Shown here: piece by piece, positions 1 to 64,000 of the stretch | Position numbering within the stretch: the stretch's first letter is position 1 | Layout: the number at the start of each line of letters is the position of its first letter | Sequence record: NC_052663.1 | Strand: one strand, 5' to 3' | Source: Escherichia phage VEcB | Length of the DNA stretch: 64,000 nucleotides | Notes under the pieces: model-generated | Databases searched by the model: none | What the model was told of the DNA's origin: nothing | The model's input: only the letters and a program-made list of their open reading frames with translations | Program-made: the position numbers and the translations under genes

Positions 1-302
1 TCGCTCGTTTTACAGGAACAGAAAAAGAAACGATTAATACATACGTTGGATTAAATAAAACATTCGACGTATTCTTTTATAATTTGTGTCTACAATCCGA
101 TCAGGCAGTAGCACAGTTACTTAACGTTTTCCCGATCCTAAGTAGTTATCGCTTAGGTGCGAAAGCGGGTGCAGCCTTTGGTTTCACTTCCTATTATGCC
201 ACAACTCCACCTCATGGTATAGGTGGTTTAGGTTCTCTTTACACAGAGGCTGAAGGAGATGATACAGGGCGAATGACTATGCTGATAGCTCAAATAGAAT
301 AA
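1..302 (+). CDS. 3' end of an upstream gene entering the window (open frame from nt 3, no stop until 302); probably a structural/tail protein
   Basis: Frame of ORF 84..302 stays open back to the window edge; lies directly upstream of the tail fibre module. Confidence 0.35.
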   Translation, partial: ARFTGTEKETINTYVGLNKTFDVFFYNLCLQSDQAVAQLLNVFPILSSYRLGAKAGAAFGFTSYYATTPPHGIGGLGSLYTEAEGDDTGRMTMLIAQIE

Positions 303-315
303 GGAGTTACTCTTA

Positions 316-1299
316 ATGGCAAAGCCACAATACTACCCTGACTGGGCGACACAAACAGTAACCCTCCCAGGAACGGGAAACACAAACAAGATTAGACCAA
401 AAGAAACCATCCGTAATGTTGGTATGGACTTTGGTCAGATTATGACTTGTGAAGAAATGAACTGGATCTTAAACAATATTGGGTCTTGGATTCGCTATAT
501 GCAAGATGAATTCTTCCCAACATTGCCTACTACATATCTTCCTATAGTCGGTACTAAAATTACAATGGCAGGTGATGCTACAGGTGAAGTTACATGGAAT
601 GGTAATGCTGCTGTAACATTATCTATTCAAGTCGTAGATAACAGCCATAATCACTTATCAGCTAACATTACAGACGCAACATCAAACCAAGTTGTAGGGA
701 ACGTCCTTGTTAAGCGTGATAATGGTGGTGCTATCTATGCAGGTGATATTTACACTTGTGGTACAGGTGCTACAGATCCTGCAACATTATTCTTTAGAAA
801 CTACAACGGACAAACAGTAGGTAATATGTCCTCTGAACCAGGTGCAGGTGGTCAACTCTATATTTATAGAATGAATCCATCAACTGGGGGAACATCTTGT
901 GCAGTCCGTTTATATGATGCAGGTTATGTTTTAATAGACAATCCTCGTTCTAATTCTGGTCAAGATACTGGTAATGGTAATGCTCTTGTAAGATTAGACT
1001 ATCTTAACTCCAGACTAAACTCATTGCAAAGCACACTGCAAAATAATATTAACAACGTTAATAGTAACTTGCAAGGCCAAATTAATAGCATTAACAATAG
1101 AGTTTCTTCTGTTGTGTCTGCTATCCGTCTTGGAACACGTATCCAAGCTGGTGTGTCTGAGTCTCGTTTCTATGCTGGTCACGTGATCACAGGTTGGGGT
1201 TTTGGTGACAAGAAAGAACTTCGTGGTGCTTGGTATTGGTCAGCCCCGCTACAATATTATATTAATGGTAGCTGGATAACAGTAACCAACGTTTCGTAA
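316..1299 (+). CDS. Putative tail fibre / receptor-binding protein with central coiled coil
   Basis: AAGGAG RBS; heptad-like segment DYLNSRLNSLQSTLQNNINNVNSNLQGQINSINNRV; followed by a tail fibre assembly gene. Confidence 0.5.
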   Translation: MAKPQYYPDWATQTVTLPGTGNTNKIRPKETIRNVGMDFGQIMTCEEMNWILNNIGSWIRYMQDEFFPTLPTTYLPIVGTKITMAGDATGEVTWNGNAAVTLSIQVVDNSHNHLSANITDATSNQVVGNVLVKRDNGGAIYAGDIYTCGTGATDPATLFFRNYNGQTVGNMSSEPGAGGQLYIYRMNPSTGGTSCAVRLYDAGYVLIDNPRSNSGQDTGNGNALVRLDYLNSRLNSLQSTLQNNINNVNSNLQGQINSINNRVSSVVSAIRLGTRIQAGVSESRFYAGHVITGWGFGDKKELRGAWYWSAPLQYYINGSWITVTNVS

Positions 1300-1308
1300 G
1301 GAGAGTCT

Positions 1309-1860
1309 ATGAAAAAAGATGTTATTTTTACAGGTTTTGAATTGTATGAACCAGAATTAACAGAAGAAAATATTCTTTATCTTTCTGTTGGTGGTGGTTT
1401 TTTGCAAGACAAAGATGGTAACGACTGGTATCAGCTTCAAAAAACTTTGATGGTAGAATATCCCGACGCTTATTTTATTACCTTAGATGATAATAATATT
1501 GTACGTGGTGCTACTAAAGATGTTACTACCTATTTCCCTGCCGGACAATCTATTTTAGTTACATATAATGTACCAGATAAAATAGAAGATGAAAGTAACA
1601 TTGGCTCTTGGCAATATGTTGAAGGTAAGTTTGTTCCTCACAATAATCTTGCTATTGAAGATGCTACTCTTAAGTTAGAAAAGGAGCTAACTTGGGCTAC
1701 GAATCAAGTGTCTGCGATTCAAGATTTAGAGGAATTACAAGGTTTATCTGAAGAACAAAAAGATTGGTTAGGAAAAGTTAAACTCTATCGTGCAACATTA
1801 ATTCAAATTAACGTTGAAGATGCACCTAATATAACTTGGCCTACAAGACCTAAGAAATAG
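1309..1860 (+). CDS. Tail fibre assembly protein (Tfa-like chaperone)
   Basis: C-terminal region (KLYRATLIQINVEDAPNITWPTRP) resembles the conserved C-terminus of lambda-type Tfa proteins; sits between fibre genes. Confidence 0.5.
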   Translation: MKKDVIFTGFELYEPELTEENILYLSVGGGFLQDKDGNDWYQLQKTLMVEYPDAYFITLDDNNIVRGATKDVTTYFPAGQSILVTYNVPDKIEDESNIGSWQYVEGKFVPHNNLAIEDATLKLEKELTWATNQVSAIQDLEELQGLSEEQKDWLGKVKLYRATLIQINVEDAPNITWPTRPKK

Positions 1861-1869
1861 GGGCAATGT

Positions 1870-2211
1870 ATGGAGCTAACAGAAGTATGGGATATCGCTA
1901 AAGAGGCGATTATCCCTCTTATTGGCGTAATCTGGGTGGTCTTCAAACAGAAGATAGATGATATGGCAAGTGATTTGGATAAAATGGAAGACAAATACCG
2001 CGAACTAGAAAAGAAGTTGGTGTTTGTTGAATCCACTTATGCTACCAAAGCAGAACTTGCTCAAATGCTTAACCAGATCAACTCTACATTAATGGCAAAT
2101 AATACTGCCTTAGAACAGAAGATTGAAAAAATAATGGATTTAAAAAATGCTCCTGTTCAATTAATGCTAGAGGAGATTACAAAGCGCACACAAAGTAAGG
2201 ACAAAAATTAA
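1870..2211 (+). CDS. Small protein with N-terminal hydrophobic helix and coiled coil, function unknown
   Basis: ORF track; N-terminal IIPLIGVIWVVF segment then charged coiled-coil-like sequence. Confidence 0.3.
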   Translation: MELTEVWDIAKEAIIPLIGVIWVVFKQKIDDMASDLDKMEDKYRELEKKLVFVESTYATKAELAQMLNQINSTLMANNTALEQKIEKIMDLKNAPVQLMLEEITKRTQSKDKN

Positions 2212-4625
2212 TGGCGAATTTTCCAACATATCCTGCTACGACACTAGAACAAGGTGTTGATCTGGTTATATTCTCGTCTAACCAGATGCATGATGTTATT
2301 AATGGAGATGCTACAGCAACTGTAGAAACCGAAACAGGTTTAATACCTACACTGCGTAAAGCACTTGTTGATAACTTCTTCTTTAAGAGTCCTGTTGCTT
2401 GGTCAGCAGGATCAACTGAAACTGTATTTAACCAGTTACGTTATTTTGAAAACGGTATCTTGAGTGGGTACTATTATGCCCCATCTGCCACTACTGCGAA
2501 CCCTGTACCTATGCAGGGCACACCTGTAGGAGACAGTAACTGGACTCTGTACGCTCTTAAAACTGAACAGTTAGCTTCAGATGTGTATCCTTGGTATTTT
2601 AAAGGTGCTACAGGATATGAAACAGAAATCAGTCCTCCTTATATCTTTGATAATGCTATTGTCACCATTAACGGTGTAATTCAGATTCAAGGTGAAGCAT
2701 TTACTATCAGAGATAGTAAAATTATTCTGGCAGAACCATTAGGTTTAGATCCGTCTACTGGTCTACCTAACAAATTGTTTGCTTTTATTGGTAAAACAAC
2801 AGCCTCTACTTCTTACGTAGAGAAAAACCTTTTGTCATCTACCACTGGTGCAGCAATGGTTGGTCTTCCATCTGGAGGCAACCTGTTACAAGCTCAATAC
2901 TTTGTAACGCCTGAGCAGTTTGGTGCAATTGGTGATGGAGTTACCGATGATACTCAAGCAATTTTAAAAACTATTACTTTCGCTAACACGAATAACATTC
3001 AAGTACGTGCAGATAAGAATTATAGATTCACAAGCTCAATTGCTATGTCTGGTATTCGTTGGTATGGTGGTACATTCACTGGTAACGGTGGAACAATGAT
3101 TTCTACTGTGTCCTGTTGGATGGAAAACGTTCGCTTTGAAAAATGTTATGTTAAGATGTTAGGTGGTGATTGCCGATTCTATCGTAATATCTTCTCCAAC
3201 GCAACATCTACAGCAGCATTCTTAATGCAAGCAATGACAAGTGAAGGTACGTTGGACTTCAGTTACAACGAAATGTATGGTTGTAAATATGCGATCCTGC
3301 AACAAGGTACTGGAGAAGTAATGACCTATGGGCGTTACTCTAACAACTATATTCACGATATCAAAGGTGATGCTATTGAACTTAACGTAGTTCAAAAACA
3401 CTACACTGAAGGTTTGATTATCGAGAATAACCACATTGCTAACGTAGATGCTTCTGGACAAGGGGCAAACTGGGGTATTGGTATTGGTGTAGCAGGTAGT
3501 GGCCCATATGGTGTTGATGTTCCTGATTCACAATATGTACGTAATTTCAGTATCGTTGGGAATAGGGTTTACAATTGCCGTCAATGTTTACACGTTGAAA
3601 TGGGTAAAAACTTCACAATACGTGATAATGAAGTTTATCCTAACACAGCAGTTTCAACAGGTACAGGTTTAACTACTTGTGGTGTTGCATTATACGGATG
3701 CCAAGATTTTGAAGTTGATGGTTTAACTGGTTATCTGCTCAATGATCCTTCTGTTTCAACACGTATGGTCTTTATTGACTGGGGTGTTAACAGTGGAAGA
3801 TATGCGGGGCCACCAATTAACTTTACAATTAAGAATTTGGATATTCCAGAATCTTCAATTGAGATTGCAACATCTGGATCAGATGCCTGGGAAAACTCTA
3901 CAATTGTTAGTAATATCAATTGTAATGTTTTTAAATGGCGTGGGCTACCATCTAGCTCTACCTTTAATAATATTCGTTGCCGTAGTATTGACTTTATTGG
4001 TCAACACGGAAGCGGAGAAGGAAGTGGTGGCGGTTTCTATACTCGCAGCCAATTCACGTATATGAAGTGGGTAGGATGTACAGCACTTAGCGGAGATGAA
4101 ACAACAGTTTCTTTTGCTAAAATCTACACTGATCGTTGCGATCAGGTTGGAAATAACTTTGGTGTTCCAACTGCTGTTGATGGTACAGGTCATCGTGGGC
4201 CAGTTTTAACTACTATTTCTGAACAATATTTTACAACTTATGATGAATTCCCAGGTGGGCGTGAATTCCCTACTGGAACAGTTATTCATTGTGCAAGCGG
4301 TAAAAAACATGTTGTTACAGTAGGTGGTGCTTTCTTTAGTGCCAACGAGAAAATAAAAGCAACTGTTACAGGTCAAACCTATCTACAGTCTAATGCTTTA
4401 AACTGGGCTAGTAATGGCTACGCTAAAGCAGCAGGTACTAAAATTGTTATTCCAGGTGCAGGTGCAAATGGCGGCGATCTTGTGACAACTATAGCACGTG
4501 CTACATATGTGACAAATAGTTTGTACACAATAGATATTGCAGATCCAATTGTAACACCTACAGCAGAGAATACACAAATCAAAGCTCTGAACCCTGTTAC
4601 TTTTGTTACTGTCAATAATGCTTAA
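2211..4625 (+). CDS. Tailspike / depolymerase with right-handed beta-helix (pectate-lyase-like) domain
   Basis: 804 aa; motif QFGAIGDGVTDDTQAILK typical of the N-terminus of pectate-lyase-fold beta-helices; repetitive G/N/T-rich beta-strand-like sequence; hairpin terminator downstream. Confidence 0.65.
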   Translation: MANFPTYPATTLEQGVDLVIFSSNQMHDVINGDATATVETETGLIPTLRKALVDNFFFKSPVAWSAGSTETVFNQLRYFENGILSGYYYAPSATTANPVPMQGTPVGDSNWTLYALKTEQLASDVYPWYFKGATGYETEISPPYIFDNAIVTINGVIQIQGEAFTIRDSKIILAEPLGLDPSTGLPNKLFAFIGKTTASTSYVEKNLLSSTTGAAMVGLPSGGNLLQAQYFVTPEQFGAIGDGVTDDTQAILKTITFANTNNIQVRADKNYRFTSSIAMSGIRWYGGTFTGNGGTMISTVSCWMENVRFEKCYVKMLGGDCRFYRNIFSNATSTAAFLMQAMTSEGTLDFSYNEMYGCKYAILQQGTGEVMTYGRYSNNYIHDIKGDAIELNVVQKHYTEGLIIENNHIANVDASGQGANWGIGIGVAGSGPYGVDVPDSQYVRNFSIVGNRVYNCRQCLHVEMGKNFTIRDNEVYPNTAVSTGTGLTTCGVALYGCQDFEVDGLTGYLLNDPSVSTRMVFIDWGVNSGRYAGPPINFTIKNLDIPESSIEIATSGSDAWENSTIVSNINCNVFKWRGLPSSSTFNNIRCRSIDFIGQHGSGEGSGGGFYTRSQFTYMKWVGCTALSGDETTVSFAKIYTDRCDQVGNNFGVPTAVDGTGHRGPVLTTISEQYFTTYDEFPGGREFPTGTVIHCASGKKHVVTVGGAFFSANEKIKATVTGQTYLQSNALNWASNGYAKAAGTKIVIPGAGANGGDLVTTIARATYVTNSLYTIDIADPIVTPTAENTQIKALNPVTFVTVNNA

Positions 4626-4629
4626 TTAA

Positions 4630-4652
4630 AAAGGGGCGAAAGCCCCTTTATA
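4630..4652 (+). terminator. Rho-independent terminator after the tailspike gene
   Basis: GGGGC-GAAA-GCCCC hairpin then TTTA-rich tail. Confidence 0.5.
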
Positions 4653-4666
4653 AAAGGAGTAGTAAA

Positions 4667-6628
4667 GTGATTTTAACACGTCCAAATAGTGCCATTGCAG
4701 ACATGGTAGAGTCTCGCTATAGAAAGCGTAGAAGTTTTGCAAGTGGTTTTACCTTAAGAGATGCTCGTGAAGCATTGCTCTTTGAAACTGACGGTAACTA
4801 CTATCAGTGGAAAGGTTCTCTACCTAAAGTTGTACCTGCTAACTCTACTCCTACATCTACTGGAGGGATTTCAGATACAGCTTGGAAAAATGTGGGTAAT
4901 GCAGATGACATTGCTCAAATAGAATCAGAATTAGATGCTATTGAAGCTGAAATTGAAGATCTTAGAGAATCCATTCCAGAAGCTGGTAAATCAGCTTACC
5001 AGATTGCCGTAGACAATGGTTTCCAAGGTGCTGAGACAGACTGGTTGGCTTCTTTAAAAGGTGATCCAGGTGCTCCATTAAAGCTGCTAGGGACGCTATC
5101 TAATACCAACCAATTACCTACAACCGGAAACAATGCAGGAGATGCATGGATTGTAGGAGAAAATATGTATGCTTGGGATGGTACTGCTTGGAGAAAAGTA
5201 AACTCACAGGGGCCAGAAGGTAAATCAGCTTATCAAGTTTGGCTTGCAGCAGGAAACCAAGGTACAGAACTAGATTATCTTGCTTCAATTAAAGGTGATA
5301 AAGGGGAACCTGGCCCAGAGGGGCCACAAGGTGTACCAGGTAACAATGCTAATGGTTTTGATTACCAAGGTGCAGCTAATTCCGTTTCAGATCTTCCTTC
5401 TGCATCTCCTGGAAACACATCTCAAGCATGGAGTATTGGTACATATCTATACGTGTCAAACGGTGTAGAATGGATCAATATGGGCGCTATAGTGGGGCCA
5501 AAAGGAGATAAAGGCGACAAAGGAGATAAGGGTAACACTGGTGATTCAGCTTATCAAGTCTGGTTAAACGCTGGTAACGTTGGTACTATTGACGAATATA
5601 TTGCCTCTCTGAAAGGAGAAAAAGGTGATAAGGGAGACAAGGGTGATCAAGGTGAGCAGGGTATACAAGGCTTGACGGGGCCAACTGGTGCAGGGTTGAC
5701 CATTATTGATATTCTGACTGACACTTCTGAACTACCACAAACTGGAGAAGATGGTGATGGTTATCTGATCAATAATGAACTTTGGGTTTGGTTGCAAGGA
5801 GCCACACAGTGGACAAATGTTGGTCGTTTAGCTGGTACTCCAATCACTGCAAAAGGACACGTTGCGTCTGCAAGTGCACTTCCTCCTACATCCAATTACG
5901 GTGATGCTTATCTAACGGAAGACACAGGTCATCTTTACATTTACACCTATGATGAACAAACTCAAACTGCTGAATATGTAGATATGGGTAGTTTGAAAGG
6001 TGATAAGGGTGAGAAAGGTGACGCTGGTACTAACGGTACGGATGGTGCAACTTGGATTGTTAAAACAACAGATCCAATCTCTAGTGATGGTAAACAAGGT
6101 GATTATGCCTTTAATATCTCCACTGGCGAGGTGTTCTTAAAAACATCTGCAACTGTCTGGACTTCTCAAGGTACACTACCTAGCATCACAGATGCACCTA
6201 GTGACGGTAAGATCTATGCTCGTAAAGATGGAGCATGGGAAGAACTAACTAGTTCTGTAGATGGTCAAGATATAGTTCCAACAAAAGTAACAGCTAATTT
6301 TATAGAGGTTACAGCATACACCAACAACTCTGTTATAGGTGACTGGACACCTCCAGGAACACATAACATGAATGTGTTGAATCTTACTGGTAACGCTACT
6401 ATAAAAGCATGGCCTGGTGTCGAAGATAGCACAAAACCTAAACCATTCTCTGCAATAGTTTATCTTATCCAAGATGCCACTGGAGGTCGTACTGTTACTT
6501 TAGATCCATCTTACAAAGTAATTGGTTCTAGTGATATTAATACAGATCCTAACGGAGTAACAATACTACAACTAACATATTGTGGTGTTGGCAATTACGT
6601 GGATGCTATTGTTGCTAAACGCACATAA
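4667..6628 (+). CDS. Tail fibre protein with collagen-like Gly-X-Y tracts and three copies of a ~35-aa repeat
   Basis: GTG start with AAAGGAG RBS; GDKGDKGDKGNTGDS, GEKGDKGDKGDQGEQGIQGLTGPTG; repeat SAYQ(I/V)..G..GTE.DYLAS(L/I)KG(D/E) present three times. Confidence 0.6.
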   Translation: MILTRPNSAIADMVESRYRKRRSFASGFTLRDAREALLFETDGNYYQWKGSLPKVVPANSTPTSTGGISDTAWKNVGNADDIAQIESELDAIEAEIEDLRESIPEAGKSAYQIAVDNGFQGAETDWLASLKGDPGAPLKLLGTLSNTNQLPTTGNNAGDAWIVGENMYAWDGTAWRKVNSQGPEGKSAYQVWLAAGNQGTELDYLASIKGDKGEPGPEGPQGVPGNNANGFDYQGAANSVSDLPSASPGNTSQAWSIGTYLYVSNGVEWINMGAIVGPKGDKGDKGDKGNTGDSAYQVWLNAGNVGTIDEYIASLKGEKGDKGDKGDQGEQGIQGLTGPTGAGLTIIDILTDTSELPQTGEDGDGYLINNELWVWLQGATQWTNVGRLAGTPITAKGHVASASALPPTSNYGDAYLTEDTGHLYIYTYDEQTQTAEYVDMGSLKGDKGEKGDAGTNGTDGATWIVKTTDPISSDGKQGDYAFNISTGEVFLKTSATVWTSQGTLPSITDAPSDGKIYARKDGAWEELTSSVDGQDIVPTKVTANFIEVTAYTNNSVIGDWTPPGTHNMNVLNLTGNATIKAWPGVEDSTKPKPFSAIVYLIQDATGGRTVTLDPSYKVIGSSDINTDPNGVTILQLTYCGVGNYVDAIVAKRT

Positions 6629-6631
6629 TCA

Positions 6632-6657
6632 AAGCCCCTTCGGGGGCTTATTATTTA
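6632..6657 (+). terminator. Rho-independent terminator after the collagen-like fibre gene
   Basis: GCCCC-TTCG-GGGGC hairpin followed by TTATTATTT. Confidence 0.55.
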
Positions 6658-6667
6658 AGGAGATTAA

Positions 6668-8554
6668 ATGTATCCTATTCCTTTATTTATGTCAACAACA
6701 TCAGCTTCAGTAGTAACAGCTACATCTATAACCACTTCCTCTATTGGTATTGCAATAGTTGGTAGTAAAAAGCAACTGACATACACAGTTTCACCGGAAG
6801 ATGGTGCGTTATTTGATATAGCTTTTTCATCTTCAGATAATACCAAAATGGTTATAGATAATAGTGGTATGATGGAGTTTGTTGCCGAAGGTGGTTTTGA
6901 TGCAATAATGACAGCTAAAAATAATTTAGGTGCTGTCTTAACTGATCAATCTGGTGGTTATGCTTCAGAATTAAGCGTGTACACTGAAAGTCTATCCGCT
7001 ATGGATGTAGGCACTACTCAACAGTTGGTTGCTACAATCAGTCCAGAAGGTGCTAAAGACCTTCCAGATATGGTAATTACATACACCACAACAGATCCAG
7101 AAGTAGCTACTGTAAGCCCTACAGGATTAATAACTGCTCTTAAAGATGGCAATTGCCGTATAGGTTGTACTGCAACGTATCAAGGAACAGTTGTGGCCTC
7201 TGATAGTTCTTATTTAGGTGTTAATGCTATTCCTGTTATTTCTAATGTAACAGCCGTGGCAAACAGTTATGGAGACGTTCGTGTTGCTTGGGATGTAACT
7301 GATCCACTAGACGGTGATACTTATACTGTAGAAGTATTAGATTTAAGTGATAATAGTGTTCAGTGGACTACAACAACCACGAATACTTACGCTTACTTTG
7401 ATATCTCTGACTCTATTCCTCTTTATGGGTTTGCTCCAACATACCTTAAAATTAGCGTTAAGAGCACCAAAGCAGCAGCCGTTATCTTTAATAACTCAAT
7501 AGCTACAGATGATTCGTTCATTAAAGAAGTTATTGTCTTTGCTGGACAAGATAACGTAAATGCACACTTTACAGAATTATCTGGTGCAAATAAAGCAGTA
7601 ATGAGTAGCACAACAACCCGTAATGCATATGCTACGCAACGTGGTTTAGCAAATGCTGAAGTTCTTCCGTTAAATACAGCTTCTGGATCATCAGCAGCAG
7701 ATAAATATGCTGACGATAAAGCTGGAACAGGTACACCAGACAACTACTGGTATGATCTGGATAACACAGCAGATGGGCCATGCTTAACTAACTTTATCAC
7801 TAAAGTCACACCTTATGCAAGTAAGGTTAAAGCAATTATTTGGGGACAAGGTGAAAATGATGCTGTATCAGCATCTTCGACTGTTGCAGGTAGGTACAGT
7901 AACACTACACGTTACCATGATGCTACGATAGCTATCTTTGATAAGATGCGTACAATAGTTCCTGCTTCTCAAGCAAAAATTGTTTGGCAGATCCTAGGAC
8001 GTTCTTATTTATATGGTGTAGAAGTTAATGGTGTGGATTGGCAGAAGTACAGAAATGTACAAAGAACCATCTCTACAGCACGTGATGATGTTATCATTGG
8101 TTCTTGGGTAGATGGTGCTGAACGTTACAGTGGTTATGTTTATGAAGAAGGTATTGATGGTCGTATCCATTATATTTCTTCTGTATATCAAACAGCAGCT
8201 ACAAAACTTGCTAAATCAGCAGCAGACGGTACAGATTTAACATCAACACCACCTGTTTGGGTTGATATGTCTGTTCCAACAGGAGGAGCCGCTGTAAGAC
8301 AAGCTAACCAAGATGCAATTATTTCTTGGGAACCAGCAGGATATACCAAACATTACTTCCGAAATGTAAACGTCCTCACAGCAGCAATTCTTACAGAACA
8401 AACTCTTGATACTAACACTTACACATTTACTTATGCAGATCAGGTTGAACAATACGGGTTTGCAGCAGGTACAGCAGTGTTTGATGTTGCACACTATGAT
8501 GCTGATAATGACGTGTTATCACCTCTTGTCAGATTTACAGTCAATGTTACATAA
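6668..8554 (+). CDS. Tail fibre/spike protein with Ig-like (Big_2-type) region and C-terminal SASA/SGNH-like carbohydrate esterase-like domain
   Basis: Big_2-like segment (PEVATVSPTGLITALKDGNCRIGCTA); C-terminal IIWGQGENDA resembles the W-x-QGE-(S/N)-D motif of sialate O-acetylesterase-like domains; upstream FAGQDNVN where GQSN would be expected. Confidence 0.45.
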   Translation: MYPIPLFMSTTSASVVTATSITTSSIGIAIVGSKKQLTYTVSPEDGALFDIAFSSSDNTKMVIDNSGMMEFVAEGGFDAIMTAKNNLGAVLTDQSGGYASELSVYTESLSAMDVGTTQQLVATISPEGAKDLPDMVITYTTTDPEVATVSPTGLITALKDGNCRIGCTATYQGTVVASDSSYLGVNAIPVISNVTAVANSYGDVRVAWDVTDPLDGDTYTVEVLDLSDNSVQWTTTTTNTYAYFDISDSIPLYGFAPTYLKISVKSTKAAAVIFNNSIATDDSFIKEVIVFAGQDNVNAHFTELSGANKAVMSSTTTRNAYATQRGLANAEVLPLNTASGSSAADKYADDKAGTGTPDNYWYDLDNTADGPCLTNFITKVTPYASKVKAIIWGQGENDAVSASSTVAGRYSNTTRYHDATIAIFDKMRTIVPASQAKIVWQILGRSYLYGVEVNGVDWQKYRNVQRTISTARDDVIIGSWVDGAERYSGYVYEEGIDGRIHYISSVYQTAATKLAKSAADGTDLTSTPPVWVDMSVPTGGAAVRQANQDAIISWEPAGYTKHYFRNVNVLTAAILTEQTLDTNTYTFTYADQVEQYGFAAGTAVFDVAHYDADNDVLSPLVRFTVNVT

Positions 8555-8559
8555 ACAAA

Positions 8560-8588
8560 AAGGAGCCAATAGGCTCCTTTTCTTTTAT
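8560..8588. terminator. Bidirectional terminator at the convergence of the + strand tail block and the - strand block
   Basis: GGAGCC-AATA-GGCTCC hairpin with T-tracts on both sides. Confidence 0.6.
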
Positions 8589-8589
8589 C

Positions 8590-9021
8590 TTAATCAGTGA
8601 AAATTACGCTCACATCTTCTTTAGAGAAGAGTTTATGATCTTCACCTTTTGTCTCAAGAGTTTCATACAGGTTAAGAAGTTCTGAAACATCTTTCTCTAC
8701 TAGTTTCTTCAATGTTGCAATTTTCTGTTTGCGATTTTTAATACGTTCAGCTACAACCTTACGTTGGTATCCGGCAGTACGATAACCTGAGAAAGTTACA
8801 CCAGTGAGACTTGCAGTTACAGGATCGTAATGACGTTCAATCTGAAATTTATTAAAAGGTACAGCGTCATCACGAATAATCTTACCGCCATTACTTACTT
8901 GACGAAGACCAGTAACTTGTTCTAGTCGTGCCATAGAAATCTTTGGAGACAGACCAGAGTCCAGGTTCATACCGTTGTTAATCAGTGCTTTCAGGGTGAT
9001 TTTGCTGTTCAGTGTACTCAT
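8590..9021 (-). CDS. Hypothetical protein
   Basis: ORF track; GGAGGAA RBS 7 nt upstream of ATG; start overlaps the end of the methyltransferase gene. Confidence 0.35.
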   Translation of the reverse strand: MSTLNSKITLKALINNGMNLDSGLSPKISMARLEQVTGLRQVSNGGKIIRDDAVPFNKFQIERHYDPVTASLTGVTFSGYRTAGYQRKVVAERIKNRKQKIATLKKLVEKDVSELLNLYETLETKGEDHKLFSKEDVSVIFTD

Positions 9022-9709
9022 TTAGTCGTTCCTCCGCTTGCTTAAAAATATTTACATCGGCTTCACAGCCTAAGTATTCTCTACCTGTTAAAAGTGCCGC
9101 AACTTGTGTTGTTGCACTCCCAGAGAAGAAGTCTAAGACTACATCTCCTTCGTTGGTGTGTATATTAATAAGGTCACAAAACAAAGTCAAGTGTTTTTGT
9201 GTTGGATGAAAACGATCTGCTCCTTGATAGATAGGATACTCAAACACACCCTTATGGTAGGAAGCATTGAAGGTTGGCTTCGAACCTTTAACACAAACAA
9301 TAGCCATCTCTTTAGCGTTACTAAGATAGTTAACACCACTGTTGATGGGTACAGGGTTTGTTTTAATCCATTCGATAGTACGGAACATACGAAAACCAAG
9401 CGGTTCAAGGATTTCACGTAGCTCCTGGATCTTCCAGATATCATACCAAACTATGCAAGTACCACCTTTTCTAAGCACCCTGTAGGCTTCTTTGAATACT
9501 TCTTTAAAGTAAGGAATATCTACAACATCCCAATCACCAAAGTTGTAAGATACACGGAATCTATCCGTATCTTTTCCAGTAGGCTCTCCAGATTGAAAAT
9601 TTGTGTCACGAGAAATAGCATATGGTGGGTCAGTAAGAATCAAATCTACACTATTGCTTTCGAGGGTTTGCAGGTAGTTTAATGCGGTGTTGTTTACAAA
9701 TTCGCTCAT
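8978..9709 (-). CDS. DNA methyltransferase, beta-class (N6-adenine or N4-cytosine)
   Basis: N-terminal DPPY motif (LILTDPPYAISRD) and C-terminal AdoMet motif (VLDFFSGSATT): the circularly permuted order typical of beta-class amino-MTases. Confidence 0.7.
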   Translation of the reverse strand: MSEFVNNTALNYLQTLESNSVDLILTDPPYAISRDTNFQSGEPTGKDTDRFRVSYNFGDWDVVDIPYFKEVFKEAYRVLRKGGTCIVWYDIWKIQELREILEPLGFRMFRTIEWIKTNPVPINSGVNYLSNAKEMAIVCVKGSKPTFNASYHKGVFEYPIYQGADRFHPTQKHLTLFCDLINIHTNEGDVVLDFFSGSATTQVAALLTGREYLGCEADVNIFKQAEERLNEYTEQQNHPESTD

Positions 9710-9717
9710 TATATCTC

Positions 9718-9746
9718 CTTCAAAGAAAAGGAGCCGTTAGGCTCCT
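9718..9746 (-). terminator. Terminator downstream of the SSB-like gene
   Basis: GGAGCC-GTTA-GGCTCC hairpin followed on the minus strand by TTTTCTTT. Confidence 0.5.
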
Positions 9747-9769
9747 TATATTCACACAATATTTAACTA

Positions 9770-10717
9770 TTAGAAACAGTGCAGGAAGTTTCGACCATAC
9801 TGCAAACCAATAGGAGCAAATGGGATATCATCATCGAAATCTTGAACAACAGGTTCTGGTTCTTTCGGTGCTGGCTCTTTCTTCTCTACTTTTTTAGTTT
9901 CTTTCTTAACTTCTTGTACTGGGGTAGACATTCCACGGATAGCAGCAGCTACTTTATCAGACAAAGCAAGAACTTCACGAGCAGCTTCAATAATCTCTTC
10001 TGCCGTTACAGTTTTACCTGTATGATCACGACAAGCGTTAAGAATTGCGTGTCCAACTGAAGCACCAAGATCATAGTCAGTCACATCAACGCCACGATCT
10101 TTAGCAATTTCTGCTTTCAGAGTAACAGTTGCAGATTGTACCACACCAGCCAAGTCGAAAGCATCACCTTTCACACCAGCACGTAGAAGCTCCAGAGCGC
10201 CATTTACAGCGTGTCCTGTTTCAATCCCTACAGTATCACGTTTTTTGTAGTTAGGTTTGCTACCTTCGTTATTAGATGGCTTATTTCCACCTTTTGAAGA
10301 AGATTGTGCTTGCTGAACACCTTCTGTTGAAAGAACAGTGATTTTACCTTTAGAGGAGTTGTAGTATGTTTTGCCATTCCATTCGGAAGGTTTAACATCC
10401 ATAGTTACTTCTACACCTTTTTCGATAGTAATCCACTTATCACCATCTTTAACTTGCAGGTTTTCATGTTCTGGGTGCAGTTTAACTTCACCTAGGCTAA
10501 CCCAAACACCTTTATCATCAGCACCAGCACCTTTCTCTTTAATAAGCAGAGATGCTTTGTGAGTTGATTCAATTTTCTTATCTGGCTGACCTGCAACCTT
10601 AATATAAGAGACTTTCATTTCATCAAACTTATCCAGTTTGACATATTCAACGATACCTTCAGCCCAGAATGCTTCTTTTTTAGTACGACGGTCGATTTCA
10701 GAATTAATTACTGGCAT
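9770..10717 (-). CDS. Putative ssDNA-binding / recombination-associated protein carrying an SSB C-terminal-tip-like motif (DFDDDIPF)
   Basis: GAGGAG RBS; C-terminal region PVVQDFDDDIPF matches the E. coli SSB acidic tip but is followed by 14 more residues. Confidence 0.45.
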   Translation of the reverse strand: MPVINSEIDRRTKKEAFWAEGIVEYVKLDKFDEMKVSYIKVAGQPDKKIESTHKASLLIKEKGAGADDKGVWVSLGEVKLHPEHENLQVKDGDKWITIEKGVEVTMDVKPSEWNGKTYYNSSKGKITVLSTEGVQQAQSSSKGGNKPSNNEGSKPNYKKRDTVGIETGHAVNGALELLRAGVKGDAFDLAGVVQSATVTLKAEIAKDRGVDVTDYDLGASVGHAILNACRDHTGKTVTAEEIIEAAREVLALSDKVAAAIRGMSTPVQEVKKETKKVEKKEPAPKEPEPVVQDFDDDIPFAPIGLQYGRNFLHCF

Positions 10718-10733
10718 AAATTCTCCTCTATAA

Positions 10734-11132
10734 TTACATTACTTTAACACAAAACTCTCGTAAAAGAGTAGCGTCAGTTTCTTCCAACAGGTATTTACCA
10801 AGACCAATACCAAATCCTATTTCACCACTTTCGAAATGGAGGATTTGTATCTTTTCTCCACCAAGGTTAATTACTTTTGCTTTTCCAGGATTATCCAAAA
10901 CATCTCGTATTGTATCCTGTAGTAACATAAGTTCACGTTTTGTGATAGTGGTTTCAGATATCTCTTTGTTTTCTACTCTCACTGTTAAACGATTGTATCC
11001 ACCAAAGAGACATAGTATTTGAATAAAAAAGGTATTATCTTGAGGTTCAACATCTTTTTTAGTTAGCTCAAGACGATTAGTTTCTCTACTATAGAACGTC
11101 TCGACTAAGATTTTAGAACGATTATCTGTCAT
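10734..11132 (-). CDS. Hypothetical protein
   Basis: ORF track; GAGGA RBS. Confidence 0.35.
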   Translation of the reverse strand: MTDNRSKILVETFYSRETNRLELTKKDVEPQDNTFFIQILCLFGGYNRLTVRVENKEISETTITKRELMLLQDTIRDVLDNPGKAKVINLGGEKIQILHFESGEIGFGIGLGKYLLEETDATLLREFCVKVM

Positions 11133-11175
11133 TCAAGTCCTCATAATAACACATAATTATAATGTTTGTCAACAC

Positions 11176-11769
11176 TTAAATTTTAAATTCTTCGTTGTTA
11201 AATGAATCCAGTGTACGTACTTCTGGTTCTTTGGGAATGAAAACGTCTTTTACAAAGCGGAACATAGGGAAACGTTCTGCCATTTTACGGACGTGTGCTT
11301 CTTTACCTGTGTATCGGTGATTAATAGTACAAATATTAGTTTTCAGTGCAAATTCAAAATCTGGATGATATACATAATTTTGACCATCCCAGTAACACAA
11401 GCAAATAGCTACATCAAAGTTCCATACGATTTCACTGCGTACACCTTCTTCCATGATCATAAAGTTAAACTTAAGATCTTTATAGTATGCTTCAAATACC
11501 CATTTCAAATGTGGTAGTTCGGCATAAGTGTGTTCTGTTTGCTTAGTAATTTGTTTAACATTACGTGCACCAACACCCAACATCAAAAATTTCTCTACTA
11601 ATACAAGTGTATTGTGGTTAGGCATACGCAAGTAAATGTCAATATCTTGCGCAGGTTTCTCTAATCGCCAGTCACGTACAGCGCCGCCAGCTACAATTGC
11701 AAACGGATCTACCAGTTGGCACATACGTAATACTTCTAAAGCTCGTACTTTTTGATCTTCAATATTCAT
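11176..11769 (-). CDS. Putative nucleotidyltransferase (Pol-beta superfamily, CCA-adding/poly(A) polymerase head-domain-like)
   Basis: Motif VAGGAVRDWRLEKPAQDIDIYL (GGxVRD ... DxD); start moved to internal ATG (11769) with AGGAG RBS instead of the GTG at 11790. Confidence 0.4.
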   Translation of the reverse strand: MNIEDQKVRALEVLRMCQLVDPFAIVAGGAVRDWRLEKPAQDIDIYLRMPNHNTLVLVEKFLMLGVGARNVKQITKQTEHTYAELPHLKWVFEAYYKDLKFNFMIMEEGVRSEIVWNFDVAICLCYWDGQNYVYHPDFEFALKTNICTINHRYTGKEAHVRKMAERFPMFRFVKDVFIPKEPEVRTLDSFNNEEFKI

Positions 11770-11777
11770 ATTTTCTC

Positions 11778-12374
11778 CTATCGTGTCCACTCTTTGTGTT
11801 GTTCTACATGCTCAAGCATTTCATTATATAGTGCTTTAAGATGTGGAACAACTCTTTCATCTTCAGTTTCAAAGAATTTTGTAAGCTGTTCTGCCTTAGC
11901 CTTCAACCAACAAAGATGCGCTTCAATTTCAGTATTAAAACGTCCCAGTGTTATAACACGTCCATCACGTTGAATATGGGCTTTATACTTTTTACGATCT
12001 TTTTCGTAACTACATCCTACCATAGTCCCATGAGATCTTTTACTTACTCTATAAGCTAAGAACTTGTTAAGATCTCCTGTTACTAAAAGACAGGTATCGG
12101 GAGAGTAAACTCTCCCTCCTATAATATCTTTATCAAGTTCTAAGTTTTCCCAGTTATCCCAAGTTTGCAACCAAGAGTAGAAATTGGAGAACAGTTTCCA
12201 TTCTTCACAAACCGTCACCCCATTATAACAAGGATCACGTTCTTGTTGACAAGGGGAGTAACACCTCCCCAACATAGCCATCCATTTCATATAATGCGGC
12301 GTTAGTTTCTTACTACCAGGTAGCGTACTCTCGCCTTCCAAATCATTAATACCTTCACCATATACGGTAAGCAT
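11778..12374 (-). CDS. AP2-domain DNA-binding protein, possibly homing-endonuclease-like
   Basis: AP2-like segment KKYKAHIQRDGRVITLGRFNTEIEAHLCWLKAKA; Cys-rich N-terminal region; sits immediately downstream of the DNA polymerase gene. Confidence 0.35.
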   Translation of the reverse strand: MLTVYGEGINDLEGESTLPGSKKLTPHYMKWMAMLGRCYSPCQQERDPCYNGVTVCEEWKLFSNFYSWLQTWDNWENLELDKDIIGGRVYSPDTCLLVTGDLNKFLAYRVSKRSHGTMVGCSYEKDRKKYKAHIQRDGRVITLGRFNTEIEAHLCWLKAKAEQLTKFFETEDERVVPHLKALYNEMLEHVEQHKEWTR

Positions 12375-12401
12375 AAAAACTCCTTTAAAATCAAAGAGAT
12401 G

Positions 12402-14981
12402 TCAGTGACAAGTTGACCATGAACTACCAACATCGTAACCAGCAGTGAGAGGTACATTAAGATTGTAATACTCACCAGCTTTATTAACAGCGATAGATGC
12501 TAATTCTCCAGCACGACTGTAGGCTGTAAACCAACCACCTTTCGGAGATTCATGTACGTTAGCCCAAATCTTGCCAGTACGTTTCTCTTCCTCTTCTTTC
12601 CAGGCATTAACCTTATCCAAACATTCTTTATCAATTTTCTTTTGTTCTTCTGGATCATCAACTTGAGTCCAACCTAAAGATTCTTTAGAGAACCATTTAA
12701 AATGCACCAGATCACGAGTTACTTCAAGCTGTGCTTCATCGTGATATGCAATCATTTGTTGAACGAATGACTTATTTTTCCAGTCATCAACAAAAAAGTC
12801 AACAGCTAATCCTTCTTCTTCGATAAGATCGTCGTAGATAACCATTGCTCTTTTTGCACAAATAACACCACCACTCTGGAACAGAGAGTTAAGTATTGCG
12901 TGTGCAGATCGTGTAGGTACTTTCCTACCATCAATACCAAGAATGTATTTCTTACCTGTTTTAACCCAAAAATCATGCAGACGTTCTTTAAGAAGCGCAA
13001 GAGGTTTTGCAGCTTCCCAGAAAGCATCGTATACAAGCTGTCCTGTATACATATCACTACCTATAGTTTTTGCTACTTTTGCAGCTTGAGCACCATAAGT
13101 AATACCATACTTAACAGATTTAGCAGGGCTTCGTTCAAACTTACGACCAATAGTGTCAGAAATACGTCGAGCCATCATTGTATGAACATCATTAGGTTTT
13201 TCCAATAATAGAGCATTACAATATTCATGTGGTTCCTGCTCGTACCGCCAACAGTAGTGTGATTCTATTTTTGCCTCAAGAGAATCAAAGTCATAACCAA
13301 TTTGGAAGTATTTTGGAACTTCTACACCAAATAAGTTACGCATTTCATATCCGTACAGAGATGTTACACGTGGGATATTTGCTACTAACCTATGTTTCAT
13401 ACGAGACGTAGCTGCATCACACGTTGCAGCAGGAGTCGGTATACGACCATCAGCCCTTACTGCCGCCAGATAACCTTTATCGTAATCCTCTTCATCCTCT
13501 TCCCAATCAGCACCACCGCCTAGAATAGAGTTTCTACGATGTTTATACGTAAGATACTGCACAATCTGCGTAGCATAAGGAAACTTTTCACCTAGTGCTT
13601 CCAAGTTAGGACAAATATCCTTCTCTTGCCCTTTTGTAAAGGAAGGGTTAGTAAGCACCTTAACACCACGACCTTTAGCTTTAGCAATACGATCTCTTAG
13701 TTTCCATTCCAAAGTTTCTGGTGTGCACTCCAGATGATCACATCTATCCTGGCAGAAGTTAGATGCTAATGTTTGATCAACATAGTCACGAATAGCTTTC
13801 TCCATTTGTGCTTCATCTTTCTTAATCTTAGTGCCAGATTTAAGAGTGATATCTTTATCTTTATATTCAGATGGACTCCAACCTAAACCAACTAACCAAT
13901 TTTTAATATGTGTAGTGTCGTCTAAAGTAGCAGGTACTGTAGGATCACAAATAGGTTCTTCTGCTGGAATAGGCAGTTTAAACTCTTTACCTAATGCAAA
14001 TAACCACCAACCATCTTCTTTTTGTACAAGTTCACCAGAATGTTTCTCTGCAAACTTTATCATGTTACTTGAAGGTTCACCATTCTTTTTAAACTGTAGT
14101 TTAGGTGGAATGAATGATTTCAAATAACCTTTAGTAGCAGGTTTAGGAGGTAGCACAGGTTCTGCCTCTAAACGACATGCTTCCATTCGAGCATCCAGAT
14201 CACGAATATTATCTTCTGCTTGCTTCATATTGAAAGCAAAGCCACGGTGCTCTTGACGTGTAATAATATCAGCTACACGTTGTTCTAAGTTAAATGGTTC
14301 AGACCACTTATTATAATCACCCCACTCTTCCATCAAATAACGGAACACTGCGGTGTTAGCTTTGTTATCGTAAATACAGTAATACAGCATATCTGCTGCA
14401 AATGTTTTAAATCTTTCAGTTTCAGGGATGTTTTTTCTAAAATCAATTTTAACATCCCCTCCAGCTTTCTTAGATAACTCTGCCAGACTATGACCACCGA
14501 AGCGATCAGGGTTTAGTGTCTTACTTAAGATCATAGTATCACAAATTTCAATGTTACTATTACCCCAAGTATTGTACTTAATACTGTAGTTGAGTTTAAA
14601 AAATAATTTAATTGCCAGTAAGTCAAAGTTAATGATGTTATGTCCAACTACTTTGGTAATTTTATAGTTTGAATTACCTTTAAATTTACCTGTTCCATTT
14701 ACAAAATCAGGAAAATCTTTAAGAGGGAAATGGGTATATTCTAAATGCTCATATTCCTCCAGTCGGTATTCATACTTTCCGTCAGTCTCAATATACGGAC
14801 GACCATCGAAAAGATATTTATCACCATCATGGAAAGCAATAATCTCTCCAGTATCATGACTTTCGCACACAATACAGTGCATTGCAAAACTATCTTTTAA
14901 ACGATATGGACTTGCCAAGTAATCTACACTTTCGTCATTAAGCAAGTTGTTACTTTCAATGTCGAAAGTAAAAGCTCCCAT
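12402..14981 (-). CDS. DNA polymerase, family A, with N-terminal 3'-5' exonuclease domain
   Basis: 859 aa; exo motif FDIESNNL; motif B-like RSPAKSVKYGITYGAQ; motif C HDEAQLEV; AAGGAGGGAG RBS. Confidence 0.8.
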   Translation of the reverse strand: MGAFTFDIESNNLLNDESVDYLASPYRLKDSFAMHCIVCESHDTGEIIAFHDGDKYLFDGRPYIETDGKYEYRLEEYEHLEYTHFPLKDFPDFVNGTGKFKGNSNYKITKVVGHNIINFDLLAIKLFFKLNYSIKYNTWGNSNIEICDTMILSKTLNPDRFGGHSLAELSKKAGGDVKIDFRKNIPETERFKTFAADMLYYCIYDNKANTAVFRYLMEEWGDYNKWSEPFNLEQRVADIITRQEHRGFAFNMKQAEDNIRDLDARMEACRLEAEPVLPPKPATKGYLKSFIPPKLQFKKNGEPSSNMIKFAEKHSGELVQKEDGWWLFALGKEFKLPIPAEEPICDPTVPATLDDTTHIKNWLVGLGWSPSEYKDKDITLKSGTKIKKDEAQMEKAIRDYVDQTLASNFCQDRCDHLECTPETLEWKLRDRIAKAKGRGVKVLTNPSFTKGQEKDICPNLEALGEKFPYATQIVQYLTYKHRRNSILGGGADWEEDEEDYDKGYLAAVRADGRIPTPAATCDAATSRMKHRLVANIPRVTSLYGYEMRNLFGVEVPKYFQIGYDFDSLEAKIESHYCWRYEQEPHEYCNALLLEKPNDVHTMMARRISDTIGRKFERSPAKSVKYGITYGAQAAKVAKTIGSDMYTGQLVYDAFWEAAKPLALLKERLHDFWVKTGKKYILGIDGRKVPTRSAHAILNSLFQSGGVICAKRAMVIYDDLIEEEGLAVDFFVDDWKNKSFVQQMIAYHDEAQLEVTRDLVHFKWFSKESLGWTQVDDPEEQKKIDKECLDKVNAWKEEEEKRTGKIWANVHESPKGGWFTAYSRAGELASIAVNKAGEYYNLNVPLTAGYDVGSSWSTCH

Positions 14982-15047
14982 TCTCCCTCCTTAAAATATT
15001 TCTAAAGTCTTAATTTGTTAATACTGTACCACAAATTAATTGTTTTG

Positions 15048-15078
15048 TAAAGGGGCTTTCGCCCCTTCTTGTTATTTA
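15048..15078 (-). terminator. Hairpin terminator between 15072..15467 and the DNA polymerase gene
   Basis: GGGGC-TTTCG-GCCCC hairpin. Confidence 0.4.
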
Positions 15079-15467
15079 TTGTCAGCACTTAGTTGTACTT
15101 TAATAAGGCAATTAGGGACACCATTGGTATTTCTCAAGCCTACACGTTCAATTTTAACAGTGCCTGTCAAACCATTAAAAGTGGAAACAATGTTATTAAT
15201 GTTTTCATCCTTACTAGCGATATCAAGAACAACTTTATCACTAACATTTTTCAGCATACGATCTACAAGCTCTCCCACAAAACCACTGGTAGTTTGAATG
15301 AGAAGGTATAGGCAACCATCCTCAAACCACAAATGTTCACCATAAGCATAACCGTATGGTTCTAACTCCGATCCATCTTGAAATTTAAACTTAGCAACAG
15401 TTTTCGTATAATCATACCCTAACGCAGAAGGGGATACCCCATAAAGGATATTTTCGTTGTCTTTCAT
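15072..15467 (-). CDS. Hypothetical protein (start moved to internal ATG with AAGGAG RBS)
   Basis: Longest ORF would overlap the primase-helicase 3' end by ~120 nt; internal Met MKDNENILYG has a canonical RBS. Confidence 0.4.
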   Translation of the reverse strand: MKDNENILYGVSPSALGYDYTKTVAKFKFQDGSELEPYGYAYGEHLWFEDGCLYLLIQTTSGFVGELVDRMLKNVSDKVVLDIASKDENINNIVSTFNGLTGTVKIERVGLRNTNGVPNCLIKVQLSADNK

Positions 15468-15477
15468 ATTTCTCTCC

Positions 15478-17250
15478 TTAATAAGAACCATCAGGAATAT
15501 TCTCTGGGTTACTTGTGTATTGATCGTAATCGTGAAGTGTAGCTGTTTTAATCTCATAGAAGAAACTACCTGCTGCACCAGTCTCTGAGAACTCACGGTT
15601 CTTTAGAATGTAGCAATATGTGCGGTTACGTTCCATAGGATCTTCAGCTTGTTTATCACGCTCCAGCGCAATTGTGATACCAGCACCTTTAGCAAGGAAG
15701 CTACTACCCATTGCATCATCTTCTACAATATGTTCATTACTATTGTTAGAAGACTTTTTAACGTGTGAAATTACAACAATGGTTATTGCATACTCTTTCA
15801 TAATGCGTTTCAGCCACGTCGCAAGTTCCTCTTGTTGTGACACGTCCATACCAGAAAGCAAGTCAGAATAAGGGTCGATAACAAGAATGGTTACTCCGAA
15901 ATAAATAATCATTTCCAGAACCTTCTCTTTAATCACATCTACGTTAGCTCCACGATCATCACAAACATAGAAACGTGGTGTTCCATCTTCTCGTTCGTAA
16001 AAATCACGAATCTTTTCTTCATTATCTTTTAAAATCTTTTCCTTCTCTTCTTTCGTTTTACGGTGAAGAGGGATATGCAAGAATGAAGACAGTAAGTTAC
16101 GAGAATACTTCTTATACGTTGCCTCCAAAGATAAAATACCAAGAGTATGTTCTGGGTGTGCAAGAATAATGTGTTTCGTAATCTCGTTAACCAACAGTGT
16201 CTTACCGATACTTGTTTTTGCAAGTATAACAGTAATTTCTTCTTCTACCAAGCCTCCACCTAACATATTCGAAGCAACACGCATGAATGGAGGAAGGGTG
16301 ATCATTTTAGCTTCCAGGCATTCCAAGGCTGCTTCATATAGTACGTTAGAAGCGTAAACACCAGCAGGTGTGTACAGTTTAGCTTTGAAAAAGCGATCAA
16401 TAAAATGATCAATTTTTCCTTCTACTAGTGCCTGGTTAGGATCTTTAACATCCGTTAGTTCCATCACGTAAACTTTATTACGTGGTAAGATTTTAACACA
16501 TTTCTCAACTGCTGCACGTCCAGCTTCATCATTATCCATACATAGAACAATCTTTTTAAATTGATCTAAGAATTTATAACGATGTTGAAGCTGCTTATGC
16601 AGAGATGTTTCGCCACAAGTACCAGATACTACAGCAGGAACAGGATATTTACCACCCTTGTTATAATCTTTTAGCATCTGTGTTGCAGCCAGCATATCGT
16701 GTTCACCACCAACGATTAGAATAGTACCGCTGTGGTTACGATATTTAAACTCCCCAAAAAGATCACAATCCTTTCCTGTTTCACCGATAGGATGTGAGAA
16801 ATCTTTTGGATCGATACGTTGTTTATACCCAGCAATATTGTAATCTTTAGTTGTAGGGTATAGTGTTGAAATTACTTCGCCAGTAGCTTCATCGTACATA
16901 TAACGTACACCGAAAGGCTTAGAGATATCTTCACGAATACCGCGATAACCTTTTGGATTAGTTCCAGTGCTGGCTTTTAGTTTATCATGTACTTCTGGAT
17001 TAAACTCACTACCCAAGATATCCTCCTCTTCAATTTCTTCGCCGTGTGCATTTAACCATTTTTGATCAGGGATAGTAAAGCCACAAGAAAAACAATGTGC
17101 GCCTCGATGGTCTTCATCGGCATCTAAGCCATATACCATCAAATTGTTTTGTGATCGATCACGCCCTCCTTTCATACAACGAGGACACCCAGTATGTCCT
17201 TCTTGACTTAGATCAATGTTATACCCATATTTATTTACAACATAAGACAC
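15478..17250 (-). CDS. Bifunctional DNA primase-helicase (T7 gp4-like: zinc ribbon, TOPRIM primase, DnaB-like helicase)
   Basis: GTG start with AGGAG RBS; zinc ribbon CPRC...CFSCGF; TOPRIM-like IVLCMDNDEAGRAA; Walker A AKTSIGKT and Walker B-like VLVIDPYSDL. Confidence 0.75.
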   Translation of the reverse strand: MSYVVNKYGYNIDLSQEGHTGCPRCMKGGRDRSQNNLMVYGLDADEDHRGAHCFSCGFTIPDQKWLNAHGEEIEEEDILGSEFNPEVHDKLKASTGTNPKGYRGIREDISKPFGVRYMYDEATGEVISTLYPTTKDYNIAGYKQRIDPKDFSHPIGETGKDCDLFGEFKYRNHSGTILIVGGEHDMLAATQMLKDYNKGGKYPVPAVVSGTCGETSLHKQLQHRYKFLDQFKKIVLCMDNDEAGRAAVEKCVKILPRNKVYVMELTDVKDPNQALVEGKIDHFIDRFFKAKLYTPAGVYASNVLYEAALECLEAKMITLPPFMRVASNMLGGGLVEEEITVILAKTSIGKTLLVNEITKHIILAHPEHTLGILSLEATYKKYSRNLLSSFLHIPLHRKTKEEKEKILKDNEEKIRDFYEREDGTPRFYVCDDRGANVDVIKEKVLEMIIYFGVTILVIDPYSDLLSGMDVSQQEELATWLKRIMKEYAITIVVISHVKKSSNNSNEHIVEDDAMGSSFLAKGAGITIALERDKQAEDPMERNRTYCYILKNREFSETGAAGSFFYEIKTATLHDYDQYTSNPENIPDGSY

Positions 17251-17262
17251 AGGATTCTCCTA

Positions 17263-17532
17263 CTAAAATGATTCGTTTGTCTCCATAATATATTGCATTT
17301 CCAAATCTTCCATATGTTTCTTAAATTGGTAAACAATTTCCGATGGGGAAATATCTATATCAAAAAGGTCTTTTGTACCAGAATAAAACCTAATACCATC
17401 AACAATAAGACCACCATAATAATCCCAATCACTTTCTCGTGAGAAAGGGTTAGGTTCTTCATAATAGTAATCTACTTCAACAATAATAGGTTCTTTATTA
17501 TCTTGTTTATACTCAAAATCAAAAGTGTGCAT
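17263..17532 (-). CDS. Hypothetical protein
   Basis: ORF track; tightly packed between primase and glycosyltransferase-like gene. Confidence 0.35.
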   Translation of the reverse strand: MHTFDFEYKQDNKEPIIVEVDYYYEEPNPFSRESDWDYYGGLIVDGIRFYSGTKDLFDIDISPSEIVYQFKKHMEDLEMQYIMETNESF

Positions 17533-18476
17533 TATAAATCCTCGATAAGCAGTCTGCGGGTTTCATTTAAATCATCAATATTGTAGTTATCTCTTACATA
17601 CTTAGCAAGAGCCAATCCTTTCTCAATACAAACATCAGGGGATTCGATTAAGTATTCTACAATATCTTTCCACTCTTTAACTGAATCAGCAAAGAAGATT
17701 AGATCTTTAAATTCTTCAGTATAATAGTTCTCTCGTGGCGAACAAACGAGTGGCAAACCTTTAGCACCAGCTTCAAGAATTTTTAAATTACTTTTGGCAT
17801 TATTAAAATGATTATTTACTAATGGAGCTATGGAGATTTGATGACCATCGTATGCTTCCATATAACACTCATAAGGACGAATACCTTCATAAACACAATC
17901 TGGTTGAATATTTTCTTTAATTTGCAACCATTGAGCACTACTTAACTCTTCGTGATCTCTACGAAATCCACATAAAGTTAAATCTTTACCAAAATCAGGA
18001 AGAATTGCTAAATCATGTTTATGTGTTTCACTTCCCGCCCAAACCAGTGGACTTTTAGAATAACGATCTTTAGTAAGAACAAACTGTCCTTCATCAAAAG
18101 GTAGTCCGTTAGGCACAATATGTACATTATCATTGTATTGGCTTAATTCAACCTTTAATGCCGGAGTTGTTGTAGTTACAAGATCACTTCTTTCAAGGAA
18201 CCATTTTAGGTCATCTCGGATTTGATTTTCAAATAATCCTTCAAGCATATGCCCTTCAGGAATAATTAAAGAATCATCCAGATCCATTACCAATTTAAAC
18301 CCAAGTTGTTTAAGAGCCAGGAAACCTGGCTTTCCACGTGTTGGTACTCCATTGAACACAAAAATATTATGCTTAGGATTAATGGTCAGTTTGCGTTTAT
18401 ATGGCAAAATGATTCTATGAAAATCACATACACTATACTTTTCATTTCCGCGTGTGTCAAGAATAATATTAGGCAT
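17532..18476 (-). CDS. Glycosyltransferase-like protein, paralog 1 (GT-B-like)
   Basis: Clear paralogy with 18488..19462 (shared DLDD ... QF(V/T)LTKDRYS ... (I/V)WAG ... SIAPLV(N/D)N.FNN.KSNLKILEAGAKGLP); layout loosely recalls T4 beta-glucosyltransferase. Confidence 0.4.
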   Translation of the reverse strand: MPNIILDTRGNEKYSVCDFHRIILPYKRKLTINPKHNIFVFNGVPTRGKPGFLALKQLGFKLVMDLDDSLIIPEGHMLEGLFENQIRDDLKWFLERSDLVTTTTPALKVELSQYNDNVHIVPNGLPFDEGQFVLTKDRYSKSPLVWAGSETHKHDLAILPDFGKDLTLCGFRRDHEELSSAQWLQIKENIQPDCVYEGIRPYECYMEAYDGHQISIAPLVNNHFNNAKSNLKILEAGAKGLPLVCSPRENYYTEEFKDLIFFADSVKEWKDIVEYLIESPDVCIEKGLALAKYVRDNYNIDDLNETRRLLIEDL

Positions 18477-18487
18477 ATAGCTCCTTA

Positions 18488-19462
18488 TTAAAGACTTTCA
18501 ATAACTTGACGACGCAGTTCATTAGCATCTGCAAGATTATAATTAAGACGAACGTGTTCTGCAAGCATCATACCACGATCTTCTGTGTATCTAGGGTTCC
18601 TCATTAGCTTGACAACTTCATAATGCCAAGATGCTTTAGAGTCTGCATAGATAACAGCCTTTGCATCTACCGGATTGAAGTACGGCAGCACAGGAGAACA
18701 GATAATAGGAAGACCCTTTGCACCTGCTTCCAAAATCTTCAAATTGCTTTTACAGTTGTTGAAGTCATTATCTACCAGAGGAGCAATTGCAATACTGTGA
18801 CCGTCATACACAGACATATACTCACCTAAATTTTTAATAGCTGGTTTATACTGTGCATTTGGAATTTTACGTTTTACTTTAACCCACTCCGCAGTAGTTA
18901 GATACTGACTATTATTTCCAACAGGTGCAGAAGGATACACTTCATACCCTGCAATTGTCAATAGCGTATCATCAAATGTATTAGCTACAAGAGATAAATC
19001 AGGTTCATGGCTTGCTCCTCCCGCCCAAATAATAGGCGTGTCAGAATAACGGTCTTTTGTCAAAGTAAATTGACCTTCGTCGTAAGGTAGTGCGTTTCTA
19101 ATAACGACAACATTACGATTTAAATGACGAATTTTGTAAGCTAGGTATTCTGTTGTTACAGTAACCACATCTGCTAACTTAATCATCTCTACAATAGTCT
19201 TTGAGTGATTAGTAAATACGCCAGCCATATAATGTTCAGGATTAAGCGAATAAAAATCATCTAAATCAACAATAATCTTAACACCTTGTGCCTTCAGGCG
19301 TTTAACTTCGTCTGATCCACGAGAATACACTCTATTAAAAACTAAAACGTCTTTCTTAGGTTTAAACGTATTTCCAGCAAATGGCATTACAATACGATGG
19401 TAATCACAACCACTGCCTAACTTATTATCACACTTAAGTACAGGAGTATTAGGATTTACCAT
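18488..19462 (-). CDS. Glycosyltransferase-like protein, paralog 2
   Basis: Paralog of 17532..18476; start moved to internal ATG (MVNPNTP) with GAGGAGG RBS, matching the paralog N-terminus. Confidence 0.4.
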   Translation of the reverse strand: MVNPNTPVLKCDNKLGSGCDYHRIVMPFAGNTFKPKKDVLVFNRVYSRGSDEVKRLKAQGVKIIVDLDDFYSLNPEHYMAGVFTNHSKTIVEMIKLADVVTVTTEYLAYKIRHLNRNVVVIRNALPYDEGQFTLTKDRYSDTPIIWAGGASHEPDLSLVANTFDDTLLTIAGYEVYPSAPVGNNSQYLTTAEWVKVKRKIPNAQYKPAIKNLGEYMSVYDGHSIAIAPLVDNDFNNCKSNLKILEAGAKGLPIICSPVLPYFNPVDAKAVIYADSKASWHYEVVKLMRNPRYTEDRGMMLAEHVRLNYNLADANELRRQVIESL

Positions 19463-20135
19463 ATTTTTGAGCCTCCTCATAAGAGATAAAAGTTTTACCA
19501 TTGCGAAGATCCTCCAGGGATTGTTTATATTGTTCCCAGTTTACACCAATCCCCTGTTCTTTCTCTTCTTTTGACAGATTCGCAAAAGGTAAAGGATTGT
19601 CTCCAAATACATCATCAGGATGGATAAACGCCATAATTCGAATAGGACATGGTACGCCTTGAATACCTCGGTTCAAACCTGCCAGTGGGACGCGATGAAT
19701 CCACTCTGCATCTTCATACCCATAGCCGTGGGTGTATGAGCGGAAATAGCCAGCTTTCTCAATAACTGCACGGGAATACATACCAAACTGGCACATTCCT
19801 AGCTCCCAAATAACCACTTCCCCTTCAATACCTTTTACTTTATCTTTAAAGTATTCAGGCATACCAAAGAAATCCCAACCATTTTCCTTCGCCTGTTTTA
19901 CAAAATATGTTTCCCAACCTTGAACAACAGGATAGCAATCATCATCAAAAATAAACCAGTAATCATATCCTTCATCATAAAACTTTTTCATCAGTTCATT
20001 ACGAGCATATGCAACACCTTTTCGTTCCCGATCATACTGTACAACAAAAGTAGCACTAGGATCAGTCACAAGATAATCTTTAAGAGGACGCTTACCTACA
20101 GTAATAACACCAACACCAATTTTTGTATTTTCCAA
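19449..20135 (-). CDS. Putative GT-A-fold glycosyltransferase (DxD-type)
   Basis: TTG start with AAGGAG RBS; YWFIFDDDCYP (DxD-like acidic motif) after an N-terminal nucleotide-binding-like region. Confidence 0.4.
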   Translation of the reverse strand: MENTKIGVGVITVGKRPLKDYLVTDPSATFVVQYDRERKGVAYARNELMKKFYDEGYDYWFIFDDDCYPVVQGWETYFVKQAKENGWDFFGMPEYFKDKVKGIEGEVVIWELGMCQFGMYSRAVIEKAGYFRSYTHGYGYEDAEWIHRVPLAGLNRGIQGVPCPIRIMAFIHPDDVFGDNPLPFANLSKEEKEQGIGVNWEQYKQSLEDLRNGKTFISYEEAQKYGKS

Positions 20136-20144
20136 AATAACTCC

Positions 20145-20708
20145 TTAAATAATTTTATTCATGTCTTGACAATGTAAAAGGTGTGAAACAGCTTTTCTAG
20201 GATCATCATTACCTAAACGGTATGTGTGAAATAAATATAACCCACGTAGTAAACCTAGCCTTTTATTGTTAGCGTGCAATGCTTTAGAGAAAATTATATC
20301 AAACTGTATTGATCTTTCCTCAAAAGGAATTTCATTCCACAGACTCTTACGAAAGAGAAGAAAGAATCCTGCTAAGATAGCATCTGTAGGTACTTCCTCT
20401 ATTGAGTTTCCCCATTCTAGATGTGCTCTTTTTGCAATCTCAATGTGGTGTAATATATTCGGATCTTCACTTCTTTCATTATTAAATAATTGATATGTTG
20501 ATCCCAATCTGTTACAAGATGCACCAAGAACATCAAAATCAGGATTTGAACGGACAATTGATTCCAGCCAAGCAGGTTGTTCTGGAAGAAGAAACATTGT
20601 ATCAATGTCTCTTAGGCAAATCCAACTATCTTCTGGTAAGACACTTATTGTGTCATTGATACCTTTTCCAATATCTCCAGAAAGATAGGGAGTTATGTGA
20701 AATATCAT
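20145..20708 (-). CDS. Hypothetical protein, possibly nucleotide-sugar transferase-like
   Basis: GGAGGGAG RBS; ICLRDIDTMF acidic motif; clustered with glycosyltransferase-like genes. Confidence 0.3.
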   Translation of the reverse strand: MIFHITPYLSGDIGKGINDTISVLPEDSWICLRDIDTMFLLPEQPAWLESIVRSNPDFDVLGASCNRLGSTYQLFNNERSEDPNILHHIEIAKRAHLEWGNSIEEVPTDAILAGFFLLFRKSLWNEIPFEERSIQFDIIFSKALHANNKRLGLLRGLYLFHTYRLGNDDPRKAVSHLLHCQDMNKII

Positions 20709-20765
20709 ACTCCCTCCGTATTATTACTTTAGCATTTTTAGACTAAAAAGTCCAAATGGTTTTAC

Positions 20766-20960
20766 CTATTGATTACGTTTTGCGAGTTCCATTTGGATAG
20801 CTAAACTGTGATCTCGTGCTTCCATATACTCTTTATATGTTTCATTAAGATGATCACGACAAACATCACGCAGTTTAATCAGCTTATCTGTAGGGATACC
20901 ACTAAGATCATCCCAAGATTTTACAACTTCACCAGTATCATTGATCCCAATGGTTTTCAT
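20766..20960 (-). CDS. Hypothetical small protein
   Basis: ORF track. Confidence 0.3.
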   Translation of the reverse strand: MKTIGINDTGEVVKSWDDLSGIPTDKLIKLRDVCRDHLNETYKEYMEARDHSLAIQMELAKRNQ

Positions 20961-21216
20961 CTACAACCTCCTTAATTGCTACAGCACAGTTTTTGCAGAT
21001 ACACTGCCCTTTACCTTTAGAAATCTGGATGTAAGGTTCATTTTCATTTTCGCCCTTACGTGAGTCATATATTACAGAATTGAAGCACACAACGCAAATA
21101 TTTTTTAAGATTGTATACTTATCAACTTTCTTTTTTGTTTTAAAGTTAACCTCAATAACATCAGCCATCAGTGTAACACTCCCAGTATGTTGTTTTGTGA
21201 CATAACCATAGAACAT
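20938..21216 (-). CDS. Hypothetical small Zn-ribbon protein (true start probably an internal Met)
   Basis: CVVC ... CICKNC cysteine pairs. Confidence 0.3.
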   Translation of the reverse strand: MFYGYVTKQHTGSVTLMADVIEVNFKTKKKVDKYTILKNICVVCFNSVIYDSRKGENENEPYIQISKGKGQCICKNCAVAIKEVVDENHWDQ

Positions 21217-21446
21217 TCAACATTATCGTGACTACGTGAAAAACGTTCCCAAACATCTTCATCGACTCGTAAAGCTATACAAGGATAGACGTTATCATTG
21301 ATCATTTCAATTGAATAAACATCCATATTGTCTTCGTCTTCGATGAACATCATTGCAAACTGTTCTAAATGTTTCCTAATGTAATGTACATCCTCTTCTG
21401 TAAGACCAATAACAAGATAACTTGCAACGATAACGCCATCTTTCAT
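21168..21446 (-). CDS. Hypothetical small acidic protein
   Basis: ORF track. Confidence 0.3.
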   Translation of the reverse strand: MKDGVIVASYLVIGLTEEDVHYIRKHLEQFAMMFIEDEDNMDVYSIEMINDNVYPCIALRVDEDVWERFSRSHDNVECSMVMSQNNILGVLH

Positions 21447-21456
21447 CTATATCTCC

Positions 21457-21966
21457 TTAGCGATAGAATTGATGTTCTTTGTAGCGGTACACTAGAACCA
21501 TATCTTTTTCCCAGTGTGCTCTTATTGTAGATTTTTTAAAGTATAATGCTCCTTTTGTAATATCTAATGCAATTCGTAATTCTGGAAAATGCGTATCGAG
21601 ATAAAGCAGACGTTCTGCTATAGCCTTAGCTTCCTTCCACTTATCACGTTCCATAACGTTGAATGTCTTTGTGTAAGAGAATTGTCCTTTTTGAAACAAA
21701 ACTTCTTTTATAGTATCAGGGAAATATGAATCTCTAGCCCTATTTAATACTACATTACCAACAGCAGACATACCGCGCTTTCCTTGATTACGACTTTCTG
21801 CATAGATTGCACAAGCTAATAGATTTTCTTTACTATCACGCTTTGTACACTTGTGAACTACTTTAGCAGTTTTTACGTTTGCAGCTTCGGCTTGCGCCAC
21901 GACAGGTGTAAATGTAAAAGCAGTTAAGGATAGTAACGCAATTGCGACAAAGGTTTTTATTGACAA
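21457..21966 (-). CDS. Secreted cell-wall hydrolase, SleB/CwlJ-like (candidate endolysin or lysis accessory)
   Basis: N-terminal signal peptide (AIALLSLTAFTFTPVVAQAEA); motif AIYAESRNQGKRGMSAVGNVVLNRARDSYFPDTIKEVLFQKGQFS resembles the Hydrolase_2 family. Confidence 0.5.
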   Translation of the reverse strand: MSIKTFVAIALLSLTAFTFTPVVAQAEAANVKTAKVVHKCTKRDSKENLLACAIYAESRNQGKRGMSAVGNVVLNRARDSYFPDTIKEVLFQKGQFSYTKTFNVMERDKWKEAKAIAERLLYLDTHFPELRIALDITKGALYFKKSTIRAHWEKDMVLVYRYKEHQFYR

Positions 21967-22058
21967 ACTTGCCTCCTATTTTGTTAAACGAACTTTTATT
22001 GTAACACAGAAGAGGCTGTTTTGCAAGTTGAGGGGGATTATCCCCCTCTTACACCCTG

Positions 22059-22661
22059 TTAGATGTTGTAGACCTTCGTATGAGTTACTACACCATCTTC
22101 TACAAAATCAATACGTTCTTGATCCGTAATTAGTGCAGACAATACTTTAAATTTAATTGTTACACGTTCAAAAGCTGGTTGACCATCTTTAAGATAATTA
22201 TGTTCAGTTGTTACTGTCTTGTTTACAAAATCAACTTTTGCTTTACCGTTTTCGCGCAAGTGGAATGTTTTTCCTGCTTTATACACAATTTCAACATTAC
22301 CTTCGAGAGTAATTCCTTCAAAAAGTTCACCCTCTTCTTCATTTTCTTCATTTTTGAACAGACGACGAAACTCTTCCATATCAAGATAAACAACATCTTC
22401 AGAATAACTATCAGTAAGGTATGTCTTACCATCCATTAACCCGAAATATTGCCAGATTGCCGAATAAACATCACTAGTTGATCCAAGGGTATCTCTGAGT
22501 TTAGTTCCACGGATTACTTCATAAACTTCAAAATTGAAACCAGACTGCAAAGCATTAAACAGTACATCACTAACTTCTAAAGCATAATCTTCATTGTTGT
22601 CAATATCCACAAGAAAATTACCGCTACGAATAAGTTTTTGACCTTCTAAAGTAATACCCAT
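22059..22661 (-). CDS. Hypothetical protein
   Basis: ORF track; RBS present; hairpin downstream. Confidence 0.4.
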   Translation of the reverse strand: MGITLEGQKLIRSGNFLVDIDNNEDYALEVSDVLFNALQSGFNFEVYEVIRGTKLRDTLGSTSDVYSAIWQYFGLMDGKTYLTDSYSEDVVYLDMEEFRRLFKNEENEEEGELFEGITLEGNVEIVYKAGKTFHLRENGKAKVDFVNKTVTTEHNYLKDGQPAFERVTIKFKVLSALITDQERIDFVEDGVVTHTKVYNI

Positions 22662-22679
22662 TGTTTTCTCCTCTTCTAT

Positions 22680-22706
22680 TTAAAATATGCGCCCCGAAGG
22701 GCGCTA
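22680..22706 (-). terminator. Terminator downstream of the TerD gene
   Basis: GCGCCC-GAAG-GGCGC hairpin followed on the minus strand by ATATTTTAAAT. Confidence 0.5.
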
Positions 22707-22713
22707 TGATTTA

Positions 22714-23310
22714 TTACTCGAACCAATCGTCGCCAGCGCCAAACGCTTTAACTACATCATAAATGTCAAGTCCAGCTTTACCTACACCATATGCTTTCAG
22801 TTTCCATTCGCTATCTTCCCGTACCAGGGAGGCAACGTGGCAAATGGTATTACCTGCAAGTTCTGGAGCCAAGAAGTCAAAATCCAGCAGTTCAACGTTA
22901 CGTTCATCATCGAAGATTTTAAGGAAACCTTCGGTAGCGTGACCAAGGCGTTTCTTACCCGTTTCGTCATCAATAGTGATTACGAATGCAATTTCCTGTG
23001 CTTCAGCAGAGATATTACCCAGTGTAACATCAATCTGCTCCATCTGTCCTACACCATCACGAACATCTTCACCTGCAAAAGTAGAACGTTCAGGATCAAA
23101 TTTCTGTGCGTAGCATACCAGGTGGCGAGGAGACAACAGTTCCGGCAGACCAGATGCATTGTGTCGGCAAATCAGAGCACTAACATCCAGATCCAGTTTT
23201 TCGTTAGATTTCCAAGAGAATTCCAGACGAATGCGTTTCAGTGCTGGTGCAATCTTTTTCAGAGAAACTTTTTCGCTAGAACCTTTTTTCAGGGAAATTT
23301 TCTGAGTCAT
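22714..23310 (-). CDS. TerD-family protein
   Basis: Colinear similarity to E. coli TerD: KISLKKGSSEKVSLKK (cf. VSLSKGGNVSLSK), DLDVSALIC (cf. DLDASAFLL), EIAFVITIDD (cf. KIIFVVTIHD), SEWKLKAYGVGKAGL (cf. GEWKFRAVGQGYAGG). Confidence 0.8.
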   Translation of the reverse strand: MTQKISLKKGSSEKVSLKKIAPALKRIRLEFSWKSNEKLDLDVSALICRHNASGLPELLSPRHLVCYAQKFDPERSTFAGEDVRDGVGQMEQIDVTLGNISAEAQEIAFVITIDDETGKKRLGHATEGFLKIFDDERNVELLDFDFLAPELAGNTICHVASLVREDSEWKLKAYGVGKAGLDIYDVVKAFGAGDDWFE

Positions 23311-23382
23311 AATTTATTATCTCCTTTGTTGTTAATTTACGTTATCTATTTTACTAATCTTTTCTACAAAGTCAAGCGTTTT

Positions 23383-24177
23383 TTACGCTTTTGCTCCGAA
23401 TTTTTTAACCCACTCGCCAAACTCTTCGGATAGCAGTTTATCGTAAAGTTCTTCGTCAGACAAGGACAAATCTGCAATACCGATAAAGTCAACGTTATCG
23501 TATTCTTTTGCCAAGTCTTTCAGGAATTTAAAGTTTGCATTACCTACACCAACCATAAACCAGTAAACAGGAGTGTTGCGGTGTTTGTTCAGCAAACTAC
23601 GTACTGCTGAAGTATCCATGTTCTCCCCGTCAGTTTGGAAGAAAATCATTGCAGGAGTACGATCAACTTGTGCATCAGTATCTACAACCTGTTCTACAAC
23701 AGTACGTGTAACTTCTACAAGTTCTTTTTTACCAGTCAGTTTAGCAAGGAAACCCTTAGCCGGAACTTCTTCATACTCAACGACTTCGCGTGTAATATTT
23801 TTCATAGGTACACTACCGAAGTATGTATCATAGATCTCTTGCATTACTGGAGCATAAGCTGTACCACCATTGATGCAAATGTTAGACATGCAAGAGCCGA
23901 CATAATCATCATATACATCAGCCGTTGCAGGAGGCAGTTCAAAAGAAGAACTATTGAAAGCCCACATGTCAATCTGTGCATTATCATCAAACTTCATACC
24001 AAACGGCAGCAGTTTACCTACAAAATCACTAACAGTGCCATCACGATATAGCTCACACATACTACCCGAAATATCTAAGGCGCTACCGACACGAAGAACA
24101 ACATCGTTAATCTTTTTCTTACGCAGAGATACAGTAAGAGTTTCTTGACGTTTTTTAAGACTGATTTTATTGGACAT
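23383..24177 (-). CDS. von Willebrand factor A domain protein (TerY/TerF-like) with short TerD-like N-terminal motif
   Basis: MIDAS motif DISGSM; N-terminus KISLKK...VSLRKK; adjacent to TerD. Confidence 0.6.
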   Translation of the reverse strand: MSNKISLKKRQETLTVSLRKKKINDVVLRVGSALDISGSMCELYRDGTVSDFVGKLLPFGMKFDDNAQIDMWAFNSSSFELPPATADVYDDYVGSCMSNICINGGTAYAPVMQEIYDTYFGSVPMKNITREVVEYEEVPAKGFLAKLTGKKELVEVTRTVVEQVVDTDAQVDRTPAMIFFQTDGENMDTSAVRSLLNKHRNTPVYWFMVGVGNANFKFLKDLAKEYDNVDFIGIADLSLSDEELYDKLLSEEFGEWVKKFGAKA

Positions 24178-24178
24178 A

Positions 24179-24448
24179 TTATTTCTCCTTTCTGACTGTA
24201 ATGTTAGTAACTTCTAAATCCACTTCTACCACTTCTGTATCATATAAAATACAGTTAAGTTGACCTCTTTGTGAACCGTTCAGACACATTGCTTGGTTTG
24301 TATTAACCTTAATAAACACTAAGTTTCTGAACGTATCTAAACCAGCATCTTGATAGGCAACATAATATACAAATGTATCACCTGCGTCAAGTTCTCCAAA
24401 ACATTTAGGTTCATCTGATTCGTCGTCTTTGATATTAAATTTAAGCAC
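24179..24448 (-). CDS. Hypothetical small protein
   Basis: ORF track. Confidence 0.3.
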   Translation of the reverse strand: MLKFNIKDDESDEPKCFGELDAGDTFVYYVAYQDAGLDTFRNLVFIKVNTNQAMCLNGSQRGQLNCILYDTEVVEVDLEVTNITVRKEK

Positions 24449-25004
24449 TATCTTCTCCTTTACCTACTTTCAAGCCTAAATAGAAAGCCTCTCTAGTGAT
24501 TTTTTGCAACTCGTTTAAAGAGATAGTTACAACTAAATCATCTTCAATTTCTAGCTTTGAGTCTTCTTCTGTCTCAATGCAAGTATTATGCACTTTGTGG
24601 TAAGGATTGTCAACACGTTTAAATTTATTATTTTCAGTGCTGAAGAAGCAATCTGGATCTTCCTCCCCATCACCCCAACCCTGGTTAGGATCTTCTTCAG
24701 ATCTTTCTGTTGGGATCTCGCCTGTAAAGTGCTCTTCTAATACCAGAGCAATCCCATCTCCAAGATCGGAAGAGAACATCAAATTACAAACTTCTTCCCA
24801 AGGCATAGACCACTTAAATCTTTTACGATTGCCATGTTTATCTTCTTCGTTAGAGAAAACACTACCATAACTATCATAATTCCCATACATCTCTTCGACA
24901 ACCTTACCACCTTTCAAAAGAAATAGGTAGCAAGGAGAGCCATCGAAAGAGGTAGAAAGAGCAGCATTACCAGACTCTTTGCACAAGAAACTAAAACACC
25001 CCAT
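24441..25004 (-). CDS. Hypothetical acidic protein
   Basis: ORF track. Confidence 0.35.
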   Translation of the reverse strand: MGCFSFLCKESGNAALSTSFDGSPCYLFLLKGGKVVEEMYGNYDSYGSVFSNEEDKHGNRKRFKWSMPWEEVCNLMFSSDLGDGIALVLEEHFTGEIPTERSEEDPNQGWGDGEEDPDCFFSTENNKFKRVDNPYHKVHNTCIETEEDSKLEIEDDLVVTISLNELQKITREAFYLGLKVGKGEDSA

Positions 25005-25204
25005 TATACACCAGCCTTAAGATCAATTAAAGCCAAAGTTGTTTCAGAGTGTGTTTGCTCGTCTACAGGTGCAGTCATATGATAATACAAAAAATCTTCA
25101 GCATCATACCAATCTGATTCTTGACCTTGTTTCCAACCATCAATGAAAGCATCTTCCATAATGGTTTGCAATTCTTCACGAGTTAAGTGAATATCTTTAC
25201 TCAT
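25004..25204 (-). CDS. Hypothetical small protein
   Basis: ORF track. Confidence 0.3.
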   Translation of the reverse strand: MSKDIHLTREELQTIMEDAFIDGWKQGQESDWYDAEDFLYYHMTAPVDEQTHSETTLALIDLKAGV

Positions 25205-25437
25205 TACACATTCTCCTCTTTTACCAATTCCATCGTTGAATTGTCAAAACCATCTTTAGAAGAATAGGTATAGACAGAACGTAGTTCTCGCAGGACAGTG
25301 AATACATTAGGATCATCTAACCAAGCATCCTGGAGGAGAACATAACGATCTTCATTGTCATACTGAACAGCAATCATAGAACCAGACAGTTTGTAAATTT
25401 TAATATTCATAATATATTTCTCCTTAAAGTAGACCAC
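25204..25437 (-). CDS. Hypothetical small protein
   Basis: ORF track. Confidence 0.3.
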   Translation of the reverse strand: MVYFKEKYIMNIKIYKLSGSMIAVQYDNEDRYVLLQDAWLDDPNVFTVLRELRSVYTYSSKDGFDNSTMELVKEENV

Positions 25438-26527
25438 GTTTAACAGTTTGAATCATACCATCTTCAAGAGATTGCACTTCTTGAATGTAATCAATACGAG
25501 CAGCACGGGCTTCAGTGTTGATTCGGTTAGTTTCTTCCAACATTTTAACTAAGTTTTCTTGATCGCGACGTAATGTTTCAATATCCAATACTTGACGATT
25601 AGCAAGTTTTGTAGCTTCAATTTGGTTTTGTGCAGCCAGATCACTACCCATTGCAATAGCAGCATTAAATTCATTCAGTACATTGTTCTGTGTATCGGCT
25701 GCTTTCTTCTGGCGTAAACTTTCAATATACATAGAAAAGTTTGCAGAGTAAGCAGGAATAACATTATTCACAATATTACGGGCTGATCGCATCAAACTTG
25801 CAGATACTTTCTGCATACTTTGTACACGTGGCCCCATCTGAACACACAGTAAACGCAAGGCTTTCAGGTCTGCAATACGAATTTCAAGCAGATCCATAGT
25901 ATCACGAGTACGTTGACGCTCTTCTACTTCATTTTCAGGTAGTGTATTAAGGCGAACTTCTTCTTTTTCATAAGTAGCTGTTAGAAGCTCTATATCCCTG
26001 TTTAAGCTAAGAGCATATTTTGCAATAGCCTCCTCTAAACGTTGCAGATATCGTAAAGAATCTTCTTCTTTTTTCAAATCTGTTTGGAGTGTCTTTACCA
26101 AACCTTCAATACGGTTATTGATGGTGTCAAATTCTCCAAACAAATCTTCTTTCATACCTAAAACTTTCTTAACTAGTTTACCTAAACCTTTAGATTGTTT
26201 AATAGAGTTAGGATCAAGTTGCTTTGCTTGCTTAATAAGTGCAGTTAAACGTTCACTCATTTCATCTCCCTGAGATGAACGCTGGTGTTTAAGCACTTCA
26301 GCATTAAGGTTACGAAGAGTAAGTCCTGCATCAGCACCAACCTGTTCAATCTCTTCACGAGACATTGGAGGCAGCATTTGTACAGGGCGTGCAACAGCAG
26401 GGGCATATACAGGGCTTGCATCCATAGCACTTGGAGCAAACAAAGACTTACTTTTTTCTGTTGTTGCCGTGAATACACTCATTTCAGACGGTTTGCTTTT
26501 TACGGCACTGATAAAAGGACTGGACAT
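25424..26527 (-). CDS. TelA-like (toxic anion resistance family) protein, tentative
   Basis: 367 aa, predominantly alpha-helical/coiled-coil; size and position within a TerC/TerD/vWA cluster fit TelA; not verified by profile. Confidence 0.4.
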   Translation of the reverse strand: MSSPFISAVKSKPSEMSVFTATTEKSKSLFAPSAMDASPVYAPAVARPVQMLPPMSREEIEQVGADAGLTLRNLNAEVLKHQRSSQGDEMSERLTALIKQAKQLDPNSIKQSKGLGKLVKKVLGMKEDLFGEFDTINNRIEGLVKTLQTDLKKEEDSLRYLQRLEEAIAKYALSLNRDIELLTATYEKEEVRLNTLPENEVEERQRTRDTMDLLEIRIADLKALRLLCVQMGPRVQSMQKVSASLMRSARNIVNNVIPAYSANFSMYIESLRQKKAADTQNNVLNEFNAAIAMGSDLAAQNQIEATKLANRQVLDIETLRRDQENLVKMLEETNRINTEARAARIDYIQEVQSLEDGMIQTVKRGLL

Positions 26528-26595
26528 TCAATTTCCTCCATATTCTTTAGTAAATGGTGATACCTCTGTACCACCATAATAACACAAGTTAAGTA

Positions 26596-27447
26596 TTAAA
26601 CAAACATATCTAAATAATTTGTAGTAATAAATGCTCCATCTGCTTCCAGATTAACATAACCCGTGGTATTAGCAGTTAAGAAATCTAGATCGAAGGACTC
26701 TTTAACACCCCGTACCTCAACACGAGAGATATCGAATACAGGTAGTGTAACAGCCTCTTCGTGCAATACCGTACCTTTGTAGGTTGCCTTAATGATAAAC
26801 TTGATATTACCTGTTCCAGCATCATATAAAACACTTTCAAACCCTTTGAGAGTATATTTATCACCAGAAGTGAAGTGCAAAGTTGCTTTGTTTACAGTAC
26901 GTTTCTTACGAGGAGTTCCTTTCACACGTTTATGATCACTACGTTTTTTGTATTTAGGAATGAATACAAACGATACACTCTCAAGAAAGGTATCAACATC
27001 AAGGATTTTAATATCCTCTGTTGCAGCAAATTTTGAAGTCGTTGCATCAAAATGCTTTTCCCTGCGATCATACATAAAGATATCAAACCGATCTTCTAAA
27101 TCAAACAAATTATGTATTTTAATTTCAGAATGCTTGCGCATTGCAGCAACCTTGAACTCTTCAAAACGTGGGTGTTCTACAAGTTCTTCAAGTTTTACAC
27201 CAAAGACAGTATATGGCTTCGAAGTCTTTTCTGGTGTTGGCATTACAGAAGCATAGTCCCCGATTGCGCTCTTAAAGCAAAATTGTTCTTGACCTGTATT
27301 TTTACCAACGAATTTACAGTATTCATCATCGTGCATACTTTCCTTGGTAGTACCAACAAACTCAAAACCATCTTTATTCTTCTCAAGGATTTCTTGATTA
27401 AAGATCCAACCTTCCAGGCGATATACTTTACCAACTTCTAGTTTCAT
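26596..27447 (-). CDS. Hypothetical protein within the Ter-like cluster
   Basis: ORF track; GAAGGAG RBS. Confidence 0.4.
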   Translation of the reverse strand: MKLEVGKVYRLEGWIFNQEILEKNKDGFEFVGTTKESMHDDEYCKFVGKNTGQEQFCFKSAIGDYASVMPTPEKTSKPYTVFGVKLEELVEHPRFEEFKVAAMRKHSEIKIHNLFDLEDRFDIFMYDRREKHFDATTSKFAATEDIKILDVDTFLESVSFVFIPKYKKRSDHKRVKGTPRKKRTVNKATLHFTSGDKYTLKGFESVLYDAGTGNIKFIIKATYKGTVLHEEAVTLPVFDISRVEVRGVKESFDLDFLTANTTGYVNLEADGAFITTNYLDMFV

Positions 27448-27482
27448 CTGTTTCTCCTTCTTATTTAATCTGTATTAAATTA

Positions 27483-28073
27483 TTAACGACGACGTGAGCT
27501 ACTAAAACTACGTTTCGACGAAGAATAACTTTTCGAAGACTTACTATAAGAACTAATAGGGCTTGAGTAAGACTTACGAGCAGAGTAATCACTATTCACT
27601 TTTGTTGTTGACGGGCGTGAATACGTTTGTACACTTTGCTGCTTAATTGTGTTTTGTTTAGTGGTTGTATATGTATTTCCTTGTTTATCATAAAAACTAT
27701 GCTTTTGTGTTGTATATGCTTTACTGTTAGTTGTAGGAGCAGCGTTGTTATTAATAATTGTTGTGCTGCTACCACCATCTCTATAACCGCCACCGCCACT
27801 ATTACCACTCAACATATGACCAAGAAGCATACCTGTAGCAAACTCACCTACACCAGAAGAACCACTGCCGCCTCCTTGCACAACAACTGTTGAAGGTTGT
27901 GCAGGTGCTGCTTGAACAACTTGAGGTGCAGGCTGATTTACATATTGTTCATCTACCATCTGATTTGGTGTTTGTTGGTAACGTTGATTTTGTACATTTT
28001 CAGAATCATCACAACCTACCAGCAATGCACTACCTAATACAACTGCAACAATAAAAGATTTAATGTTTTTCAT
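27483..28073 (-). CDS. Predicted lipoprotein with low-complexity Q/S/Y/G-rich body and basic Ser-rich tail
   Basis: Signal peptide plus lipobox (LLVGC); GGGSGSSG and SYSKSSKSYSSSKRSFSSSRRR tracts; start taken at internal Met MKNIKSF. Confidence 0.45.
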   Translation of the reverse strand: MKNIKSFIVAVVLGSALLVGCDDSENVQNQRYQQTPNQMVDEQYVNQPAPQVVQAAPAQPSTVVVQGGGSGSSGVGEFATGMLLGHMLSGNSGGGGYRDGGSSTTIINNNAAPTTNSKAYTTQKHSFYDKQGNTYTTTKQNTIKQQSVQTYSRPSTTKVNSDYSARKSYSSPISSYSKSSKSYSSSKRSFSSSRRR

Positions 28074-28269
28074 TTGTAACCCTCTCATTTAAAGTCTCAA
28101 CACAATTTTTAAAATCCCTAGAGAAACAATACATCTGTTCTCCGTTCCTGTTGATAGTAATTGTATGGTTATCAATATATGTTGTCAAGATAAAAATCAA
28201 ACAAAACAACCCTAGAGCAAAACAAATATTTTCAAACAGAATCCAAAGAACACGTAAAACCACCATCAG

Positions 28270-28300
28270 ATCACCTCAACAAAGCCCCCGAAGGGGCTTA
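28270..28300 (-). terminator. Terminator downstream of the TerC gene
   Basis: AGCCCC-CGAA-GGGGCT hairpin followed on the minus strand by TTTGTT. Confidence 0.5.
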
Positions 28301-28317
28301 ATGAATTAAGCAACAGT

Positions 28318-29283
28318 CTAGTCTTCTTTTTCAGGGAAGATTAAACTTGCAATAACACCCAGCCCAAGAGTACCTAACACAATATACATACTGATCGTCG
28401 GATCAATGTGTGCTGGCAGGAAACTCACTTTTGCGTGCAGAGTTTCTGCAAACGGGTGATACATCAGTTTTACACCCACAAATACCAGGACTACGATAAC
28501 TGCTTTCTCCAGATGAACCAAATACTTCAGTGCAACACTAAGAACAAAGAACAGAGCACGTAAACCTAAGATTGCACAGAGCATCGAAGAGAACACCAGC
28601 AGAGGTTCTTGTGTCACCGCAATTACCGCTGGAACAGAGTCTACTGCAAAGATTACGTCAACCATTTCCATTACAAACACACAAACCAGAGCCGGAGTTG
28701 CTACACGAACACCATTTTTGATTGTGAAGAACTTCTCACCATCCATCTGATCAGATACAGGGAACAGCTTACGAACAATGCGAGTAGCCCAGTGTTTAGA
28801 GTAATCAACTTCTGCATCATTATCCCCAGCGAATACCATTTTAGCCGCACAGAAAAGGATGACAGCACCGAAGAAGATATTAACATACCAGCCCAAACTC
28901 AACAAGTAAGTGCCTACTGCTACAAACACACCTCGGAAGACAATCGCACCTGCAATACCCCAAAGTAGAATTTTGTGCTGCAAGTGTGTGCTTTTAATAC
29001 CAAAACTTGCGAAGACTGCCACAAATACTACTAAGTTATCTACAGAAAGAGATTTCTCCAACACATACCCACTCAAGAACAAGCTCGCAAAATCAGCACC
29101 GTGTTGGAAGTATACAAAACCATAGTAGGCTAATGATACCCCAATCCAGAAAATTGACCAGCCAATTGCAGATTTAAATGAAATTTCTTTGTTTTCTCTG
29201 TGTCCAAAGAAGTCAATACAAATCGACAAGACTAAAATACCCACTAAAACAACCACATCAATAATTGGGAAACCCAGTTGCAT
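28318..29283 (-). CDS. TerC-family integral membrane protein
   Basis: Multiple TM helices; signature YVLEKSLSVDNLVVFV and second repeat DVIFAVDSVPAVIAV typical of TerC/Alx. Confidence 0.75.
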   Translation of the reverse strand: MQLGFPIIDVVVLVGILVLSICIDFFGHRENKEISFKSAIGWSIFWIGVSLAYYGFVYFQHGADFASLFLSGYVLEKSLSVDNLVVFVAVFASFGIKSTHLQHKILLWGIAGAIVFRGVFVAVGTYLLSLGWYVNIFFGAVILFCAAKMVFAGDNDAEVDYSKHWATRIVRKLFPVSDQMDGEKFFTIKNGVRVATPALVCVFVMEMVDVIFAVDSVPAVIAVTQEPLLVFSSMLCAILGLRALFFVLSVALKYLVHLEKAVIVVLVFVGVKLMYHPFAETLHAKVSFLPAHIDPTISMYIVLGTLGLGVIASLIFPEKED

Positions 29284-29360
29284 TCTTTTCTCCTCTTTAA
29301 TGCGGAGGACAATCCTCCGCTCTATGTCTTATACTATAAACTGTTTTTAAAGAAAGTCAA

Positions 29361-29609
29361 CTAGTTCAGTTCTGTAATTTTAAGTTTATCTTCTTTGTTA
29401 ATGATAGGGAAAGCTACAGCATCACCTACGTCATCAATAAAGCAAATAGCAAGACCACCTTCCACTTTGCTAATCTGACCATTAAAGGCGTGATACGGGG
29501 CAGGAACTTGATCTCCATCTTCAAGGAGAATAGCCTCGTAAACCTTGCCGATAGTACAATCACGAGTGTTTTTAAATTTTTCAAGCACTTCAACATTTAC
29601 TTTACGCAT
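29361..29609 (-). CDS. Hypothetical small protein
   Basis: ORF track. Confidence 0.3.
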   Translation of the reverse strand: MRKVNVEVLEKFKNTRDCTIGKVYEAILLEDGDQVPAPYHAFNGQISKVEGGLAICFIDDVGDAVAFPIINKEDKLKITELN

Positions 29610-29623
29610 ATAAAGATCCTCTC

Positions 29624-29830
29624 TTATTTGTTAGATTGAAAGATACCACGAAGTACCGCAAGAATGAACGTCACACAGACTACACTCCAAAACGTTACAG
29701 GAACATGATGCCAGTCTAAACCGATAATGTCAATCATATAGTTGTATGCTAAAAGCAGTAGCCAACTAGGGATTAACACAATCAAGAACACAACAATAAA
29801 ACAACCTAATACTGCTAAAACACCTGCCAT
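29624..29830 (-). CDS. Small membrane protein (two hydrophobic helices)
   Basis: ORF track; hydrophobic composition. Confidence 0.35.
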   Translation of the reverse strand: MAGVLAVLGCFIVVFLIVLIPSWLLLLAYNYMIDIIGLDWHHVPVTFWSVVCVTFILAVLRGIFQSNK

Positions 29831-29839
29831 ACTTTCTCC

Positions 29840-30556
29840 TTATTTCAGTTTGTAAACAATTACATTTAAACCTTTGTTCACTAGAGTTTCTTCGATCATA
29901 AGTTTTACAATATTCCAAGAACCTCCAGCCAAACCACAACCAAGCATTGGTAAACCTACAATTTTACCGCCTGAAGATACAACATCGTCTCCCATACTAT
30001 CTAACGCATTGTAGATAGCTTCATAATTCAGGTCACGCTTACCTTCCTCACGACGACTATAACCATATTGTCCATATAAATTATAAATTGTCAAATTGTT
30101 TTCTGCATACTTAGTAAACGTACCTAATTTTTTATAATCACCACGTTTAGTGGCACAATCTGCTTTAAACGCACCAGGCCACTTGCTTTTAATTTTTGGT
30201 GCAATACCACTACCCATAGTGCAAAAACAGTTACAGCAGTGTGCTATAGCGTCTATATCGCCTCTCTCGGCTGCTGCTAAAAGATCACCGTACACCTCAA
30301 TGATACCTGCTGGATAACTTGTTACAATTTCATCTTCCCAGTACATTTTCTCTACACCACCGATCAGTGCAAAGTTTTGTGTAATACGATCATCAATGTA
30401 ATTAAGACCTGAGACATACACAGCGTATTCATCACGTGCTGTGATACCTTGTACACGAATTCTTAAGACACCATCTTTATCTGTTGCTACACGCCCAAAA
30501 TCTTTTTCTGTAATATTGGTGATAGGATCTCCGAAAGTCATTACTTTATTAGACAT
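29840..30556 (-). CDS. Macro-domain-like protein (putative ADP-ribose binding/processing)
   Basis: DAIAHCCNCFCTMGSGIA aligns in pattern with the macro motif (AIVNAAN..LLGGGGVDGAI); second glycine-rich motif GLPMLGCGLAGGSW; ATG overlaps the PRTase stop (AGGGGA RBS). Confidence 0.4.
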   Translation of the reverse strand: MSNKVMTFGDPITNITEKDFGRVATDKDGVLRIRVQGITARDEYAVYVSGLNYIDDRITQNFALIGGVEKMYWEDEIVTSYPAGIIEVYGDLLAAAERGDIDAIAHCCNCFCTMGSGIAPKIKSKWPGAFKADCATKRGDYKKLGTFTKYAENNLTIYNLYGQYGYSRREEGKRDLNYEAIYNALDSMGDDVVSSGGKIVGLPMLGCGLAGGSWNIVKLMIEETLVNKGLNVIVYKLK

Positions 30557-31406
30557 AATAATCCCCTTTAACATTAGGTTTGTTGATAATGTTGCTTTCA
30601 AAAAATTGACGTAGGAAATCAAAGTTCTCTTTGTATTTTTCAATGTTATTGTAACCTTCTGCAAGGCAACCAAAGAACAGTTGTTCTACATAATACAAAG
30701 GAAGTTGTGAAAGTGCAATTTTAAAGTCAACTTCGCTTTGACTCATTAGATACTTAATAGGACGAACCAAACATTTAGCATCAGCTTCTTGCTTAATCAT
30801 TTTAATAAAAGCTGCCAGATTATTGATATAGTTGAAGTTAAGTGCAGCTTCGGTGTTGGCTTCTGTACCTTCATACTTTGCAAAGTACAGGAAAAACGTA
30901 TTGTTTTCAACACCTTCTTTGTCTAAAATTTCAATAAGTTTTTCTTCGTGTGTACCTGTAATATTAACATCATCAATGAAAATCAGATTTTTATCGCCCC
31001 AAAAATCACGATTGATAGAGAAAGTATCACCATCGATCAAAGCCTTACGATCTTCTTTGCTAAGAAATCCATAATCATTGATATAGCTTACTTTACGATG
31101 AACGATATCCCACTCTACTGCTTTACCTCCTTTGATAGAGATTAGGTAGTTGAGGTGATCTACAAAATGTTCAGATAACACTGTAGCTGCATTTTTAACA
31201 TAGTTATACGGAGATGGAATAACAACAGAACTTTCATTTACCAGTCGTTCTTCATATTTAGAAAAGAAACTTTCAGCCAGAATGCGTCCCATTCTTTTTG
31301 CTGCCTGGTTACTACCAAACTTTAGTTTGGAATAATCTGCAATGTTAAATTTTGCTTCCTTCAGGTTAGTAAAAGTATTAGCAAAATGTTGAATTTGATT
31401 ACGCAT
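30549..31406 (-). CDS. Phosphoribosyltransferase-like (PRTase) protein
   Basis: PRPP-binding-type motif NLIFIDDVNITGTHEEKL; 8-nt overlaps with both neighbouring genes. Confidence 0.55.
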   Translation of the reverse strand: MRNQIQHFANTFTNLKEAKFNIADYSKLKFGSNQAAKRMGRILAESFFSKYEERLVNESSVVIPSPYNYVKNAATVLSEHFVDHLNYLISIKGGKAVEWDIVHRKVSYINDYGFLSKEDRKALIDGDTFSINRDFWGDKNLIFIDDVNITGTHEEKLIEILDKEGVENNTFFLYFAKYEGTEANTEAALNFNYINNLAAFIKMIKQEADAKCLVRPIKYLMSQSEVDFKIALSQLPLYYVEQLFFGCLAEGYNNIEKYKENFDFLRQFFESNIINKPNVKGDYYV

Positions 31407-32055
31407 TAATAAGTTCCTCTTTTTTAAGTTTAGCCAACAAGTCTTCTGGATTAATAATATGACAGAACTTCATCCCTATGTCAACAGCTTTTCCATCATA
31501 AATCAAACTATCTCCAACGTGTAAAATCTCCTCTGGTGCGAGATCAAACGTCACCATTTCATCAAAAGAGAGTTTAAAAAACCTAGGATCTGGTTTACAC
31601 AAGCAAAACTCGTCAGAAAAATGCATAAAGTCGAATGGTAATTTTGTTAAGCCAGAATATACAGCTAAGAAACTACCTGGTACAAAATTAGTATTGCTCT
31701 TAATACTCAAAGAGTAGGTTGAACTTAACTCTTCCAACTTCTTGCAAAGTTCAGGATTCAATGTTGGAGGATGTTTTATAAACATTGCTAAACAGTCTCT
31801 TTTTAACCCATCCACTTTATCAAGATCAATGTTCAAACGAGTAGAAAGTGTTACCCAAGCATCCTTAGACGTTCCACAAATGCCTTTTTCTGCTTTTAAA
31901 TCCAAGAGAGTTTTTACCTCTTTATATACGGTAGCTGCTTCTACCTCAGAACAAGAGGCATACTCGGCAATAACCTTGTTGCGCTCTTCTGCATACAAAG
32001 GGTTAGCAGTAATAAGAGTATTCCATACATCAAAAGAAATATGCTTAACAGTCAT
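31399..32055 (-). CDS. HAD-superfamily hydrolase (phosphatase/dehalogenase-like)
   Basis: Motif I ISFDVWNTL, KPDPR, motif IV HVGDSLIYDG; start set at Met with GGAGG RBS. Confidence 0.6.
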   Translation of the reverse strand: MTVKHISFDVWNTLITANPLYAEERNKVIAEYASCSEVEAATVYKEVKTLLDLKAEKGICGTSKDAWVTLSTRLNIDLDKVDGLKRDCLAMFIKHPPTLNPELCKKLEELSSTYSLSIKSNTNFVPGSFLAVYSGLTKLPFDFMHFSDEFCLCKPDPRFFKLSFDEMVTFDLAPEEILHVGDSLIYDGKAVDIGMKFCHIINPEDLLAKLKKEELINA

Positions 32056-32225
32056 TTTTAATCCTCCGTCCAAAAGAATATCATCTGCTTAATTTTATTG
32101 ATCTCTTGATGTAGTAACTTTCCAGCATGTGATTGATCTTTAATATTGACAGCAAGAATTTCAAGCTCCGTTAGTTTTTCCTGGATAGCTTTATATTCAT
32201 CATCTGTAAGCATTTTCTTCCCCCT

Positions 32226-32429
32226 TTAGAATGGTAATCTTTGTATGTCACTTATCCCCACACCAAGAAGTCTAGCAATATCCTTATCTAAAAGCAACTC
32301 TTTTTGTTCTAAAATGTTAATCAGATCTCCTAATACTTCTTTAATGTCACGATCATTTTTAGCAACGTGACCACCTGCCGTATCAACTTTATCTTTAAAA
32401 ACAAAGTAATGATCCATAATACCCTCCAT
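32226..32429 (-). CDS. Hypothetical small protein
   Basis: ORF track. Confidence 0.3.
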   Translation of the reverse strand: MEGIMDHYFVFKDKVDTAGGHVAKNDRDIKEVLGDLINILEQKELLLDKDIARLLGVGISDIQRLPF

Positions 32430-32435
32430 ATAAAT

Positions 32436-32458
32436 AAAGGAGGCTTTCGCCTCCTTTT
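32436..32458. terminator. Hairpin terminator between the ATPase paralog A gene and 32226..32429
   Basis: GGAGGC-TTTC-GCCTCC hairpin with T-rich flanks. Confidence 0.45.
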
Positions 32459-32463
32459 ATCAC

Positions 32464-33624
32464 TTAGTAAGAACGACCACCAAACACATACTCTGTGTAG
32501 TTTTTACGTTCTTTGTTTTTAATAACAACTTCAATGTTGTTACCTTTATCATCGGTGAACACAAAGTGATAACCGTCACCACCCATTGTACGGATGTGTT
32601 TTTCATCATACGTCAGCAAGATACGGTCTACACCCCAGTAGTAGTCACCTTCTTCATCTTTGTCTTCTACTGTAACGACCCCTTCCATTTCAGGAAGATG
32701 TTCTTCTCCTAGCTTATGGTCTACAGCTACAACATAACGATTACCGCTAAACAAACCCTGTGCTGTCATACCGTCAATATCGGTATCTGCCGAAACATCT
32801 CCTGTACGATCTACACCGTTGACTTTCAGAAGTTTAACTTCTTTTGCAGCATAGCGGTGTTCAGTAATACTGATACCCATTAATGCAAGTGCATCAGAGA
32901 ATTTGTCATTAGGGTAACGGTTAAGTTCTTCTACTAATGACTGAACAATATCAAAGTTCAAGTCCACGGACAGATTATAAAGCGTTTCAAAATCTGGTAA
33001 AAAGGCTTTGTTCTCCAGATTTTTAGCCAGATAATCATCCATAGTAGCTTTAGGTAGTTTCTTATAGCTAAAACTGTAGAAAATACGGCTAGGACGATTA
33101 CGCAAAAATTCTGATACATAACCATCATTTTTAGTCAATACAAACAGCTTGTCATAACCACCAACACCATCCAGCAGGGTAAGCAAACCATCTTGTGCAT
33201 CTTTTTCAGCATACAGTTTATCAAATTCATCGATCATAATCATCACAGGTTGTGTGATTTTAGACATAAAGTTGATAAAGCCTTCACCATTAAAAGCACT
33301 ACCGATAGAAATAGTAGGAATACCCATTTCACGAAGAGCAGAAGACAGCATTTTAGCTTGCAAAGTTTTACCGCTACCTTTCGTACCCTCAAGGAGAACA
33401 CCTGTGTTTTTACCTTTGCGGCTAAGGAACGTCTTGATAATACGTTCTGATTTATCATCAGTATCACCGTATGTTACTGAAGGGACTTCCATATCGTTTT
33501 TAGGATACAGGAAGAACTCGCCACTTTGAGTAACACCTACACCAAAAGTTCCTGCTGGAATTTCTTCAATATCTGTACCAGACTTCTGACGCAGGAAGAT
33601 TTGATTGCCGAATACTGTAAACAT
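32464..33624 (-). CDS. P-loop NTPase (AAA-like), paralog A
   Basis: Walker A GTKGSGKT, Walker B MIMIDEFDK; colinear paralog of 49159..50286 on the + strand. Confidence 0.55.
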   Translation of the reverse strand: MFTVFGNQIFLRQKSGTDIEEIPAGTFGVGVTQSGEFFLYPKNDMEVPSVTYGDTDDKSERIIKTFLSRKGKNTGVLLEGTKGSGKTLQAKMLSSALREMGIPTISIGSAFNGEGFINFMSKITQPVMIMIDEFDKLYAEKDAQDGLLTLLDGVGGYDKLFVLTKNDGYVSEFLRNRPSRIFYSFSYKKLPKATMDDYLAKNLENKAFLPDFETLYNLSVDLNFDIVQSLVEELNRYPNDKFSDALALMGISITEHRYAAKEVKLLKVNGVDRTGDVSADTDIDGMTAQGLFSGNRYVVAVDHKLGEEHLPEMEGVVTVEDKDEEGDYYWGVDRILLTYDEKHIRTMGGDGYHFVFTDDKGNNIEVVIKNKERKNYTEYVFGGRSY

Positions 33625-33644
33625 AGTTTTCTCCTCTATTTAAT

Positions 33645-34115
33645 TTAGTCAGATTCCCAAATGTTGTCTTTCTTAACCCACATTCGTTGATTATCTGAAC
33701 CTCTATAACGTTTCGTTGTTGGTTGAGTCATATCATACTTACCATCTATTACTATGTCAACCAGTTTTTTAATTTTCTCTGGAATTTCTTCAAAAAGATA
33801 TCCTGTATATAAGACAATATCTTTTTTGTTTCCAAAACAATCTCTTACCTTCTCAAGAACATACTCTACAGTGTCAATGTTCTCTTTGTCAAGAGGTTCA
33901 CCACCTAAAACTGTTAATCCTTTAATGAAAGGTCGAGATAAATCTTCCAAGATAAGATCTAATGTTTCAGTAGTGAACTCTTGTCCGTAGTTATACGACC
34001 AGGCTTTCTGGTTGAAGCAGCCACGGCAACCGTGGCTACAACCGCTCACCCACAAAGAGCATCTTACACCGTCACCGTTGAGCATGTCAACAGGTTCATA
34101 TCCGGCGTAATTCAA
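33645..34115 (-). CDS. nrdG: Anaerobic ribonucleotide reductase activating protein (radical SAM)
   Basis: Cys cluster CSHGCRGC near N-terminus; 156 aa; directly downstream of nrdD; TTG start with RBS. Confidence 0.65.
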   Translation of the reverse strand: MNYAGYEPVDMLNGDGVRCSLWVSGCSHGCRGCFNQKAWSYNYGQEFTTETLDLILEDLSRPFIKGLTVLGGEPLDKENIDTVEYVLEKVRDCFGNKKDIVLYTGYLFEEIPEKIKKLVDIVIDGKYDMTQPTTKRYRGSDNQRMWVKKDNIWESD

Positions 34116-35050
34116 AAATGTTTCTCCCTTTCTAATACTTCTTGCATTTTACCTTTATTATAAGGGCGAGAGTTAGGGGCAGAAAGGTATCCTGACACTC
34201 TTCTGATCACAGATATGGATTCTTCTTCATGATTACCGCAACTTGGACACTCGAAGCCTTTAGCCGTTGCTTTAAATTCACCATGAAAACCACATTTGAA
34301 ACACTGATCTACAGGTTGGTTCACGCCAAAATAAGGAATTTTGTTGTAGGCATAATCTACAAGAGTTTCCAGTGCTTGCAAGTTATTTTTAAGGTTTGGT
34401 GTTTCTACATAACCTATGTTCCCACCATTACTAATTTGTGCAAAACCTTCCTCATAATCCCACTTTTGGAACGGGGTAGTGTGCATCCACACAGGTTGAT
34501 GGAAAGAGTTTGTCAAGTAGTCACGATCAATAGAACCAGGATAGCGATCATTTAATGCTTTGGCAAATTTATAGCACAAGGATTCTGCTGGTGTTCCATA
34601 CAAACTAAAAGCTAAACCAGAACGTTCTTTAAATGTGCCACAGATATCCTTCATATATTGAAGGATGTTTTTACCCATTGCTTTTGGATTGGTGTTACCT
34701 GGGTATAAAATCTCCATAGCTTCTGCTAAACCTACATAACCGATACTAATAGAGGCATAACCACCTTCGAATAGTTTACCAATCTCTTCATTAGCTTCTA
34801 GTCGAGCTAAAGCCCCTTCCATAAACAATGTAGGGTTTTGAGATGCTTTGGTATGTCTAATACGGTTAACACGTAGCATATGTGCCTTATACGCCATCTC
34901 CATATGTTGTTCCAACAGTTCAGTAAATAAGATGCCCTTTTCACGGGACTCTGCTGCAATGATAGGTAAGTTTAAAGAAACTACGCCTAAGTTGAAACGA
35001 CCATCATATTTTTCACCTTGCTCTGTTGCATAGTATGACAAGAAACTTCT
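34112..35050 (-). CDS. nrdD: Anaerobic ribonucleoside-triphosphate reductase, 3' exon (C-terminal half); upstream boundary is the intron 3' splice site, not mapped
   Basis: C-terminal Zn ribbon CFKCG...CPSCG and glycyl-radical motif RRVSGYL; the first residues of the track ORF are intron sequence. Confidence 0.7.
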   Translation of the reverse strand, partial: RSFLSYYATEQGEKYDGRFNLGVVSLNLPIIAAESREKGILFTELLEQHMEMAYKAHMLRVNRIRHTKASQNPTLFMEGALARLEANEEIGKLFEGGYASISIGYVGLAEAMEILYPGNTNPKAMGKNILQYMKDICGTFKERSGLAFSLYGTPAESLCYKFAKALNDRYPGSIDRDYLTNSFHQPVWMHTTPFQKWDYEEGFAQISNGGNIGYVETPNLKNNLQALETLVDYAYNKIPYFGVNQPVDQCFKCGFHGEFKATAKGFECPSCGNHEEESISVIRRVSGYLSAPNSRPYNKGKMQEVLEREKHF

Positions 35051-35083
35051 ACACATTATGTTCAAAGTGGCTCGCAAGGCCAC

Positions 35084-35814
35084 TCCCGCACCATTACGTG
35101 CTGCTGCATGTCACCATGCAGATCAGACTATATCTTCATGCTTAAAGCATGTCTACCATTTGGGGTGTCATAGGCTTACACCCTACGCTGCTACATTCAT
35201 CACAGCTAGTCGTTAGGCATTTCGTAACAGAACTCATAATCATAATTATTTGGTGCTCCGCGCTTTAAGATTGCAGATATTCTTTTTCTGTCCAACCCTA
35301 AAGCGTCAGCACAACATCTCAGACTTTTAAAGTAAAAAACTTCACCAGTAGCCTTATGAGTAGCTTTTACACTGTGACACCTTGTGTAGAAAGCATAACA
35401 GTTATTATCGTAACCCTCTTGCGTGTTGTCTGGACAAGATCCCCACTCAAGATTGTATACACTGTTGTCTTTCCTATTGTCACCTTTATGCTTCACATAA
35501 GGTAAATTGTCTGGATTGGGTAAAAACGCTTCAGCTACAAGTCTGTGCACCCGAAAGCAAACAGTTTTCTTGTTTTTACGTATTCTGACAAGTTGGTATC
35601 CTGTGTTTATTTCTTCCCACGAGCGAAGGATTCTTTCATCCTTATACCTGGTACAATAAACATTTCCAAGCTCGTCAATTTCATACCCTTCAAAATCACG
35701 AATTTGTTTTCTCATATCAGTACCCCCCTTCTTCTGTGTTGGGAGTTCTGTTACGTTTAGCACGGGATTGTCTCGTTGAGAGTTCCCCCGTTTAGGCAGA
35801 TTTTACATGAGCAG
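35084..35814 (-). mobile_element. Group I self-splicing intron interrupting nrdD, carrying an HNH endonuclease ORF
   Basis: nrdD is split into two same-strand ORFs; intervening RNA (minus strand) begins ...CUGCCUAAACGGGGGAACUCUCAACGAGACAAUCCCGUGCUAAACG, closely resembling the conserved core of T4-type group I introns; boundaries approximate. Confidence 0.6.
35206..35715 (-). CDS. Intron-encoded HNH homing endonuclease
   Basis: HNH-type motif HRLVAEAFLPNP...HKGDNRKDNSVYNLEWGS; start at internal ATG with AAGGGGGG RBS; lies within the nrdD intron. Confidence 0.6.
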   Translation of the reverse strand: MRKQIRDFEGYEIDELGNVYCTRYKDERILRSWEEINTGYQLVRIRKNKKTVCFRVHRLVAEAFLPNPDNLPYVKHKGDNRKDNSVYNLEWGSCPDNTQEGYDNNCYAFYTRCHSVKATHKATGEVFYFKSLRCCADALGLDRKRISAILKRGAPNNYDYEFCYEMPND

Positions 35815-36681
35815 TTATAGTTTACCCATGCTTGTGACGCGACCATCTGAAGATCCTGTAACTTCTTTGTTTAAAGGTACAGAGATAAAATCAGGATAAA
35901 TGCGTTCAGCACAACACTCCATTGCCAGTTGCTTCAAATCATAATTTGGATCGCCAGCTTTCATGTTAACACCATCTTCCAAGAAGAAGATAACTTTAGG
36001 AAACACAGGAGTTACCCTATCTTTTCCTAATCCTTGTTTGTGCACCATTAGGTAGTTTTTAGTGATCATTCTACCAAAAGCAGAGGTATCCAAACCTAAA
36101 CTAATTGTTATAAAAGGTGACTGACCATTTACACTCATTAGGGTGTTCACCTGGTAGATTAAAGTTTGCATTGCATCATAGACCTGTTTATCTACCATAC
36201 GCATAGCAATATCATAATCGCCAACATCGGCATATATTTTATTAAAACTTGCTTTAACGTATTGACTAAGCCCAGTATCAACATGTGCACAAGTTTGTCC
36301 ACCATATTGGCTAGAAGCTACTGCTTGAATAATTTGAGTTAGGACAGTAGTTGCTACACCAATAGATTTTGGTTTTTCAATATGTGCATTACCAATACGG
36401 AAACCGTTCTCAAGCATATCTTGGTAATTTACCAGGCAACAATTAGTTAAAGGTGAGAGTAAATAATCTAAATCGTGGATGTGACCATACCCACTTTTAT
36501 GCCATTCTGCTAAATCTTCAGGCAAAATATGGGTCATTGCCATGTGCTTGCTTAGGATACCTGCTAGTAAATCTCGGTGAGTATTAACAATCATTGCAGG
36601 TTTGTTTGCATTTTCACGAGTAAATTCTTCGGATGTTTGTTCGAGGAATCCGATTACATCCTCATATAGTTTTTGGGTCAT
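35815..36681 (-). CDS. nrdD: Anaerobic ribonucleoside-triphosphate reductase, 5' exon (N-terminal half); true exon end is the 5' splice site a little upstream of the in-frame stop
   Basis: Start at ATG with GGAGG RBS (MTQKLYEDV...); exon 1 plus exon 2 total about 600 aa. Confidence 0.65.
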   Translation of the reverse strand: MTQKLYEDVIGFLEQTSEEFTRENANKPAMIVNTHRDLLAGILSKHMAMTHILPEDLAEWHKSGYGHIHDLDYLLSPLTNCCLVNYQDMLENGFRIGNAHIEKPKSIGVATTVLTQIIQAVASSQYGGQTCAHVDTGLSQYVKASFNKIYADVGDYDIAMRMVDKQVYDAMQTLIYQVNTLMSVNGQSPFITISLGLDTSAFGRMITKNYLMVHKQGLGKDRVTPVFPKVIFFLEDGVNMKAGDPNYDLKQLAMECCAERIYPDFISVPLNKEVTGSSDGRVTSMGKL

Positions 36682-36699
36682 TAATCCTCCGTGGAAAAT

Positions 36700-36724
36700 A
36701 AAAGCCAGCATTAAGCTGGCTTTA
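36700..36724 (-). terminator. Terminator upstream of nrdD
   Basis: GCCAGC-ATTAA-GCTGGC hairpin followed on the minus strand by TTTTATTTT. Confidence 0.5.
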
Positions 36725-36770
36725 GGGTGGATCTTTATTTTAAATCTTTTTCGTAAGATTGTCCTTGATC

Positions 36771-37721
36771 TTAGTCAAGGTTTTTGGTAATACGTGTACA
36801 ACCGTCAGAAGTCAAACCGTCAACTTGAGTTTCCCAAGTGCCATGAATATTTCGGAACAATGTTGTTACACCTTTTGGTTCATTAATAATGATTGCCATA
36901 ACAAGTTTAGGATCGATAACAGACATAATCTTTTCCTCAATACCCTCTGTAATAACATTATTACGCACAATATTAATTACATCTTCTTGTACAGTAAGAG
37001 TGCTTACGTTCTTAAGAGTATATACCTGCTGCGTAGTGTAAATGATACGAACATAGCTTACAGAACGAGTAGGCACAGGTTTACGCGGTCGGCGAAAACG
37101 TGGTTTTGGTGAAGATTCAGTCTTACTTTCATTTTTTGAATAATACTCCTCAAACAGTTTAGTAAATGTTTTTACATCAACTACAAACCGATCTTTCCTA
37201 TATGGAGAATACTTATGTGCACCATTAATTCCACTGTTTTCATCAAAGAAAGTAATATTTTCTTCAGTTGAATATGTTAGATAATGGTCTGCATCTTTCC
37301 AATGTGGTTGTGGACAATGCGGATTACAAACGGAAAGCAGATAACTAATATCTTCTTCCGTTGCACTAGTATCCAGGAAACATGTATTATGCACAGACAG
37401 TTCTACTTTTTCAACCATATCCTTTTCTTTATCCTCTTTGGCAAGATACTCAGTACGAATAATATCCAGAAAATCTTTAGGTGTTACTTCCATAAATGTA
37501 TATTCAGGGTGAAGTTCCATATATTCAAATCCACAACCATCTAATTGCTGTAGGAAGTTAGGATAGAAGAACAAGTCATTAACACTATGAATCAGATCAT
37601 TGATTTCTGCTTCAGATGTGTAACCAAAACTCTTGTGAATTGCTTCATTAAGAATATGCAGGATACCCATCTCTTCTGCTGCTTTTTTAACTTCCAGTTT
37701 ATTAGCGTAAAATGCAATCAT
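36771..37721 (-). CDS. Hypothetical protein
   Basis: ORF track; AAGGAG RBS. Confidence 0.4.
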   Translation of the reverse strand: MIAFYANKLEVKKAAEEMGILHILNEAIHKSFGYTSEAEINDLIHSVNDLFFYPNFLQQLDGCGFEYMELHPEYTFMEVTPKDFLDIIRTEYLAKEDKEKDMVEKVELSVHNTCFLDTSATEEDISYLLSVCNPHCPQPHWKDADHYLTYSTEENITFFDENSGINGAHKYSPYRKDRFVVDVKTFTKLFEEYYSKNESKTESSPKPRFRRPRKPVPTRSVSYVRIIYTTQQVYTLKNVSTLTVQEDVINIVRNNVITEGIEEKIMSVIDPKLVMAIIINEPKGVTTLFRNIHGTWETQVDGLTSDGCTRITKNLD

Positions 37722-37738
37722 TATGTTCTCCTTCTAAA

Positions 37739-38173
37739 TTAGTTTAAAATTTCTTTGGCAATGGTAGAAGCAAGTTTTCCATCATATTGATTAGGATACT
37801 CTGCTTTAAGGTGTTTCATCATATCTGGCATTTTCTTGCCTGTCAAGGCAAATTCTTCAGCAATCGCTCGAAGGTCATCTTCAGATAGCATTTCTGGTAA
37901 ATATTTTTCCAGAGTGGTGATATCACGCATAGCTCGCTCACATTTGCTAATGGAAGCATTAACTTTCTTAAGTGAGTCTAGCTCCTCTTTAGCGTGTGCA
38001 ATACCAATCTTAACAATGTTAATCATAATATCATCTTCTGATTTATTTAGATTTGCCTTTTGAGTACGAGCAAGGTCAAACTCACCAATAATATTAGTTA
38101 ACAAAGCAAAAGCACCTTTATCGGTTGTACGTGCTAAGATACGATCTGCTTTCATTTGTGTCACAATAGACAT
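37739..38173 (-). CDS. GatB/YqeY-domain protein
   Basis: C-terminal MMKHLKAEYPNQYDGKLASTIAKEIL resembles the YqeY/GatB C-terminal domain; 144 aa. Confidence 0.5.
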   Translation of the reverse strand: MSIVTQMKADRILARTTDKGAFALLTNIIGEFDLARTQKANLNKSEDDIMINIVKIGIAHAKEELDSLKKVNASISKCERAMRDITTLEKYLPEMLSEDDLRAIAEEFALTGKKMPDMMKHLKAEYPNQYDGKLASTIAKEILN

Positions 38174-38185
38174 TCTATTCTCCTC

Positions 38186-38758
38186 TTATTTGCTAATGCT
38201 TTGAATCTTATTTACAACACGGTTTATTGCCAGTGAAGCCCTAGGCTCCGCAATACCTGTTGCATAGATATAAGGATGACCTTTTGGAGACTCCCTCATA
38301 CCGAATGAACCTAATTCTAAACCATATTCATCCTCTACGTCAACCCCAATATTAGTGGGTACTAAATATGTTTTAACTCCATAGTAAGTAGAGAAGAAAC
38401 AGCGCATAGAGTTAGCATACTCTTCAATTGTAGCATCAGGGTAGAACTCAATCAACTCCAATTTCAAGAAAATATTGAAATGAGTGTCATCTAAATTTTC
38501 TTCTGTACGGTAACATGGTGTTAGTGCCATATAAGGATTACCTGCTGCAAATTCAAAACCATCCTTCTCCATTTGCAGGAAAGATTGTTCTGCACTGGCT
38601 ACATAGTATTTACCGTTAGGATGCCCTAATGGGCGATCCTCTTTATTTTCTGGTAGTGTGTACGCCAGTATATCAGCATCCACGAGATATGGAACTTCCA
38701 ACATTTGTGCAAACCGACCATAGTAATCAATAGCTTGAGCTATTACTTCAACATTCAT
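38186..38758 (-). CDS. Hypothetical protein
   Basis: ORF track. Confidence 0.35.
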   Translation of the reverse strand: MNVEVIAQAIDYYGRFAQMLEVPYLVDADILAYTLPENKEDRPLGHPNGKYYVASAEQSFLQMEKDGFEFAAGNPYMALTPCYRTEENLDDTHFNIFLKLELIEFYPDATIEEYANSMRCFFSTYYGVKTYLVPTNIGVDVEDEYGLELGSFGMRESPKGHPYIYATGIAEPRASLAINRVVNKIQSISK

Positions 38759-39006
38759 GAGCGACCTCCATTGCGGAATGCACGTTTAGTAATGTTCGAC
38801 ATAGTGATCAAATCTTGAAGCGTCATATCAGGAAAATGCTGTTCAAGAACACCTTCAACAGCGCCTACAATATCTGATAACTCAATAAGTTGCATCAGCT
38901 TGCAATCTTGATCAATAGCATCCTGAAGTTCATAAAGCTCTTCCTGAATTTTAGCAATAGAACCATATTCCTCTTTGCTAATCTCCTTCAAATGATACCC
39001 TGCCAC
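38755..39006 (-). CDS. Hypothetical small protein
   Basis: ORF track; overlapping stop/start with neighbour. Confidence 0.3.
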   Translation of the reverse strand: MAGYHLKEISKEEYGSIAKIQEELYELQDAIDQDCKLMQLIELSDIVGAVEGVLEQHFPDMTLQDLITMSNITKRAFRNGGRS

Positions 39007-39016
39007 TTTAACCCCC

Positions 39017-41791
39017 TTAGTTTACCAGTTTATTTATATCTGGTAAAAGATTTATTTCACCTAAAAAATCACCTTCACCTTCCTCTAACCAACTCTCATA
39101 TGCTTGTGCATGATTATAGTTACCATCAAAAGAATCTGCAACAAATTTTTCTACAGCTTTTCGAGATGTGCCAGCGCCAAATACACCAAGTTTAATACCA
39201 TTGATCGGTAAAGTGGTGCTTGTTGGTACTTTCTCTGTTGCAACACGGTTGATATCTATAATCTCCTGTACGGTTGTGTTCCATTGTAAGCATTTAACAC
39301 AACGGGTATGCGCTACATACAGTAGGTTTCGCTCTGCCTCTTCCAGTCCTACCCATTCACCAGTCTTTTTATCATAGTTGGAAGGAAAATCATTAGCAAC
39401 AATAACCTGATCCCACTCCAAACCTTTAGACTTGTGTGCTGTAGTAAGTGTGACTTTTGCTGTAGGAGAATTTCTGTGCGTTCTAAGTGTATGTGCTATG
39501 GTGTTCGCCTTACCAGAAACTACGATGTTTAACAAGCGTTTAGCATCTGGATCAGCCTCTGCACACTCAACAAATTCATCCCAGTCTGCGTAAGGTAATA
39601 CAGTTTCATGTTTTACTTTCTCAATATCTCCTCTCCGAAGAGCATTAACACTATCTACCATAGAGATAAAATCCCTGGTATCTACGTTAATAATAATTTC
39701 TTCCCCATCTGCAATACGATCCATTGCCTCCATAAGCAAGGTTAAATTCTTGCGAAAGATGATAGTGTAAGGTTTTGTATAGTCTACAACATCTGATTTG
39801 TAGCTACCTACTACAGTATCAAAGCCTTTACCAACCAAAGGATGACGCAAAGGTTCTTTATCGCTTAAAATCATATTGGCAATGTTTGCCACTTTGGGGC
39901 CAAAACGGAAGCAAGCAGTTAATGGAAGCTCTGCCCCATACTTAGCTGTTTCAATCATCATATTAGAGCTACCTCTAAATTGATAAATGCAGTTGTGGCT
40001 AAGAATTTCATTGCCAAAGAAGTTAGCAGTATCCTCTACTTCAATATCATAATAGATACCCTCACTATCTACAATGTCCACAATCTCTTCTGCCGTTACA
40101 GTATCACCATCTTTTACCAACACAGACATGCCTTTAAACAAACCCGCTGCCGGAATTAAGTTATATTTGGCACTGTTCACAGAGGACATGCATTCTTTTA
40201 AAGATGCAAACGGAACTATTTCAAGGATCTTTTGTGCAAAACTCAATGCTTCACGATAAGAATTGAAATATTTACGTACACGGTAACGACCTTCCAATTT
40301 AGCAGCACTTACGCTTACACCTGCTTTAATCAGTGAAGAATAGATCGGCATTTCACTTTCTGTCCACTCAAAACTAACTTGTGTTCCTTTACAACCTTGT
40401 GCTCGCAAAGTCACTGTTAGCATTTTTCTTTCATCTACTGCACAATTGATGCTGTGCCAGTGTGGATAAGCAAAATGATAATCTTTATCCTCTAAAAGTT
40501 TAAAACCATTTTGTCCGAATTGTTCAAAGATGTTATTGATCCTTTCTTGATTAATGCCGCGTGAACTTGCTTCAAATACACAAGTAGGAATGCCATATTG
40601 TAAACTGTATGCCATTTCTTTTTCCATAGCAGCTTCACGGTTTTCAACAATATCCAACACCCATAATTTCTGTGCTTTTTCAGAACGTGTACGTTGCCCC
40701 AGTTTAGAAAAACCTTCTTTATCATCGAATTTGTTAGTGATCCCTACTCGGAAACCTAAATCTTTCCTCCACATTAGGTATACCACCATCTGATCATCTT
40801 TCAGAACATAGGATGAAGCCCAAATACGATGGTTATGTGTCATATCTAAAGTTTTACCTGTGGCAGTAATAATATTCCTACCTTTTGTACGTGTAGATAA
40901 AGTCTTATTTGTTACTTTTCTAAATGTAATTTTACCATTAGAATAAGACTCTACCTTATCACCGATTTGTAGGTCTTTCATTGTAACCTGACCATTCTCG
41001 GTATTAAGTACCGTGTTTTCCGACACACATTGGAATTCATCGCCCACTACCACAATTTGTTTTGCAGATTTAGCATTTCGCAGAATAGACAAGAATGCAG
41101 GGTTAACATCCTGGAATTCATCACCAAAAATAATGTCATAACCAAGGTCAGCACCTGATAATTCAAACAATTTTACATAGGTGTCATGCGTCATCAAAGT
41201 ATCTGTGTTAGGATCGATGCGCTCTCGCCACAATTGTTTTGCATACTTAACCACTTCTGTAATTAGTTTGTGTTCGTTAATACCTTTTCTTTTAATATCT
41301 GCAAGATGTACACTAGGAAAATGTTTACGGCTGATAAAAGGATCATCCGAAAATTCAAACTTACCTACGGTTTGCTTGATCATTAAACCGATCATAGCAC
41401 GAGTTAAAAGTGTTTTACCTCGTTTATCAATAAGATTATTAATCTTAAATTTCTTTGCTATCTCGCTACCTGTACCTGCAACGTTAACATACTGTCCTTC
41501 TGGTCGTGACAGTTTTGCGCGTAAACGATGATCCAGGAATTGATAGCAAATAGAATGCAATGTACGGCATTCTACATTTAGTGGCATCTTACGTCGTGCT
41601 TCTTCTGCCATGCTTTTATTGAAAGCTAAGTAAAGAATGCGATCTTCTGTACTGTTAGCCAGCAAATAAAGTGTTGACGTTTTGCCTGATCCAGATTTAG
41701 CTTGGATAGTTAAAAAGCGATGGTCTGGAAAAGCCTCCTTAATAGCTGTTTGCTCTTCTGTTGGAGTGAAGCTCAACTCTTTCTTAGCCAT
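39017..41791 (-). CDS. SF1 (UvrD/PcrA-like) DNA helicase interrupted by an intein
   Basis: Motif I AKSGSGKT, motif II GDEFQD, motif III split as VVVGDEFQ / [intein] / CIYQFRGSS; start at MAKKELS with AGAGG RBS. Confidence 0.7.
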   Translation of the reverse strand: MAKKELSFTPTEEQTAIKEAFPDHRFLTIQAKSGSGKTSTLYLLANSTEDRILYLAFNKSMAEEARRKMPLNVECRTLHSICYQFLDHRLRAKLSRPEGQYVNVAGTGSEIAKKFKINNLIDKRGKTLLTRAMIGLMIKQTVGKFEFSDDPFISRKHFPSVHLADIKRKGINEHKLITEVVKYAKQLWRERIDPNTDTLMTHDTYVKLFELSGADLGYDIIFGDEFQDVNPAFLSILRNAKSAKQIVVVGDEFQCVSENTVLNTENGQVTMKDLQIGDKVESYSNGKITFRKVTNKTLSTRTKGRNIITATGKTLDMTHNHRIWASSYVLKDDQMVVYLMWRKDLGFRVGITNKFDDKEGFSKLGQRTRSEKAQKLWVLDIVENREAAMEKEMAYSLQYGIPTCVFEASSRGINQERINNIFEQFGQNGFKLLEDKDYHFAYPHWHSINCAVDERKMLTVTLRAQGCKGTQVSFEWTESEMPIYSSLIKAGVSVSAAKLEGRYRVRKYFNSYREALSFAQKILEIVPFASLKECMSSVNSAKYNLIPAAGLFKGMSVLVKDGDTVTAEEIVDIVDSEGIYYDIEVEDTANFFGNEILSHNCIYQFRGSSNMMIETAKYGAELPLTACFRFGPKVANIANMILSDKEPLRHPLVGKGFDTVVGSYKSDVVDYTKPYTIIFRKNLTLLMEAMDRIADGEEIIINVDTRDFISMVDSVNALRRGDIEKVKHETVLPYADWDEFVECAEADPDAKRLLNIVVSGKANTIAHTLRTHRNSPTAKVTLTTAHKSKGLEWDQVIVANDFPSNYDKKTGEWVGLEEAERNLLYVAHTRCVKCLQWNTTVQEIIDINRVATEKVPTSTTLPINGIKLGVFGAGTSRKAVEKFVADSFDGNYNHAQAYESWLEEGEGDFLGEINLLPDINKLVN
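39992..41029 (-). mobile_element. Intein (about 346 aa) in helicase motif III
   Basis: Begins with Cys (CVSENTVLNTENGQ), block B TLDMTHNHRIW, block F/G DIEVEDTANFFGNEILSHN followed by extein Cys; extein junction reconstitutes GDEFQ-CIYQFRG. Confidence 0.6.
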
Positions 41792-41792
41792 T

Positions 41793-42269
41793 TCAACCTC
41801 TCTTAATTTGTTTAACAAGCATAGGAACAAAATCTCGTTTTAAAATTTGTTCAATAATATGATCAGGTAGCTGTTGGAAATTATAATTAAAAGCTACTGT
41901 CTCACCTTTAGGTGTTTCTACCCGCACATATAACATGTTACGAAGTTTATCCACTTGTGCTGTATATTCTAAACCATGTAATTGATGCATTGCAAACATC
42001 AAATCATCAGTTTCAGTTTGGAATCTATCATTTGCTTGCATTAAGGATAAGGTAAAAGGTAGATTTTCCCTAAGAGCCACCTTCTTAGGAACTAGTGAAG
42101 GAAAATACTCACCAATAACTTCCTGTGTAAGCTGGATACACTCTTTTTCAAGTTGGTTTTGTTCCTTAAGTTCACAAACACTTTTTTGTAAAGTGTTAAC
42201 CTCTTTTTGCAAAGCTGCTAGTTGAGCACTTAACTTTCTTTTTTGATTACGACCAAAACGTTTAGACAT
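41793..42269 (-). CDS. Hypothetical coiled-coil protein
   Basis: ORF track. Confidence 0.35.
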   Translation of the reverse strand: MSKRFGRNQKRKLSAQLAALQKEVNTLQKSVCELKEQNQLEKECIQLTQEVIGEYFPSLVPKKVALRENLPFTLSLMQANDRFQTETDDLMFAMHQLHGLEYTAQVDKLRNMLYVRVETPKGETVAFNYNFQQLPDHIIEQILKRDFVPMLVKQIKRG

Positions 42270-42277
42270 ATTTCCCC

Positions 42278-42793
42278 CTAGTAAAACCCTTTAACAATCT
42301 GTATTAACTCGGCACAACGGTTGACCAACTTTTCCTCATACAATACACGTTGTGGCATATGTTGTATAATATACTCCATTTGCTCATGCCATGTCCACTT
42401 TTCTTTTTTGTCTGGGATAACATCACTAGCACGAGAATTATCTTTTAATGTTTGTATAATCCAATTGCTTGGAAAGTGCTCTCCACCTTTCTTAAATGGT
42501 TTATAGTGGCCTAGAGTAAATTGAGAATCTCCTGTTAGAGCACCCAATTTATTTAGATGAATAATCAAACTACGAAACACGTAGTATTCATAGATGTTAT
42601 CCACCGTATAGCAAGCATAATATTTCAAGATGCCCTTATCTCGCGGATACTTACCAACATCCAGATTGCACCAGTTGACATTTTCTGGATCATAGTGGTG
42701 TTCCTTAAGCCATATTTCTCTTTCATCAAAGTCTGGATATATTACCGCCCTGCTTACAGAGTCAACAAGTGGAGATTGAGCATCAAAAAACAT
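42278..42793 (-). CDS. Hypothetical protein
   Basis: ORF track. Confidence 0.35.
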   Translation of the reverse strand: MFFDAQSPLVDSVSRAVIYPDFDEREIWLKEHHYDPENVNWCNLDVGKYPRDKGILKYYACYTVDNIYEYYVFRSLIIHLNKLGALTGDSQFTLGHYKPFKKGGEHFPSNWIIQTLKDNSRASDVIPDKKEKWTWHEQMEYIIQHMPQRVLYEEKLVNRCAELIQIVKGFY

Positions 42794-42814
42794 TATATTT
42801 TCCTTATTGGTTTG

Positions 42815-43180
42815 TTAAACGTTTTCTAAATCTTTTAAGGCATTACCCAACGTTAGAACAATAACATCGTTTGCTGCCTCTTCCCCATTGATATTGGTGA
42901 AATTTGGTGTGACAAAAGTAACCATATAAAACTCGTCTACCTGGAAGACAGCAATAACACCATCCATCTTAACATCTTGACGAAAGGAAAAACCAATCAT
43001 CTTCTCTTGCAAAGGCATATCCCCTTCCTTCATTACCGCTAGGGAGTTTTCAGGAATGTTATATTTATCTGCTCCGATGTAGATGTACGTAATGTTATCT
43101 TTATCGTGATGATACAGGGTTGCTTTTTCCATATCTAAACCTGACAGATCAAATACGTTAATTTCTTGTGTAGTCTTCAT
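42815..43180 (-). CDS. Hypothetical protein (start at internal Met with GGAGG RBS)
   Basis: ORF track; the longer form would overlap the upstream gene by ~100 nt. Confidence 0.35.
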   Translation of the reverse strand: MKTTQEINVFDLSGLDMEKATLYHHDKDNITYIYIGADKYNIPENSLAVMKEGDMPLQEKMIGFSFRQDVKMDGVIAVFQVDEFYMVTFVTPNFTNINGEEAANDVIVLTLGNALKDLENV

Positions 43181-43544
43181 AAATATCCTCCCAAATCCAA
43201 TAATCATCTGTGTAAGTAGGATGCCTTTTATCCCACTCTGTTCTAGCCCAAGCAACCGCTGCTACCAACACATCACCATGACAAGGTTGAGGTGCGCAGA
43301 AGCAAACTAAGTCTTTCCCTTCTAATTCTAACAAATCCTCAAGAGTGATTTTACCACAACGAATTTGTTCCCACAACCACTCTTTATATCTTTGTATAGT
43401 TGATCCTCGTGGTTCATCATCCTTTAACTTAAAAGGATTTGCAAACTTTGAGGCTTTTAACCCCATATGAGGCATAGCTCTGCCAATGTACACTGCACCT
43501 TCAGGTATTACTTTACCTAAGTGGTAAAAATTTAATACTTTCAT
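43158..43544 (-). CDS. Hypothetical protein with Cys/His motif (VCFCAPQPCHGDVL)
   Basis: ORF track; start at internal Met MKVLNF. Confidence 0.35.
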   Translation of the reverse strand: MKVLNFYHLGKVIPEGAVYIGRAMPHMGLKASKFANPFKLKDDEPRGSTIQRYKEWLWEQIRCGKITLEDLLELEGKDLVCFCAPQPCHGDVLVAAVAWARTEWDKRHPTYTDDYWIWEDIYEDYTRN

Positions 43545-43545
43545 A

Positions 43546-43896
43546 TTAACCCAAACACATCTGTGCAATCAAGCCCTGTATAAATTTATTAGCTTCTTTA
43601 CTGTCGTAATCAGTCTCTTCTGGATATCCATCTTCATCGTACACAACTGTACCTTCAATATACCCTGCCTCAATTAAGGCGCGGATCATATCAAATTGCC
43701 GGCATGAGTTACCAAATGGACGTTTACCATTAAAACACTCTTCTTCTCTCCATAACGTAGAGAGTAGTTGTCGGAAATATTCCCGTACAGTGACAGTACC
43801 AAGATCTGAATCCTCAAACATAACATCCAAGGCATCAGGATTGCTTTTCTCTACATAAGGAATATATTTAACACCATTAATAGTTACATCAAGCAT
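43546..43896 (-). CDS. Hypothetical protein
   Basis: ORF track. Confidence 0.35.
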   Translation of the reverse strand: MLDVTINGVKYIPYVEKSNPDALDVMFEDSDLGTVTVREYFRQLLSTLWREEECFNGKRPFGNSCRQFDMIRALIEAGYIEGTVVYDEDGYPEETDYDSKEANKFIQGLIAQMCLG

Positions 43897-44259
43897 TTAT
43901 TTCTCCTTATCATCATATTCTAGGAACATATCTGCACGATATGCTTTACGCTCTTCAAACTTAGCAGGATCTACAACAATAAGCAATACAAGGTTAACAT
44001 CTAAATACTTTTTAACAAATAGAAATAAATCTTTTCCACAGTTAAAACCTACACCAGTATAGGCATCCCCATATTGATCTACTGATTTAATCTTCTTACT
44101 AACCGTACATTCTATGCTATTCTTTTCTTCTTGGTATAAGGCTTTTCCACCCCAATATGTAAAGAATTTAGTACCGTCAGCACCAAGTTTAAAACCTTCT
44201 GTTGCATGTCCAGCAAATGAAAGTAAACATAACCAAGTAATCATCAGGTACTTTAGCAT
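43897..44259 (-). CDS. Predicted secreted protein
   Basis: Signal peptide MLKYLMITWLCLLSFAGHA at the internal Met. Confidence 0.35.
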   Translation of the reverse strand: MLKYLMITWLCLLSFAGHATEGFKLGADGTKFFTYWGGKALYQEEKNSIECTVSKKIKSVDQYGDAYTGVGFNCGKDLFLFVKKYLDVNLVLLIVVDPAKFEERKAYRADMFLEYDDKEK

Positions 44260-44260
44260 T

Positions 44261-44743
44261 TTAACCACCCAATTGCAAATGTTTAGAAAGAACAATATCC
44301 CATTGATCACCACAACCGTTATCTATGCGGAACATAATGTACGTATCATCTTCTTCTACAACATACCGTACCTCATAGGAGTTACAACAGCCTTCCCAAT
44401 TTTTAACAGCTTCTGGTGTATCATGTGTAAAAATTTCATTACCATCATATGACCAAAACAAAGGGGTAAGGTTTTCGAAGGTCAGTGAAGTAGGGTTTAC
44501 TTCATCTTTAACTGCTTCCTCATATTCTTTATGCGTTTGTACTGCTTTAGTTAGTGTACTCATGTCTATCTCCTTTTCTCCTTCTTGACTATGGAGGATA
44601 GCAAACTCTCTAAACTCCACTTCACGCCATGTTTTCAGGTAGTGCTTTATAATTTTATCAACATCTGCCTGTTCAACATTACTTTTCAAGCAATAGTAAT
44701 CATGGTCTTCGCCCATTCTACCCCATATGCTATACATTGTCAT
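44261..44743 (-). CDS. Hypothetical protein
   Basis: ORF track. Confidence 0.35.
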   Translation of the reverse strand: MTMYSIWGRMGEDHDYYCLKSNVEQADVDKIIKHYLKTWREVEFREFAILHSQEGEKEIDMSTLTKAVQTHKEYEEAVKDEVNPTSLTFENLTPLFWSYDGNEIFTHDTPEAVKNWEGCCNSYEVRYVVEEDDTYIMFRIDNGCGDQWDIVLSKHLQLGG

Positions 44744-45011
44744 CTGATTGATCCTTTACATTGTTCTTGGCATACACAGGAATAACATCGTCGTGATCTT
44801 TATTACTTTCATCTGTTAAAGCCCAAAACAATTTACCTGCTGGATGTTTAAAGATGTAAGCAATAGGTTCCTCTTCCTGGGCTTCTTTGCTACGGATACC
44901 ATCCCGCCAGGCAAGCCAAGTGTAGATCATCACTTCTTGACGTTCTTCTTCGTTAGGCCACATATGTGGTGGAAAGTTTTTATCAAACCATTGCTTAAAT
45001 TCTTCAGTCAT
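44730..45011 (-). CDS. Hypothetical small protein
   Basis: ORF track. Confidence 0.3.
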   Translation of the reverse strand: MTEEFKQWFDKNFPPHMWPNEEERQEVMIYTWLAWRDGIRSKEAQEEEPIAYIFKHPAGKLFWALTDESNKDHDDVIPVYAKNNVKDQSDDNV

Positions 45012-45021
45012 AGTCTACTCC

Positions 45022-45186
45022 TTAACGTACAAAGTTAATCTCTGCTTCTTTCAGCTTTGACACTTCTACATAACCACCATGATCATCTTTAATCCATTCT
45101 TTTCCTTTACGGATGATAACAGGATATGTAGAGTGAGTAAGTTTAGGTACAGATCTTTTTGTTTTAGTGATAGAAATGTTTTGCAT
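45022..45186 (-). CDS. Small ORF (54 aa), not in the ORF track
   Basis: ATG preceded by AAGGAG at ideal spacing; fills an otherwise empty gap. Confidence 0.3.
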   Translation of the reverse strand: MQNISITKTKRSVPKLTHSTYPVIIRKGKEWIKDDHGGYVEVSKLKEAEINFVR

Positions 45187-45246
45187 AGTAGTCTCCTTAG
45201 TAAATTTTACATAGAGTCTAGATTATTTAGTAGATAGAGTCAATAA

Positions 45247-45513
45247 CTAATTACTGTTAGATCTGTATTCTGTCTTCCATTCACAATGGTAAACTTCAAC
45301 AGGTTCTAACTTCCAATGTTCAGGAACTAATTCAGGACAATATCTACAAAAGAGAAATAGATAGATAACTAAGACAGGTATTAAATAGTAAAATGGTATA
45401 CGATCATAACCATACTTACGAGATAACATGTAGACATATAGATAGGGTATAACAATTAATCCTATAACTATAAGTAAGAAGAGAAGTATAAACCTTAGTG
45501 TAGTAACATCCAT
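45247..45513 (-). CDS. Small membrane protein
   Basis: Two hydrophobic helices; nested inverted repeat directly upstream. Confidence 0.35.
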   Translation of the reverse strand: MDVTTLRFILLFLLIVIGLIVIPYLYVYMLSRKYGYDRIPFYYLIPVLVIYLFLFCRYCPELVPEHWKLEPVEVYHCEWKTEYRSNSN

Positions 45514-45600
45514 AGTATTCTCTTATACAGTAATATACTCTGTTCCTGCCCCTCCATGAGTGACAGGAACAATATCTATAGAGAATACTAACTCGCTTCG
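45513..45600. repeat. Nested inverted repeats upstream of the membrane-protein gene 45247..45513
   Basis: Outer perfect 11-bp arms TAGTATTCTCT / AGAGAATACTA enclosing inner perfect 7-bp arms GTTCCTG / CAGGAAC. Confidence 0.5.
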
Positions 45601-45677
45601 CTCGTCACCTTTCAGGTTTAGGGTAGCATGTTTTTCTGAAAAAGTCAATACTCTCCACAAAACTTTACAAAATACTT

Positions 45678-45950
45678 TTACATAGGTACAACAGAGTCTG
45701 TTTTGAAGTCGTACATATGATTTACACCTGTGATTTTTGACATAGAGATTGCACGTTTAGCACCTGCAATTACCTGGTCTGTCTTCTTAATCTCTTCACG
45801 GAACTTACGTACAGTTAAAGAGAAGAAACGATGATCCATCCATTGACGATTCACACGATCACGCTTGAAGTGACGGAAATCTTCAATCTGTTTATTGCGC
45901 AATCGGCGCAGTACATGTAACAGTTTATAGTAAGGGTGTTTATTTTTCAT
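45678..45950 (-). CDS. Hypothetical small basic protein
   Basis: ORF track. Confidence 0.3.
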   Translation of the reverse strand: MKNKHPYYKLLHVLRRLRNKQIEDFRHFKRDRVNRQWMDHRFFSLTVRKFREEIKKTDQVIAGAKRAISMSKITGVNHMYDFKTDSVVPM

Positions 45951-45953
45951 AAT

Positions 45954-46382
45954 TTATTCTCCAAATCGAAAATCGTCAATATCATCAAACCATACACAAT
46001 GGCGAGTCCTTTCTTTTTCTGTTGCAGACATTGTTTCAACAGCTTTAGGACTAAGCACAACAGGAATGTAACGAACAGGTCGTTCATAATAGTAGCCATA
46101 CTTTTCTGTATTAGCTGCCTCAAAGACTTTACGGCGTTCTTCAAGATCTTCTATGGTGAATCCTACCATATAACCATCATGTTTGCTACCCCATCCTTCC
46201 TCACTTTCAACAATCGGGATATAAAAGCCGTTACGCGTCCCTGACGCTGGTTCTTCTTGAGCCTGACGGCAAGCCTCCCATCCTGCTTTAAAGACGTTAT
46301 AGAGCGATTTACGCACGTTATGAGTGCCGCTTTCGCTTGCTGGATAGAGTTCATTAAATTTATCTTGGATTTGTTGTGTCAT
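45954..46382 (-). CDS. Hypothetical protein
   Basis: ORF track. Confidence 0.35.
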   Translation of the reverse strand: MTQQIQDKFNELYPASESGTHNVRKSLYNVFKAGWEACRQAQEEPASGTRNGFYIPIVESEEGWGSKHDGYMVGFTIEDLEERRKVFEAANTEKYGYYYERPVRYIPVVLSPKAVETMSATEKERTRHCVWFDDIDDFRFGE

Positions 46383-46525
46383 ACTCGCCCCTTAGTGATT
46401 ATTTGACCAGCTAAACAAATAGCTTGTAGTACAATAAAGAAGTAGCCTAATTTTACACTACCCAATACCCAGAATGCAATGTTTGCAAACAAACAAAAAG
46501 CAATATTAAGTTTAAAGAATAACAT

Positions 46526-46726
46526 TTAATCCCCTTCATATTTAGGTAAAGGCATATATGCCACAATAGGAGGGTAATCAAAGTGAAAATGATGGTTCAC
46601 CACAATAATCTTACCAGACATACTTTTATGCACTTCACAATACCCTTTTTCACCATCTTCCATTACCACCACATACTCACCTAGTGGAATATCGTATGGA
46701 TCTTCTACTTTTACCCATTCTGTCAT
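46526..46726 (-). CDS. Hypothetical small protein
   Basis: ORF track. Confidence 0.3.
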   Translation of the reverse strand: MTEWVKVEDPYDIPLGEYVVVMEDGEKGYCEVHKSMSGKIIVVNHHFHFDYPPIVAYMPLPKYEGD

Positions 46727-46858
46727 TTTGTAAACTCCTCATAGTAAGGTAAAGCCTTGATCAGTTGTTCTGAAGTGCCATTTTGCACCCACGTAACACC
46801 ATTGTCAACAGAAACATACCCCTTTTTGTTAATAAATTTACGCAGACAACCAGTGAAC

Positions 46859-47038
46859 TTATTTTTGTAGATCATTTCTTCTTTCCTTTTTGATTACAGC
46901 CCCGTCACTTCCTTGCCAAACTTCCGCTCTGAATTCCATCTCAAACCACTCACCACCGCAAAAACGGCTGTGTTCAACACGTCTATCTTCCTTCATTGCT
47001 TCTTTAGCTTCGATAGAAGTTAGTTCGATGTTTTGCAT
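46859..47038 (-). CDS. Hypothetical small protein, first gene of the minus-strand block (start at internal ATG with AAGGAG RBS)
   Basis: The longer track ORF would run into the divergent promoter region. Confidence 0.3.
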   Translation of the reverse strand: MQNIELTSIEAKEAMKEDRRVEHSRFCGGEWFEMEFRAEVWQGSDGAVIKKERRNDLQK

Positions 47039-47156
47039 TTGCTTTTCTCCTTTCATTTGGTATGCGCTAATCTTAACAAAATAAAAATGTATGTCAATAC
47101 TTGATTTGAAATTAGTTTCTGGTACTCTGTGTGTATCGTAACAAAAGAGGTTAGAT

Positions 47157-47447
47157 ATGAACATCACACTAGCAACTAAGAATATTACAGAAACTTTCGA
47201 TGGTTTTGGCATTATTATTGCTGTTCATGGGCATAACGAAAAATGGTTAGCCTCTTTTGAAGAGGACAAAGAACGCAATGTACGTTTGAATGCACCAATC
47301 AAAGTTTTACACCAGGTAGGTGAGAATAAGAAACAATGGAGATCATACAAAGAGTGGAACATTACAAACGAATTAATACACAAACTTGACAAAGTGATAA
47401 ACATGTTCGACAATGCACCAAGCAGTGCAAAACGTGTTTTACTATAA
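47157..47447 (+). CDS. Hypothetical small protein
   Basis: ORF track; first + strand gene after the strand switch. Confidence 0.35.
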   Translation: MNITLATKNITETFDGFGIIIAVHGHNEKWLASFEEDKERNVRLNAPIKVLHQVGENKKQWRSYKEWNITNELIHKLDKVINMFDNAPSSAKRVLL

Positions 47448-47458
47448 AGGAGAGTGAT

Positions 47459-47812
47459 ATGAAAATTGTACACGATGAAATTCAATTTGAAGAGAGTGAT
47501 CTTCTTGATCTGGATGTGACACTAAGTAAACTGATCTACAACGCACTTTCTGCATATCGTGCAAAAGTGATAGCCACAAACAATGTTAAAATTCCTAGCG
47601 GGTTACTTCGTCGGATGTACCCACACGCTAAAGGTGACTATCTACCTTATATGGAAGAACGAGCAGCAGAACACTGGTTAGAAATTCTTGAAAAAATGGA
47701 GTCCTCTTTTAAGGATTCAACCCCACCTGAAGAAGTTAATGAAAAACAACGGCAAGAGCGTTTAGAAGGTCGTATTTTGTTTGCTAAGTATTTCCATAAT
47801 TTGTGGAGCTAA
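47459..47812 (+). CDS. Hypothetical protein
   Basis: ORF track; RBS AAGGAGAG. Confidence 0.4.
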   Translation: MKIVHDEIQFEESDLLDLDVTLSKLIYNALSAYRAKVIATNNVKIPSGLLRRMYPHAKGDYLPYMEERAAEHWLEILEKMESSFKDSTPPEEVNEKQRQERLEGRILFAKYFHNLWS

Positions 47813-47910
47813 ACATAGCTGGTAAAATCACTTATATGTTCTTAGTATACTTGTGTAAAGAAGTTATCTAACAGGTGTTGAGTGGACTATTAAATTAGGA
47901 GGGCTTTAAT

Positions 47911-48249
47911 ATGTTTAGTAAAGAAATGAGAGAAGTAATTGCCACTTTGGTAGTTGATCATGGTGTTGAAGTTGAGCGTCACGTTTGGAACGATGAACCT
48001 CCTTTCTTCGATTTGGCATCACGAGCTAAAAGTCATATGCACCTGCTGGAAGACGGTAATGAGTTTGTTCTCCGTATGCGTTATGATCGAGAGTTTCGAA
48101 TTCCGCTTGACACTGAACCAGATGGTGTAGTAATGTGGTTGGCAGAACATTTCGCATACGATGCACTACATGGAAGAAGTTTTGGTAATGAGCGTTGGGA
48201 TGCCATTTGTCGTAAGCATAATATTGAACCAGAGTACGGAGTTTTATAA
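47911..48249 (+). CDS. Hypothetical protein
   Basis: ORF track; RBS AGGAGGG. Confidence 0.4.
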   Translation: MFSKEMREVIATLVVDHGVEVERHVWNDEPPFFDLASRAKSHMHLLEDGNEFVLRMRYDREFRIPLDTEPDGVVMWLAEHFAYDALHGRSFGNERWDAICRKHNIEPEYGVL

Positions 48250-48500
48250 TGTTAAGTATCAAACCTAAAATGATAACAGCAGATGAAGCAGACTTTATTT
48301 TCAAATGTGGACGTGTATGGAGAGAGTTCACAAAAGGGAATGAAGTGGTTGTTGTTGTCGAACACAAGATATCTATTCAGGATCTGTTTGGACAATATGT
48401 TGATGTTATTAAATTAGGTATTGACAAGGGTTTAGTTGAGGTGTTAACATTAGATCAAGTTGAAGCAGAGCACCTCGACAAAGTAGTGGTTGAATTTTAA
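48249..48500 (+). CDS. Hypothetical small protein
   Basis: ORF track; overlapping stop/start. Confidence 0.35.
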   Translation: MLSIKPKMITADEADFIFKCGRVWREFTKGNEVVVVVEHKISIQDLFGQYVDVIKLGIDKGLVEVLTLDQVEAEHLDKVVVEF

Positions 48501-48520
48501 AATACAGACGGGAGAAAGGT

Positions 48521-48694
48521 ATGAGTTTCTTTGTTACAGTATTTATGGCTATCTGGATTGTAGTCTCACTCGTTCTTTTCCTGGTGGGTTGTCTGGAAGA
48601 GATTAAGAAAGCGGTTATTTGCGGTTTCTTTGGCTTTATTATCTCTCCTGCCTGGATGTGGTTCTTCATTATGATTGGTTTCCTTAAAAGGTAA
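48521..48694 (+). CDS. Small membrane protein (57 aa, two hydrophobic helices), not in the ORF track
   Basis: ATG with GGGAGAAAGG RBS; strongly hydrophobic. Confidence 0.35.
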   Translation: MSFFVTVFMAIWIVVSLVLFLVGCLEEIKKAVICGFFGFIISPAWMWFFIMIGFLKR

Positions 48695-48708
48695 GTGAGG
48701 AATAAAGA

Positions 48709-49146
48709 ATGAGTAAAACAAACGCAATCGCAGATAAAGCAACGGATGTACTTCTGAACATGGTTAACGTCACTATTCAAACAATGAGTGATGTTGTGGA
48801 GTTTGGAAAACAACAAATTCCAGAAGTAATCCATCAATTGTTAGTGTGGAAAGCAGTATCCGCAGGTTTATGGCAACTTTTTAGTATTTGCTTTATGTTT
48901 ATTACTTTTATTGCTGTACGGAACCTCGTAAAAGCAATTAAAGATAAAGAATGCCTGTGGTCACGAGATCGCTATGGTGAAGTATCTGCTTTACCTATTG
49001 TTGGCCTTGTTGTCTGTGCTTTCTTTTTCTTTTTAGGATTTGTTATTTTCTTTTCGAATTTTGATTGGCTAAAAATCATTATTGCACCAAAAGTGTATCT
49101 GATTGAATTTGCTGCTGATTTAATTCGTTCATCTCAACAAAGATAA
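48709..49146 (+). CDS. Membrane protein
   Basis: Several hydrophobic segments; RBS GTGAGGAA. Confidence 0.4.
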   Translation: MSKTNAIADKATDVLLNMVNVTIQTMSDVVEFGKQQIPEVIHQLLVWKAVSAGLWQLFSICFMFITFIAVRNLVKAIKDKECLWSRDRYGEVSALPIVGLVVCAFFFFLGFVIFFSNFDWLKIIIAPKVYLIEFAADLIRSSQQR

Positions 49147-49158
49147 AAGGGGTTTAAA

Positions 49159-50286
49159 ATGAAATACACGATTTATGGTGATATTGTAAGTGTAAATAAA
49201 GATATGGGCGTGGAATCTAACTATCTTCCACCTGGATTCTATACTGTTAGTCGTGATCCCCTTGGCAATTATTTTTTAAGCCGTGGTAATCTGACAGGTG
49301 TACCGGATGTTCTGTATGGTGAAACAGAAAAACGAGCAAATCACGTTATTCGTACATTCCATCGCCGGAGTGCACAAGGTAAAAATACAGGCTTGCTTCT
49401 GACAGGAACTAAGGGCAGTGGTAAAACTATGTTAGCCAAACTCATTAGTCGTGACCTTGTAGAAGAAGGTATTCCAACTATTATGGTTACTCAAGCCTAC
49501 AGCGATGCTAATTTCATTGAACTTATTAGCAAGATCACCGACAAAGCAGTGATTATTTTTGACGAGTTTGATAAAGTATATGAGAAGAAACAAGATCAAG
49601 AAGCACTTCTCACTTTGTTAGATGGTACTGGCAGTGGTAATAAACTGTTTATTCTGACTAAAAACAGTGGTTTTATCTCTGAATTCTTTTTAAATCGTCC
49701 TAGTCGTGTGTTTTATAATTTTAATTATGATAAAATCTCACTAGAAACTATGATTGACTATTTAGATAAAAACCTGGATAACAAAGCACACTTTGATAAT
49801 TTCCAAAGACTTTGGGATGTAAGTTTAGAGTTGTCCTTTGATGTGATCCAAGGTATAGTAGAAGAACTTAATTTCTACCCTGATTTGTCCTTTAAAGAAT
49901 GCATCTCTATGATGGGCGTTTCTTTGGGTGGTGGTAATAAATGGGATATCAGCAGCGTTGTTATTAATGGGAAACTTCAGAAAGTTAGCTGGGTATCTAG
50001 TTGGCATAACTTTACACCTGCAATCTTTTTAGGTGGTTCGTGCACACTAGACGTGTATTTGTCATCTCCAAGTGATGCAGACTCTAAAGAAGCCCTTGCT
50101 AATAGCTCTTACGTGGTTTTTGATGATGAAGGCGATGCTCGAATTCCATTGAATGCGACAAAAATGAAAGCAGATCTTATCACAGGCGGTAAAATCGTTG
50201 TGTTTAGTGATGATCCAGAAGATTCTTTCCGTATTGTTCTGGAACCAACTATCACCAATGGTGCAACTTTGGCAAGTGTGTTTTAA
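49159..50286 (+). CDS. P-loop NTPase (AAA-like), paralog B
   Basis: Walker A GTKGSGKT, Walker B IIFDEFDK; colinear with 32464..33624; hairpin terminator downstream. Confidence 0.55.
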   Translation: MKYTIYGDIVSVNKDMGVESNYLPPGFYTVSRDPLGNYFLSRGNLTGVPDVLYGETEKRANHVIRTFHRRSAQGKNTGLLLTGTKGSGKTMLAKLISRDLVEEGIPTIMVTQAYSDANFIELISKITDKAVIIFDEFDKVYEKKQDQEALLTLLDGTGSGNKLFILTKNSGFISEFFLNRPSRVFYNFNYDKISLETMIDYLDKNLDNKAHFDNFQRLWDVSLELSFDVIQGIVEELNFYPDLSFKECISMMGVSLGGGNKWDISSVVINGKLQKVSWVSSWHNFTPAIFLGGSCTLDVYLSSPSDADSKEALANSSYVVFDDEGDARIPLNATKMKADLITGGKIVVFSDDPEDSFRIVLEPTITNGATLASVF

Positions 50287-50299
50287 GTAAGCCAGCAAA

Positions 50300-50326
50300 T
50301 AAAAACCCGCTTCGGCGGGTTTTCTT
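50300..50326 (+). terminator. Rho-independent terminator after ATPase paralog B
   Basis: AAAACCCGC-TTCG-GCGGGTTTTCTT. Confidence 0.6.
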
Positions 50327-50360
50327 GCATTAATGCCAGATTTAATAAGAGGAGTAGTAG

Positions 50361-51350
50361 ATGGCAGCACCAAAATCATGGGAACAATATAAAGAAGAGT
50401 GTATACCAATAGCAGAGAGTAAGCAAATCCAAATCTTAGGATGGACGGGACAATGGAAAGGGGTCCACACAAAACTTGATTTGTTGTGCCATTGTGGTTA
50501 TAAATGGGATACTACAAGTATTAACAGTTTTAAATGTGGTAGCGGTTGTCCACAATGTAGGAGGAAGAATATAAGGAAGTCACAAACAATGTCCGACGAT
50601 CAACATATTGCAGATTTCTTTTCTACAGGGGAATTTAAGGAAGGCACTATCTTCACTAACACAGGAACACGGGGTAAAGGATGTAGGAATATTATCTGGA
50701 TGGTTGAATGTCCTGTTTGCTCTCATGATGAATATGTTCAAGCAGGTGTTTGTGATGGTAAATTTTACTCTGAAGGAGATAACCTTAAACGAGGGTATAT
50801 TCCGTGTCGTTGTGGGAACTATCGGTATACAGAAGACCAGATCACCTATAGGGTAAAAAAGGAAGTAGAAGGGAAAGGGTATGTCTGGGTAGATTGGATT
50901 ACCAAACCCTCTTCTATAGGTAAGTTTAAATATCTTTGTCTTGTGCATGGTGAGCAGATAGGGAGTGCTCATAATTTATTAAGCCTCGGTCGAGGTTGTC
51001 CTATGTGTGCTGGTCATAGTCAGCAGCAGTTATATATTAATATTGTTAAGGATGATAATATTATAGTTGCTCTTAAGTTTGGTATAGCTAAAGATAGTGA
51101 TAGACGATTAAAAATTCAAAATAGCCGTAATATGTTTCCTATGGAGCGTATTTGTTTATATGATTTTAGCACAGTAAAACAATGTAAGGCTGCTGAAAGA
51201 GCTATAAAGAAAAAATTAAAAACTGGTATTTTAACGGAAAGAGAGTTGAAAGACGGTTATACAGAAACAGTAAGTGTTTCTGATTTGGAAAATCTTCAAA
51301 AAATTATTACACAATATGGTGGCAAATTAGTATACAGTAAGGAGATGTAA
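50361..51350 (+). CDS. Zinc-ribbon-rich protein, possibly nuclease/homing-endonuclease-like
   Basis: Several CxxC pairs (CGSGCPQC, CPVCSHDE, CPMC); RBS AAGAGGAG. Confidence 0.3.
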   Translation: MAAPKSWEQYKEECIPIAESKQIQILGWTGQWKGVHTKLDLLCHCGYKWDTTSINSFKCGSGCPQCRRKNIRKSQTMSDDQHIADFFSTGEFKEGTIFTNTGTRGKGCRNIIWMVECPVCSHDEYVQAGVCDGKFYSEGDNLKRGYIPCRCGNYRYTEDQITYRVKKEVEGKGYVWVDWITKPSSIGKFKYLCLVHGEQIGSAHNLLSLGRGCPMCAGHSQQQLYINIVKDDNIIVALKFGIAKDSDRRLKIQNSRNMFPMERICLYDFSTVKQCKAAERAIKKKLKTGILTERELKDGYTETVSVSDLENLQKIITQYGGKLVYSKEM

Positions 51351-51902
51351 ATGCGGATTACTGATAAGTATGTGTTCTTCTTTTCAGCAAAAGATGAATT
51401 TAGCAACTGGTATCTATCATCTTTTATTGAACCTTTAGCACCCAAGTATAATAATTCTATTACAAGTTCTGTTGAATTTACTTGTGTGGAACAATATATG
51501 ATGTGGAGAAAAGCATGTTTGTTTTATGATTACAGTATTGCATCTTCTATTTTAACCGGAGATCTAAGATATACAGGAGAAAAAGAACAAGCATATTATA
51601 AGCGACTAGGCAGATTAGTTAAAGATTATGATGAAGATACCTGGACTTCTTTACGGGAGAAGATTGTCAAACGTGGTTTGTATCTTAAATACACACAAAA
51701 TGAAGATCTCAAAAATAAACTTATAACCTACGCAGATAAGGAGTTCGTAGAGGCAAGCCCTTATGATTCTATTTATGGTATCAAAATGGGGATGTGGGAT
51801 CGTGACGTGGAAAATAAGGACTGTTGGAAAGGACAAAATCTTTTAGGAAAATGGCATACAGACCTTGCTGTTTATCTAAAAGCACAATCTGATATTTCCT
51901 GA
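51351..51902 (+). CDS. NADAR-domain (YbiA-like) protein
   Basis: Motifs FFFSAKDEFSNWYLSSF and W..G.NLLGKWHTDL match the NADAR/DUF1768 family pattern; ATG overlaps the upstream stop. Confidence 0.55.
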   Translation: MRITDKYVFFFSAKDEFSNWYLSSFIEPLAPKYNNSITSSVEFTCVEQYMMWRKACLFYDYSIASSILTGDLRYTGEKEQAYYKRLGRLVKDYDEDTWTSLREKIVKRGLYLKYTQNEDLKNKLITYADKEFVEASPYDSIYGIKMGMWDRDVENKDCWKGQNLLGKWHTDLAVYLKAQSDIS

Positions 51903-52099
51903 TATTTTGAAAATTTTTATTTTTATAAAAAGGGGTGTGGGTTTCATGTACGGAAATTCACCCTCTGAATAATATATTCAGAGTAAATATTATTTTGTAC
52001 TCTGTTAATAAATTATTTAATTTGTTTGTTGGATTATGATATCTGGTTTTTAAAAGGCATACTATCTCTTAACTACTATTTATAACAGAACAGTAAAAT

Positions 52100-52330
52100 C
52101 ATTTTTATAAAAAGGACAAAATTATTTAAAGTTTTTACAGATTTTTGGATACAAATTTTGAAAATGAAAAGTTCAAGTTTGGTCAAAATTATTTAAAGTT
52201 TTTGTATGTATTTCTATCCATATTTTGAAAATGAAAACTTCAATTTTTTAAAAATTCCCCAGTTTATTTAAAGTTTTTTTGCCTTTTTCCGTAGAAAAAT
52301 GAAAAATGAAAAGTTCAATTTCGTGTTTTT
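52100..52330. repeat. Three tandem ~65-70-bp direct repeats in an AT-rich non-coding region
   Basis: Each unit carries AAATTATTTAAAGTTTTT and TTTTGAAAATGAAAAGTTCAA; TTTTTATAAAAAGG also occurs twice upstream. Confidence 0.6.
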
Positions 52331-52339
52331 ATAGGTGTG

Positions 52340-52455
52340 CTAATGAGAATCATTTTCGTTTGTAAATGAGAATCATTATCATTTAACTATGTAAGTGATA
52401 ATCATTCTCAGTAAGAGAATGAGAATCATTAGCAAATGAGAATTTTATCATTTAG
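52340..52455. promoter_or_regulatory. Cluster of five 13-bp palindromes AATGAGAATCATT (and variants) resembling the Fur-box core
   Basis: Copies at ~52342, 52365, 52397 (inverted), 52430, 52434; the 52362-52380 copy matches 16/19 positions of GATAATGATAATCATTATC. Confidence 0.5.
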
Positions 52456-52714
52456 AGAATAACGCGCAGGGGTGGTGTTTGTCTCGCGCTCCCGTGTCCC
52501 CTCGCCATACAATAAGAATAGCATAACCAACAACAAAAGCAAGCGATTATTTTTATCTTTACATTTCTTTACAAATTTATTTTAGACGAGCTACCGGCGA
52601 TCAACCTTCCAACCAGTGCCCCCTGGTATGTTAGCCCCGCCTTTACGCCGTGGGGGTGGCGCTTCCTCTTCTGTATGTAAAACAGTATAAGCCCGATCCC
52701 TGGGCTTGTCAAGA

Positions 52715-53062
52715 TTATTTTTTGTTTTCTTGCCAGGATAGGACACCTAACCAAAAATACATGTCGCCCCGCGCCCCTGGTGGGATCTTGCTTTCCCCGC
52801 CGCCACTGCAAGCCCATAGATAACCATTTGCGAACGTATCAAAATGATCTATTTCTTCCACCTTATGATCGCCCAGGTTGAGAACGGTTTCAACCTTTAA
52901 GCCCGTTGCGCTTGCTACCTGGTGCACCGTGCCGCCTTGCCAGCCCAATGAGTGCATGAGGTGTAAAGTAGTATTTGTCATGGTATCGCCCTTTCTTTGA
53001 TGTGCGCCCTGGTTGGCGCGGTAGAAAGATAATAGCCCCTTTCCTTTATAGATAGCAAGCAA
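52715..53062 (-). CDS. Hypothetical protein inside a GC-rich island (true start possibly the internal Met MTNTT)
   Basis: ORF track; local GC clearly above the window average. Confidence 0.3.
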   Translation of the reverse strand: MLAIYKGKGLLSFYRANQGAHQRKGDTMTNTTLHLMHSLGWQGGTVHQVASATGLKVETVLNLGDHKVEEIDHFDTFANGYLWACSGGGESKIPPGARGDMYFWLGVLSWQENKK

Positions 53063-53248
53063 AAAAGAAATGAAAAAAGATTAAAAAAGGGGTTGACGTT
53101 CCTCACCTGGTAGCGTATTATTCATCTTGTCGAGGGGGGCGAGGCACAACGACAATAAACAAAAGGAGGGCGCAATGTAGGACGGGCAAAGGTGAGGATC
53201 TCCACAATCCACCGTCACAATAACATTACTTATAAAAGGTTGATAACG

Positions 53249-53344
53249 ATGGTCAAGAAAGAAAACAGCTTGACGGTTGGAACGATTAACGCTATCATTC
53301 TCGCCGTTCCATTTTGGATTGTAGTTGCGGTTATTATTTTCTAA
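53249..53344 (+). CDS. Small hydrophobic peptide (31 aa), not in the ORF track
   Basis: ATG downstream of TTGACG-N17-TATTAT promoter-like sequence; single TM-like helix. Confidence 0.25.
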   Translation: MVKKENSLTVGTINAIILAVPFWIVVAVIIF

Positions 53345-53353
53345 AAAATATTC

Positions 53354-53413
53354 TTGACAACGTTTTTTAATCTGATAAGATGTATCACATAGGGCGGGAA
53401 ATGGTTTCCCGCC
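53354..53413 (+). promoter_or_regulatory. Sigma70-type promoter (TTGACA ... TAAGAT) plus conserved leader hairpin GGCGGGAAA-TGG-TTTCCCGCC
   Basis: -35 TTGACA, 16-nt spacer, -10 TAAGAT; perfect 9-bp stem with 3-nt loop starting near the predicted +1. Confidence 0.6.
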
Positions 53414-53435
53414 AAATCAAAGAAAGGGTAATGCA

Positions 53436-53798
53436 ATGAGCAAGCAAATCAATACTATCATGTTAAACCTGGTATCTTTCCGCGACGACGTGAAAAATCT
53501 TCCACGTGATGCAGTGGATGCACGGATCGAAAGCTATCGCTCACAGATCGCAACGCTACCGCTAAAACGTGATCAACATGCCGCTAATATGATGCTTAAT
53601 GCTATGCTTAAAAAGATGATTCAATGTGATCTTACCCTGGCTTATGAATATGCTGGCGATCTCTTTGTAACATATAGCAAGCCCGTACCAGGTATGAGCA
53701 CAACCGAAGAATTGCATGCCTTAAATCTGCGACAAGATGCATGGGATAACATGCGCCGTGTTATGGTATGGGTAGAAAGCGGTAAAATTTACGAATAA
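53436..53798 (+). CDS. Hypothetical early protein
   Basis: ORF track; preceded by sigma70 promoter plus conserved leader hairpin. Confidence 0.5.
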   Translation: MSKQINTIMLNLVSFRDDVKNLPRDAVDARIESYRSQIATLPLKRDQHAANMMLNAMLKKMIQCDLTLAYEYAGDLFVTYSKPVPGMSTTEELHALNLRQDAWDNMRRVMVWVESGKIYE

Positions 53799-53804
53799 AA
53801 ACGG

Positions 53805-53856
53805 TTGACATTGCACTAAAACCTGATAAACTATCTTAAAGCGGGAATAGTTCCCG
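53805..53856 (+). promoter_or_regulatory. Sigma70-type promoter (TTGACA ... TAAACT) plus hairpin variant AGCGGGAA-TA-GTTCCCGCT
   Basis: Same architecture as 53354-53413. Confidence 0.5.
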
Positions 53857-53875
53857 CTTACATAGGATAAAACTT

Positions 53876-54023
53876 TATGAAACAATATGTAATGAGTATT
53901 CACACCAAAAACGGCGCTACTGTTACGACTCCGGCACGGTTTGCACTTGTAAACCGTTGCAAGAGACTAAAACGAGAGCTAAAAAACAACCGTGCAACGG
54001 GCTTTAAACGCTGGGGAGGATAA
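53876..54023 (+). CDS. Candidate mini-ORF region (two overlapping ~43-aa frames, one Cys-rich, one basic); which is translated is unresolved
   Basis: Follows promoter plus hairpin at 53805-53856; weak RBS. Confidence 0.2.
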
Positions 54024-54025
54024 TC

Positions 54026-54286
54026 TTGTTTTTTCTAAAAGTTTTTGATAATGTGATCGCTTTTGAACATGCTACAACGTTCGACCTGGCGAGATACGCT
54101 ATCAGGTTTAAAGATAATGTTTATCCCCGTGCTGGCGGCGGTTACACTATTTTTAATCATCGTAATTCCCAACTAACGGATATAACTAATCCAGATCCGG
54201 GCGTGTATCGCATAGGCTGGCTACCGTCAAAAGACGCGGCAAGCATGTTTAAGGTATGTAAACTACTAACAGAAGAGGCGAACTAA
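54026..54286 (+). CDS. Hypothetical early protein (TTG start)
   Basis: GGGGAGGA RBS 5 nt upstream of TTG. Confidence 0.4.
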   Translation: MFFLKVFDNVIAFEHATTFDLARYAIRFKDNVYPRAGGGYTIFNHRNSQLTDITNPDPGVYRIGWLPSKDAASMFKVCKLLTEEAN

Positions 54287-54287
54287 C

Positions 54288-54842
54288 ATGGGGCGTGAGT
54301 ATGTGATCCAGTCCTGGGTAAAGCATGACGCTAATGATCCGCGCATAATACCAGATGACATGATCGATCACATGGTAGGGTATAGCGGGGAGCAGATAGG
54401 AAATCGAGCGGCAAAGAGCAACGGCAACACAAAGGCGCGATCCGTTCGCCCTGGTTGGCTGGCAAATGGTAACGCTGACATTGCAAGCGCCGCAGATCCA
54501 AGCGATGACGCTAAAAATAATCCCTTATACAGTATTGATCCGGCTTTTAAGGTGTTGGAAGAGTATCCCGCTAAATTAGCCGCACTAGATAAAGCATACG
54601 AAGAAAAACGGGTGGCATGGACGGTATACAACACCGCTAAAATGGTGCTAGATGCAAAATTGATTAAAGCCCAGGAGAAGATCAATAAACTTGTTGCAGT
54701 AGCGCAAGAGGAAGACCAGGACGACCAGGAGGAAGAGGAAGAAATCATGCCTACCCTGGAAGAGGAAGAGATCCAGCCATACATGCCGACGGAAGAGGAA
54801 AAAAGACAAGCCCTAAAAAATTATGAAAATTGTATTGTGTAA
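54288..54842 (+). CDS. Hypothetical early protein with strongly acidic C-terminal tail
   Basis: C-terminal EEDQDDQEEEEEIMPTLEEEEIQ. Confidence 0.45.
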   Translation: MGREYVIQSWVKHDANDPRIIPDDMIDHMVGYSGEQIGNRAAKSNGNTKARSVRPGWLANGNADIASAADPSDDAKNNPLYSIDPAFKVLEEYPAKLAALDKAYEEKRVAWTVYNTAKMVLDAKLIKAQEKINKLVAVAQEEDQDDQEEEEEIMPTLEEEEIQPYMPTEEEKRQALKNYENCIV

Positions 54843-54845
54843 GGC

Positions 54846-54951
54846 TTGACATATGCAAACAAGCCCCGTAATATGTACCACATAAAGCGGGGCAACGCCC
54901 CATAAGGTGAAATAAAAAATCACTTGACACCTGAAATCAGTAAGCTATAAT
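54846..54951 (+). promoter_or_regulatory. Tandem promoters: TTGACA-N17-TAATAT with hairpin variant (GCGGGGC-AAC-GCCCC), then consensus TTGACA-N16-TATAAT
   Basis: Two consensus -35 hexamers 78 bp apart, both upstream of the 59-aa ORF at 54989. Confidence 0.55.
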
Positions 54952-54988
54952 GCTTATATAGATTGAAACATTACTAAGGAATAAAAGC

Positions 54989-55168
54989 ATGGCTATTATT
55001 GCAAAGACTGAGATCGTAGGTTTAGATTCTATCATCCTGGCATATGAGGAAGCTATAGAAATGTATGTGGTTTCCTATGGTGATTATATCCGTGAATATA
55101 AATCTATTGATCTAGCTTTTGAATGCTATATTCGCCAGGTCAATAAAGCCTATGATGATTATCGTTAA
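54989..55168 (+). CDS. Small early protein (59 aa), not in the ORF track
   Basis: ATG with AAGGA RBS; tandem promoters upstream. Confidence 0.4.
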   Translation: MAIIAKTEIVGLDSIILAYEEAIEMYVVSYGDYIREYKSIDLAFECYIRQVNKAYDDYR

Positions 55169-55187
55169 AAGTTTTAGTCTTGTGCTA

Positions 55188-55216
55188 TTGACAACGAACG
55201 ATAGTACAAGCATAAT
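55188..55216 (+). promoter_or_regulatory. Sigma70-type promoter (TTGACA-N17-CATAAT)
   Basis: Consensus -35; upstream of 55264..55629. Confidence 0.5.
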
Positions 55217-55263
55217 AACTTTTATCGGGAATACTCCTAACTAATCAAAAGAGATTAAAGACT

Positions 55264-55629
55264 ATGGCTAAAAATATCAATGTTTCTGCTTATGCTACCC
55301 TGGCTAACACTGCTAAAATTGAACTATCCAGCATTGAAGCGGTACATATTAGCGCCCGTCGCTGGTTTCAAAAGTCTTATGGTAACACTTATTTCTCTTT
55401 GATGGTTGACGTTGAGATCGGCGGTAAACTGATTGAAGTCGTTAACGTTCCGTTTCAATATGGCTACGGGGATCATTTTGATACCGTTGCCCTAGAAGAG
55501 TTTAGCAAGGTTATCAACCTGGAAGGTAAAGAATTTTCAAATTATGCCTACCTTTCCCGTTTTTGCCGTGACAATGGGATCACTGTATACAGTCATGCAA
55601 GCGATGTTAAACGTAAAAAAGATTTATAA
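55264..55629 (+). CDS. Hypothetical early protein
   Basis: ORF track; own promoter (TTGACA ... CATAAT). Confidence 0.45.
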   Translation: MAKNINVSAYATLANTAKIELSSIEAVHISARRWFQKSYGNTYFSLMVDVEIGGKLIEVVNVPFQYGYGDHFDTVALEEFSKVINLEGKEFSNYAYLSRFCRDNGITVYSHASDVKRKKDL

Positions 55630-55635
55630 AAAGCA

Positions 55636-55696
55636 TTGACAGCACGAATAAAAAGCATATAATACTTATATCGAGAGCGGGAATAGTTCCCGCCTC
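55636..55696 (+). promoter_or_regulatory. Consensus sigma70 promoter (TTGACA-N16-TATAAT) plus hairpin GAGCGGGAA-TA-GTTCCCGCCTC
   Basis: Perfect -35 and -10 hexamers; hairpin near +1. Confidence 0.6.
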
Positions 55697-55717
55697 ACTG
55701 AAAAAGAGATTAACATC

Positions 55718-55957
55718 ATGGCTAAATCTAAAATGTTCTTAGGTCACAAAAACAAAACTCATTGGAATGTAAGCCTTTGGATCAACAACGATGAAGGTTT
55801 TTATAATCTTGCGCGTGAATTTATCGCAGCTAACACCAATAAGAATGACGCAGCGCGTGATATGATGTTATTTCTTGAAAGTATGGATCAAGATAAAACG
55901 CCAGACGGTTACAAGTTCAGTAAAACCGCGATCCGTGCCGCTATGGTTGGAATGTAA
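55718..55957 (+). CDS. Hypothetical early protein
   Basis: ORF track; promoter TTGACA-N16-TATAAT plus hairpin upstream. Confidence 0.45.
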   Translation: MAKSKMFLGHKNKTHWNVSLWINNDEGFYNLAREFIAANTNKNDAARDMMLFLESMDQDKTPDGYKFSKTAIRAAMVGM

Positions 55958-56052
55958 AGGAGACATAAAAATGAAACATCGTTCGACCTATCTCACAAAA
56001 CGTTTTAGCTTAGATCATAAATTGGGCTATTACGGAAGAAATAGAAAATAAT

Positions 56053-56112
56053 TTGACAACGTTTTAAATTAGTGTAAGATATATCACATAGGGCGGGAAA
56101 TGGTTTCCCGCC
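56053..56112 (+). promoter_or_regulatory. Sigma70-type promoter plus canonical leader hairpin; near-identical copy of the 53354-53430 element
   Basis: About 45 bp (ATCACATAGGGCGGGAAATGGTTTCCCGCCAAATCAAAGAAAGG) identical to the leader of 53436..53798. Confidence 0.6.
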
Positions 56113-56134
56113 AAATCAAAGAAAGGTTATCATT

Positions 56135-56362
56135 ATGGCTATCGTTATTGTTCGCGTATCCGGTACGGTTGGAATCTCTCAGGTAGTAGCAGTTATCACA
56201 GAGAAGAAAGGGGATGATCTTCACTCCTCCTTGAATAGCTGGGCGGTCGCTAACTTTGGGCAATGGTCGAGCGTTGAGTACATCGAAGCCTACCAGGTGC
56301 CGACGATTAGCCTAACCGATCTAAATGTTGATCGCTTGTTGTGCCTGGATGGATTAAACTAA
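56135..56362 (+). CDS. Hypothetical early protein
   Basis: ORF track; promoter/leader nearly identical to that of 53436..53798. Confidence 0.45.
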   Translation: MAIVIVRVSGTVGISQVVAVITEKKGDDLHSSLNSWAVANFGQWSSVEYIEAYQVPTISLTDLNVDRLLCLDGLN

Positions 56363-56370
56363 AAATAATC

Positions 56371-56427
56371 TTGACAAGATAACTAAAATCAGTAAAATGT
56401 AATGCATAGGGCGGCAATAGTGCCGCT
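56371..56427 (+). promoter_or_regulatory. Sigma70-type promoter (TTGACA-N16-TAAAAT) plus hairpin GGGCGGCA-ATA-GTGCCGCTC
   Basis: Same architecture; hairpin variant shared with 60181-60237. Confidence 0.55.
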
Positions 56428-56449
56428 CATAGTAAGAGAGATTATCAAA

Positions 56450-56665
56450 ATGGCTAATATCCGCACACTGTTAAAAAATGCAAGTCAAGTTTTATTTTCA
56501 GATGACGAGTATTTCAACAAAGACATTACAGGCGTGAAAAATTTAAAAGACGTGAAGGATGTTATCGGTATCCGTGGATCTTTACGTAAAGGTGACATAT
56601 ACGGTAACAAGGTGCAATATAAACTGTCAAAAGATTATGATTTTACTTTGACATTTATTTCATAA
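56450..56665 (+). CDS. Hypothetical early protein (start at internal ATG after the leader hairpin)
   Basis: Track ORF N-terminus is the translated hairpin; ATG with AGAGAG RBS. Confidence 0.45.
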   Translation: MANIRTLLKNASQVLFSDDEYFNKDITGVKNLKDVKDVIGIRGSLRKGDIYGNKVQYKLSKDYDFTLTFIS

Positions 56666-56671
56666 AACCGC

Positions 56672-56732
56672 TTGCAATACTGCAAAAATAAAGTAAACTG
56701 TATTCATCAAGGCGGTGGAATAGCTCACCGCC
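56672..56732 (+). promoter_or_regulatory. Sigma70-type promoter (TTGCAA-N16-TAAACT) plus hairpin GGCGGTG-GAATAGCT-CACCGCC
   Basis: Same architecture with a divergent loop. Confidence 0.5.
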
Positions 56733-56756
56733 TAACAAAGAGAAGAGGAAAACATC

Positions 56757-56927
56757 ATGATCACTTTCGCCACCCGTGAAGCCGCTCGCAACGTTGCACG
56801 TAAAGTTAATGCCGCCAACCTGGGCGCTACGCTTAAAGCCCCGGTAAAAGATGAATCAGGAAAATGGATCTTCCCTGGTCTGCGTCACGCTGATAAGCTG
56901 GGAACATTAACGTTAAAAAATAAATAA
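56757..56927 (+). CDS. Small early protein (56 aa), not in the ORF track
   Basis: ATG with AAGAGGAAAA RBS; promoter plus hairpin upstream. Confidence 0.4.
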   Translation: MITFATREAARNVARKVNAANLGATLKAPVKDESGKWIFPGLRHADKLGTLTLKNK

Positions 56928-56934
56928 TATCCGC

Positions 56935-56993
56935 TTGACAGTAGCATGATTTATAAGTAAAGTAACAACAACGGCGGGAAATGGTTTCCCGCC
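56935..56993 (+). promoter_or_regulatory. Sigma70-type promoter (TTGACA-N17-TAAAGT) plus canonical hairpin GGCGGGAAA-TGG-TTTCCCGCC
   Basis: Canonical hairpin identical to the 53392 and 61294 copies. Confidence 0.55.
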
Positions 56994-57013
56994 ATCAATA
57001 AAGAGATAAGATT

Positions 57014-57373
57014 ATGAAATCAGCAAAAGCAATTAAAACTTACATTGTGTCGGCTATTTCTTTTGAAGGTACTACAACAGAAAAAGAAAAGATCACCGAA
57101 CTGATGCGCCGTTTTAACTCTGAATACTGGTATCCCGATAATCAAAAACGTTACAATTATAACGTGATCAAGGCGATAGCCTCATGGTTACAAGGTTTAC
57201 CGTCAGACATTAACATCGCCTTTGATTATAACGAGATTGATCATTTATTAATTGAATGGAAGTACATAAAAGAAACAAGCAAAGAAACAACCGTTACCCG
57301 TGAGCGGGAAAATTATTGGTTATATATTGCAAGCATGATCGTAATCCTGGCAAAACAGCATAACGTGGCGTAA
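57014..57373 (+). CDS. Hypothetical early protein
   Basis: ORF track; promoter plus canonical hairpin upstream. Confidence 0.45.
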   Translation: MKSAKAIKTYIVSAISFEGTTTEKEKITELMRRFNSEYWYPDNQKRYNYNVIKAIASWLQGLPSDINIAFDYNEIDHLLIEWKYIKETSKETTVTRERENYWLYIASMIVILAKQHNVA

Positions 57374-57388
57374 TTAAGAGGAAGAAAC

Positions 57389-57526
57389 ATGAACGCATCA
57401 CAGCAGATCGAAAAATTCAACCGCAGCAAGGCGCGTAAAGATTGGAACGAAGAGATCACCAAAAAAGGCGACAAGCGGAACAAAACAAAAAGAGATCGCA
57501 GCACAAAAAGATACTGGAACGAATAA
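57389..57526 (+). CDS. Small highly basic protein (45 aa), not in the ORF track
   Basis: ATG with AAGAGGAAG RBS; K/R-rich; immediately followed by a rho-independent terminator. Confidence 0.4.
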   Translation: MNASQQIEKFNRSKARKDWNEEITKKGDKRNKTKRDRSTKRYWNE

Positions 57527-57530
57527 CAAA

Positions 57531-57556
57531 AAAGGGCGCAATAAGCGCCCTTTTAG
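57531..57556 (+). terminator. Rho-independent terminator
   Basis: GGGCGC-AATAA-GCGCCC followed by TTTT. Confidence 0.6.
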
Positions 57557-57644
57557 CTTATATAGAGGCTTGTTACCCATAGGCAATGGTAACGCCAGGA
57601 TAAGCCTATAAACCACGTTAGACAGCTTTACAGGAGCTTTAAAA

Positions 57645-57827
57645 ATGAAATTAGACGAAATAAGCAAGGCACTAGCCCAGGGGCAAAGGTTATGCGCCCG
57701 ATATCGTGATCAATATGGCTTCATAACCAGCGGCGTGATCCTGGGGATTGAAGGCAATAAGATTTTTATTGACACGTTGAAAAACGTTGTATATAGTGAC
57801 AATATAATCTCAATAAAACATATATGA
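57645..57827 (+). CDS. Hypothetical small protein
   Basis: ORF track. Confidence 0.4.
   Translation: MKLDEISKALAQGQRLCARYRDQYGFITSGVILGIEGNKIFIDTLKNVVYSDNIISIKHI
57769..57797 (+). promoter_or_regulatory. Sigma70-type promoter (TTGACA-N17-TATAGT) embedded in the 3' end of ORF 57645..57827
   Basis: Consensus hexamers; drives the signal-peptide gene at 57836. Confidence 0.45.
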
Positions 57828-57835
57828 GGCAAGAA

Positions 57836-58237
57836 ATGAAAAAATTATTGATCGCTGGTTTAATCTCTTTTGGCATGGTTGGAACATCTAGCGCGGCGAT
57901 ATCCTCCACAGTAGCAGAATTAAGCGCCGTTGATGCAATGGAAAACGTCATGCTTATTAATAATGCGATCCCCGATGAAATCATGGAGGATTCACACATG
58001 ATCGCTTATGGTGCTGTTACACAACTAACGGCAAAAATAGATAAATCTATTGTTAACGGCTTAAATGAAGATGTGCCATGTGAAATTATTACCAGTGTGC
58101 TGACTACTCAAAATTTTACGCCGTGGTTAAAAAGTATTCAAAAAGTACACAGTACAGCCGCAGATCGTAGTAATGAAAAACTAGTGTCAGCACTTGCAAC
58201 GTATACCCTAGCAAAATGCACCGAGATAAAAGATTGA
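57836..58237 (+). CDS. Predicted secreted/periplasmic protein
   Basis: Signal peptide MKKLLIAGLISFGMVGTSSA; promoter TTGACA-N17-TATAGT inside the 3' end of the upstream ORF. Confidence 0.45.
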   Translation: MKKLLIAGLISFGMVGTSSAAISSTVAELSAVDAMENVMLINNAIPDEIMEDSHMIAYGAVTQLTAKIDKSIVNGLNEDVPCEIITSVLTTQNFTPWLKSIQKVHSTAADRSNEKLVSALATYTLAKCTEIKD

Positions 58238-58262
58238 CAACATAGAAAGCACGTTATAAGAT
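58234..58262 (+). promoter_or_regulatory. Sigma70-type promoter (TTGACA-N17-TAAGAT), no hairpin
   Basis: Consensus -35; upstream of 58285..58587. Confidence 0.5.
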
Positions 58263-58284
58263 ACACACAACAAAGGAGAACTAC

Positions 58285-58587
58285 ATGAACGGCATAGCTA
58301 AAACGTTTTTTCTTTTTTCTGGTGTAAATGATCCATCAATAAAAGTCGATAGTGTAAAAGAAAACAATACTATCACCGCTAAATTGTTTCAAGATGAAAC
58401 AAATAACGTGCTAATCATTAATCTTAAAGAAATAACGAAAGGTTATTATACTATTGCTTACCATGCAATCTATCATGCTGGTACTAGTGAGGAAGTGCAA
58501 ACAAGCAACAACGAAAGCGCGGCGCTACCTGGTGATCTGGTGCTGGGCGTTATCAGTTTAATTGTCAATGATTTTTTTAAGGAGTAA
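58285..58587 (+). CDS. Hypothetical protein
   Basis: ORF track; promoter TTGACA ... TAAGAT upstream; RBS AAAGGAG. Confidence 0.45.
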   Translation: MNGIAKTFFLFSGVNDPSIKVDSVKENNTITAKLFQDETNNVLIINLKEITKGYYTIAYHAIYHAGTSEEVQTSNNESAALPGDLVLGVISLIVNDFFKE

Positions 58588-58591
58588 AACC

Positions 58592-58687
58592 ATGCCCTAT
58601 TTACATTTATTTTTCGGGATCTTATTGTCAGGATCTTTTTTCTTCTGTATACTTGTTTCTATTGTAAACCACGTTTTAAGACATTAA
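58592..58687 (+). CDS. Small hydrophobic peptide (31 aa), not in the ORF track
   Basis: ATG 4 nt after the upstream stop; RBS AAGGAG embedded in the upstream gene end. Confidence 0.3.
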   Translation: MPYLHLFFGILLSGSFFFCILVSIVNHVLRH

Positions 58688-58696
58688 GGAAACAAC

Positions 58697-58816
58697 ATGA
58701 AAATTATTCCCGTACAGTATAGCGTAATAAATCCAGCATATGAGGAAGGAAGGAAAACAAGCATGGTTTTATGTTATATTGCTACTATAGCCATGTTGTT
58801 ATATATTGTGTTTTAA
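58697..58816 (+). CDS. Small peptide with C-terminal hydrophobic helix (39 aa), not in the ORF track
   Basis: ATG with AAGGAAAC RBS. Confidence 0.3.
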   Translation: MKIIPVQYSVINPAYEEGRKTSMVLCYIATIAMLLYIVF

Positions 58817-58845
58817 TAGGTTTTATAGTTGTACGCTTTAAAGGC

Positions 58846-58880
58846 TTGACAATTTTTTGTTATGCTTTAAACTATATCTT
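58846..58880 (+). promoter_or_regulatory. Sigma70-type promoter (TTGACA ... TAAACT)
   Basis: Consensus -35; upstream of 58917..59240. Confidence 0.45.
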
Positions 58881-58916
58881 GAAAACGGCAAAGGCCGCAA
58901 ACAAAAGGGTAAAATT

Positions 58917-59240
58917 ATGAAATCTGTGATCGGTGTTTATTTGGATAACTCTGATTTTTTCTATCATCGCGCTCGTTTCCTTGATGCGATTGAAATGATA
59001 GAATCAGGCTTTAAAGAGTATCGCCTTGCACATGATGACCTGGAAGCATTACAGGGCAATAGTGTTTTTACATTGCAAGCTAAAGCACTATGCAAAAGCC
59101 GAATCGACATTGCGAGCAAAAAGATAGAACGCGGCATGTCCTGGTTGCGCACCGCAGAAATCAACATGGGGCAATGGTACGGCGAAAACTTAGAAAATAA
59201 ACATGCTTTTGTCAATGTAGAAAATATTGAAGATTATTGA
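58917..59240 (+). CDS. Hypothetical early protein (start at internal ATG)
   Basis: Promoter TTGACA at ~58846; RBS AAAGGGTAAAA. Confidence 0.45.
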   Translation: MKSVIGVYLDNSDFFYHRARFLDAIEMIESGFKEYRLAHDDLEALQGNSVFTLQAKALCKSRIDIASKKIERGMSWLRTAEINMGQWYGENLENKHAFVNVENIEDY

Positions 59241-59302
59241 TTGACAGCACACTGAACGGGTAGTATATTGTATCTCATAGAGCGGGGAAATGGTTTCCCC
59301 GC
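59241..59302 (+). promoter_or_regulatory. Sigma70-type promoter (TTGACA-N17-TATATT) plus hairpin GCGGGGAAA-TGG-TTTCCCCGC
   Basis: Same architecture. Confidence 0.55.
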
Positions 59303-59322
59303 CTTAAAAGAAGAGATAAGCT

Positions 59323-59607
59323 ATGAAGATCACAAAAGCACTTTCCAACTATGCAGCACGTCGCGGCTTATGTTTAACCGTTGAAAACCTGGGGAAAGAA
59401 GATTTTTTGTGCTTTTGGGAGCTTGAGAATGATAATGAGTGGATCTTCTCTTATTCTATCTGCGAAGATCAAAACGGTTGTTTATTAACCTGGCGCGGTA
59501 ATATCTATCTACCGGAAGAAATCAAAGAAGAATTGCCAGGCACGATCATGACTGAGAAACAGCTTAAGGAAGTGATTAATTTTGTAGGGCAAAACATTAA
59601 AAAATAA
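59323..59607 (+). CDS. Hypothetical early protein
   Basis: ORF track; promoter plus hairpin upstream. Confidence 0.45.
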   Translation: MKITKALSNYAARRGLCLTVENLGKEDFLCFWELENDNEWIFSYSICEDQNGCLLTWRGNIYLPEEIKEELPGTIMTEKQLKEVINFVGQNIKK

Positions 59608-59608
59608 T

Positions 59609-59668
59609 TTGACACTAGGCAAACAACGTAGTAAAGTTTATCACATAGGGCGGGAAATGGTTTCCCGC
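59609..59668 (+). promoter_or_regulatory. Sigma70-type promoter (TTGACA-N17-TAAAGT) plus hairpin GGGCGGGAAA-TGG-TTTCCCGC
   Basis: Same architecture. Confidence 0.55.
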
Positions 59669-59691
59669 TCACAACAGAAGAGAAACACATC

Positions 59692-59862
59692 ATGATCCCG
59701 ACTATGTTTTACGTATCGCGCAAAGGTCACAATATTTTTTGGTCTGAAGATTTAAATGAAGCCATGACGTTTGCCCGTGATCGTGTTGCTATCGGTGGCG
59801 TTAACATTACTGTAACCGATGAAAACGGCATTGAATACTATAACGGCGACGATGAAGAGTAA
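59692..59862 (+). CDS. Small early protein (56 aa), not in the ORF track
   Basis: ATG with AGAAGAGAAA RBS after promoter plus hairpin. Confidence 0.4.
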   Translation: MIPTMFYVSRKGHNIFWSEDLNEAMTFARDRVAIGGVNITVTDENGIEYYNGDDEE

Positions 59863-59869
59863 TTAATAA

Positions 59870-59890
59870 GGCGGGGGAGTATTCCCCGCC
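59870..59890 (+). promoter_or_regulatory. Leader-type hairpin (GGCGGGGGA-GTA-TTCCCCGCC) without an adjacent consensus promoter
   Basis: Occurs between a stop codon and the RBS of 59910..60179. Confidence 0.4.
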
Positions 59891-59909
59891 GTCAATAAAG
59901 AGGTAAATC

Positions 59910-60179
59910 ATGAAAATATCTTTGGACGTTGCAATCAAGGCCATCGAATCCGGTTACACCCTGGTTAAAGATGATAAGGCTAAAACCGTGCACCACGTTA
60001 ACAAGGAAACAGGCGAAAGCATGATCACATATAAAGCCGCCTACTTTCTCCAATCAGTAGCAGATCCGCGCGTACAACGCCAGGTTACGGCGGCTATTGC
60101 TAAAAAATTATGTGCTTTACAGGGTATAAGTTTTAACGAGATCGCCCCGTGTTTTGACTGGTCGAGCTTGAAAAAATAG
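59910..60179 (+). CDS. Hypothetical early protein
   Basis: ORF track; preceded by a leader-type hairpin without an obvious promoter. Confidence 0.45.
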   Translation: MKISLDVAIKAIESGYTLVKDDKAKTVHHVNKETGESMITYKAAYFLQSVADPRVQRQVTAAIAKKLCALQGISFNEIAPCFDWSSLKK

Positions 60180-60180
60180 T

Positions 60181-60237
60181 TTGACAACAATTATAAATCG
60201 GGTAGAATGTATTTCGTAGGGCGGCAATAGTGCCGCT
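60181..60237 (+). promoter_or_regulatory. Sigma70-type promoter (TTGACA-N16-TAGAAT) plus hairpin GGGCGGCA-ATA-GTGCCGCTC
   Basis: Hairpin identical to the 56408-56427 copy. Confidence 0.55.
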
Positions 60238-60259
60238 CATAACTAAAAGAGAAATCAGC

Positions 60260-60454
60260 ATGGCGCTTAAAAAACTAACAAGCAATACTCGTTGGGATGA
60301 AATCGACGGAGAAGTTTACATTTTCGCCCGTAAACCAGGTGATCAAAAATGGTCAAAGGCTTTTACTTGCCACCCTGCAACAATAGATCTAATAAAAAGT
60401 AAAGGTTTACGTGAAGCGGTAGCAAGAAGTTTACTGATCCCTTATAAAAAATAG
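60260..60454 (+). CDS. Hypothetical small protein (start at internal ATG)
   Basis: Promoter TTGACA-N16-TAGAAT plus hairpin upstream. Confidence 0.4.
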   Translation: MALKKLTSNTRWDEIDGEVYIFARKPGDQKWSKAFTCHPATIDLIKSKGLREAVARSLLIPYKK

Positions 60455-60455
60455 T

Positions 60456-60517
60456 TTGACAATACGCGGTTATCTGGTAAAGTGTACGACATAGGGCGGG
60501 GCAATAAGGCAACGCCC
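60456..60517 (+). promoter_or_regulatory. Sigma70-type promoter (TTGACA-N16-TAAAGT) plus degenerate GC-rich hairpin
   Basis: Same architecture. Confidence 0.45.
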
Positions 60518-60535
60518 ATTAATGAGGGTAGAATC

Positions 60536-60640
60536 ATGTTAGAGAAAATTTTCACGGTTGTAGTAGTTGGCCTGGCGTTATCGGTTGGATTGGTTGCAAC
60601 TATGGCTAACATGATCCTATCTTCCCACGGTATTGGATAA
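60536..60640 (+). CDS. Small hydrophobic peptide (34 aa), not in the ORF track
   Basis: ATG with GAGGG RBS; single TM-like helix. Confidence 0.3.
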   Translation: MLEKIFTVVVVGLALSVGLVATMANMILSSHGIG

Positions 60641-60650
60641 GGTGAATCAA

Positions 60651-60866
60651 ATGATCACGAATAAGACAGGTAAAACAGAATTTTTACGCGGCTTGCAAAT
60701 AGGTAAGCCTGAGATCTGGCATTGCACTAAATCCGCGCATAATGAAATGAAAGATTTTACCGCTACTTTACAACGTGTTAAAATATCTATCACACAGAAA
60801 AAAGCCTTGTTAGTAGTAGAAAACGAGATACCGCAAACCATTATTATTGTCGAGCGTACAGCATGA
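60651..60866 (+). CDS. Hypothetical small protein (start at internal ATG)
   Basis: RBS AAGGTGA. Confidence 0.4.
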   Translation: MITNKTGKTEFLRGLQIGKPEIWHCTKSAHNEMKDFTATLQRVKISITQKKALLVVENEIPQTIIIVERTA

Positions 60867-61249
60867 AAACAGAAATCATTATTGAAATCATCAACGGTTA
60901 TAAAGAAGCCTTTATTTTTGCTGAATCAGCCAGGGATCATGAAGGTAATTTTATTGATAACTTAGACGATTATGATTTTTCAGATCAAGCCCACCAGCGG
61001 ATCATTCATGACGTAGCGGCTTATTGTGATGCCAATGATGCTGCTATCTCTGAGGCAATGAGCGACGGCGCAACAGCAAACCAGATCGGGAATGATTTAC
61101 ATTTTACCCGTAACGGTCACGGCGTAGGCTTTTGGGATCGCCCTGAAATATACACTACTAACACCGCCAACCGCCTAACAAATGCAGCTAAATTAATGCC
61201 ATCGGTGCATGCTTACATTGGTGAAGATAATTTGATTTATATCGAATAA
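60863..61249 (+). CDS. Hypothetical acidic protein
   Basis: ORF track; overlapping stop/start; D/E-rich. Confidence 0.4.
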   Translation: MKTEIIIEIINGYKEAFIFAESARDHEGNFIDNLDDYDFSDQAHQRIIHDVAAYCDANDAAISEAMSDGATANQIGNDLHFTRNGHGVGFWDRPEIYTTNTANRLTNAAKLMPSVHAYIGEDNLIYIE

Positions 61250-61255
61250 AAAGTA

Positions 61256-61314
61256 TTGACACCGATCCCCAATATGGTATTATTTACCACGTAGGCGGGA
61301 AATGGTTTCCCGCC
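61256..61314 (+). promoter_or_regulatory. Sigma70-type promoter (TTGACA-N16-TATTAT) plus canonical hairpin
   Basis: Canonical GGCGGGAAA-TGG-TTTCCCGCC. Confidence 0.6.
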
Positions 61315-61337
61315 AGGTAATCAAAAAGGTAAATACT

Positions 61338-61727
61338 ATGCGCAACCTGGTTTCTGTTTCTAACGTTGAAAAATTTCAATCTTTACAGGGTATCGTTAAC
61401 AACGTAGCGCCTTTTTTAGTCAACGGCTTGATTGCAAAGATGAAAAATAAACATCATGCGGCATGGTCTGCTTACTGCTTTGATAATGATGAAAAAGCGG
61501 CTGAAATGATGTTAAATATGCTGTTAGACAGTGTAGAATCATCTTTACCGGAAAACATCGCAGAAGAGATCACCTATCGTTATAATATGGCGATCACTTA
61601 CCAGGAGGTTGCGCAATTTAATATGATGGACGATGACGAACAACAGGATCAGGAAATGTTTTGGGAGTATGCAGATCGTCAATCGGCTTTTGATGAAAAG
61701 TTAGCAATGTATTATAACGAATATTAA
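61338..61727 (+). CDS. Hypothetical acidic protein (start at internal ATG after the leader hairpin)
   Basis: Promoter TTGACA-N16-TATTAT plus canonical hairpin; acidic tract MMDDDEQQDQEMFWEY; terminator downstream. Confidence 0.45.
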   Translation: MRNLVSVSNVEKFQSLQGIVNNVAPFLVNGLIAKMKNKHHAAWSAYCFDNDEKAAEMMLNMLLDSVESSLPENIAEEITYRYNMAITYQEVAQFNMMDDDEQQDQEMFWEYADRQSAFDEKLAMYYNEY

Positions 61728-61740
61728 TACACGGTAAAAG

Positions 61741-61770
61741 AAAGGGGCGCACTAAGCGCCCTTTTTTTTT
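61741..61770 (+). terminator. Rho-independent terminator
   Basis: GGGGCGC-ACTAA-GCGCCC followed by a T9 run. Confidence 0.7.
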
Positions 61771-62115
61771 GTATTCTTTTTTCACGATGGAAGTAACACG
61801 TAAAGAATAGGCGTAAAGGTGGCGTAAAACAGCCTAAAACCGATTATAACCGCTTAAACAAGGTAGGAATGATTAATCACCTTACCAGGATGAAAAAGCT
61901 GTTATAAAGCTATCTAGGGCGTTTAAAGAACATAGGAAATAATTTGCTTTTTATCTTGCCTTTTATCCTGCTTTTGATTATTATTATGGAACGGGCGGCA
62001 CCTGGGGACAGGGGAAGATAATCACCGGAAGATCCCGCTATATATTGATAGCTAACATCTATCAAACAACAAAACATCAAAGGAATAAACTATCAAATCT
62101 TTACAATCTTATCTA

Positions 62116-62144
62116 TTGACCGATAAATCATAACCGTTTAATAT
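62116..62144 (+). promoter_or_regulatory. Sigma70-type promoter (TTGACC-N17-TAATAT)
   Basis: Near-consensus hexamers upstream of 62193..62429. Confidence 0.45.
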
Positions 62145-62192
62145 TGTTTTTAGAGGGTAGAACATACCCAAAACGAAAACAGGAAAAAGAAA

Positions 62193-62429
62193 ATGAAAGA
62201 AGTCATGATCCTCAAAAAATCACCTATTTTACGTGGTGGCTTTATCGCTTACTCTGATGATCTGTTAATTGCAACGGTTGCAAAAATACTAAAATCAGAA
62301 GAGGATAGTAAAAACGGCGTTTATCGTATCTGTTTCACCCGTGGGAAATTGCAAGGCAAGATCGCCTATGCTTTTGATTTACAAGATGTAAATGATAAAA
62401 TCTGCGCTGTTATTGATTATGCAAAATAA
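62193..62429 (+). CDS. Hypothetical small protein
   Basis: Promoter TTGACC-N17-TAATAT upstream. Confidence 0.4.
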   Translation: MKEVMILKKSPILRGGFIAYSDDLLIATVAKILKSEEDSKNGVYRICFTRGKLQGKIAYAFDLQDVNDKICAVIDYAK

Positions 62430-62441
62430 TTAACTTTCTTA

Positions 62442-62470
62442 TTGACACCGGATCACGCTTACATTATTAT
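62442..62470 (+). promoter_or_regulatory. Sigma70-type promoter (TTGACA-N17-TATTAT) with degenerate leader (CACGTAGGGCAAATCATTTT)
   Basis: Consensus -35; leader keeps the CAC-TAGGGC start but lost the stem. Confidence 0.5.
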
Positions 62471-62516
62471 TTATCACGTAGGGCAAATCATTTTAAACGG
62501 TAAACGAGGAATCACC

Positions 62517-62900
62517 ATGAGCAATATCATCAACCTGGCGGCTACTGTAAACGGTAAAGACTTTAACGGCGCTGTAGATCGTGATCCTATGTGGTGCTTG
62601 TCAGTATTTAAAGGTGATTTAGTTGAAGTTAGAACAACCGAAGGGTATAGCGATGATTATAAATGCGAGATCCATTTACATAACTGGTACACGGGTAAAA
62701 CTTATGCGCTGAATCACGCGTTTATCGGGAAAATTGAATATCGTGAGATGATCGACGAAGAAACGGGGCAAGATTTTAGCCAGCATGTTTATATTCGTTC
62801 CGAAACATTAGCCGAACGTTTGATCGAGAAAATGAAAGCAAAAAATAAAATTAATTTATCTCATTGGATTGATATAACAAACGATCCTGCTTATCAGTAA
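62517..62900 (+). CDS. Hypothetical protein (start at internal ATG)
   Basis: Promoter TTGACA-N17-TATTAT upstream; terminator downstream. Confidence 0.45.
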   Translation: MSNIINLAATVNGKDFNGAVDRDPMWCLSVFKGDLVEVRTTEGYSDDYKCEIHLHNWYTGKTYALNHAFIGKIEYREMIDEETGQDFSQHVYIRSETLAERLIEKMKAKNKINLSHWIDITNDPAYQ

Positions 62901-62912
62901 ATAACATTTCAT

Positions 62913-62945
62913 ACCAGGGCGCACAAAGCGCCCTTTCTTTTTACC
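62913..62945 (+). terminator. Rho-independent terminator closing the small-gene array
   Basis: AGGGCGC-ACAAA-GCGCCCT followed by TTCTTTTT. Confidence 0.6.
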
Positions 62946-63149
62946 TAAATAAAGATGATAGCTTTTACCTATCAAAAACGTTCACCGAAAAAAGTGAATA
63001 GATCGCGGTATCGAGCTAATCAAGGAGCAGATGAATAACCATACCATGAAGATCATAAGGCGTTTACAACGTGTTTTAGACCGCTTGTTTTTAATTTCTT
63101 CATGCAACTATCTGGCAAAAACAGCCTTTTTCTTGTCTTTCCTCTTAAA

Positions 63150-63222
63150 TAATAATCATTCTCATTTATAGCTGATTATTTATGCAATAAACTGAATAAT
63201 GTAATAATGATAATCATTCTTA
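63150..63222. promoter_or_regulatory. Two further Fur-box-like palindromes
   Basis: AATAATCATTCTCATT at ~63151 and TAATAATGATAATCATTCT at ~63202 (16/19 to the Fur-box consensus, core AATGATAATCATT exact). Confidence 0.45.
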
Positions 63223-64000
63223 ACTTAAGGCCATCTAACCTATAAAATAATAAGCTATCTAACTAAATTAAAGCTAATTATCTCACCTTTATTTATAACT
63301 TACTGTTACTATCTCATTGATAACCTTATATTAAACAACAATAACTAATATAAATCATTACCAAGCTAAATATAATCTATCTAACCTTTAAAACTATAAC
63401 TATAATCTATTGAATTATTGCACAAAGTAACTATTAAATCGTTAGTAACATTACTAAATAATTCATATCCTATCTATTTATGATCTAACCTTTACCTTCT
63501 TATCTATTACCTAAGTAATCATTTCATACAATAACTATAACAAGAAATATAATTCGCAAGCGTATCATTAGCAGCCTATGCCGGACACATAGGCGGCTAA
63601 TAATAACGCAACTACACACCCCACATAATAACCATCACCGATAGTTATTATTTGTGCTTATGTAGCTTGCAACAATTGCAAGCGCAACAATATACATGGT
63701 ATATTGTATTCCCTTACATTGTTGCGGTGCGTTATTATTAGCTAATGTTTAGAACATTGGCTATAATATAAGCTATCCAATAATAAACATAATGAATAAT
63801 GATACTGAAATGAATAATGACACTGATGATCATAATGCGCCACCTTCCAGGGGGCGCTATGTGAACACAAAGAAATCTTTCTTGTCAAGAAAAATATTAC
63901 CACTATTGCGCAAAATTATTTTTATCTGAATAGATGATTTTTCATACTATTGCCCCCTTGATTATTACTATTTGTTGAGTATAGTTATCCCTATTTGTTG

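Follow-up and report, generated by a model that had tools for sequence, protein, structure and literature searches.

AAA ATPases of the classical clade (Pfam PF00004) include the D2 module of p97/Cdc48, NVL/Rix7, AFG2, NSF, FtsH and Rpt/PAN. Bcs1, a mitochondrial AAA protein, translocates the Rieske protein in its folded state across the inner membrane. Some AAA rings, such as Rpt1-6, Pex1/Pex6 and Yta10/Yta12, are hetero-oligomeric. Docking through the tail is represented by HslU, whose tails dock on HslV, and by the HbYX tails that dock on the 20S proteasome. Among phages, members of PHROG 2376 are labelled 'AAA superfamily ATPase' in Herelleviridae, 7-11-like phages, CBB-like jumbo phages and Stephanstirmvirinae. 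PHROG 2376 is a large family without a characterized member; literature searches on the function, essentiality or expression of the protein studied here found nothing.

Here we analyze two members of this family encoded in a 64,000-nucleotide stretch of the genome of Escherichia phage VEcB (NC_052663.1; hereafter, the window), which shares 96-99% identity with numerous Escherichia phages from the genus Justusliebigvirus (phi92-like myoviruses of the Stephanstirmvirinae). Paralog B, a classical-clade AAA ATPase matching phrog_2376, is encoded by an ORF that, as the sequence-only reading had it, occupies exactly 49159..50286 on the + strand (ATG start; 375 aa plus stop). Paralog A (32464..33624, - strand; 386 aa), assigned to the same family from the ORF list, BLASTP, Pfam and PHROG, is placed directly after nrdD-nrdG within a nucleotide-metabolism block. 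The GC content of both genes matches the composition of the window (0.374 for B, 0.389 for A and 0.377 for the window). Proteins 100% identical to B are encoded in more than 50 deposited Justusliebigvirus genomes, and the names given to these proteins range from 'hypothetical protein' and 'ATPase' to 'putative ATPase or Zn metalloprotease' and 'FtsH-like protease'.

Both proteins match the Pfam AAA family above its gathering score of 21.2 bits (38.9 bits for B and 29.4 for A) and the profile phrog_2376, annotated 'ATPase', from end to end, with E values of about 6.6e-108 for B (its residues 1-367 covering positions 1-357 of the 363 in the profile) and about 4e-104 for A (profile positions 2-359 of 363). 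The top matches in a profile search against the PDB were p97/Cdc48 D2, NVL/Rix7, AFG2, NSF and Bcs1 (E values from 3e-13 to 2e-7), and a fold search with the AlphaFold (AF2) model of B agreed with the classical AAA assignment, the nearest relatives by sequence and fold being the protein-remodelling AAA rings p97/Cdc48, Bcs1, Rpt, FtsH and NSF. The PDB profile alignments extend from Walker A to 'RPGR' and include 'LLTLLDG', all hallmarks of the classical clade. That A and B belong to PHROG 2376 and to this clade is nearly certain from sequence profiles and the modelled fold.

Several other ATPase groups were tried and rejected. Matches to STAND NTPases were confined to the P-loop core, with nSTAND5 at 29.5 bits against a cutoff of 34 and NACHT at 22.6 against 26.7; nSTAND3 was passed marginally, by B only (29.3 against 27.2 bits), and this match, too, covers the P-loop core alone. 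The best PADLOC match to an anti-phage defence ATPase had an E value of 8.5e-4 and involved P-loop-only stretches. Helicase-loader, clamp-loader and Hda models all scored below their curated cutoffs: Hda reached 29.8 bits (cutoff 194.8), IstB 19.9 (200), DnaI 14.7 (228), DnaX 13 (250) and RFC 12.8 (303). These scores bear on an alternative suggested by database records of some relatives, 'putative DNA replication protein' and 'DnaC', namely, that the family consists of replication accessory ATPases, be they helicase loaders of the DnaC/IstB type, clamp-loader-like proteins or Hda-like regulators of initiation. We consider a replication role unlikely: not only are the Hda, IstB and DnaX scores far below the cutoffs, but classical AAA proteins give the best matches in both sequence and fold, the RPxR arginines and LLTxxDG align with p97/Cdc48, and the 80 metagenomic loci surveyed below show no conserved neighbour that encodes a helicase, primase or clamp, with B itself located amid small genes of unknown function and not among replication genes.

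The AF2 monomer model of B has a pLDDT of 90.6 (87-98 per block in the N-terminal part), and conservation was assessed in an alignment of 104 homologous sequences, to which the invariant residues listed here refer. The protein starts with a small beta domain of five short strands in the model (aa 1-45; 49159..49293, + strand, as are all the features of B that follow), succeeded by the linker motif YG.T...A.RI..TF..R and a helix (aa 56-72); the conserved columns of this N-terminal part are P24, L40, Y53, G54, T66 and R70. The AAA module contains the Walker A motif, or P-loop, G83-T-K-G-S-G-K89-T90 (49405..49428), in which G83, G86, G88 and K89 are invariant; the Walker B motif V-I-I-F-D135-E136 (49549..49566), with D135 and E136 invariant; a family-specific motif, Q147...LTLLDG; sensor-1, T167-K-N169 (49657..49665), with N169 invariant; and the second region of homology, N179-R180-P-S-R183 (RPxR; 49693..49707), with R180 and R183 invariant. 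In the HMM alignment to p97 D2, NRPSR of B aligns with RPGR of p97/Cdc48. The alpha-helical lid, delineated from the AF2 secondary structure (aa 195-252; 49741..49914), carries the motif FD.l...vEE.NrY, in which F227, D228 and N238 are invariant.

A profile alignment to 'MWFG' of p97 D2 places the equivalent of pore loop 1 at A113-Y114-S115-D116 (49495..49506). The loop at this position is shorter than that of p97 and reads Y-S-D in B and F-N-G in A. Position 114 is occupied by F, W or Y in about 85% of 122 sequences (Y in B, F in A), and position 116 by G in 82 and by D in 32 of the same 122, the B clade being among the latter.

The lid is followed by a family-specific C-terminal beta domain (aa 255-367; 49921..50259), the fastest-diverging part of the protein, for which a structure search found no counterpart among solved structures, and by a disordered tail ending in ...LASVF (aa 368-375, pLDDT below 50; 50260..50283). 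The last residue is aromatic in 143 of 194 family members (74%, against an aromatic background of 11%) and hydrophobic in 182 of the 194 (94%). This conserved aromatic tail looks like a docking tail, though not an HbYX motif: B ends in ...A-S-V-F and lacks the penultimate Tyr.

B is a soluble AAA ATPase of the classical type, with a single AAA module and beta domains at its periphery, and an ordinary member of PHROG 2376, length and domain order being alike across thousands of members. It shares with the classical AAA proteins the Walker A and B motifs, the sensor-1 Asn, the 'LLTxxDG' helix and the paired-arginine RPxR second region of homology, but differs from them in having one AAA module, a non-canonical loop at the pore position (A-Y-S-D in B, A-F-N-G in A) and unique N- and C-terminal beta domains. 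The likeness to Bcs1 does not extend beyond the AAA module: the structural alignment is limited to about 209 residues of that module, with only 16-19% identity, Pfam BCS1_N has no match in B, and neither the N-terminal membrane anchor nor the Bcs1-specific domain is present. A link to membranes, prompted by the Bcs1 match and by two membrane proteins encoded 5' of B, was not found in the family, where 12.7% of the upstream genes encode membrane proteins against a background of 16.7% (p = 0.35); upstream membrane proteins are therefore not a family feature.

Several GenBank records name these proteins as FtsH-like ATP-dependent zinc metalloproteases, and their AAA module is indeed similar to that of FtsH. 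Both proteins, however, lack the protease domain that defines this group, which refutes the identity and makes the 'FtsH-like protease / Zn metalloprotease' annotations wrong; we give it next to no probability. The HEXXH motif is absent from both A and B, Peptidase_M41 does not appear among the Pfam matches even at E<=1, the region after the lid is all-beta and has no protease fold match, and the N-terminus consists of beta strands (residues 1-45) in a confident AF2 model, not of transmembrane helices.

B resembles PAN/Rpt, Mpa and HslU in its ring-type AAA fold, in the small beta domain N-terminal to the AAA module and in its flexible C-terminal tail, the last residue of which is conserved as aromatic or hydrophobic. 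The disordered tail, its terminal residue across the 194 members and the similarity of the fold to the Rpt/PAN/Mpa ATPases raise the alternative that the protein serves as the unfoldase component of a two-part protease, the aromatic tail docking into a peptidase ring of the host or the phage, to which substrates would be fed. We find this reading very unlikely because the S-V-F tail of B is not a strict HbYX motif, PAN/proteasome-ATPase models score far under the cutoff (PAN, 14.6 bits against 500 for A, and not listed for B), a beta domain of about 110 aa separates the lid from the tail, unlike in known docking ATPases, and a peptidase gene is not a conserved neighbour in the 80 loci. B further differs from PAN/Rpt, Mpa and HslU in having no coiled coil.

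A profile search against 1.84 billion representative proteins retrieved, at E<=1e-30, 3,332 clusters (50% identity), nearly all of them of 350-400 aa and matching end to end. Among isolated phages, the gene is found in Stephanstirmvirinae, CBB-like and other jumbo phages, 7-11-like podoviruses, Aeromonas and Acinetobacter phages, Herelleviridae, large lactococcal and staphylococcal siphoviruses and Microbacterium phages. Unusually long family members carry only N-terminal extensions without Pfam matches, apart from one member with a LAGLIDADG intein adjacent to the P-loop; a check of these long members for domain fusions thus gave no functional clue. When the ORFs within 6 kb on either side of the gene were clustered for 80 IMG/VR metagenomic viral loci, no conserved operonic partner emerged, the top neighbours being a macro domain protein (13 of about 75), NAMPT (11) and a NMNAT-like protein (7).

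The sequence-only reading had proposed that A and B are a diverged pair of P-loop ATPase paralogs on opposite strands, and this proposal is borne out: BLASTP aligned aa 3-256 of B with aa 2-253 of A at 119 identities in 254 positions (47%; E 1e-81), a similarity well above chance expectation, and both proteins carry a P-loop (GTKGSGKT). The C-terminal ~120 aa yielded no pairwise BLASTP alignment, but the C-domain profiles of the B clade and the A clade matched each other in HHalign over 108 columns (probability 94.4%, E 8.7e-8), against a probability of 0.7% for a mismatched-domain control pair. The N-domains alone gave no signal in HHalign with their short profiles; this we treat as a failure of short profiles and not as counter-evidence to homology because the N-domain already lies within the BLASTP alignment of A and B. 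Given that both proteins match phrog_2376 in full and that their C-domain profiles match each other, we conclude from sequence comparison that A and B are homologous end to end, that is, true, diverged paralogs. Identity is highest in the AAA core (55%), followed by the lid (45%), the N-domain (29%) and the C-domain (about 25%), and the catalytic motifs, namely, Walker A, Walker B, sensor-1 and the RPxR arginine pair, are by their sequence intact in both copies.

A neighbour-joining tree of the 256 conserved residues places A and B in separate clades that are sisters, each of which holds orthologs from other phages of about 150 kb, with the proteins of CBB-like jumbo phages outside both. A third clade (P0024-29) is sister to A; its best match in the isolated-phage collection is 46% identical to A, and none is close. 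Both copies are present in every Justusliebigvirus genome and in one unclassified Klebsiella phage of the Stephanstirmvirinae, and Phapecoctavirus has a single copy, 64.5% identical to B. The Phapecoctavirus copy is syntenic with B: it is located ~2.4 kb into the + strand operon that starts from the same divergent intergenic region and is followed, as B is, by a homolog of the CapR-repeat/T5orf172 gene. The ortholog of A is syntenic in Klebsiella phage phi1_175008, in the order helicase ... ribonucleotide-reductase genes - ATPase - small ORF ... hydrolase, and A is syntenic also in EmilieFrey. Because the positions of A and B are each syntenic in other genera or lineages, the duplication is old, with both positions fixed.

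The pair could also be viewed as two subunits of one hetero-oligomeric ring, a reading compatible with the remodelling model favoured below. In its favour, the catalytic and arginine-finger residues are kept in both copies, A and B co-occur in every Justusliebigvirus genome and in the Klebsiella relative, independent cases of two copies occur in Lactobacillus phages, and the best-conserved part (55% identity) is the core, which holds the ring interfaces. A hetero-ring nevertheless appears improbable, considering that the genes are 15.5 kb apart, on opposite strands and in separate terminator-bounded units, and that Phapecoctavirus and most other phages have a single copy, so that homomeric function would be the ancestral state.

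The - strand block that contains A and the + strand operon that contains B both start at a divergent intergenic region of 116 bp (47041..47156), defined from the sequence, alignment and the annotation of EmilieFrey and nieznany. The region is conserved between Justusliebigvirus and Phapecoctavirus in the alignment; neither a strong sigma-70 consensus nor a recognizable promoter class was found in its sequence or alignment. Six small close-packed genes precede B (47157..49146, + strand; ORFs, PHROG and Pfam scans, gap and promoter map), among which the scans detected DUF7325, four unknown PHROGs and two small membrane proteins. The stop codon of the last of these genes (49144-49146) is separated from B by 12 nt that include a ribosome-binding site read from the sequence, AAGGGG (49147..49152, + strand), 6 nt before the ATG; with the neighbour's stop just 5' of this site, B is translationally close-packed in the operon, and the six genes and B likely constitute a co-transcription unit. 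The CapR-repeat/T5orf172 gene and a NADAR gene lie 3' of B, beyond its terminator.

The sequence-only reading had assigned B to a + strand early block followed by a strong terminator and had supposed from this a schedule different from that of A. The strong intrinsic terminator held up: direct folding of the sequence after B, in agreement with a purpose-made hairpin scan, gives a hairpin, AAAACCCGC-TTCG-GCGGGTTTT, followed by CTTG (50302..50330, + strand; hairpin 50302-50323), with a T-rich tail, a free energy of -17.8 kcal/mol and a z score of -3.16. Phapecoctavirus nieznany has a hairpin of a different sequence (GCCCC-GCAA-GGGGC plus Ts) at the same position, which supports the terminator of B being real. 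A generic terminator scan reported nothing after B; this is an artefact, the hairpin having been overlooked because the stem extension took in the T-run. Directly after A, folding gives a hairpin, AAAGGAGGC-GAAA-GCCTCCTTT, followed by ATTTAT (32436..32457, - strand), at -18.8 kcal/mol and a z score of -4.43, with none of 200 shuffled sequences as stable; its counterpart in the Klebsiella phage keeps the position with a different stem. The whole window contains only about eight such hairpins per strand. A and B thus each close a separate transcription unit with a terminator of conserved position, and the terminator does not set B apart because that of A is equally strong and also conserved in position.

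The placement of B in an early block found no support. The nine near-consensus sigma-70 promoters on the + strand (at least 11 of 12 positions) all lie between 54.9 and 62.4 kb, and almost all + strand gaps between about 53.1 and 62.5 kb hold a TTGACA-type promoter (10-12 of 12), so that the promoter-dense, early-looking array of small genes lies outside the B operon (47157-50286), within which there is no sigma-70 promoter of at least 10 of 12. Between the operon and the array lie the terminator of B, two genes (CapR/T5orf172 and NADAR) and 1.5 kb of sparse sequence. The only near-consensus sigma-70 site close to A or B is upstream of A: TTGACA-17-TATGAT (11 of 12; 33732..33760, - strand), within the 3' end of nrdG and 136 nt upstream of the ATG of A, is possibly an internal promoter for A. 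For the 'late' motif of rV5, TggTAaAAtA, 22 occurrences were counted where 11.4 would be expected, and one of them, at 47820, falls within the B operon; the signal is too weak and too unspecific to serve as a basis for timing. The supposition of a schedule different from that of A, drawn from the terminator, is likewise unsupported, the terminator of A being equally strong and both blocks starting from one region. Literature searches found no transcript data for the phi92-like phage group; A and B may be expressed at different times, and the sequence does not decide.

As a whole, the observations are best explained, in our moderately confident view, by a ring-type protein-remodelling AAA ATPase, with A and B acting on different targets; the threading mechanism and the idea of different targets are much less certain than the assignment to family and clade. 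By analogy with the classical clade, subunits of B would assemble into a ring in which the arginines of one subunit complete the ATP site of its neighbour, and ATP hydrolysis would drive the pulling, unfolding or disassembly of a protein substrate, with the conserved aromatic side chain at the pore-loop position making the contact. The choice of substrate or partner would fall to the peripheral beta domains, and because these domains have diverged most, A and B would most likely act on different targets. The aromatic C-terminal tail would probably dock onto a partner or an adjacent subunit. A more specific proposal, speculative and rather unlikely as formulated, is that PHROG 2376 is a phage-specific unfoldase or disassembly machine in which the fast-evolving C-domain selects host targets, such as takeover or anti-defence substrates, and the conserved aromatic tail docks the machine to a partner, the two copies in phi92-like phages serving different targets.

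The finding is modest in that dozens of deposited phage genomes already contain a 100% identical gene, named 'ATPase' or 'hypothetical protein', and part of its value is corrective, as it removes the erroneous annotation as a protease. It also gives orientation: the pair of ATPase genes in phi92-like phages is an old, syntenically fixed duplication, with divergence mostly in the peripheral domains, and A and B belong to a very large phage family of uniform architecture that falls in the protein-remodelling branch of AAA ATPases and has a C-terminal domain without a counterpart among solved structures. If the unfoldase reading is correct, PHROG 2376 would be among the commonest uncharacterized phage enzymes, given its more than 3,000 clusters across myo-, sipho- and podoviruses and jumbo phages infecting Gram-positive as well as Gram-negative hosts. 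Determination of the substrate would allow thousands of phage genes to be annotated at once.

Paralog B, the AAA ATPase gene at 49159..50286 (+), is immediately preceded in its operon by genes for two small predicted membrane proteins (48521..49146, +) of 57 aa and 145 aa, the latter belonging to phrog_3054 and showing an additional, weak match to phrog_1486 'membrane protein'. At this place upstream of the ATPase, Phapecoctavirus encodes a signal-peptide protein and a small membrane protein that differs from these two, and a search across the ATPase family did not find a link between membrane proteins and the ATPase. Directly past the terminator of paralog B, the gene at 50361..51350 (+) encodes a protein that contains two CapR homology domains (PF21817, E 2e-25) and a T5orf172 domain and also matches phrog_681 'endonuclease'. 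The Phapecoctavirus homolog is located in the same position but is longer (486 aa), with more Zn-ribbon/CapR repeats.

Genes implicated in NAD and ADP-ribose metabolism are found near both ATPase genes. A NADAR-domain (YbiA-like) protein is encoded near paralog B (51351..51902, +; PF08719, E 6e-36), and just downstream of paralog A (32464..33624, -), at ~29.8-30.5 kb (-), are genes for a macro-domain protein, a phosphoribosyltransferase and a HAD hydrolase, according to the annotation of phage EmilieFrey. In distant phages, the ATPase gene is often located within 6 kb of genes encoding macro-domain (13 loci), NAMPT (11) or NMNAT-like (7) proteins, the counts being out of ~75 in an analysis of 80 metagenomic viral loci. 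These genes do not form an operon with the ATPase gene but are loosely co-located with it.

Near paralog A, the anaerobic ribonucleotide reductase gene nrdD (34112..36711, -) is split, with the break at position 263 of the Pfam NRDD profile, whereas nrdD of EmilieFrey is an uninterrupted gene of 1830 nt. The N-terminal half (35815..36711, -) and the C-terminal half, which includes the glycyl-radical domain (34112..35083, -), are separated by an insert of ~730 bp. Within the insert, an ORF at 35206..35715 yields HNH_3 and I-HmuI-NUMOD-like matches, each slightly under the Pfam cutoff, and a group I intron match (RF00028, 35104-35211) is likewise sub-threshold (39.3 bits vs the gathering threshold of 50; E 3e-8 for a search space of 1.1 kb). 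The insert probably represents a mobile group I intron carrying a homing endonuclease, resembling the T4 nrdD intron with its homing endonuclease.

A dense array of small genes spans 53093..62470 (+), where almost all intergenic gaps contain a promoter of the TTGACA-N16-18-TATAAT type (score 10-12/12). Two of these promoters, located at 54924 and 55636, match perfectly (12/12), and there are also several hairpin terminators (57530-57554, 61745-61761, 62916-62934). Within the window, the array is the best candidate for an early region transcribed by host RNA polymerase.

Two GenBank records, MG065656 and MG065689 (H17 and H58), encode proteins 99.5-100% identical to those of E. coli Justusliebigvirus, but carry the names 'Campylobacter phage C3' and 'Campylobacter phage A110a', with C. 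jejuni as the host and a length of 146,366 bp. The host or organism label looks doubtful, and the records perhaps represent an E. coli phage contaminant.

Elsewhere in the ATPase family, a 727-aa member from the representative-protein profile search (P0199) contains a LAGLIDADG/Hom_end intein adjoining the P-loop (PF05204, E 4e-11; PF14528), a position that fits with strong conservation of the P-loop region as a functional site. Two places matching the ATPase were also detected in each of the Lactobacillus phages LpeD (NC_048677) and SAC12B (MK504446), both of the Herelleviridae type, which suggests that the ATPase family was duplicated independently in unrelated lineages.

Follow-up and report, generated by a model that had tools for sequence, protein, structure and literature searches.

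A stand-alone NADAR gene of Escherichia phage VEcB, orthologous to AdfN^Bas60 and probably reversing DarT1 modification of DNA

NADAR enzymes as antitoxins and phage factors

Schuller et al., 2023 (PMC11543638) established that NADAR proteins hydrolyse ADP-ribose from the N2 position of guanine, and Cihlova et al., 2024 (PMC11125620) extended that work. The DarG1 antitoxins (G. lovleyi 8BAT, E. coli C7 NADAR) strip ADP-ribose from guanine N2 and neutralise DarT1, the ADP-ribosyltransferase whose gene sits beside their own. A 2026 study reports removal of ADP-ribose from both cytidine and guanosine, in DNA as well as RNA, by Glu-type NADARs (the 'NADAR' and YbiA families), and from guanosine only by DarG1s and the T4 NADAR (PMC12945103). 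YbiA of E. coli is unable to protect cells from DarT1 (PMC11125620).

The closest described system is the protein found in phages Bas60, Bas61 and Bas62 and named AdfN^Bas60 by Johannesman, Awasthi, Carlson and LeRoux, Nat Commun 2025 (PMC11825919). In uninfected E. coli it neutralises the toxicity of DarT1. When expressed ectopically, it restores the full titre of RB69, T5 and Bas25, three DarTG1-sensitive phages that are unrelated to one another, on hosts with DarTG1; it is of no help to T5 against the thymidine-modifying DarTG2 (PMC11825919). In the published phylogeny AdfN^Bas60 groups with bacterial NADARs that are neither DarT-associated nor YbiA, YbiA forms a separate clade, and the acquisition of AdfN^Bas60 is inferred to be independent of that of the T4-type AdfN (PMC11825919). 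AdfN^T4 requires the context of Tevenvirinae infection and leaves uninfected cells unprotected; AdfN^Bas60 is effective by itself (PMC11825919, PMC11125620). The evidence for AdfN^Bas60 comes from ectopic expression only, deletions having been made only in T4 and T2 (PMC11825919). A search of the literature turned up no deletion of the gene in Bas60-62 or any phi92-like phage, and no paper that mentions DarTG together with phi92-like phages.

A member of the AdfN^Bas60 group in VEcB

The gene considered here lies at 51351..51902 (+ strand) of the window, that is, of the whole 64,000-nt stretch of Escherichia phage VEcB (NC_052663.1) that was analysed. It is an ATG-to-TGA ORF of 183 aa plus stop, preceded by an AGGAG ribosome-binding site (51340..51344, + strand) that is placed 6 nt before the ATG, still inside the final codons of the gene upstream. 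Read directly from the sequence, that gene ends in a TAA stop (51348-51350) which the ATG at 51351 follows without a gap, the junction being …AGGAGATGTAAATG…, and gp223 of phi92 is annotated with the identical ribosome-binding site. The location of this site inside the upstream gene and the abutting stop and start suggest that both genes are co-transcribed, possibly with coupled translation.

The sequence-only reading had recognised two NADAR/YbiA signatures in the product, and both are present on columns that are invariant or nearly invariant in an alignment of 75 homologs. In the FSNWYLSSF motif (residues 17-25; 51399..51425, + strand) S18 is invariant and W20 nearly so. The C-terminal WKGQNLLGKWHTDL motif (residues 159-172; 51825..51866, + strand), in which W159, G161, N163, L165 and G166 are invariant, lies at the start of the last helix (residues 164-181 in the structure model). 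The assignment held equally in the HMM comparison, where Pfam NADAR (PF08719, DUF1768) was matched with E=5.8e-36 and 124.6 bits, the gathering score being 35.1; the match joins residues 13-168 to profile positions 9-154 of 163, which is essentially the whole domain. PHROG 1017 is matched at E=1.3e-49, the YbiA-like alpha-helical core fold is present from residue 7 onwards, and the Ser, Glu and Lys of the substrate channel, known from SCO5665 as S69, E87 and K94, occur as S18, E47 and K54, which align with their counterparts in 8BAU and T4 and are invariant in the 75 homologs. The membership of the product in the NADAR superfamily is far beyond chance.

Within the superfamily the protein belongs to the AdfN^Bas60 orthologous group. 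AdfN^Bas60 itself (bas60_0111, QXV83846.1) agrees with it at 181 of the 183 residues, and the two differences, T126 (A in Bas60) and A178 (T in Bas60), are conservative substitutions outside the conserved columns. The protein identity amounts to 99% with Bas60 and Bas61 and 98% with Bas62 and phi92 (gp223). In 54 phage records, which include phi92, PaulScherrer (Bas60), EmilieFrey (Bas61) and JohannJBalmer (Bas62), the gene has a nucleotide identity of 96.6-100%, and the surrounding region (50000-53500) shares 95-98% identity with many Escherichia phages of Justusliebigvirus, the phi92-like genus within Stephanstirmvirinae. AdfN^Bas60 occupies the same locus in the same genus with like neighbours, namely AAA ATPase, CapR/T5orf172 endonuclease, NADAR and non-coding gap, but the upstream endonuclease has 467 aa in Bas60 against 329 aa here. 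Compared with the Bas61 allele, the VEcB gene shows 15 nucleotide and 2 amino-acid differences. Among seven Justusliebigvirus alleles pN/pS is ~0.02-0.1 for most pairs, which indicates that the gene is functional and constrained by purifying selection.

The sequence-only reading had further proposed that the gene reverses guanine ADP-ribosylation of the DarT type as a counter-defence. AdfN^Bas60, 99% identical, counters DarT1 in experiments, and the target narrows to DarT1 of DarTG1 from DarT toxins in general; the interpretation is correct and was already published, for a protein with differences at two non-conserved positions. Hence a real counter-defence gene had been correctly recognised from the letters, and the anti-DarT1 activity of this NADAR is already known, not new. 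With a probability of about 0.9, the product is a stand-alone NADAR ADP-ribosylglycohydrolase, the Justusliebigvirus ortholog of AdfN^Bas60, that reverses DarT1 modification. The ORF, the NADAR fold, the conserved active site, the 99% identity and the purifying selection come directly from the tools; that DarT1 reversal is also the main role of the gene in its own phage is what we infer.

By sequence and fold, the nearest subfamily is the stand-alone NADAR family, not YbiA. Its described members (P. nicotianae 8BAU, S. coelicolor SCO5665 and the E. coli sigma70-linked protein) are, unlike the VEcB protein, not phage-encoded. A placement with the DarG1-type antitoxins was considered and rejected, on the grounds that there is no adjacent DarT, no N-terminal extension, Glu rather than Asp and a weak structural match. 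DarG1 has the biochemical task, its outcome for DarT1 and the superfamily core in common with the phage NADAR and conserves the Glu/Lys pair, but it sits beside a DarT1 gene, as the phage NADAR does not, and its N-terminal beta1-beta2-alpha1 extension, which forms a basic DNA groove, is absent here (229-234 aa in DarG1s, PMC11543638, against 183 aa). Its catalytic residue is Asp (D171 in E. coli C7), in place of which the phage protein has the Glu E134. A profile search of the 14 flanking ORFs found no ART domain, the neighbours being the AAA ATPase, the CapR/T5orf172 endonuclease and small ORFs. The sole match of a PADLOC scan is the candidate-system NADAR model PDC-M42C, and no DarG model is matched, which is uninformative as to function.

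The T4-type AdfN family was also tried and rejected (BLASTP against gp30.3 E=1.7, hhalign probability 19%). AdfN^T4 (gp30.3) is alike in role, being a phage orphan antitoxin against DarTG1 of the same superfamily, but it has no detectable pairwise similarity to the VEcB protein (the above BLASTP value) and carries His where the latter has E134. In the hhalign comparison, at its probability of 19%, the mutated E36/K43 of AdfN^T4 fall opposite E47/K54; the alignment ends at V133, and an extension by one residue sets the T4-family His opposite E134.

The annotation of the gene in Bas60-62 and the name of TIGR02464 ('riboflavin biosynthesis intermediates N-glycosidase') raise another reading, that of a YbiA-like housekeeping N-glycosidase destroying reactive intermediates of riboflavin biosynthesis. 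TIGR02464 is matched at 109.5 bits, above the cutoff of 73.7; the catalytic Glu that defines the YbiA family (PMC11543638) is conserved as E134; and several GenBank records name the product YbiA-like N-glycosidase or GTP cyclohydrolase II. As a domain-level equivalog, TIGR02464 picks up stand-alone NADARs too. E. coli YbiA (2B3W) aligns only in part, with 26% identity over 82 residues, and a closer relationship to YbiA than to other NADAR subfamilies was rejected. We consider this housekeeping role highly improbable.

Active site and substrate range

The ADP-ribose contacts were mapped by a phmmer alignment to 8BAU, using the residue list of PMC11543638 and allowing for a two-residue tag offset. 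In this mapping E43, K50, K75, R79, W89 and R93 of PnNADAR correspond to E47, K54, K84, R88, W98 and R102 of the phage protein, and E125, D130 and W133 to E134, D139 and Y142. The sole change among the mapped contacts is from Trp to Tyr at Y142. The EQYMMWRK segment (51489..51512, + strand) contains E47, a contact of the distal ribose, and K54, a contact of the diphosphate; the pair has its counterparts in PnNADAR (E43/K50), E. coli C7 DarG1 (E88/K95) and AdfN^T4 (E36/K43), and its mutagenesis is reported in PMC11543638 and PMC11825919. The pyrophosphate-binding residues K84, R88, W98 and R102 (51600..51656, + strand) are assigned from the 8BAU alignment with roles from PMC11543638; W98 is invariant and K84 and R88 are nearly invariant in the 75 homologs. 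E134, D139 and Y142 belong to the EASPYDSIYG segment (51750..51779, + strand). E134 is the counterpart of E125 in PnNADAR and E167 in SCO5665, Glu residues for which a catalytic role is reported (PMC11543638, PMC12945103). The S-x-W spacing suggests that S18 and W20 match the conserved Ser69 and Trp71 of the SCO5665 substrate cleft, whose residue roles are given in PMC12945103.

The phi92-type NADARs carry two lineage-specific insertions with respect to homologs at 40-50% identity, at ~residues 29-39 (LAPKYNNSITS) and 72-83 (LRYT plus AYY), both modelled at high confidence. Residue 142 is Tyr in this type and Trp is otherwise nearly invariant. The described stand-alone NADARs differ in having neither insertion (~29-39 and 72-83) and in having a pyrophosphate-contacting Trp at the position of Y142.

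A residue-level mechanism can be proposed from the structure of PnNADAR with ADP-ribose and from mutants of the E. coli C7 NADAR, SCO5665 and AdfN^T4. In a DarTG1 host, DarT1 would place ADP-ribose on the N2 amino group of guanine in the phage DNA and so block replication. The phage NADAR would grip the ADP-ribose by its pyrophosphate through K54, K84, R88, W98 and R102, with the distal ribose positioned by E47 and D139, and E134 would hydrolyse the bond between guanine and ribose, by which unmodified DNA is restored. The protein would then serve as an orphan type IV antitoxin in trans, leaving the toxin untouched and needing no further phage factor.

A non-catalytic role has also to be weighed, in which the NADAR would act on retron-Eco1. 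The comparison arises because PMC11825919 sets AdfN apart from a phage NADAR whose effect needs no enzymatic activity (Carabias et al. 2024), and the ADP-ribose-binding pocket is intact in the 8BAU alignment, as such a role would allow. However, the full catalytic set is invariant across the 75 homologs, which argues for an enzyme, and the demonstrated phenotype is DarT1 reversal; the retron-directed role is thus very improbable.

A wider substrate range would extend the DarT1 reading and is not exclusive of it. The phage NADAR may be a broad eraser of nucleic-acid ADP-ribose that acts on cytidine in DNA and RNA and on guanosine in RNA, besides the guanine modified by DarT1. The alignment of E134 with the Glu of PnNADAR and SCO5665, at a position held by Asp in DarG1 and by His in T4 AdfN, and the nearness to the stand-alone NADAR family by sequence and fold point in this direction, and since the protein is of the Glu type, a dual guanine/cytidine specificity is a reasonable prediction. 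Johannesman et al. likewise suggest that NADARs could act whichever toxin placed the modification (PMC11825919). On the other side, cytidine is not the known target of any ADP-ribosylating anti-phage system, C-ADPr is listed as having no known function in PMC12945103, and the W53 determinant proposed in that study proved dispensable, which leaves the specificity rules unsettled. Such breadth is possible but doubtful. A further step, that phi92-type AdfN erases C- and G-ADPr on DNA and RNA as a broad counter-defence against toxins other than DarT1 (pierisin/ScARP-like or undiscovered), appears rather more doubtful still, although it would agree with the conservation of the protein throughout Stephanstirmvirinae and with the large number of similar NADARs that Herelleviridae and jumbo phages carry.

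Genomic neighbourhood, relatives and annotation

The NADAR gene closes a + strand cluster (47157-51902) that begins where a long - strand block ends. It had been described as the last gene of the first + strand block; it is indeed the last of this cluster, but the cluster is not the first of the window because large + strand ORFs occur at 316-8554. Early expression of the gene is plausible, though the conclusion on its function does not depend on it. The search for sigma-70-like promoters at 46-54 kb gave 33, against 25.8 +/- 5.7 in the shuffled expectation, and hence no enrichment, and no infection transcriptome was found. A terminator scan found no canonical terminator after the gene. A stable RNA hairpin lies at 51931..51966 (+ strand), 29 nt after the stop (fold of 51895-52005: MFE -24.8 kcal/mol, z=-2.65 against shuffles); as it has no U-tract, it is a possible 3' end or stabilising structure only, and not a canonical terminator.

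Two larger genes precede the NADAR gene on the + strand. The first (49159-50286) encodes an AAA+ ATPase of 375 aa (PHROG 2376, E=6.6e-108); its relatives are labelled 'FtsH-like protease' or 'ATPase or Zn metalloprotease', and Pfam finds an AAA domain only, with no protease domain. The second (50361-51350; PHROG 681) is a CapR plus T5orf172 (GIY-YIG-related) endonuclease-like gene. Across relatives that are 96-98% identical, the length of this endonuclease varies, with 329 aa here, 325 in Bas61, 467 in Bas60, 396 in phi92 and 390 in Paula and inny, and the adjoining NADAR is constant at 183 aa. The endonuclease beside the anti-defence gene is thus variable and possibly mobile. In the sister genus Phapecoctavirus the order of ATPase, endonuclease, NADAR, non-coding gap and small minus-strand ORF is kept, with a NADAR that is 57-59% identical to the window copy, and this shared order indicates that the NADAR gene is old in the subfamily.

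Cellular relatives at 35-42% identity were found at no fewer than 524 loci in Myxococcota, Burkholderia, Paenibacillus, Brachyspira, Bacteroidota and Lachnospiraceae, using a 10-sequence alignment as query, while the single protein as query gave none; the neighbours were clustered for the best 80 loci. Among these neighbours there is no recurrent ADP-ribosyltransferase or riboflavin gene. The only recurrent partner is a microbial-type PARG (PF10021, E=2.9e-54), which is directly downstream in nine Bacillota loci, the rest being lineage synteny; the context is therefore one of ADP-ribose removal and not of vitamin metabolism. The PARG gene stands at about 4500-5390 in each of L026, L027, L031, L035, L037, L065, L067, L069 and L075, and in L085 (2332-3159) it precedes the NADAR gene. 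This pairing is seen in seven Paenibacillus species plus a few other bacteria, whose NADARs are the closest cellular relatives, and NADAR with the PARG macrodomain is a possible two-enzyme module for ADP-ribose removal.

Homologs with 42% identity are also found on two jumbo-phage-like contigs, L007 (455-kb) and L009 (310-kb). Among the genes next to them are an NMNAT-like CTP_transf_like gene, NAPRTase/NAMPT, a nucleoside deoxyribosyltransferase-like gene, GIY-YIG endonucleases and an Apyc1-like gene, so that these neighbourhoods resemble clusters in which functions of NAD/ADP-ribose and of anti-defence are gathered.

The annotation of the 54 near-identical GenBank copies is uneven. Most are called 'hypothetical protein' and only few NADAR or YbiA-like; the copies of AV123 and vB-Eco-KMB37 bear the label GTP cyclohydrolase II, that of Eryne the label DNA methyltransferase, and those of Bas60, Bas61 and Bas62 the BASEL annotation 'putative YbiA-like N-glycosidase'. 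Four records named 'Campylobacter phage' (A150, A145, C3 and A110a) carry the coliphage NADAR gene at 97.6% identity, and further records of that name match more distantly, which suggests mislabelling or contamination. The practical value of the present result is one of annotation, as all 54 copies could become AdfN (anti-DarT1 NADAR). Phi92-like phages are being considered for therapy, which makes their possession of a self-sufficient anti-DarTG1 factor worth knowing.

The region 3' of the gene (51903-53190) comprises ~1.3 kb with almost no convincing coding sequence, and Rfam and tRNA scans of it found nothing. It opens with an AT-rich trough (51900-52400, 21-24% GC) in which three direct repeats of ~70 nt lie at 52101-52321; their sub-motifs AAATTATTTAAAGTTTTT and TTTGAAAATGAAAAGTTCAA are absent elsewhere in the window. 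Short and inverted repeats of the GAGAATCATT type follow at 52338-52443, and a GC-rich stretch (52600-53100, 47-52% GC) holds a minus-strand ORF homologous to gp224 of phi92. The layout is iteron-like, suggestive of an origin of replication or a regulatory hub.

Follow-up and report, generated by a model that had tools for sequence, protein, structure and literature searches.

The locus described here raises the question of why a strictly lytic phage should keep, in DNA without genes, a row of palindromes that look like operators of the host iron sensor Fur, and of which protein reads them. The window (the whole 64-kb stretch of DNA that was analyzed) comes from a phi92-like myophage of E. coli, a virulent representative of Justusliebigvirus (Stephanstirmvirinae). 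The 1-kb stretch around the array is 99% identical to Escherichia phage AV123 and 96–98% identical to about 50 further Justusliebigvirus genomes. Four records filed as “Campylobacter phage” (MG065639, MG065645, MG065656, and MG065689; host C. jejuni) are 98% identical over the locus, and these names probably reflect a labeling or contamination problem in the database.

The palindromes had been assigned to a non-coding region in the preliminary description, and this location is confirmed: the array sits in an 812-bp gene-free gap, which extends from the end of the NADAR gene at 51902 to a minus-strand gene of 88 aa at 52715–52981. The plus-strand operon that ends at 51902 encodes an AAA ATPase, a CapR/T5orf172 endonuclease, and the NADAR protein. 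The CapR/T5orf172-type endonuclease gene (50361–51350, 990 nt), two genes upstream of the module described below, is longer in the relatives inny and muut (1173–1191 nt). Downstream of the array, neither a protein-coding gene nor a recognized RNA was found, and a tRNA/tmRNA scan of the window revealed none. Coding potential of the GC-rich part of the gap was considered and rejected: relatives differ there by 1-nt indels and the records annotate ORFs on different strands, which indicates that no protein is encoded there. A derivation of the locus from a captured host promoter was rejected as well, since none of 5,426 E. coli genomes showed similarity to it. Two GenBank records label parts of the gap merely “repeat_region.”

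A 13-bp palindrome recurring five times within about 115 bp had been reported at this position. Five palindromes of the Fur type are indeed present at 52341–52454, far beyond what chance would give, but only three of the five are exact copies of AATGAGAATCATT (52342–52354, 52365–52377, and 52418–52430). The fourth copy, AGTGATAATCATT (52394–52406), has two mismatches, and the fifth, AAATGAGAATTTTATCATTT (52434–52453), keeps the same arms around another center, with a spacing of 7-0-7, not 7-1-7; its counterpart in close relatives is AAATGAGAATTTTTCTCATTT. The functional unit is longer than the 13-mer and corresponds to the 15-bp 7-1-7 inverted repeat TGAnAATnATTnTCA with C at its center; one Fur dimer binds per 15-mer repeat of this kind. 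Scored against the 19-bp Fur consensus GATAATGATAATCATTATC, the matches starting at 52339, 52362, 52391, and 52415 reach 16, 16, 15, and 16 of 19 positions, so that the 16/19 match noted earlier for one copy is correct and is true of three boxes. The spacings of 23, 29, and 24 bp show no helical phasing. The boxes are as follows.

52341–52361: Fur box 1, TAATGAGAATCATTTTCGTTT; 16/19 to the consensus, 7-1-7 core 11/12 (in relatives GGATGATAATCATTCTCATTT, core 12/12).
52364–52384: Fur box 2, AAATGAGAATCATTATCATTT; 16/19, core 12/12.
52393–52413: Fur box 3, AAGTGATAATCATTCTCAGTA; 15/19, core 12/12.
52417–52437: Fur box 4, GAATGAGAATCATTAGCAAAT; 16/19, core 11/12.
52434–52453: Fur box 5 (proximal), AAATGAGAATTTTATCATTT; 7-0-7 spacing variant, at the same position as the always-present box of the relatives.

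The Fur-site scan with statistics that had been suggested as a check confirmed the excess: five sites of at least 16/19 are seen in the 64-kb window against 0.03 expected from first-order Markov shuffles. With up to two mismatches allowed, AATGAGAATCATT has 14 matches in the window against 4.6 ± 2.1 in shuffled sequences, and none of 100 shuffles reached 14. For calibration, the same 19-bp count was applied to known E. coli operators, which gave 17 for iucA, 16 for fepD-entS, and 15 and 15 for fepB-entC (the latter two being K-12 intergenic regions). The sequence GATAATGAGAATCATTATT was confirmed as the aerobactin operator by its position, since it immediately precedes iucA on over 640 plasmids; box 2 shares with it the 15-mer AATGAGAATCATTAT. 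Like the iucA P1 (pColV-K30), fepD-entS, and fepB-entC operators, the phage array comprises several adjacent or overlapping boxes, with scores equal to or above those of the chromosomal operators. Unlike the aerobactin and fep operators, it controls no iron-uptake gene or other protein gene, and it is located in gene-free DNA of a virulent phage, downstream of a promoter that points at it.

Comparison with the relatives indicates that it is the motif that is maintained across two subfamilies, and not the surrounding sequence. The 56 distinct boxes of the relatives yield the consensus (G/A)AATGA(G/T)AATCATT(C/A)TCATTT, that is, the Fur 7-1-7 core, and this consensus is kept in two phage subfamilies that infect many Enterobacterales. 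The number of boxes per relative varies from one to five, and the boxes turn over but stay Fur-like. Among close relatives, several positions of a box change together while its Fur likeness stays the same or becomes higher; for example, box 1 of the window, TAATGAGAATCATTTTCG, has the counterpart GGATGATAATCATTCTCA in phage muut. Such multi-position changes with retained Fur likeness, together with the variable count, form the pattern expected from selection on a binding motif.

It is highly improbable, in view of these data, that the palindromes resemble Fur boxes only by accident and serve instead as hairpins of a non-coding RNA or as an AT-rich spacer that melts easily. The region is very probably transcribed from the minus-strand promoter P1 (see below), and each box could fold into an AU hairpin of about 7–10 bp. 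However, the deviations from the palindrome are uncompensated, with arm mismatches in boxes 1 and 4, a 1-nt center cannot form a loop, and specific bases, not pairing, are conserved across the 56 distinct boxes. The permissive Rfam hits to the array were hairpin-type chance matches only, and composition as such gives the 0.03 expected sites against the five seen.

Several observations bear on the identity of the protein that reads the boxes. A tblastn search with E. coli Fur as the query revealed no Fur homologue in Stephanstirmvirinae, Vequintavirinae, or T5-like records, and a phage-encoded Fur was rejected as a candidate on this basis. No DNA-binding gene adjoins the array among the flanking genes (AAA ATPase, CapR/T5orf172, NADAR, and small proteins of unknown function). 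The motif itself recurs in a different group of phages. In T5 (NC_005859), about six consensus Fur-type boxes, with the same box AAATGAGAATCATTATCATTT, are found at 9545–9720 within the annotated injection stop signal. The calculated shear point of the first-step transfer (~9618) falls within their span, DnaA boxes come just before them, and a hairpin and the nick at 9748 follow closely. The T5-like phage EC122 has a similar box array next to DnaA boxes at 2510–2690. That unrelated phages with the same hosts have this motif in common points toward a protein of the host. The Fur-box reading of the preliminary description is thus well supported by the operator-level scores, the consensus kept in two subfamilies, the recurrence in T5, and the lack of a phage Fur, and the predicted binding of Fur to the boxes can be regarded as well supported at the sequence level. 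As possible functions, the preliminary description had named Fur control of a phage locus, titration of Fur, and an operator array for a phage repressor. That the five palindromes are genuine host-Fur operators, which would make early non-coding transcription or replication iron-responsive, is in our judgment an evenly balanced proposition.

The array is not an isolated feature, and this most important part of its context was missed in the preliminary description. In a sensitive search, the GC-rich DNA to the right of the boxes showed 70–85% identity to mostly unannotated DNA of Vequintavirinae, including PVP-SE1, CR3, phiTE, Mydo, and phages of Erwinia and Klebsiella. The comparison covered the loci of the subfamily phages and, in addition, viral and metagenomic contigs that were identified through conserved words and through a covariance model. 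Of the 120 metagenome matches to the module, most were due to chance, and 16 were retained by the covariance model. The scan of 185,579 bacterial genomes for copies of the module gave chance-level matches in unrelated taxa only. Stephanstirmvirinae, Vequintavirinae, and their uncultured relatives share a module of constant order: three to four tandem direct repeats of 65–80 bp, one to five Fur boxes, the hexamer nnGAAT, a GC-rich 5' domain, a promoter P2 (TATAAT/TATATT), the repeat TCTTTACA-nn-TCTTTACAAA, a 3' domain of about 93 nt, a minus-strand promoter P1, and a small minus-strand gene. There is about an even chance that this conserved, gene-free module, of which the array is a part, is a control module of the phage that is transcribed early. 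Besides the boxes, the module comprises the following features in the window.

52101–52321: three tandem direct repeats of ~67–75 bp, iteron-like, with the ends TTATTTAAAGTTTTT and TGAAAATGAAAAGTTCAA and a variable middle; GC ~21%.
52455–52460, plus strand: hexamer GAGAAT, −10-like; nnGAAT in all relatives (alignment).
52461–52513: GC-rich 5' domain, conserved across subfamilies; contains GGTGTTTGTCT.
52515–52542, minus strand: tentative promoter P2, TTGCTT (52542–52537)-16-TATTCT (52520–52515); 7/12.
52556–52575: direct repeat TCTTTACA-nn-TCTTTACAAA, which occurs nowhere else in the window.
52585–52677: 3' domain, ~93 nt, with the invariant CTACCGGCGAT, the covarying hairpin A, a second hairpin (CGCC/GGCG), and possibly a pseudoknot.
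52684–52712, minus strand: promoter P1, sigma-70, TTGACA-17-TATACT; 11/12, reads leftwards to the Fur array.
52715–52981, minus strand: small syntenic gene of unknown function (88 aa, PHROG 19316), with its end at the P1 hairpin.

The tandem repeats of the relatives occupy the same place with a different sequence, and they differ between the subfamilies. Within the 64-kb window, the end motifs TTATTTAAAGTTTTT and TGAAAATGAAAAGTTCAA occur at this locus only, and the idea that the repeat motifs are general promoters of the phage was rejected on these grounds. In four metagenome contigs, an insertion of about 270 nt is present between the TCTTTACAAA repeat and the 3' domain, which indicates that the two halves of the module are separable. 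Five other uncultured contigs, which are distant, Stephanstirmvirinae-like, and without a cultured relative, keep the module with the Fur boxes replaced by split palindromes, such as AATGATAccgcacgTTATCATT, GTGATAGT...ACTAT, and AATGATA-ccgcacg-TTATCATT. The retention of the module with another family of palindromes shows that the operator slot is modular; the exchange may reflect either another host regulator or a phage protein. In addition, HNH homing-endonuclease cassettes were found on the minus strand within the module of three contigs. The cassette of L021 (6296–7129) is flanked by a duplicated 3' domain and promoter P1, and that of L031 replaces the Fur boxes together with the 5' domain.

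The promoter evidence favors transcription from right to left, toward the boxes. The minus-strand match of P1 reaches 9–12/12 in 31 of 31 distinct relatives despite a differing spacer, whereas the plus strand of the same stretch has a mean of 6.9. The spacer of P1 holds a GC hairpin (52689–52707), which probably terminates the upstream minus-strand gene. The array begins and ends about 220–335 bp downstream of the P1 start, with the AT-rich repeats beyond; the distance between P1 and the array is not conserved, owing to the ~270-nt insertion in some relatives. P2 is better in the relatives (TTGCAA-17-TATATT); its mean score is 8.7/12 for the minus strand and 7.8 for the plus strand, and the near-palindromic −10 leaves the orientation ambiguous. 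In two relatives, co-directional homing-endonuclease genes lie immediately downstream of P1 or P2; in L031 it is an HNH gene that follows P2 directly on the minus strand. The insertion of minus-strand endonuclease genes just past P1 and P2 fits leftward transcription, and the region is very probably transcribed from P1.

A plus-strand promoter may face P1 and P2. In most lineages, the center of the proximal box is fixed at −17 from the nnGAAT hexamer, and in most Vequintavirinae a TTGAAT inside the proximal box stands 18 nt before CAGAAT. We consider TTGAAT-18-CAGAAT a candidate Fur-overlapped promoter, which would have the classical geometry of Fur repression. In the window this promoter is poor (GCAAAT-17-GAGAAT, with a degenerate −35), and the present array has no clear overlap with a −35 or −10; P1, which is well supported, is directed toward the array from a position over 220 bp upstream.

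The 3' domain, which occurs in one copy per genome, is a structured element. In hairpin A, five of the seven pairs have double compensatory changes (e.g., A-U to G-C in 13 of 41 sequences), and 90% of all cells are paired, compared with 25–52% when the partner is slid; this covariation was reached by 0 of 500 shuffles. The hairpin was set by hand and then tested, since RNAalifold alone missed it. A second short hairpin, CGCC/GGCG, is invariant, and a pseudoknot (CCCC/GGGG versus CCAA/UUGG) is possible, with some support and some exceptions. The thermodynamic stability of the domain is the same as that of shuffled sequences (z ~0) and was rejected as an indication of structure. The counts of G-U versus A-C pairs (4 vs. 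3, then 2 vs. 2) carried no signal for the transcribed strand; the promoter evidence favors the minus strand. The Rfam 15 covariance models produced no match in the window at gathering thresholds, and at the locus only permissive, chance-level hits (E >1). The 3' domain was not found in T5 or in bacterial genomes. Together with the always-present P1, it represents an undescribed conserved non-coding element of these phages.

The architecture of the module could also be that of a replication origin or a packaging site, with the boxes being read by a phage-encoded protein of Fur-like specificity, such as an origin-binding or early regulatory protein; this possibility appears quite unlikely to us. 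The primary origin of T7 consists of tandem promoters followed by an AT-rich stretch, and oriF and oriG of T4 consist of a promoter and an unwinding element. Like these transcription-activated origins, the present locus has one or two promoters that read into a region of 21–24% GC with locus-specific tandem repeats; moreover, the repeats of Vequintavirinae are GATC-rich. The split palindromes of the uncultured relatives, which have similar half-sites at another spacing (AATGATA-N7-TATCATT), could have been produced by a co-evolving phage protein. However, the promoters here are of the host sigma-70 type, unlike those of the T7 and T4 origins, and we know of no Fur boxes in origins of that type. 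The GC skew does not switch at the locus (its minimum, at about 47 kb, follows gene orientation), no DnaA box is present in 51900–52750, and no recognizable initiator gene is found nearby. The same consensus in unrelated T5-like phages and in phages of many host genera is what would be expected of a conserved host protein, and neither a Fur-family gene nor an adjacent DNA-binding gene was found that would account for a phage binder, although one unrelated to Fur might be encoded elsewhere. The rV5 genome paper left a non-coding block unexplained and the origin undefined.

Host Fur, the reader that we prefer, could be used by the phage in more than one way, and the genome-wide distribution of the boxes bears on this point. 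In the 147-kb genome composed of the window and the rest of the AV123 record, all eight boxes with a core of at least 11/12 fall in two gene-free regions, namely the present locus and an AT-rich region of about 1.8 kb that starts at 62935 and runs past the window end (window 62935–64000 plus positions 1–1315 of contig L372, corresponding to AV123 88994–90815). The part of it within the window contains the following feature.

63150–63222: second Fur-box locus, AAATAATAATCATTCTCATTT and TAATGATAATCATTCTTAACT (16/19), starting at 63150 and 63208.

Two more boxes of 12/12 occur in this second region at AV123 90244 and 90439, and an orthologous box is kept in one Phapecoctavirus at 73% identity. 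One of the second-region boxes overlaps the −35 of a promoter-like site at 63220–63248. Several Phapecoctavirus records begin or end within this region.

Such a distribution might mean that the boxes have no target in cis and that about nine boxes on hundreds of replicated genomes soak up the Fur pool. Host iron-uptake genes and RyhB would then be derepressed, and iron would be fed to the phage ribonucleotide reductase. All strong boxes lie in the two gene-free regions, where they disturb nothing, those of the second region are scattered over about 1.3 kb and not placed at one promoter, the box count is free to vary between one and five among relatives, and the phage encodes a di-iron NrdAB. 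The quantities are compatible as well: an E. coli cell contains roughly 5,000–10,000 Fur monomers, and about nine boxes binding four monomers each on 100–300 genomes come to the same order. Multicopy Fur boxes are known to derepress the Fur regulon, an effect on which the FURTA assay is built; the phage resembles FURTA in having many high-affinity boxes on a high-copy replicon, FURTA itself being a laboratory artefact of plasmids. A natural “Fur sponge” of a phage was not described in the searchable literature. On the other hand, several relatives have a single box, too few for titration, the fixed distance between the proximal box and the hexamer would be needless for a pure sponge, and titration would take effect late in infection, at a stage at which further iron import may help little. 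Taking both sides together, we consider titration as the sole function of the boxes unlikely.

The use of Fur as a regulator acting in cis therefore remains our preferred reading, although the events downstream of Fur binding are not well supported, less so than the binding itself. A plausible scenario is that, upon entry of the phage into an iron-replete cell, Fur-Fe2+ would coat the array, probably by polymerizing along the tandem boxes in the manner known from the adjacent and overlapping boxes of the aerobactin promoter. The coating would block or modulate non-coding transcription through the region, in that Fur may act as a roadblock to the leftward transcripts from P1 and P2, may repress the weak, opposing plus-strand promoter with which the proximal box overlaps, or both. 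In an iron-starved cell this gate would open. The likeliest output would be non-coding: either transcription into the repeats and AT-rich region would activate an origin, as in T7 and T4, or a regulatory RNA would be made. Either output would couple an early decision of the phage to the iron supply of the host. The phage itself may depend on iron through its own class Ia (di-iron) ribonucleotide reductase; AV123, the closest complete relative, encodes class Ia NrdA/NrdB. The analysis as a whole suggests that host iron status is something that the phage either reads or manipulates. A broader proposal, that virulent phages of Enterobacterales recruit host Fur as an iron sensor for an early non-coding decision and that the same array is functional in the injection stop of T5, is put forward tentatively and seems to us rather less probable than not.

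To our knowledge, Fur boxes, which are textbook elements, have been known on phages only as switches of prophage cargo genes. The phage array is like the cargo of temperate phages, i.e., stx1 of Stx1 prophages and sitABCD of lambdoid coliphages (PMC6969025), in that a host Fur box is carried on a phage genome, which would connect the phage to the iron regulon of the host. The boxes of stx1 and sitABCD are single, are found at the promoters of protein-coding morons in a prophage, and serve the lysogen, whereas the present boxes form arrays in non-coding hubs of strictly virulent phages and are conserved across subfamilies. In T5, the boxes of “Repeat Region 3” have been listed only as palindromes and direct repeats (DRC), without a Fur interpretation (bioRxiv 10.1101/866236). 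The two loci are alike in having the same box in gene-free DNA beside other repeats, to which T5 adds DnaA boxes; T5 differs in belonging to an unrelated family, in having its boxes in the terminal repeat at the boundary of the first-step transfer, and in having no 3' domain. No report of Fur-box arrays in virulent phages, either in the present module or in T5, was found in the searchable literature. Consensus-quality Fur-box arrays in gene-free control regions of strictly lytic phages of two subfamilies, and of T5 in addition, are thus the new element here.

Many of the phages concerned are candidates for therapy or biocontrol (e.g., phi92, phAPEC8, and relatives of PVP-SE1). If Fur binds to these arrays, the outcome of infection would depend on iron, which is low in host tissues and urine, through a mutable cis element, and there would be a concrete candidate protein for the injection-stop region of T5. 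If Fur is in fact recruited by these phages, iron-loaded Fur on incoming DNA would constitute a general checkpoint of lytic infection, and the replicating arrays would also drain Fur and raise iron import.

Two further observations concern Fur-like sites elsewhere. At 40461–40489 of the window, a Fur-like site of 16/19 lies directly next to a perfect DnaA box on the minus strand, TTATCCACA. This pair lies within the intein-containing part of an ORF for a UvrD/REP-type helicase of 937 aa (39017–41830, minus strand; Intein_splicing/Hint match at aa ~275–613), and the pairing of the two sites may be due to chance. Finally, at least 120 IMG/VR viral contigs, with a GC content from 33% to 61%, have two Fur-type boxes within 50 bp, and several of them have clusters of four to five; Fur boxes in pairs may be a common feature of viral or prophage DNA.

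Follow-up and report, generated by a model that had tools for sequence, protein, structure and literature searches.

A GC-rich segment of Escherichia phage VEcB holds a small conserved phage gene and a predicted promoter-driven non-coding RNA facing an array of Fur-box-type palindromes

Base composition and gene content of the segment

The 64-kb stretch of Escherichia phage VEcB analysed here (the window) derives from a phi92-like coliphage of the genus Justusliebigvirus (Stephanstirmvirinae). A sequence-only reading had drawn attention to positions 52470-53062, described as a GC-rich island on an AT-rich background with overlapping minus-strand ORFs, and had proposed that it represents horizontally acquired DNA or a structured RNA locus. 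The compositional part of this description is borne out by a sliding-window analysis, with the G+C content of the island (48.4%; 0.484) exceeding the window mean of 37.7% (0.377) at z = 3.57 (standard deviation of 593-nt tiles 0.030), a value reached or surpassed in just 0.17% of the 593-nt tiles. The tile with the highest G+C content in the window (0.494) is located at 52591-53183, and a near-equal second patch (0.486) occurs at 54201-54793. The sequence to the left of the island is very AT-rich, with 23% GC in 51903-52461 and 20% in 52101-52321. Within the island itself the G+C content is uneven, forming a mosaic when read leftwards on the minus strand (Table 1), and its peaks coincide with helices and hairpins. 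Its GC-richness is thus ascribed to predicted RNA and terminator helices together with one gene, rather than to a foreign origin.

The island is localised in a 1.5-kb stretch nearly free of annotated genes, bordered on the left by a gene coding for a NADAR/YbiA-like protein and on the right by a series of small plus-strand genes preceded, at 53093, 53270 and 53354, by strong promoters of sigma-70-like sequence. No tRNA or tmRNA genes were detected in the window with ARAGORN.

Table 1. Positions and properties of the features in and around the GC-rich segment
Feature	Position	Strand	Remarks
NADAR/YbiA-like gene, left neighbour	51351-51902	+	Pfam E 6e-36
Three ~67-79 bp direct repeats	52101-52321		20% GC; left of the Fur-box array
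Five predicted Fur-box-type palindromes, AATGAGAATCATT(C/A/T)TC..	52339-52458		Just outside the island
Portion of the GC mosaic	52462-52510		67% GC
GC-rich module with conserved loop GAGACAAACACC	52463-52506	-	67% GC; faced by P2
Portion of the GC mosaic	52511-52585		23% GC
Second promoter region	52515-52574	-	Sequence scan
Weak P2 homologue, TTGCTT-16 nt-TATTCT	52542-52537 and 52520-52515	-	7/12 in the window
Promoter-like TTGTAA-17-AATAAT	52574 to 52546	-	9/12; 30 nt upstream of P2
Tandem TGTAAAGA-N2-TGTAAAGA, 10-nt register	52556-52573	-	Conserved in nearly every relative; directly upstream of P2
Portion of the GC mosaic	52586-52672		62% GC
Non-coding core (RNA-1)	52586-52677	-	80-85% identity in distant genera
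Core: purine-rich leader	First in order	-	
Core: stem S1, CGCC/GGCG	52646-52661	-	Invariant
Core: S2 pairing, CCCC:GGGG	52652-52655 with 52635-52638	-	Pseudoknot if S1 also forms
Core: hairpin P3	52605-52634	-	Covariation
Core: invariant AUCGCCGGUAG, unpaired	52591-52601	-	Alignment
Predicted promoter P1, TTGACA (52712-52707)-17 nt-TATACT (52689-52684)	52684-52712	-	11/12 sigma-70 match
GC hairpin AAGCCC-AGGGATC-GGGCTT, then U-rich tail	52689-52707	-	Flagged by scan as terminator-like
Gene for 88-aa protein, MTNTTLHLMHSLGWQGGTVHQVASATGL...FWLGVLSWQENKK	52715-52981, stop codon included	-	phrog_19316 end to end; 49% GC
Promoter-like site for the 88-aa gene, TTGCTA-18-TATTAT	53029-53058	-	9/12
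Two further predicted Fur boxes	63148-63166 and 63203-63221		Next large non-coding region

The two overlapping ORFs noted previously, 52569-52817 and 52715-53062, are both mechanically present on the minus strand between plus-strand genes, and the second of these contains a real gene. It starts with the ATG at 52981, the start that is also annotated in relatives, and both its frame and its residues are conserved, along with its family match. The encoded 88-aa protein has 21 homologues, situated on contigs of up to ~148 kb where long contigs are on record, and eighteen residues remain invariant across the family at identities of 45-89%. One of the two GC-rich strings quoted in the sequence-only reading, CGCCCCGCGCCCCTGGTGGG, lies inside this gene and encodes KIPPGARG, while the other corresponds to 52463-52506 and is non-coding. 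The protein belongs to a phage-only family, and a faint resemblance to helix-turn-helix proteins offers no more than a lead. The promoter-like site upstream of the gene diverges from the plus-strand early promoters at 53093, 53270 and 53354, and its ribosome-binding region (52978-53004) recurs, in inverted form, at the corresponding place of the next plus-strand gene, 53436 (inverted repeat I1). A different small ORF (phrog_4653) occupies the position of the 88-aa gene in Seunavirus and Mydovirus.

ORF 52569-52817, by contrast, is spurious, because frame-breaking indels in this region in the relatives exclude coding. Between near-identical phages, a loop downstream of P1 shows indels of 1-2 nt, the stop-free stretch over the invariant motif never exceeds 15 aa in two lineages (L146 and L017), and no protein family match was found. 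This ORF spans the terminator-like hairpin, promoter P1 and the conserved core, and was rejected as a gene.

Conservation of the segment, promoter P1 and the non-coding core

A megablast search with positions 52000-53400 matched 138 phage records, the top matches being 97-98% identical over the full length and including the Escherichia phages alia, EmilieFrey/Bas61 and outra. A more sensitive blastn search with positions 52440-53070 matched 237 phage records (~240 genomes of two subfamilies), 123 of which cover at least 80% of the query, with phi92 showing 98.9% identity across the 631-bp query. Members of Justusliebigvirus and Phapecoctavirus match the segment at 86-99% identity, while partial matches are found in Avunavirus, Seunavirus, Mydovirus, Certrevirus and Henunavirus. 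In all 20 relatives for which the locus was fetched, the segment occupies the same gap, downstream of a plus-strand gene and upstream of small plus-strand genes. In the distant genera just 52556-52681 still aligns (80-85% identity), the flanks no longer do so, and most of the records are unannotated there. No blastn match to the element was found in 5,426 E. coli genomes, a search too insensitive for short seeds or targets. Conservation in relatives is the outcome that the sequence-only reading had itself named as speaking against horizontal acquisition. Recent acquisition was rejected, since the segment is syntenic in ~240 phage genomes of two subfamilies, and the comparisons suggest instead that it is an old, conserved part of the phi92-like phage. 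Pattern scans for further family members, first of viral contigs and also of genome contigs, returned GC-rich chance matches, and nhmmer confirmed none of the genome contig matches; a stricter scan yielded 14 loci in total, all on viral contigs of 37-153 kb (nine of 145-153 kb).

Directly past the stop codon of the 88-aa gene lies P1, which is present in all 32 distinct aligned sequences with 9-12 of 12 consensus positions and a spacing of 17-18 nt. Its hexamer positions are 62-100% conserved, with the exception of -10 position 5 (34%), as against 34-72% for most spacer positions. Hexamers, a spacing within 16-18 nt and a spacer freer to vary are the features predicted for a sigma-70 promoter, and transcription would start near 52676. 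The A-tract and -35 hexamer are 94% identical to those of the plus-strand promoter at 53343-53360 (I3), suggesting that P1 belongs to the same class as this early promoter. The P1 spacer also contains a GC hairpin with a U-rich tail, and in most lineages the pairing is kept with another sequence (GCCCC/GGGGC, GCGCCC/GGGCGC, GGCCCC/GGGGCC or GCCGGGC/GCCUGGC); a terminator-like end of the small gene thus lies within the promoter from which the following unit would start. Similarly, at phage early-region terminator/promoter junctions one unit closes with a hairpin and U-rich tail, and the following unit opens with a sigma-70 promoter. Unlike at those junctions, however, the hairpin here falls inside the 17-nt promoter spacer, and a terminator-like GC hairpin recurs within the spacer of a second promoter, P2, in Certrevirus (CR3 and POP15).

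The core faced by P1 was aligned across the 32 distinct sequences, and structure tests were performed on a 26-sequence alignment (A5). With S1, S2 and P3 taken together, 86.7% of the alignment cells are paired, compared with 29-51% when the partner is slid, and six pairs have changed on both sides, compared with 2.5 in shuffles. The covariation score is 0.097, versus 0.043 in shuffles (reached in 0 of 500) and 0.006-0.040 with the partner slid. This signal sits in P3, the only element with compensatory changes: five of its pairs show changes on both sides, a bulged A is retained, and none is broken at the pairs 46-68 (AU in 16 sequences and GC in 10), 45-69 (CG in 25, GC in one) and 49-66 (CG in 24, GC in two). 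S1 is uninformative because it never varies, while S2 reads CCAA:UUGG in a distinct 'type B' allele found in NDO71, Ro1, P7_Pc, A5-4, SNUABM01 and L035, a change which probably reflects a single evolutionary event. A long-range helix (GGCGG:UCGCC) that would constitute a competing fold is possible in the type A allele only. In terms of folding energy no excess over shuffled sequence was observed, the MFE z-scores for the two strands ranging from +0.27 to +0.80 (+0.5 for the core), and the folds are therefore no more stable than those of shuffled sequence.

The functional strand of the core leans towards the minus strand. In S2 and P3, G-U combinations outnumber A-C combinations (5 versus 1); the mean MFE (-30.4 versus -28.4) and the consensus energy (-55.5 versus -49.8) both favour the minus over the plus strand, and the conserved P1 faces the minus direction. 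The Rfam scan (release 15) that the sequence-only reading had proposed gave no match at the gathering threshold anywhere in the window, and at E values up to 10 returned chance-level matches alone, far below threshold; the loci of Ro1 and P7_Pc likewise have no Rfam match. The notion of a structured RNA locus can be retained for the left half (~52463-52677), where a dedicated promoter, conservation outlasting that of the flanks, one covarying hairpin and a lack of coding potential are combined, albeit with neither an Rfam match nor an excess of folding energy, whereas the right half simply harbours a small protein-coding gene of the usual sort. Raoultella phage Ro1 also speaks for the minus strand as the functional one: directly past the core it carries an inserted, minus-oriented gene for an HNH endonuclease (phrog_953), which has a ribosome-binding site of its own and, as far as the sequence read shows, no separate promoter. 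A group I intron was rejected for this phage, as Rfam recognised no intron core and the inserted HNH gene is free-standing, with one allele of the element on either side.

Leftward modules, Fur-box-type palindromes and repeats

Several modules follow the core on the minus strand (Table 1). The P2 homologue is weak in the window, while most Vequintavirinae sequences show 9-10 of 12 consensus positions (TTGCAA/TTGATC/TTGACC-16/17-TATATT/TATTAT) and UPEC06, A5-4 and Av-05 show 8 of 12. The tandem TGTAAAGA upstream of P2 may possibly be a UP-like element, an activator site or a part of the RNA. The GC-rich module faced by P2 would form either the 5' part of a P2 RNA or a 3' hairpin followed by UUAUUCUCU; its MFE z-score is +0.8, and in the latter form, GC module and then UUAUUCUCU, it is a weak candidate for a Rho-independent terminator. 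Mydovirus and Henunavirus carry a second, inverted copy of the P2-like site, GC module and Fur box ~7 kb away. Beyond these modules no minus-strand gene is found downstream, either in the window or in the annotated relatives. A further hairpin, 'P5' (52504-52522; G-U 22 versus A-C 3), was downgraded because it overlaps the -10 hexamer and start point of P2. A type I toxin-antitoxin system derived from inverted repeat I6 was also rejected, given that by our own estimate its 14/18 complementarity is expected several times by chance here.

Five sites in the array left of the GC-rich module match the E. coli Fur consensus GATAATGATAATCATTATC with at most three mismatches, against 0.05 expected, and AATGAGAATCATTCTCATT is matched by four sites (seven strand matches), against 0.06 expected. 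The sites have the form predicted for Fur boxes, a 19-bp palindrome resembling GATAATGATAATCATTATC or the 9-1-9 arrangement AATGAnAATnATTnTCATT, and their enrichment was reached in 0 of 100 shuffles. AATGAGAATCATTCTCATT agrees in all its 19 letters with the 9-1-9 consensus established for Fur from Xanthomonas iron-regulated genes (PMC1790865), and the palindromes also resemble the Fur sites of A. baumannii (PMC3055841). The array is kept in every genus examined, with four copies spaced 29-38 bp apart in CR3 and a spacing of 29 bp in ESCO13. As far as can be judged from these matches, a Fur-box array in a virulent phage would be the unusual feature of the locus.

The three direct repeats to the left of the array have counterparts in CR3, KPP-1, PVP-SE1 and SNUABM01, where the three-repeat layout is found with a different, GATC-rich sequence. 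A gene-less region of 560 bp with 20-23% GC, ~70-bp repeats and 4-5 regularly spaced palindromes is found in every genus examined. An AT-rich gene-less region that combines direct repeats, arrayed sites and a promoter directed at it has the predicted layout of a replication origin. This idea is weakened by the lack of DnaA boxes (no TTWTNCACA in 51900-53100) and of a strand-composition switch at the island, the cumulative GC-skew minimum being located at ~47-48 kb, where gene orientation switches. In the rV5 genome paper this region is drawn as a 'non-coding' box, and the origin could not be placed. The palindromes are, moreover, host-type Fur boxes and not known initiator sites, an observation that counts against an origin.

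Proposed function, alternative explanations and relation to known systems

Conservation, promoter architecture, non-coding status and the covariation in P3, all established by computation, make it likely that the anatomy of the island is that of a gene and a promoter-driven non-coding RNA, not of horizontally acquired DNA. The explanation proposed for it combines this anatomy with an action at the neighbouring region, and a compromise probability of about 0.5 is given to the whole. The island would represent the GC-rich part of an ancient leftward early transcription region in the phi92/phAPEC8/rV5-related myophages. A sigma-70-type promoter at ~53058-53029 would drive the expression of the 88-aa protein (52981-52715), the message of which may end at the GC hairpin within the P1 spacer, while P1 (52712-52684) would give rise to an untranslated RNA made by the host RNA polymerase early in infection. 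We infer transcription of the minus strand, the position at which the RNA ends and its role. The first ~90 nt of this RNA would contain the best-conserved non-coding sequence of the region, with P3, a possible S1/S2 pseudoknot and the unpaired AUCGCCGGUAG. Past the core, transcription would pass P2 and the module 52463-52506 and then meet the Fur boxes and the three AT-rich ~70-bp repeats. That the RNA acts in cis at this origin-like or control region, which it would activate or prime in the manner of ColE1 RNA II and the origin transcripts of T4 and T7, is a tentative suggestion, in which Fur bound to the array would be well positioned to restrict or gate read-through. Extending this, a Fur-gated non-coding module may exist in the virulent enterobacterial myophages (phi92/phAPEC8/PVP-SE1/CR3), in which iron status would set read-through into the origin-like repeats, or replicating phage DNA would titrate Fur and thereby de-repress host iron uptake, with Fur occupying both the array and 63148-63221; this we consider speculative and rather unlikely.

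The same RNA gene may instead act in trans, as a small RNA that pairs with host or phage messages via AUCGCCGGUAG, or that sequesters a protein or the ribosome via GGAAGGU-N-GAUC and the purine-rich leader. This is doubtful, though hardly less probable than the action in cis. It would be in keeping with an RNA that has its own strong, conserved promoter and a compact core in which a covarying hairpin lies beside invariant unpaired motifs, the conservation of which fits action in trans at least as well as in cis. In addition, a homing-type HNH gene and an allele duplication lie at the invariant motif, as is commonly the case for targets under functional constraint. The conserved GGAAGGU-N-GAUC could pair with the 3' end of 16S rRNA, GAUCACCU, if one base is bulged at the only position that varies, but the GGAAGGU motif is absent from the type B allele. 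Furthermore, downstream of P1 the window showed no canonical Rho-independent terminator, and the invariant motif has no other near-match on either strand of the 64-kb window, which therefore holds no site complementary to it. An explanation at the level of DNA, with the conserved sequence serving as a nucleoprotein control or origin region made up of protein sites and single-strand hairpins and with an incidental transcript, is considered unlikely. It could account for the blocks that look like DNA sites, namely the Fur palindromes, the TGTAAAGA direct repeat with its 10-nt register, the promoter hexamers and the GATC palindromes in the 70-bp repeats of Vequintavirinae, as well as for an RNA fold without thermodynamic excess. 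However, the pairing of P3 survives changes on both sides, with the bulged A retained, which indicates a single-stranded hairpin and not a duplex binding site; a promoter aimed at the core is universally kept and G-U pairs are more numerous than A-C.

A functional RNA on the plus strand, antisense to or instead of the minus-strand RNA, is also improbable. It would be repressed by Fur, start at ~52463 past the last Fur box and end at CGCCGTGGGGGTGGCG and a pyrimidine tract (52646-52672). Many relatives do have a Fur box between a -35-like TTGAAT and a -10-like CAGAAT, but in 30 of the 32 sequences this promoter attains just 7-8 of 12 consensus positions and its location shifts, and the window itself lacks a -35 hexamer. 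The plus-strand scan flags a terminator-like site at 52646-52661, of which the 'U-tract' is, however, CUUCCUCUUCU. Some genomes contain, at another location, a further copy of the unit that begins with the Fur box, yet the duplicated unit also holds the minus-strand P2, and while one base change specific to the window keeps a G-U pair on the plus strand only, the overall counts of G-U to A-C and the energies favour the minus strand. Least credible, and very improbable, is a recently acquired foreign island, possibly with overlapping minus-strand protein genes. The highest G+C content of the window and the minus-strand orientation would suit such an origin, but the segment is syntenic in two phage subfamilies and present in all relatives examined, bears no similarity to E. 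coli genomes, contains a real gene in only one of its two ORFs and has its GC peaks on helices and hairpins.

The favoured arrangement, a gene followed by a promoter-driven RNA, shares features with several known systems. Origin or primer transcripts include ColE1 RNA II and the ori(uvsY) and ori(34) transcripts of T4, to which may be added the primary-origin promoters of T7. As in these, a predicted host-polymerase promoter would direct an untranslated, partly structured RNA with G/C runs towards an AT-rich, gene-less repeat region. Unlike these, the phage element has no sequence or Rfam similarity to them and lacks DnaA boxes or a skew change, its adjacent sites are Fur boxes, and a second promoter and further modules intervene. 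As a short RNA that would be untranslated, lies in a regulatory region and combines a sigma-70 promoter with a conserved hairpin, the predicted product likewise resembles phage small RNAs made from promoters of their own, namely lambda OOP, P22 Sar, P1/P7 C4, P4 CI, the T4 species 1/2 RNAs and the pseudo-ToxI of PhiTE, although the VEcB element has no overlapping antisense target and does not belong to C4 or another Rfam family. Pseudo-ToxI, an antitoxin mimic, was rejected as a counterpart, because PhiTE, a related phage, encodes it at a different locus. The several 19-bp 9-1-9 palindromes in a row, fitting the published consensus, resemble the Fur loci of Gammaproteobacteria (iron-uptake promoters and RyhB/PrrF). 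In contrast to those loci, the predicted phage boxes overlap no convincing promoter; they occur in a virulent phage, on the downstream side of promoters of the minus strand. Literature searches found no paper on this element, or on Fur boxes, in these phage groups. The element would be a new family among the promoter-driven non-coding RNAs that phages encode in their regulatory regions.

The phages concerned, among them phi92, phAPEC8, PVP-SE1, CR3 and Bas60-62 of the BASEL collection, have been isolated widely, infect a broad range of hosts and find use in therapy, yet their large non-coding regions are labelled just 'non-coding', as in the rV5 paper. A predicted promoter-driven RNA that outdoes the neighbouring genes in conservation, next to a series of consensus Fur boxes maintained in phages of Escherichia, Salmonella, Klebsiella, Cronobacter, Pectobacterium and Erwinia, suggests an unstudied early control point, which could concern the start of replication, the timing of early genes or the sensing of host iron. 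For annotation, one spurious ORF (52569-52817) is removed from the locus.

Motifs in and beside the non-coding core

The conserved minus-strand motif GGAAGGU-N-GAUC, within the core of the putative non-coding RNA element, is complementary to the 3' end of the 16S rRNA (GAUCACCU), with a one-base bulge at its sole variable position. No start codon follows it, and the motif is missing from the type B allele. Nearly all relatives keep the tandem TGTAAAGA repeat, which lies ~40-60 nt upstream of the start point of the predicted minus-strand promoter P2, and which on the + strand reads as two copies of TTTACA, resembling the pattern of OmpR-type half-sites.

Features of the window and of related-phage loci (L numbers; own coordinates per locus)
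Feature	Location	Strand	Remarks
Three direct repeats, ~67-79 bp	52101-52321
Counterparts of the three repeats	L003 1087-1280; L004 1093-1297; L005 1230-1438; L012 1222-1407
Fur-box array, AATGAGAATCATTCTCATT type	52339-52458		First of two non-coding regions; consensus match
Fur boxes, AATGAGAATCATTCTCATT type	63148-63166; 63203-63221		Second non-coding region; consensus match
Tandem TGTAAAGA direct repeat	52556-52573		10-nt register
GGAAGGU-N-GAUC	52603-52612	minus	GGAAGGUUGAUC; read from alignment
Three strong sigma-70-like promoters	53093-53381 (at 53093, 53270, 53354)	+	Within 300 bp
31-aa ORF, strongly hydrophobic	53249-53344		MVKKENSLTVGTINAIILAVPFWIVVAVIIF
DnaA box TTATCCACA and Fur-box-like 19-mer CAAAATGATAATCTTTATC	40461-40489	minus (DnaA box)	Perfect DnaA box
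Second large AT-rich region	62900-64000		Extends past window end
Tandem alleles of the element	L018 (Raoultella phage Ro1) 601-1649; L006 (Pectobacterium phage P7_Pc) 1477-1986
Second copy, P2-like promoter, GC-rich module and Fur box	L070 4306-4424; L148 4970-5104; L136 1168-1308		Inverted

Duplicated alleles and module copies in relatives

Both phages with tandem alleles carry a partial type A allele with its promoter, followed by a full type B allele, and in Ro1 an HNH endonuclease gene lies between the two. Each of the Ro1 copies has a mutated form of the otherwise invariant core motif (GATCGCTGGTA in one, AATCGCCGGCAG in the other), which would be expected if this motif were the homing site. 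In Mydovirus and Henunavirus genomes the second module copy lies ~7 kb from the main element; the window has no such copy, except for the Fur boxes of its second non-coding region.

Fur boxes, repeats and AT-rich DNA

This virulent phage carries consensus Fur boxes, predicted by sequence, in two separate non-coding regions. The array in the first is kept among phages from six enterobacterial host genera. Three direct repeats occur in every genus examined; their sequences are unrelated from one subfamily to another, and the Vequintavirinae versions contain GATC-containing palindromes (CTCGATCGAG). The repeats are possibly iterons or operator sites. The second AT-rich region (33% GC across 62001-64000) contains only short ORFs (<=53 aa) and is probably the counterpart of the box labelled 'non-coding' in the rV5 drawing. 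The DnaA box directly adjoins the Fur-box-like 19-mer, possibly by chance.

The early region and database records

The predicted + strand promoters diverge from the minus-strand unit, and the cluster is probably the start of an early gene block. The promoter at 53270-53298 falls within the 31-aa ORF, which is annotated in EmilieFrey as bas61_0110; the ORF may encode a small membrane peptide, or may not be a gene at all. Four records (MG065639.1, MG065650.1, OP562383.1 and OK210077.1) are named as Campylobacter phage A150/B15, Acinetobacter phage ABPW7 and Serratia phage KKP_3264; these host labels look doubtful, since the sequences share 94-99% identity here with E. coli phi92/phAPEC8-like phages.
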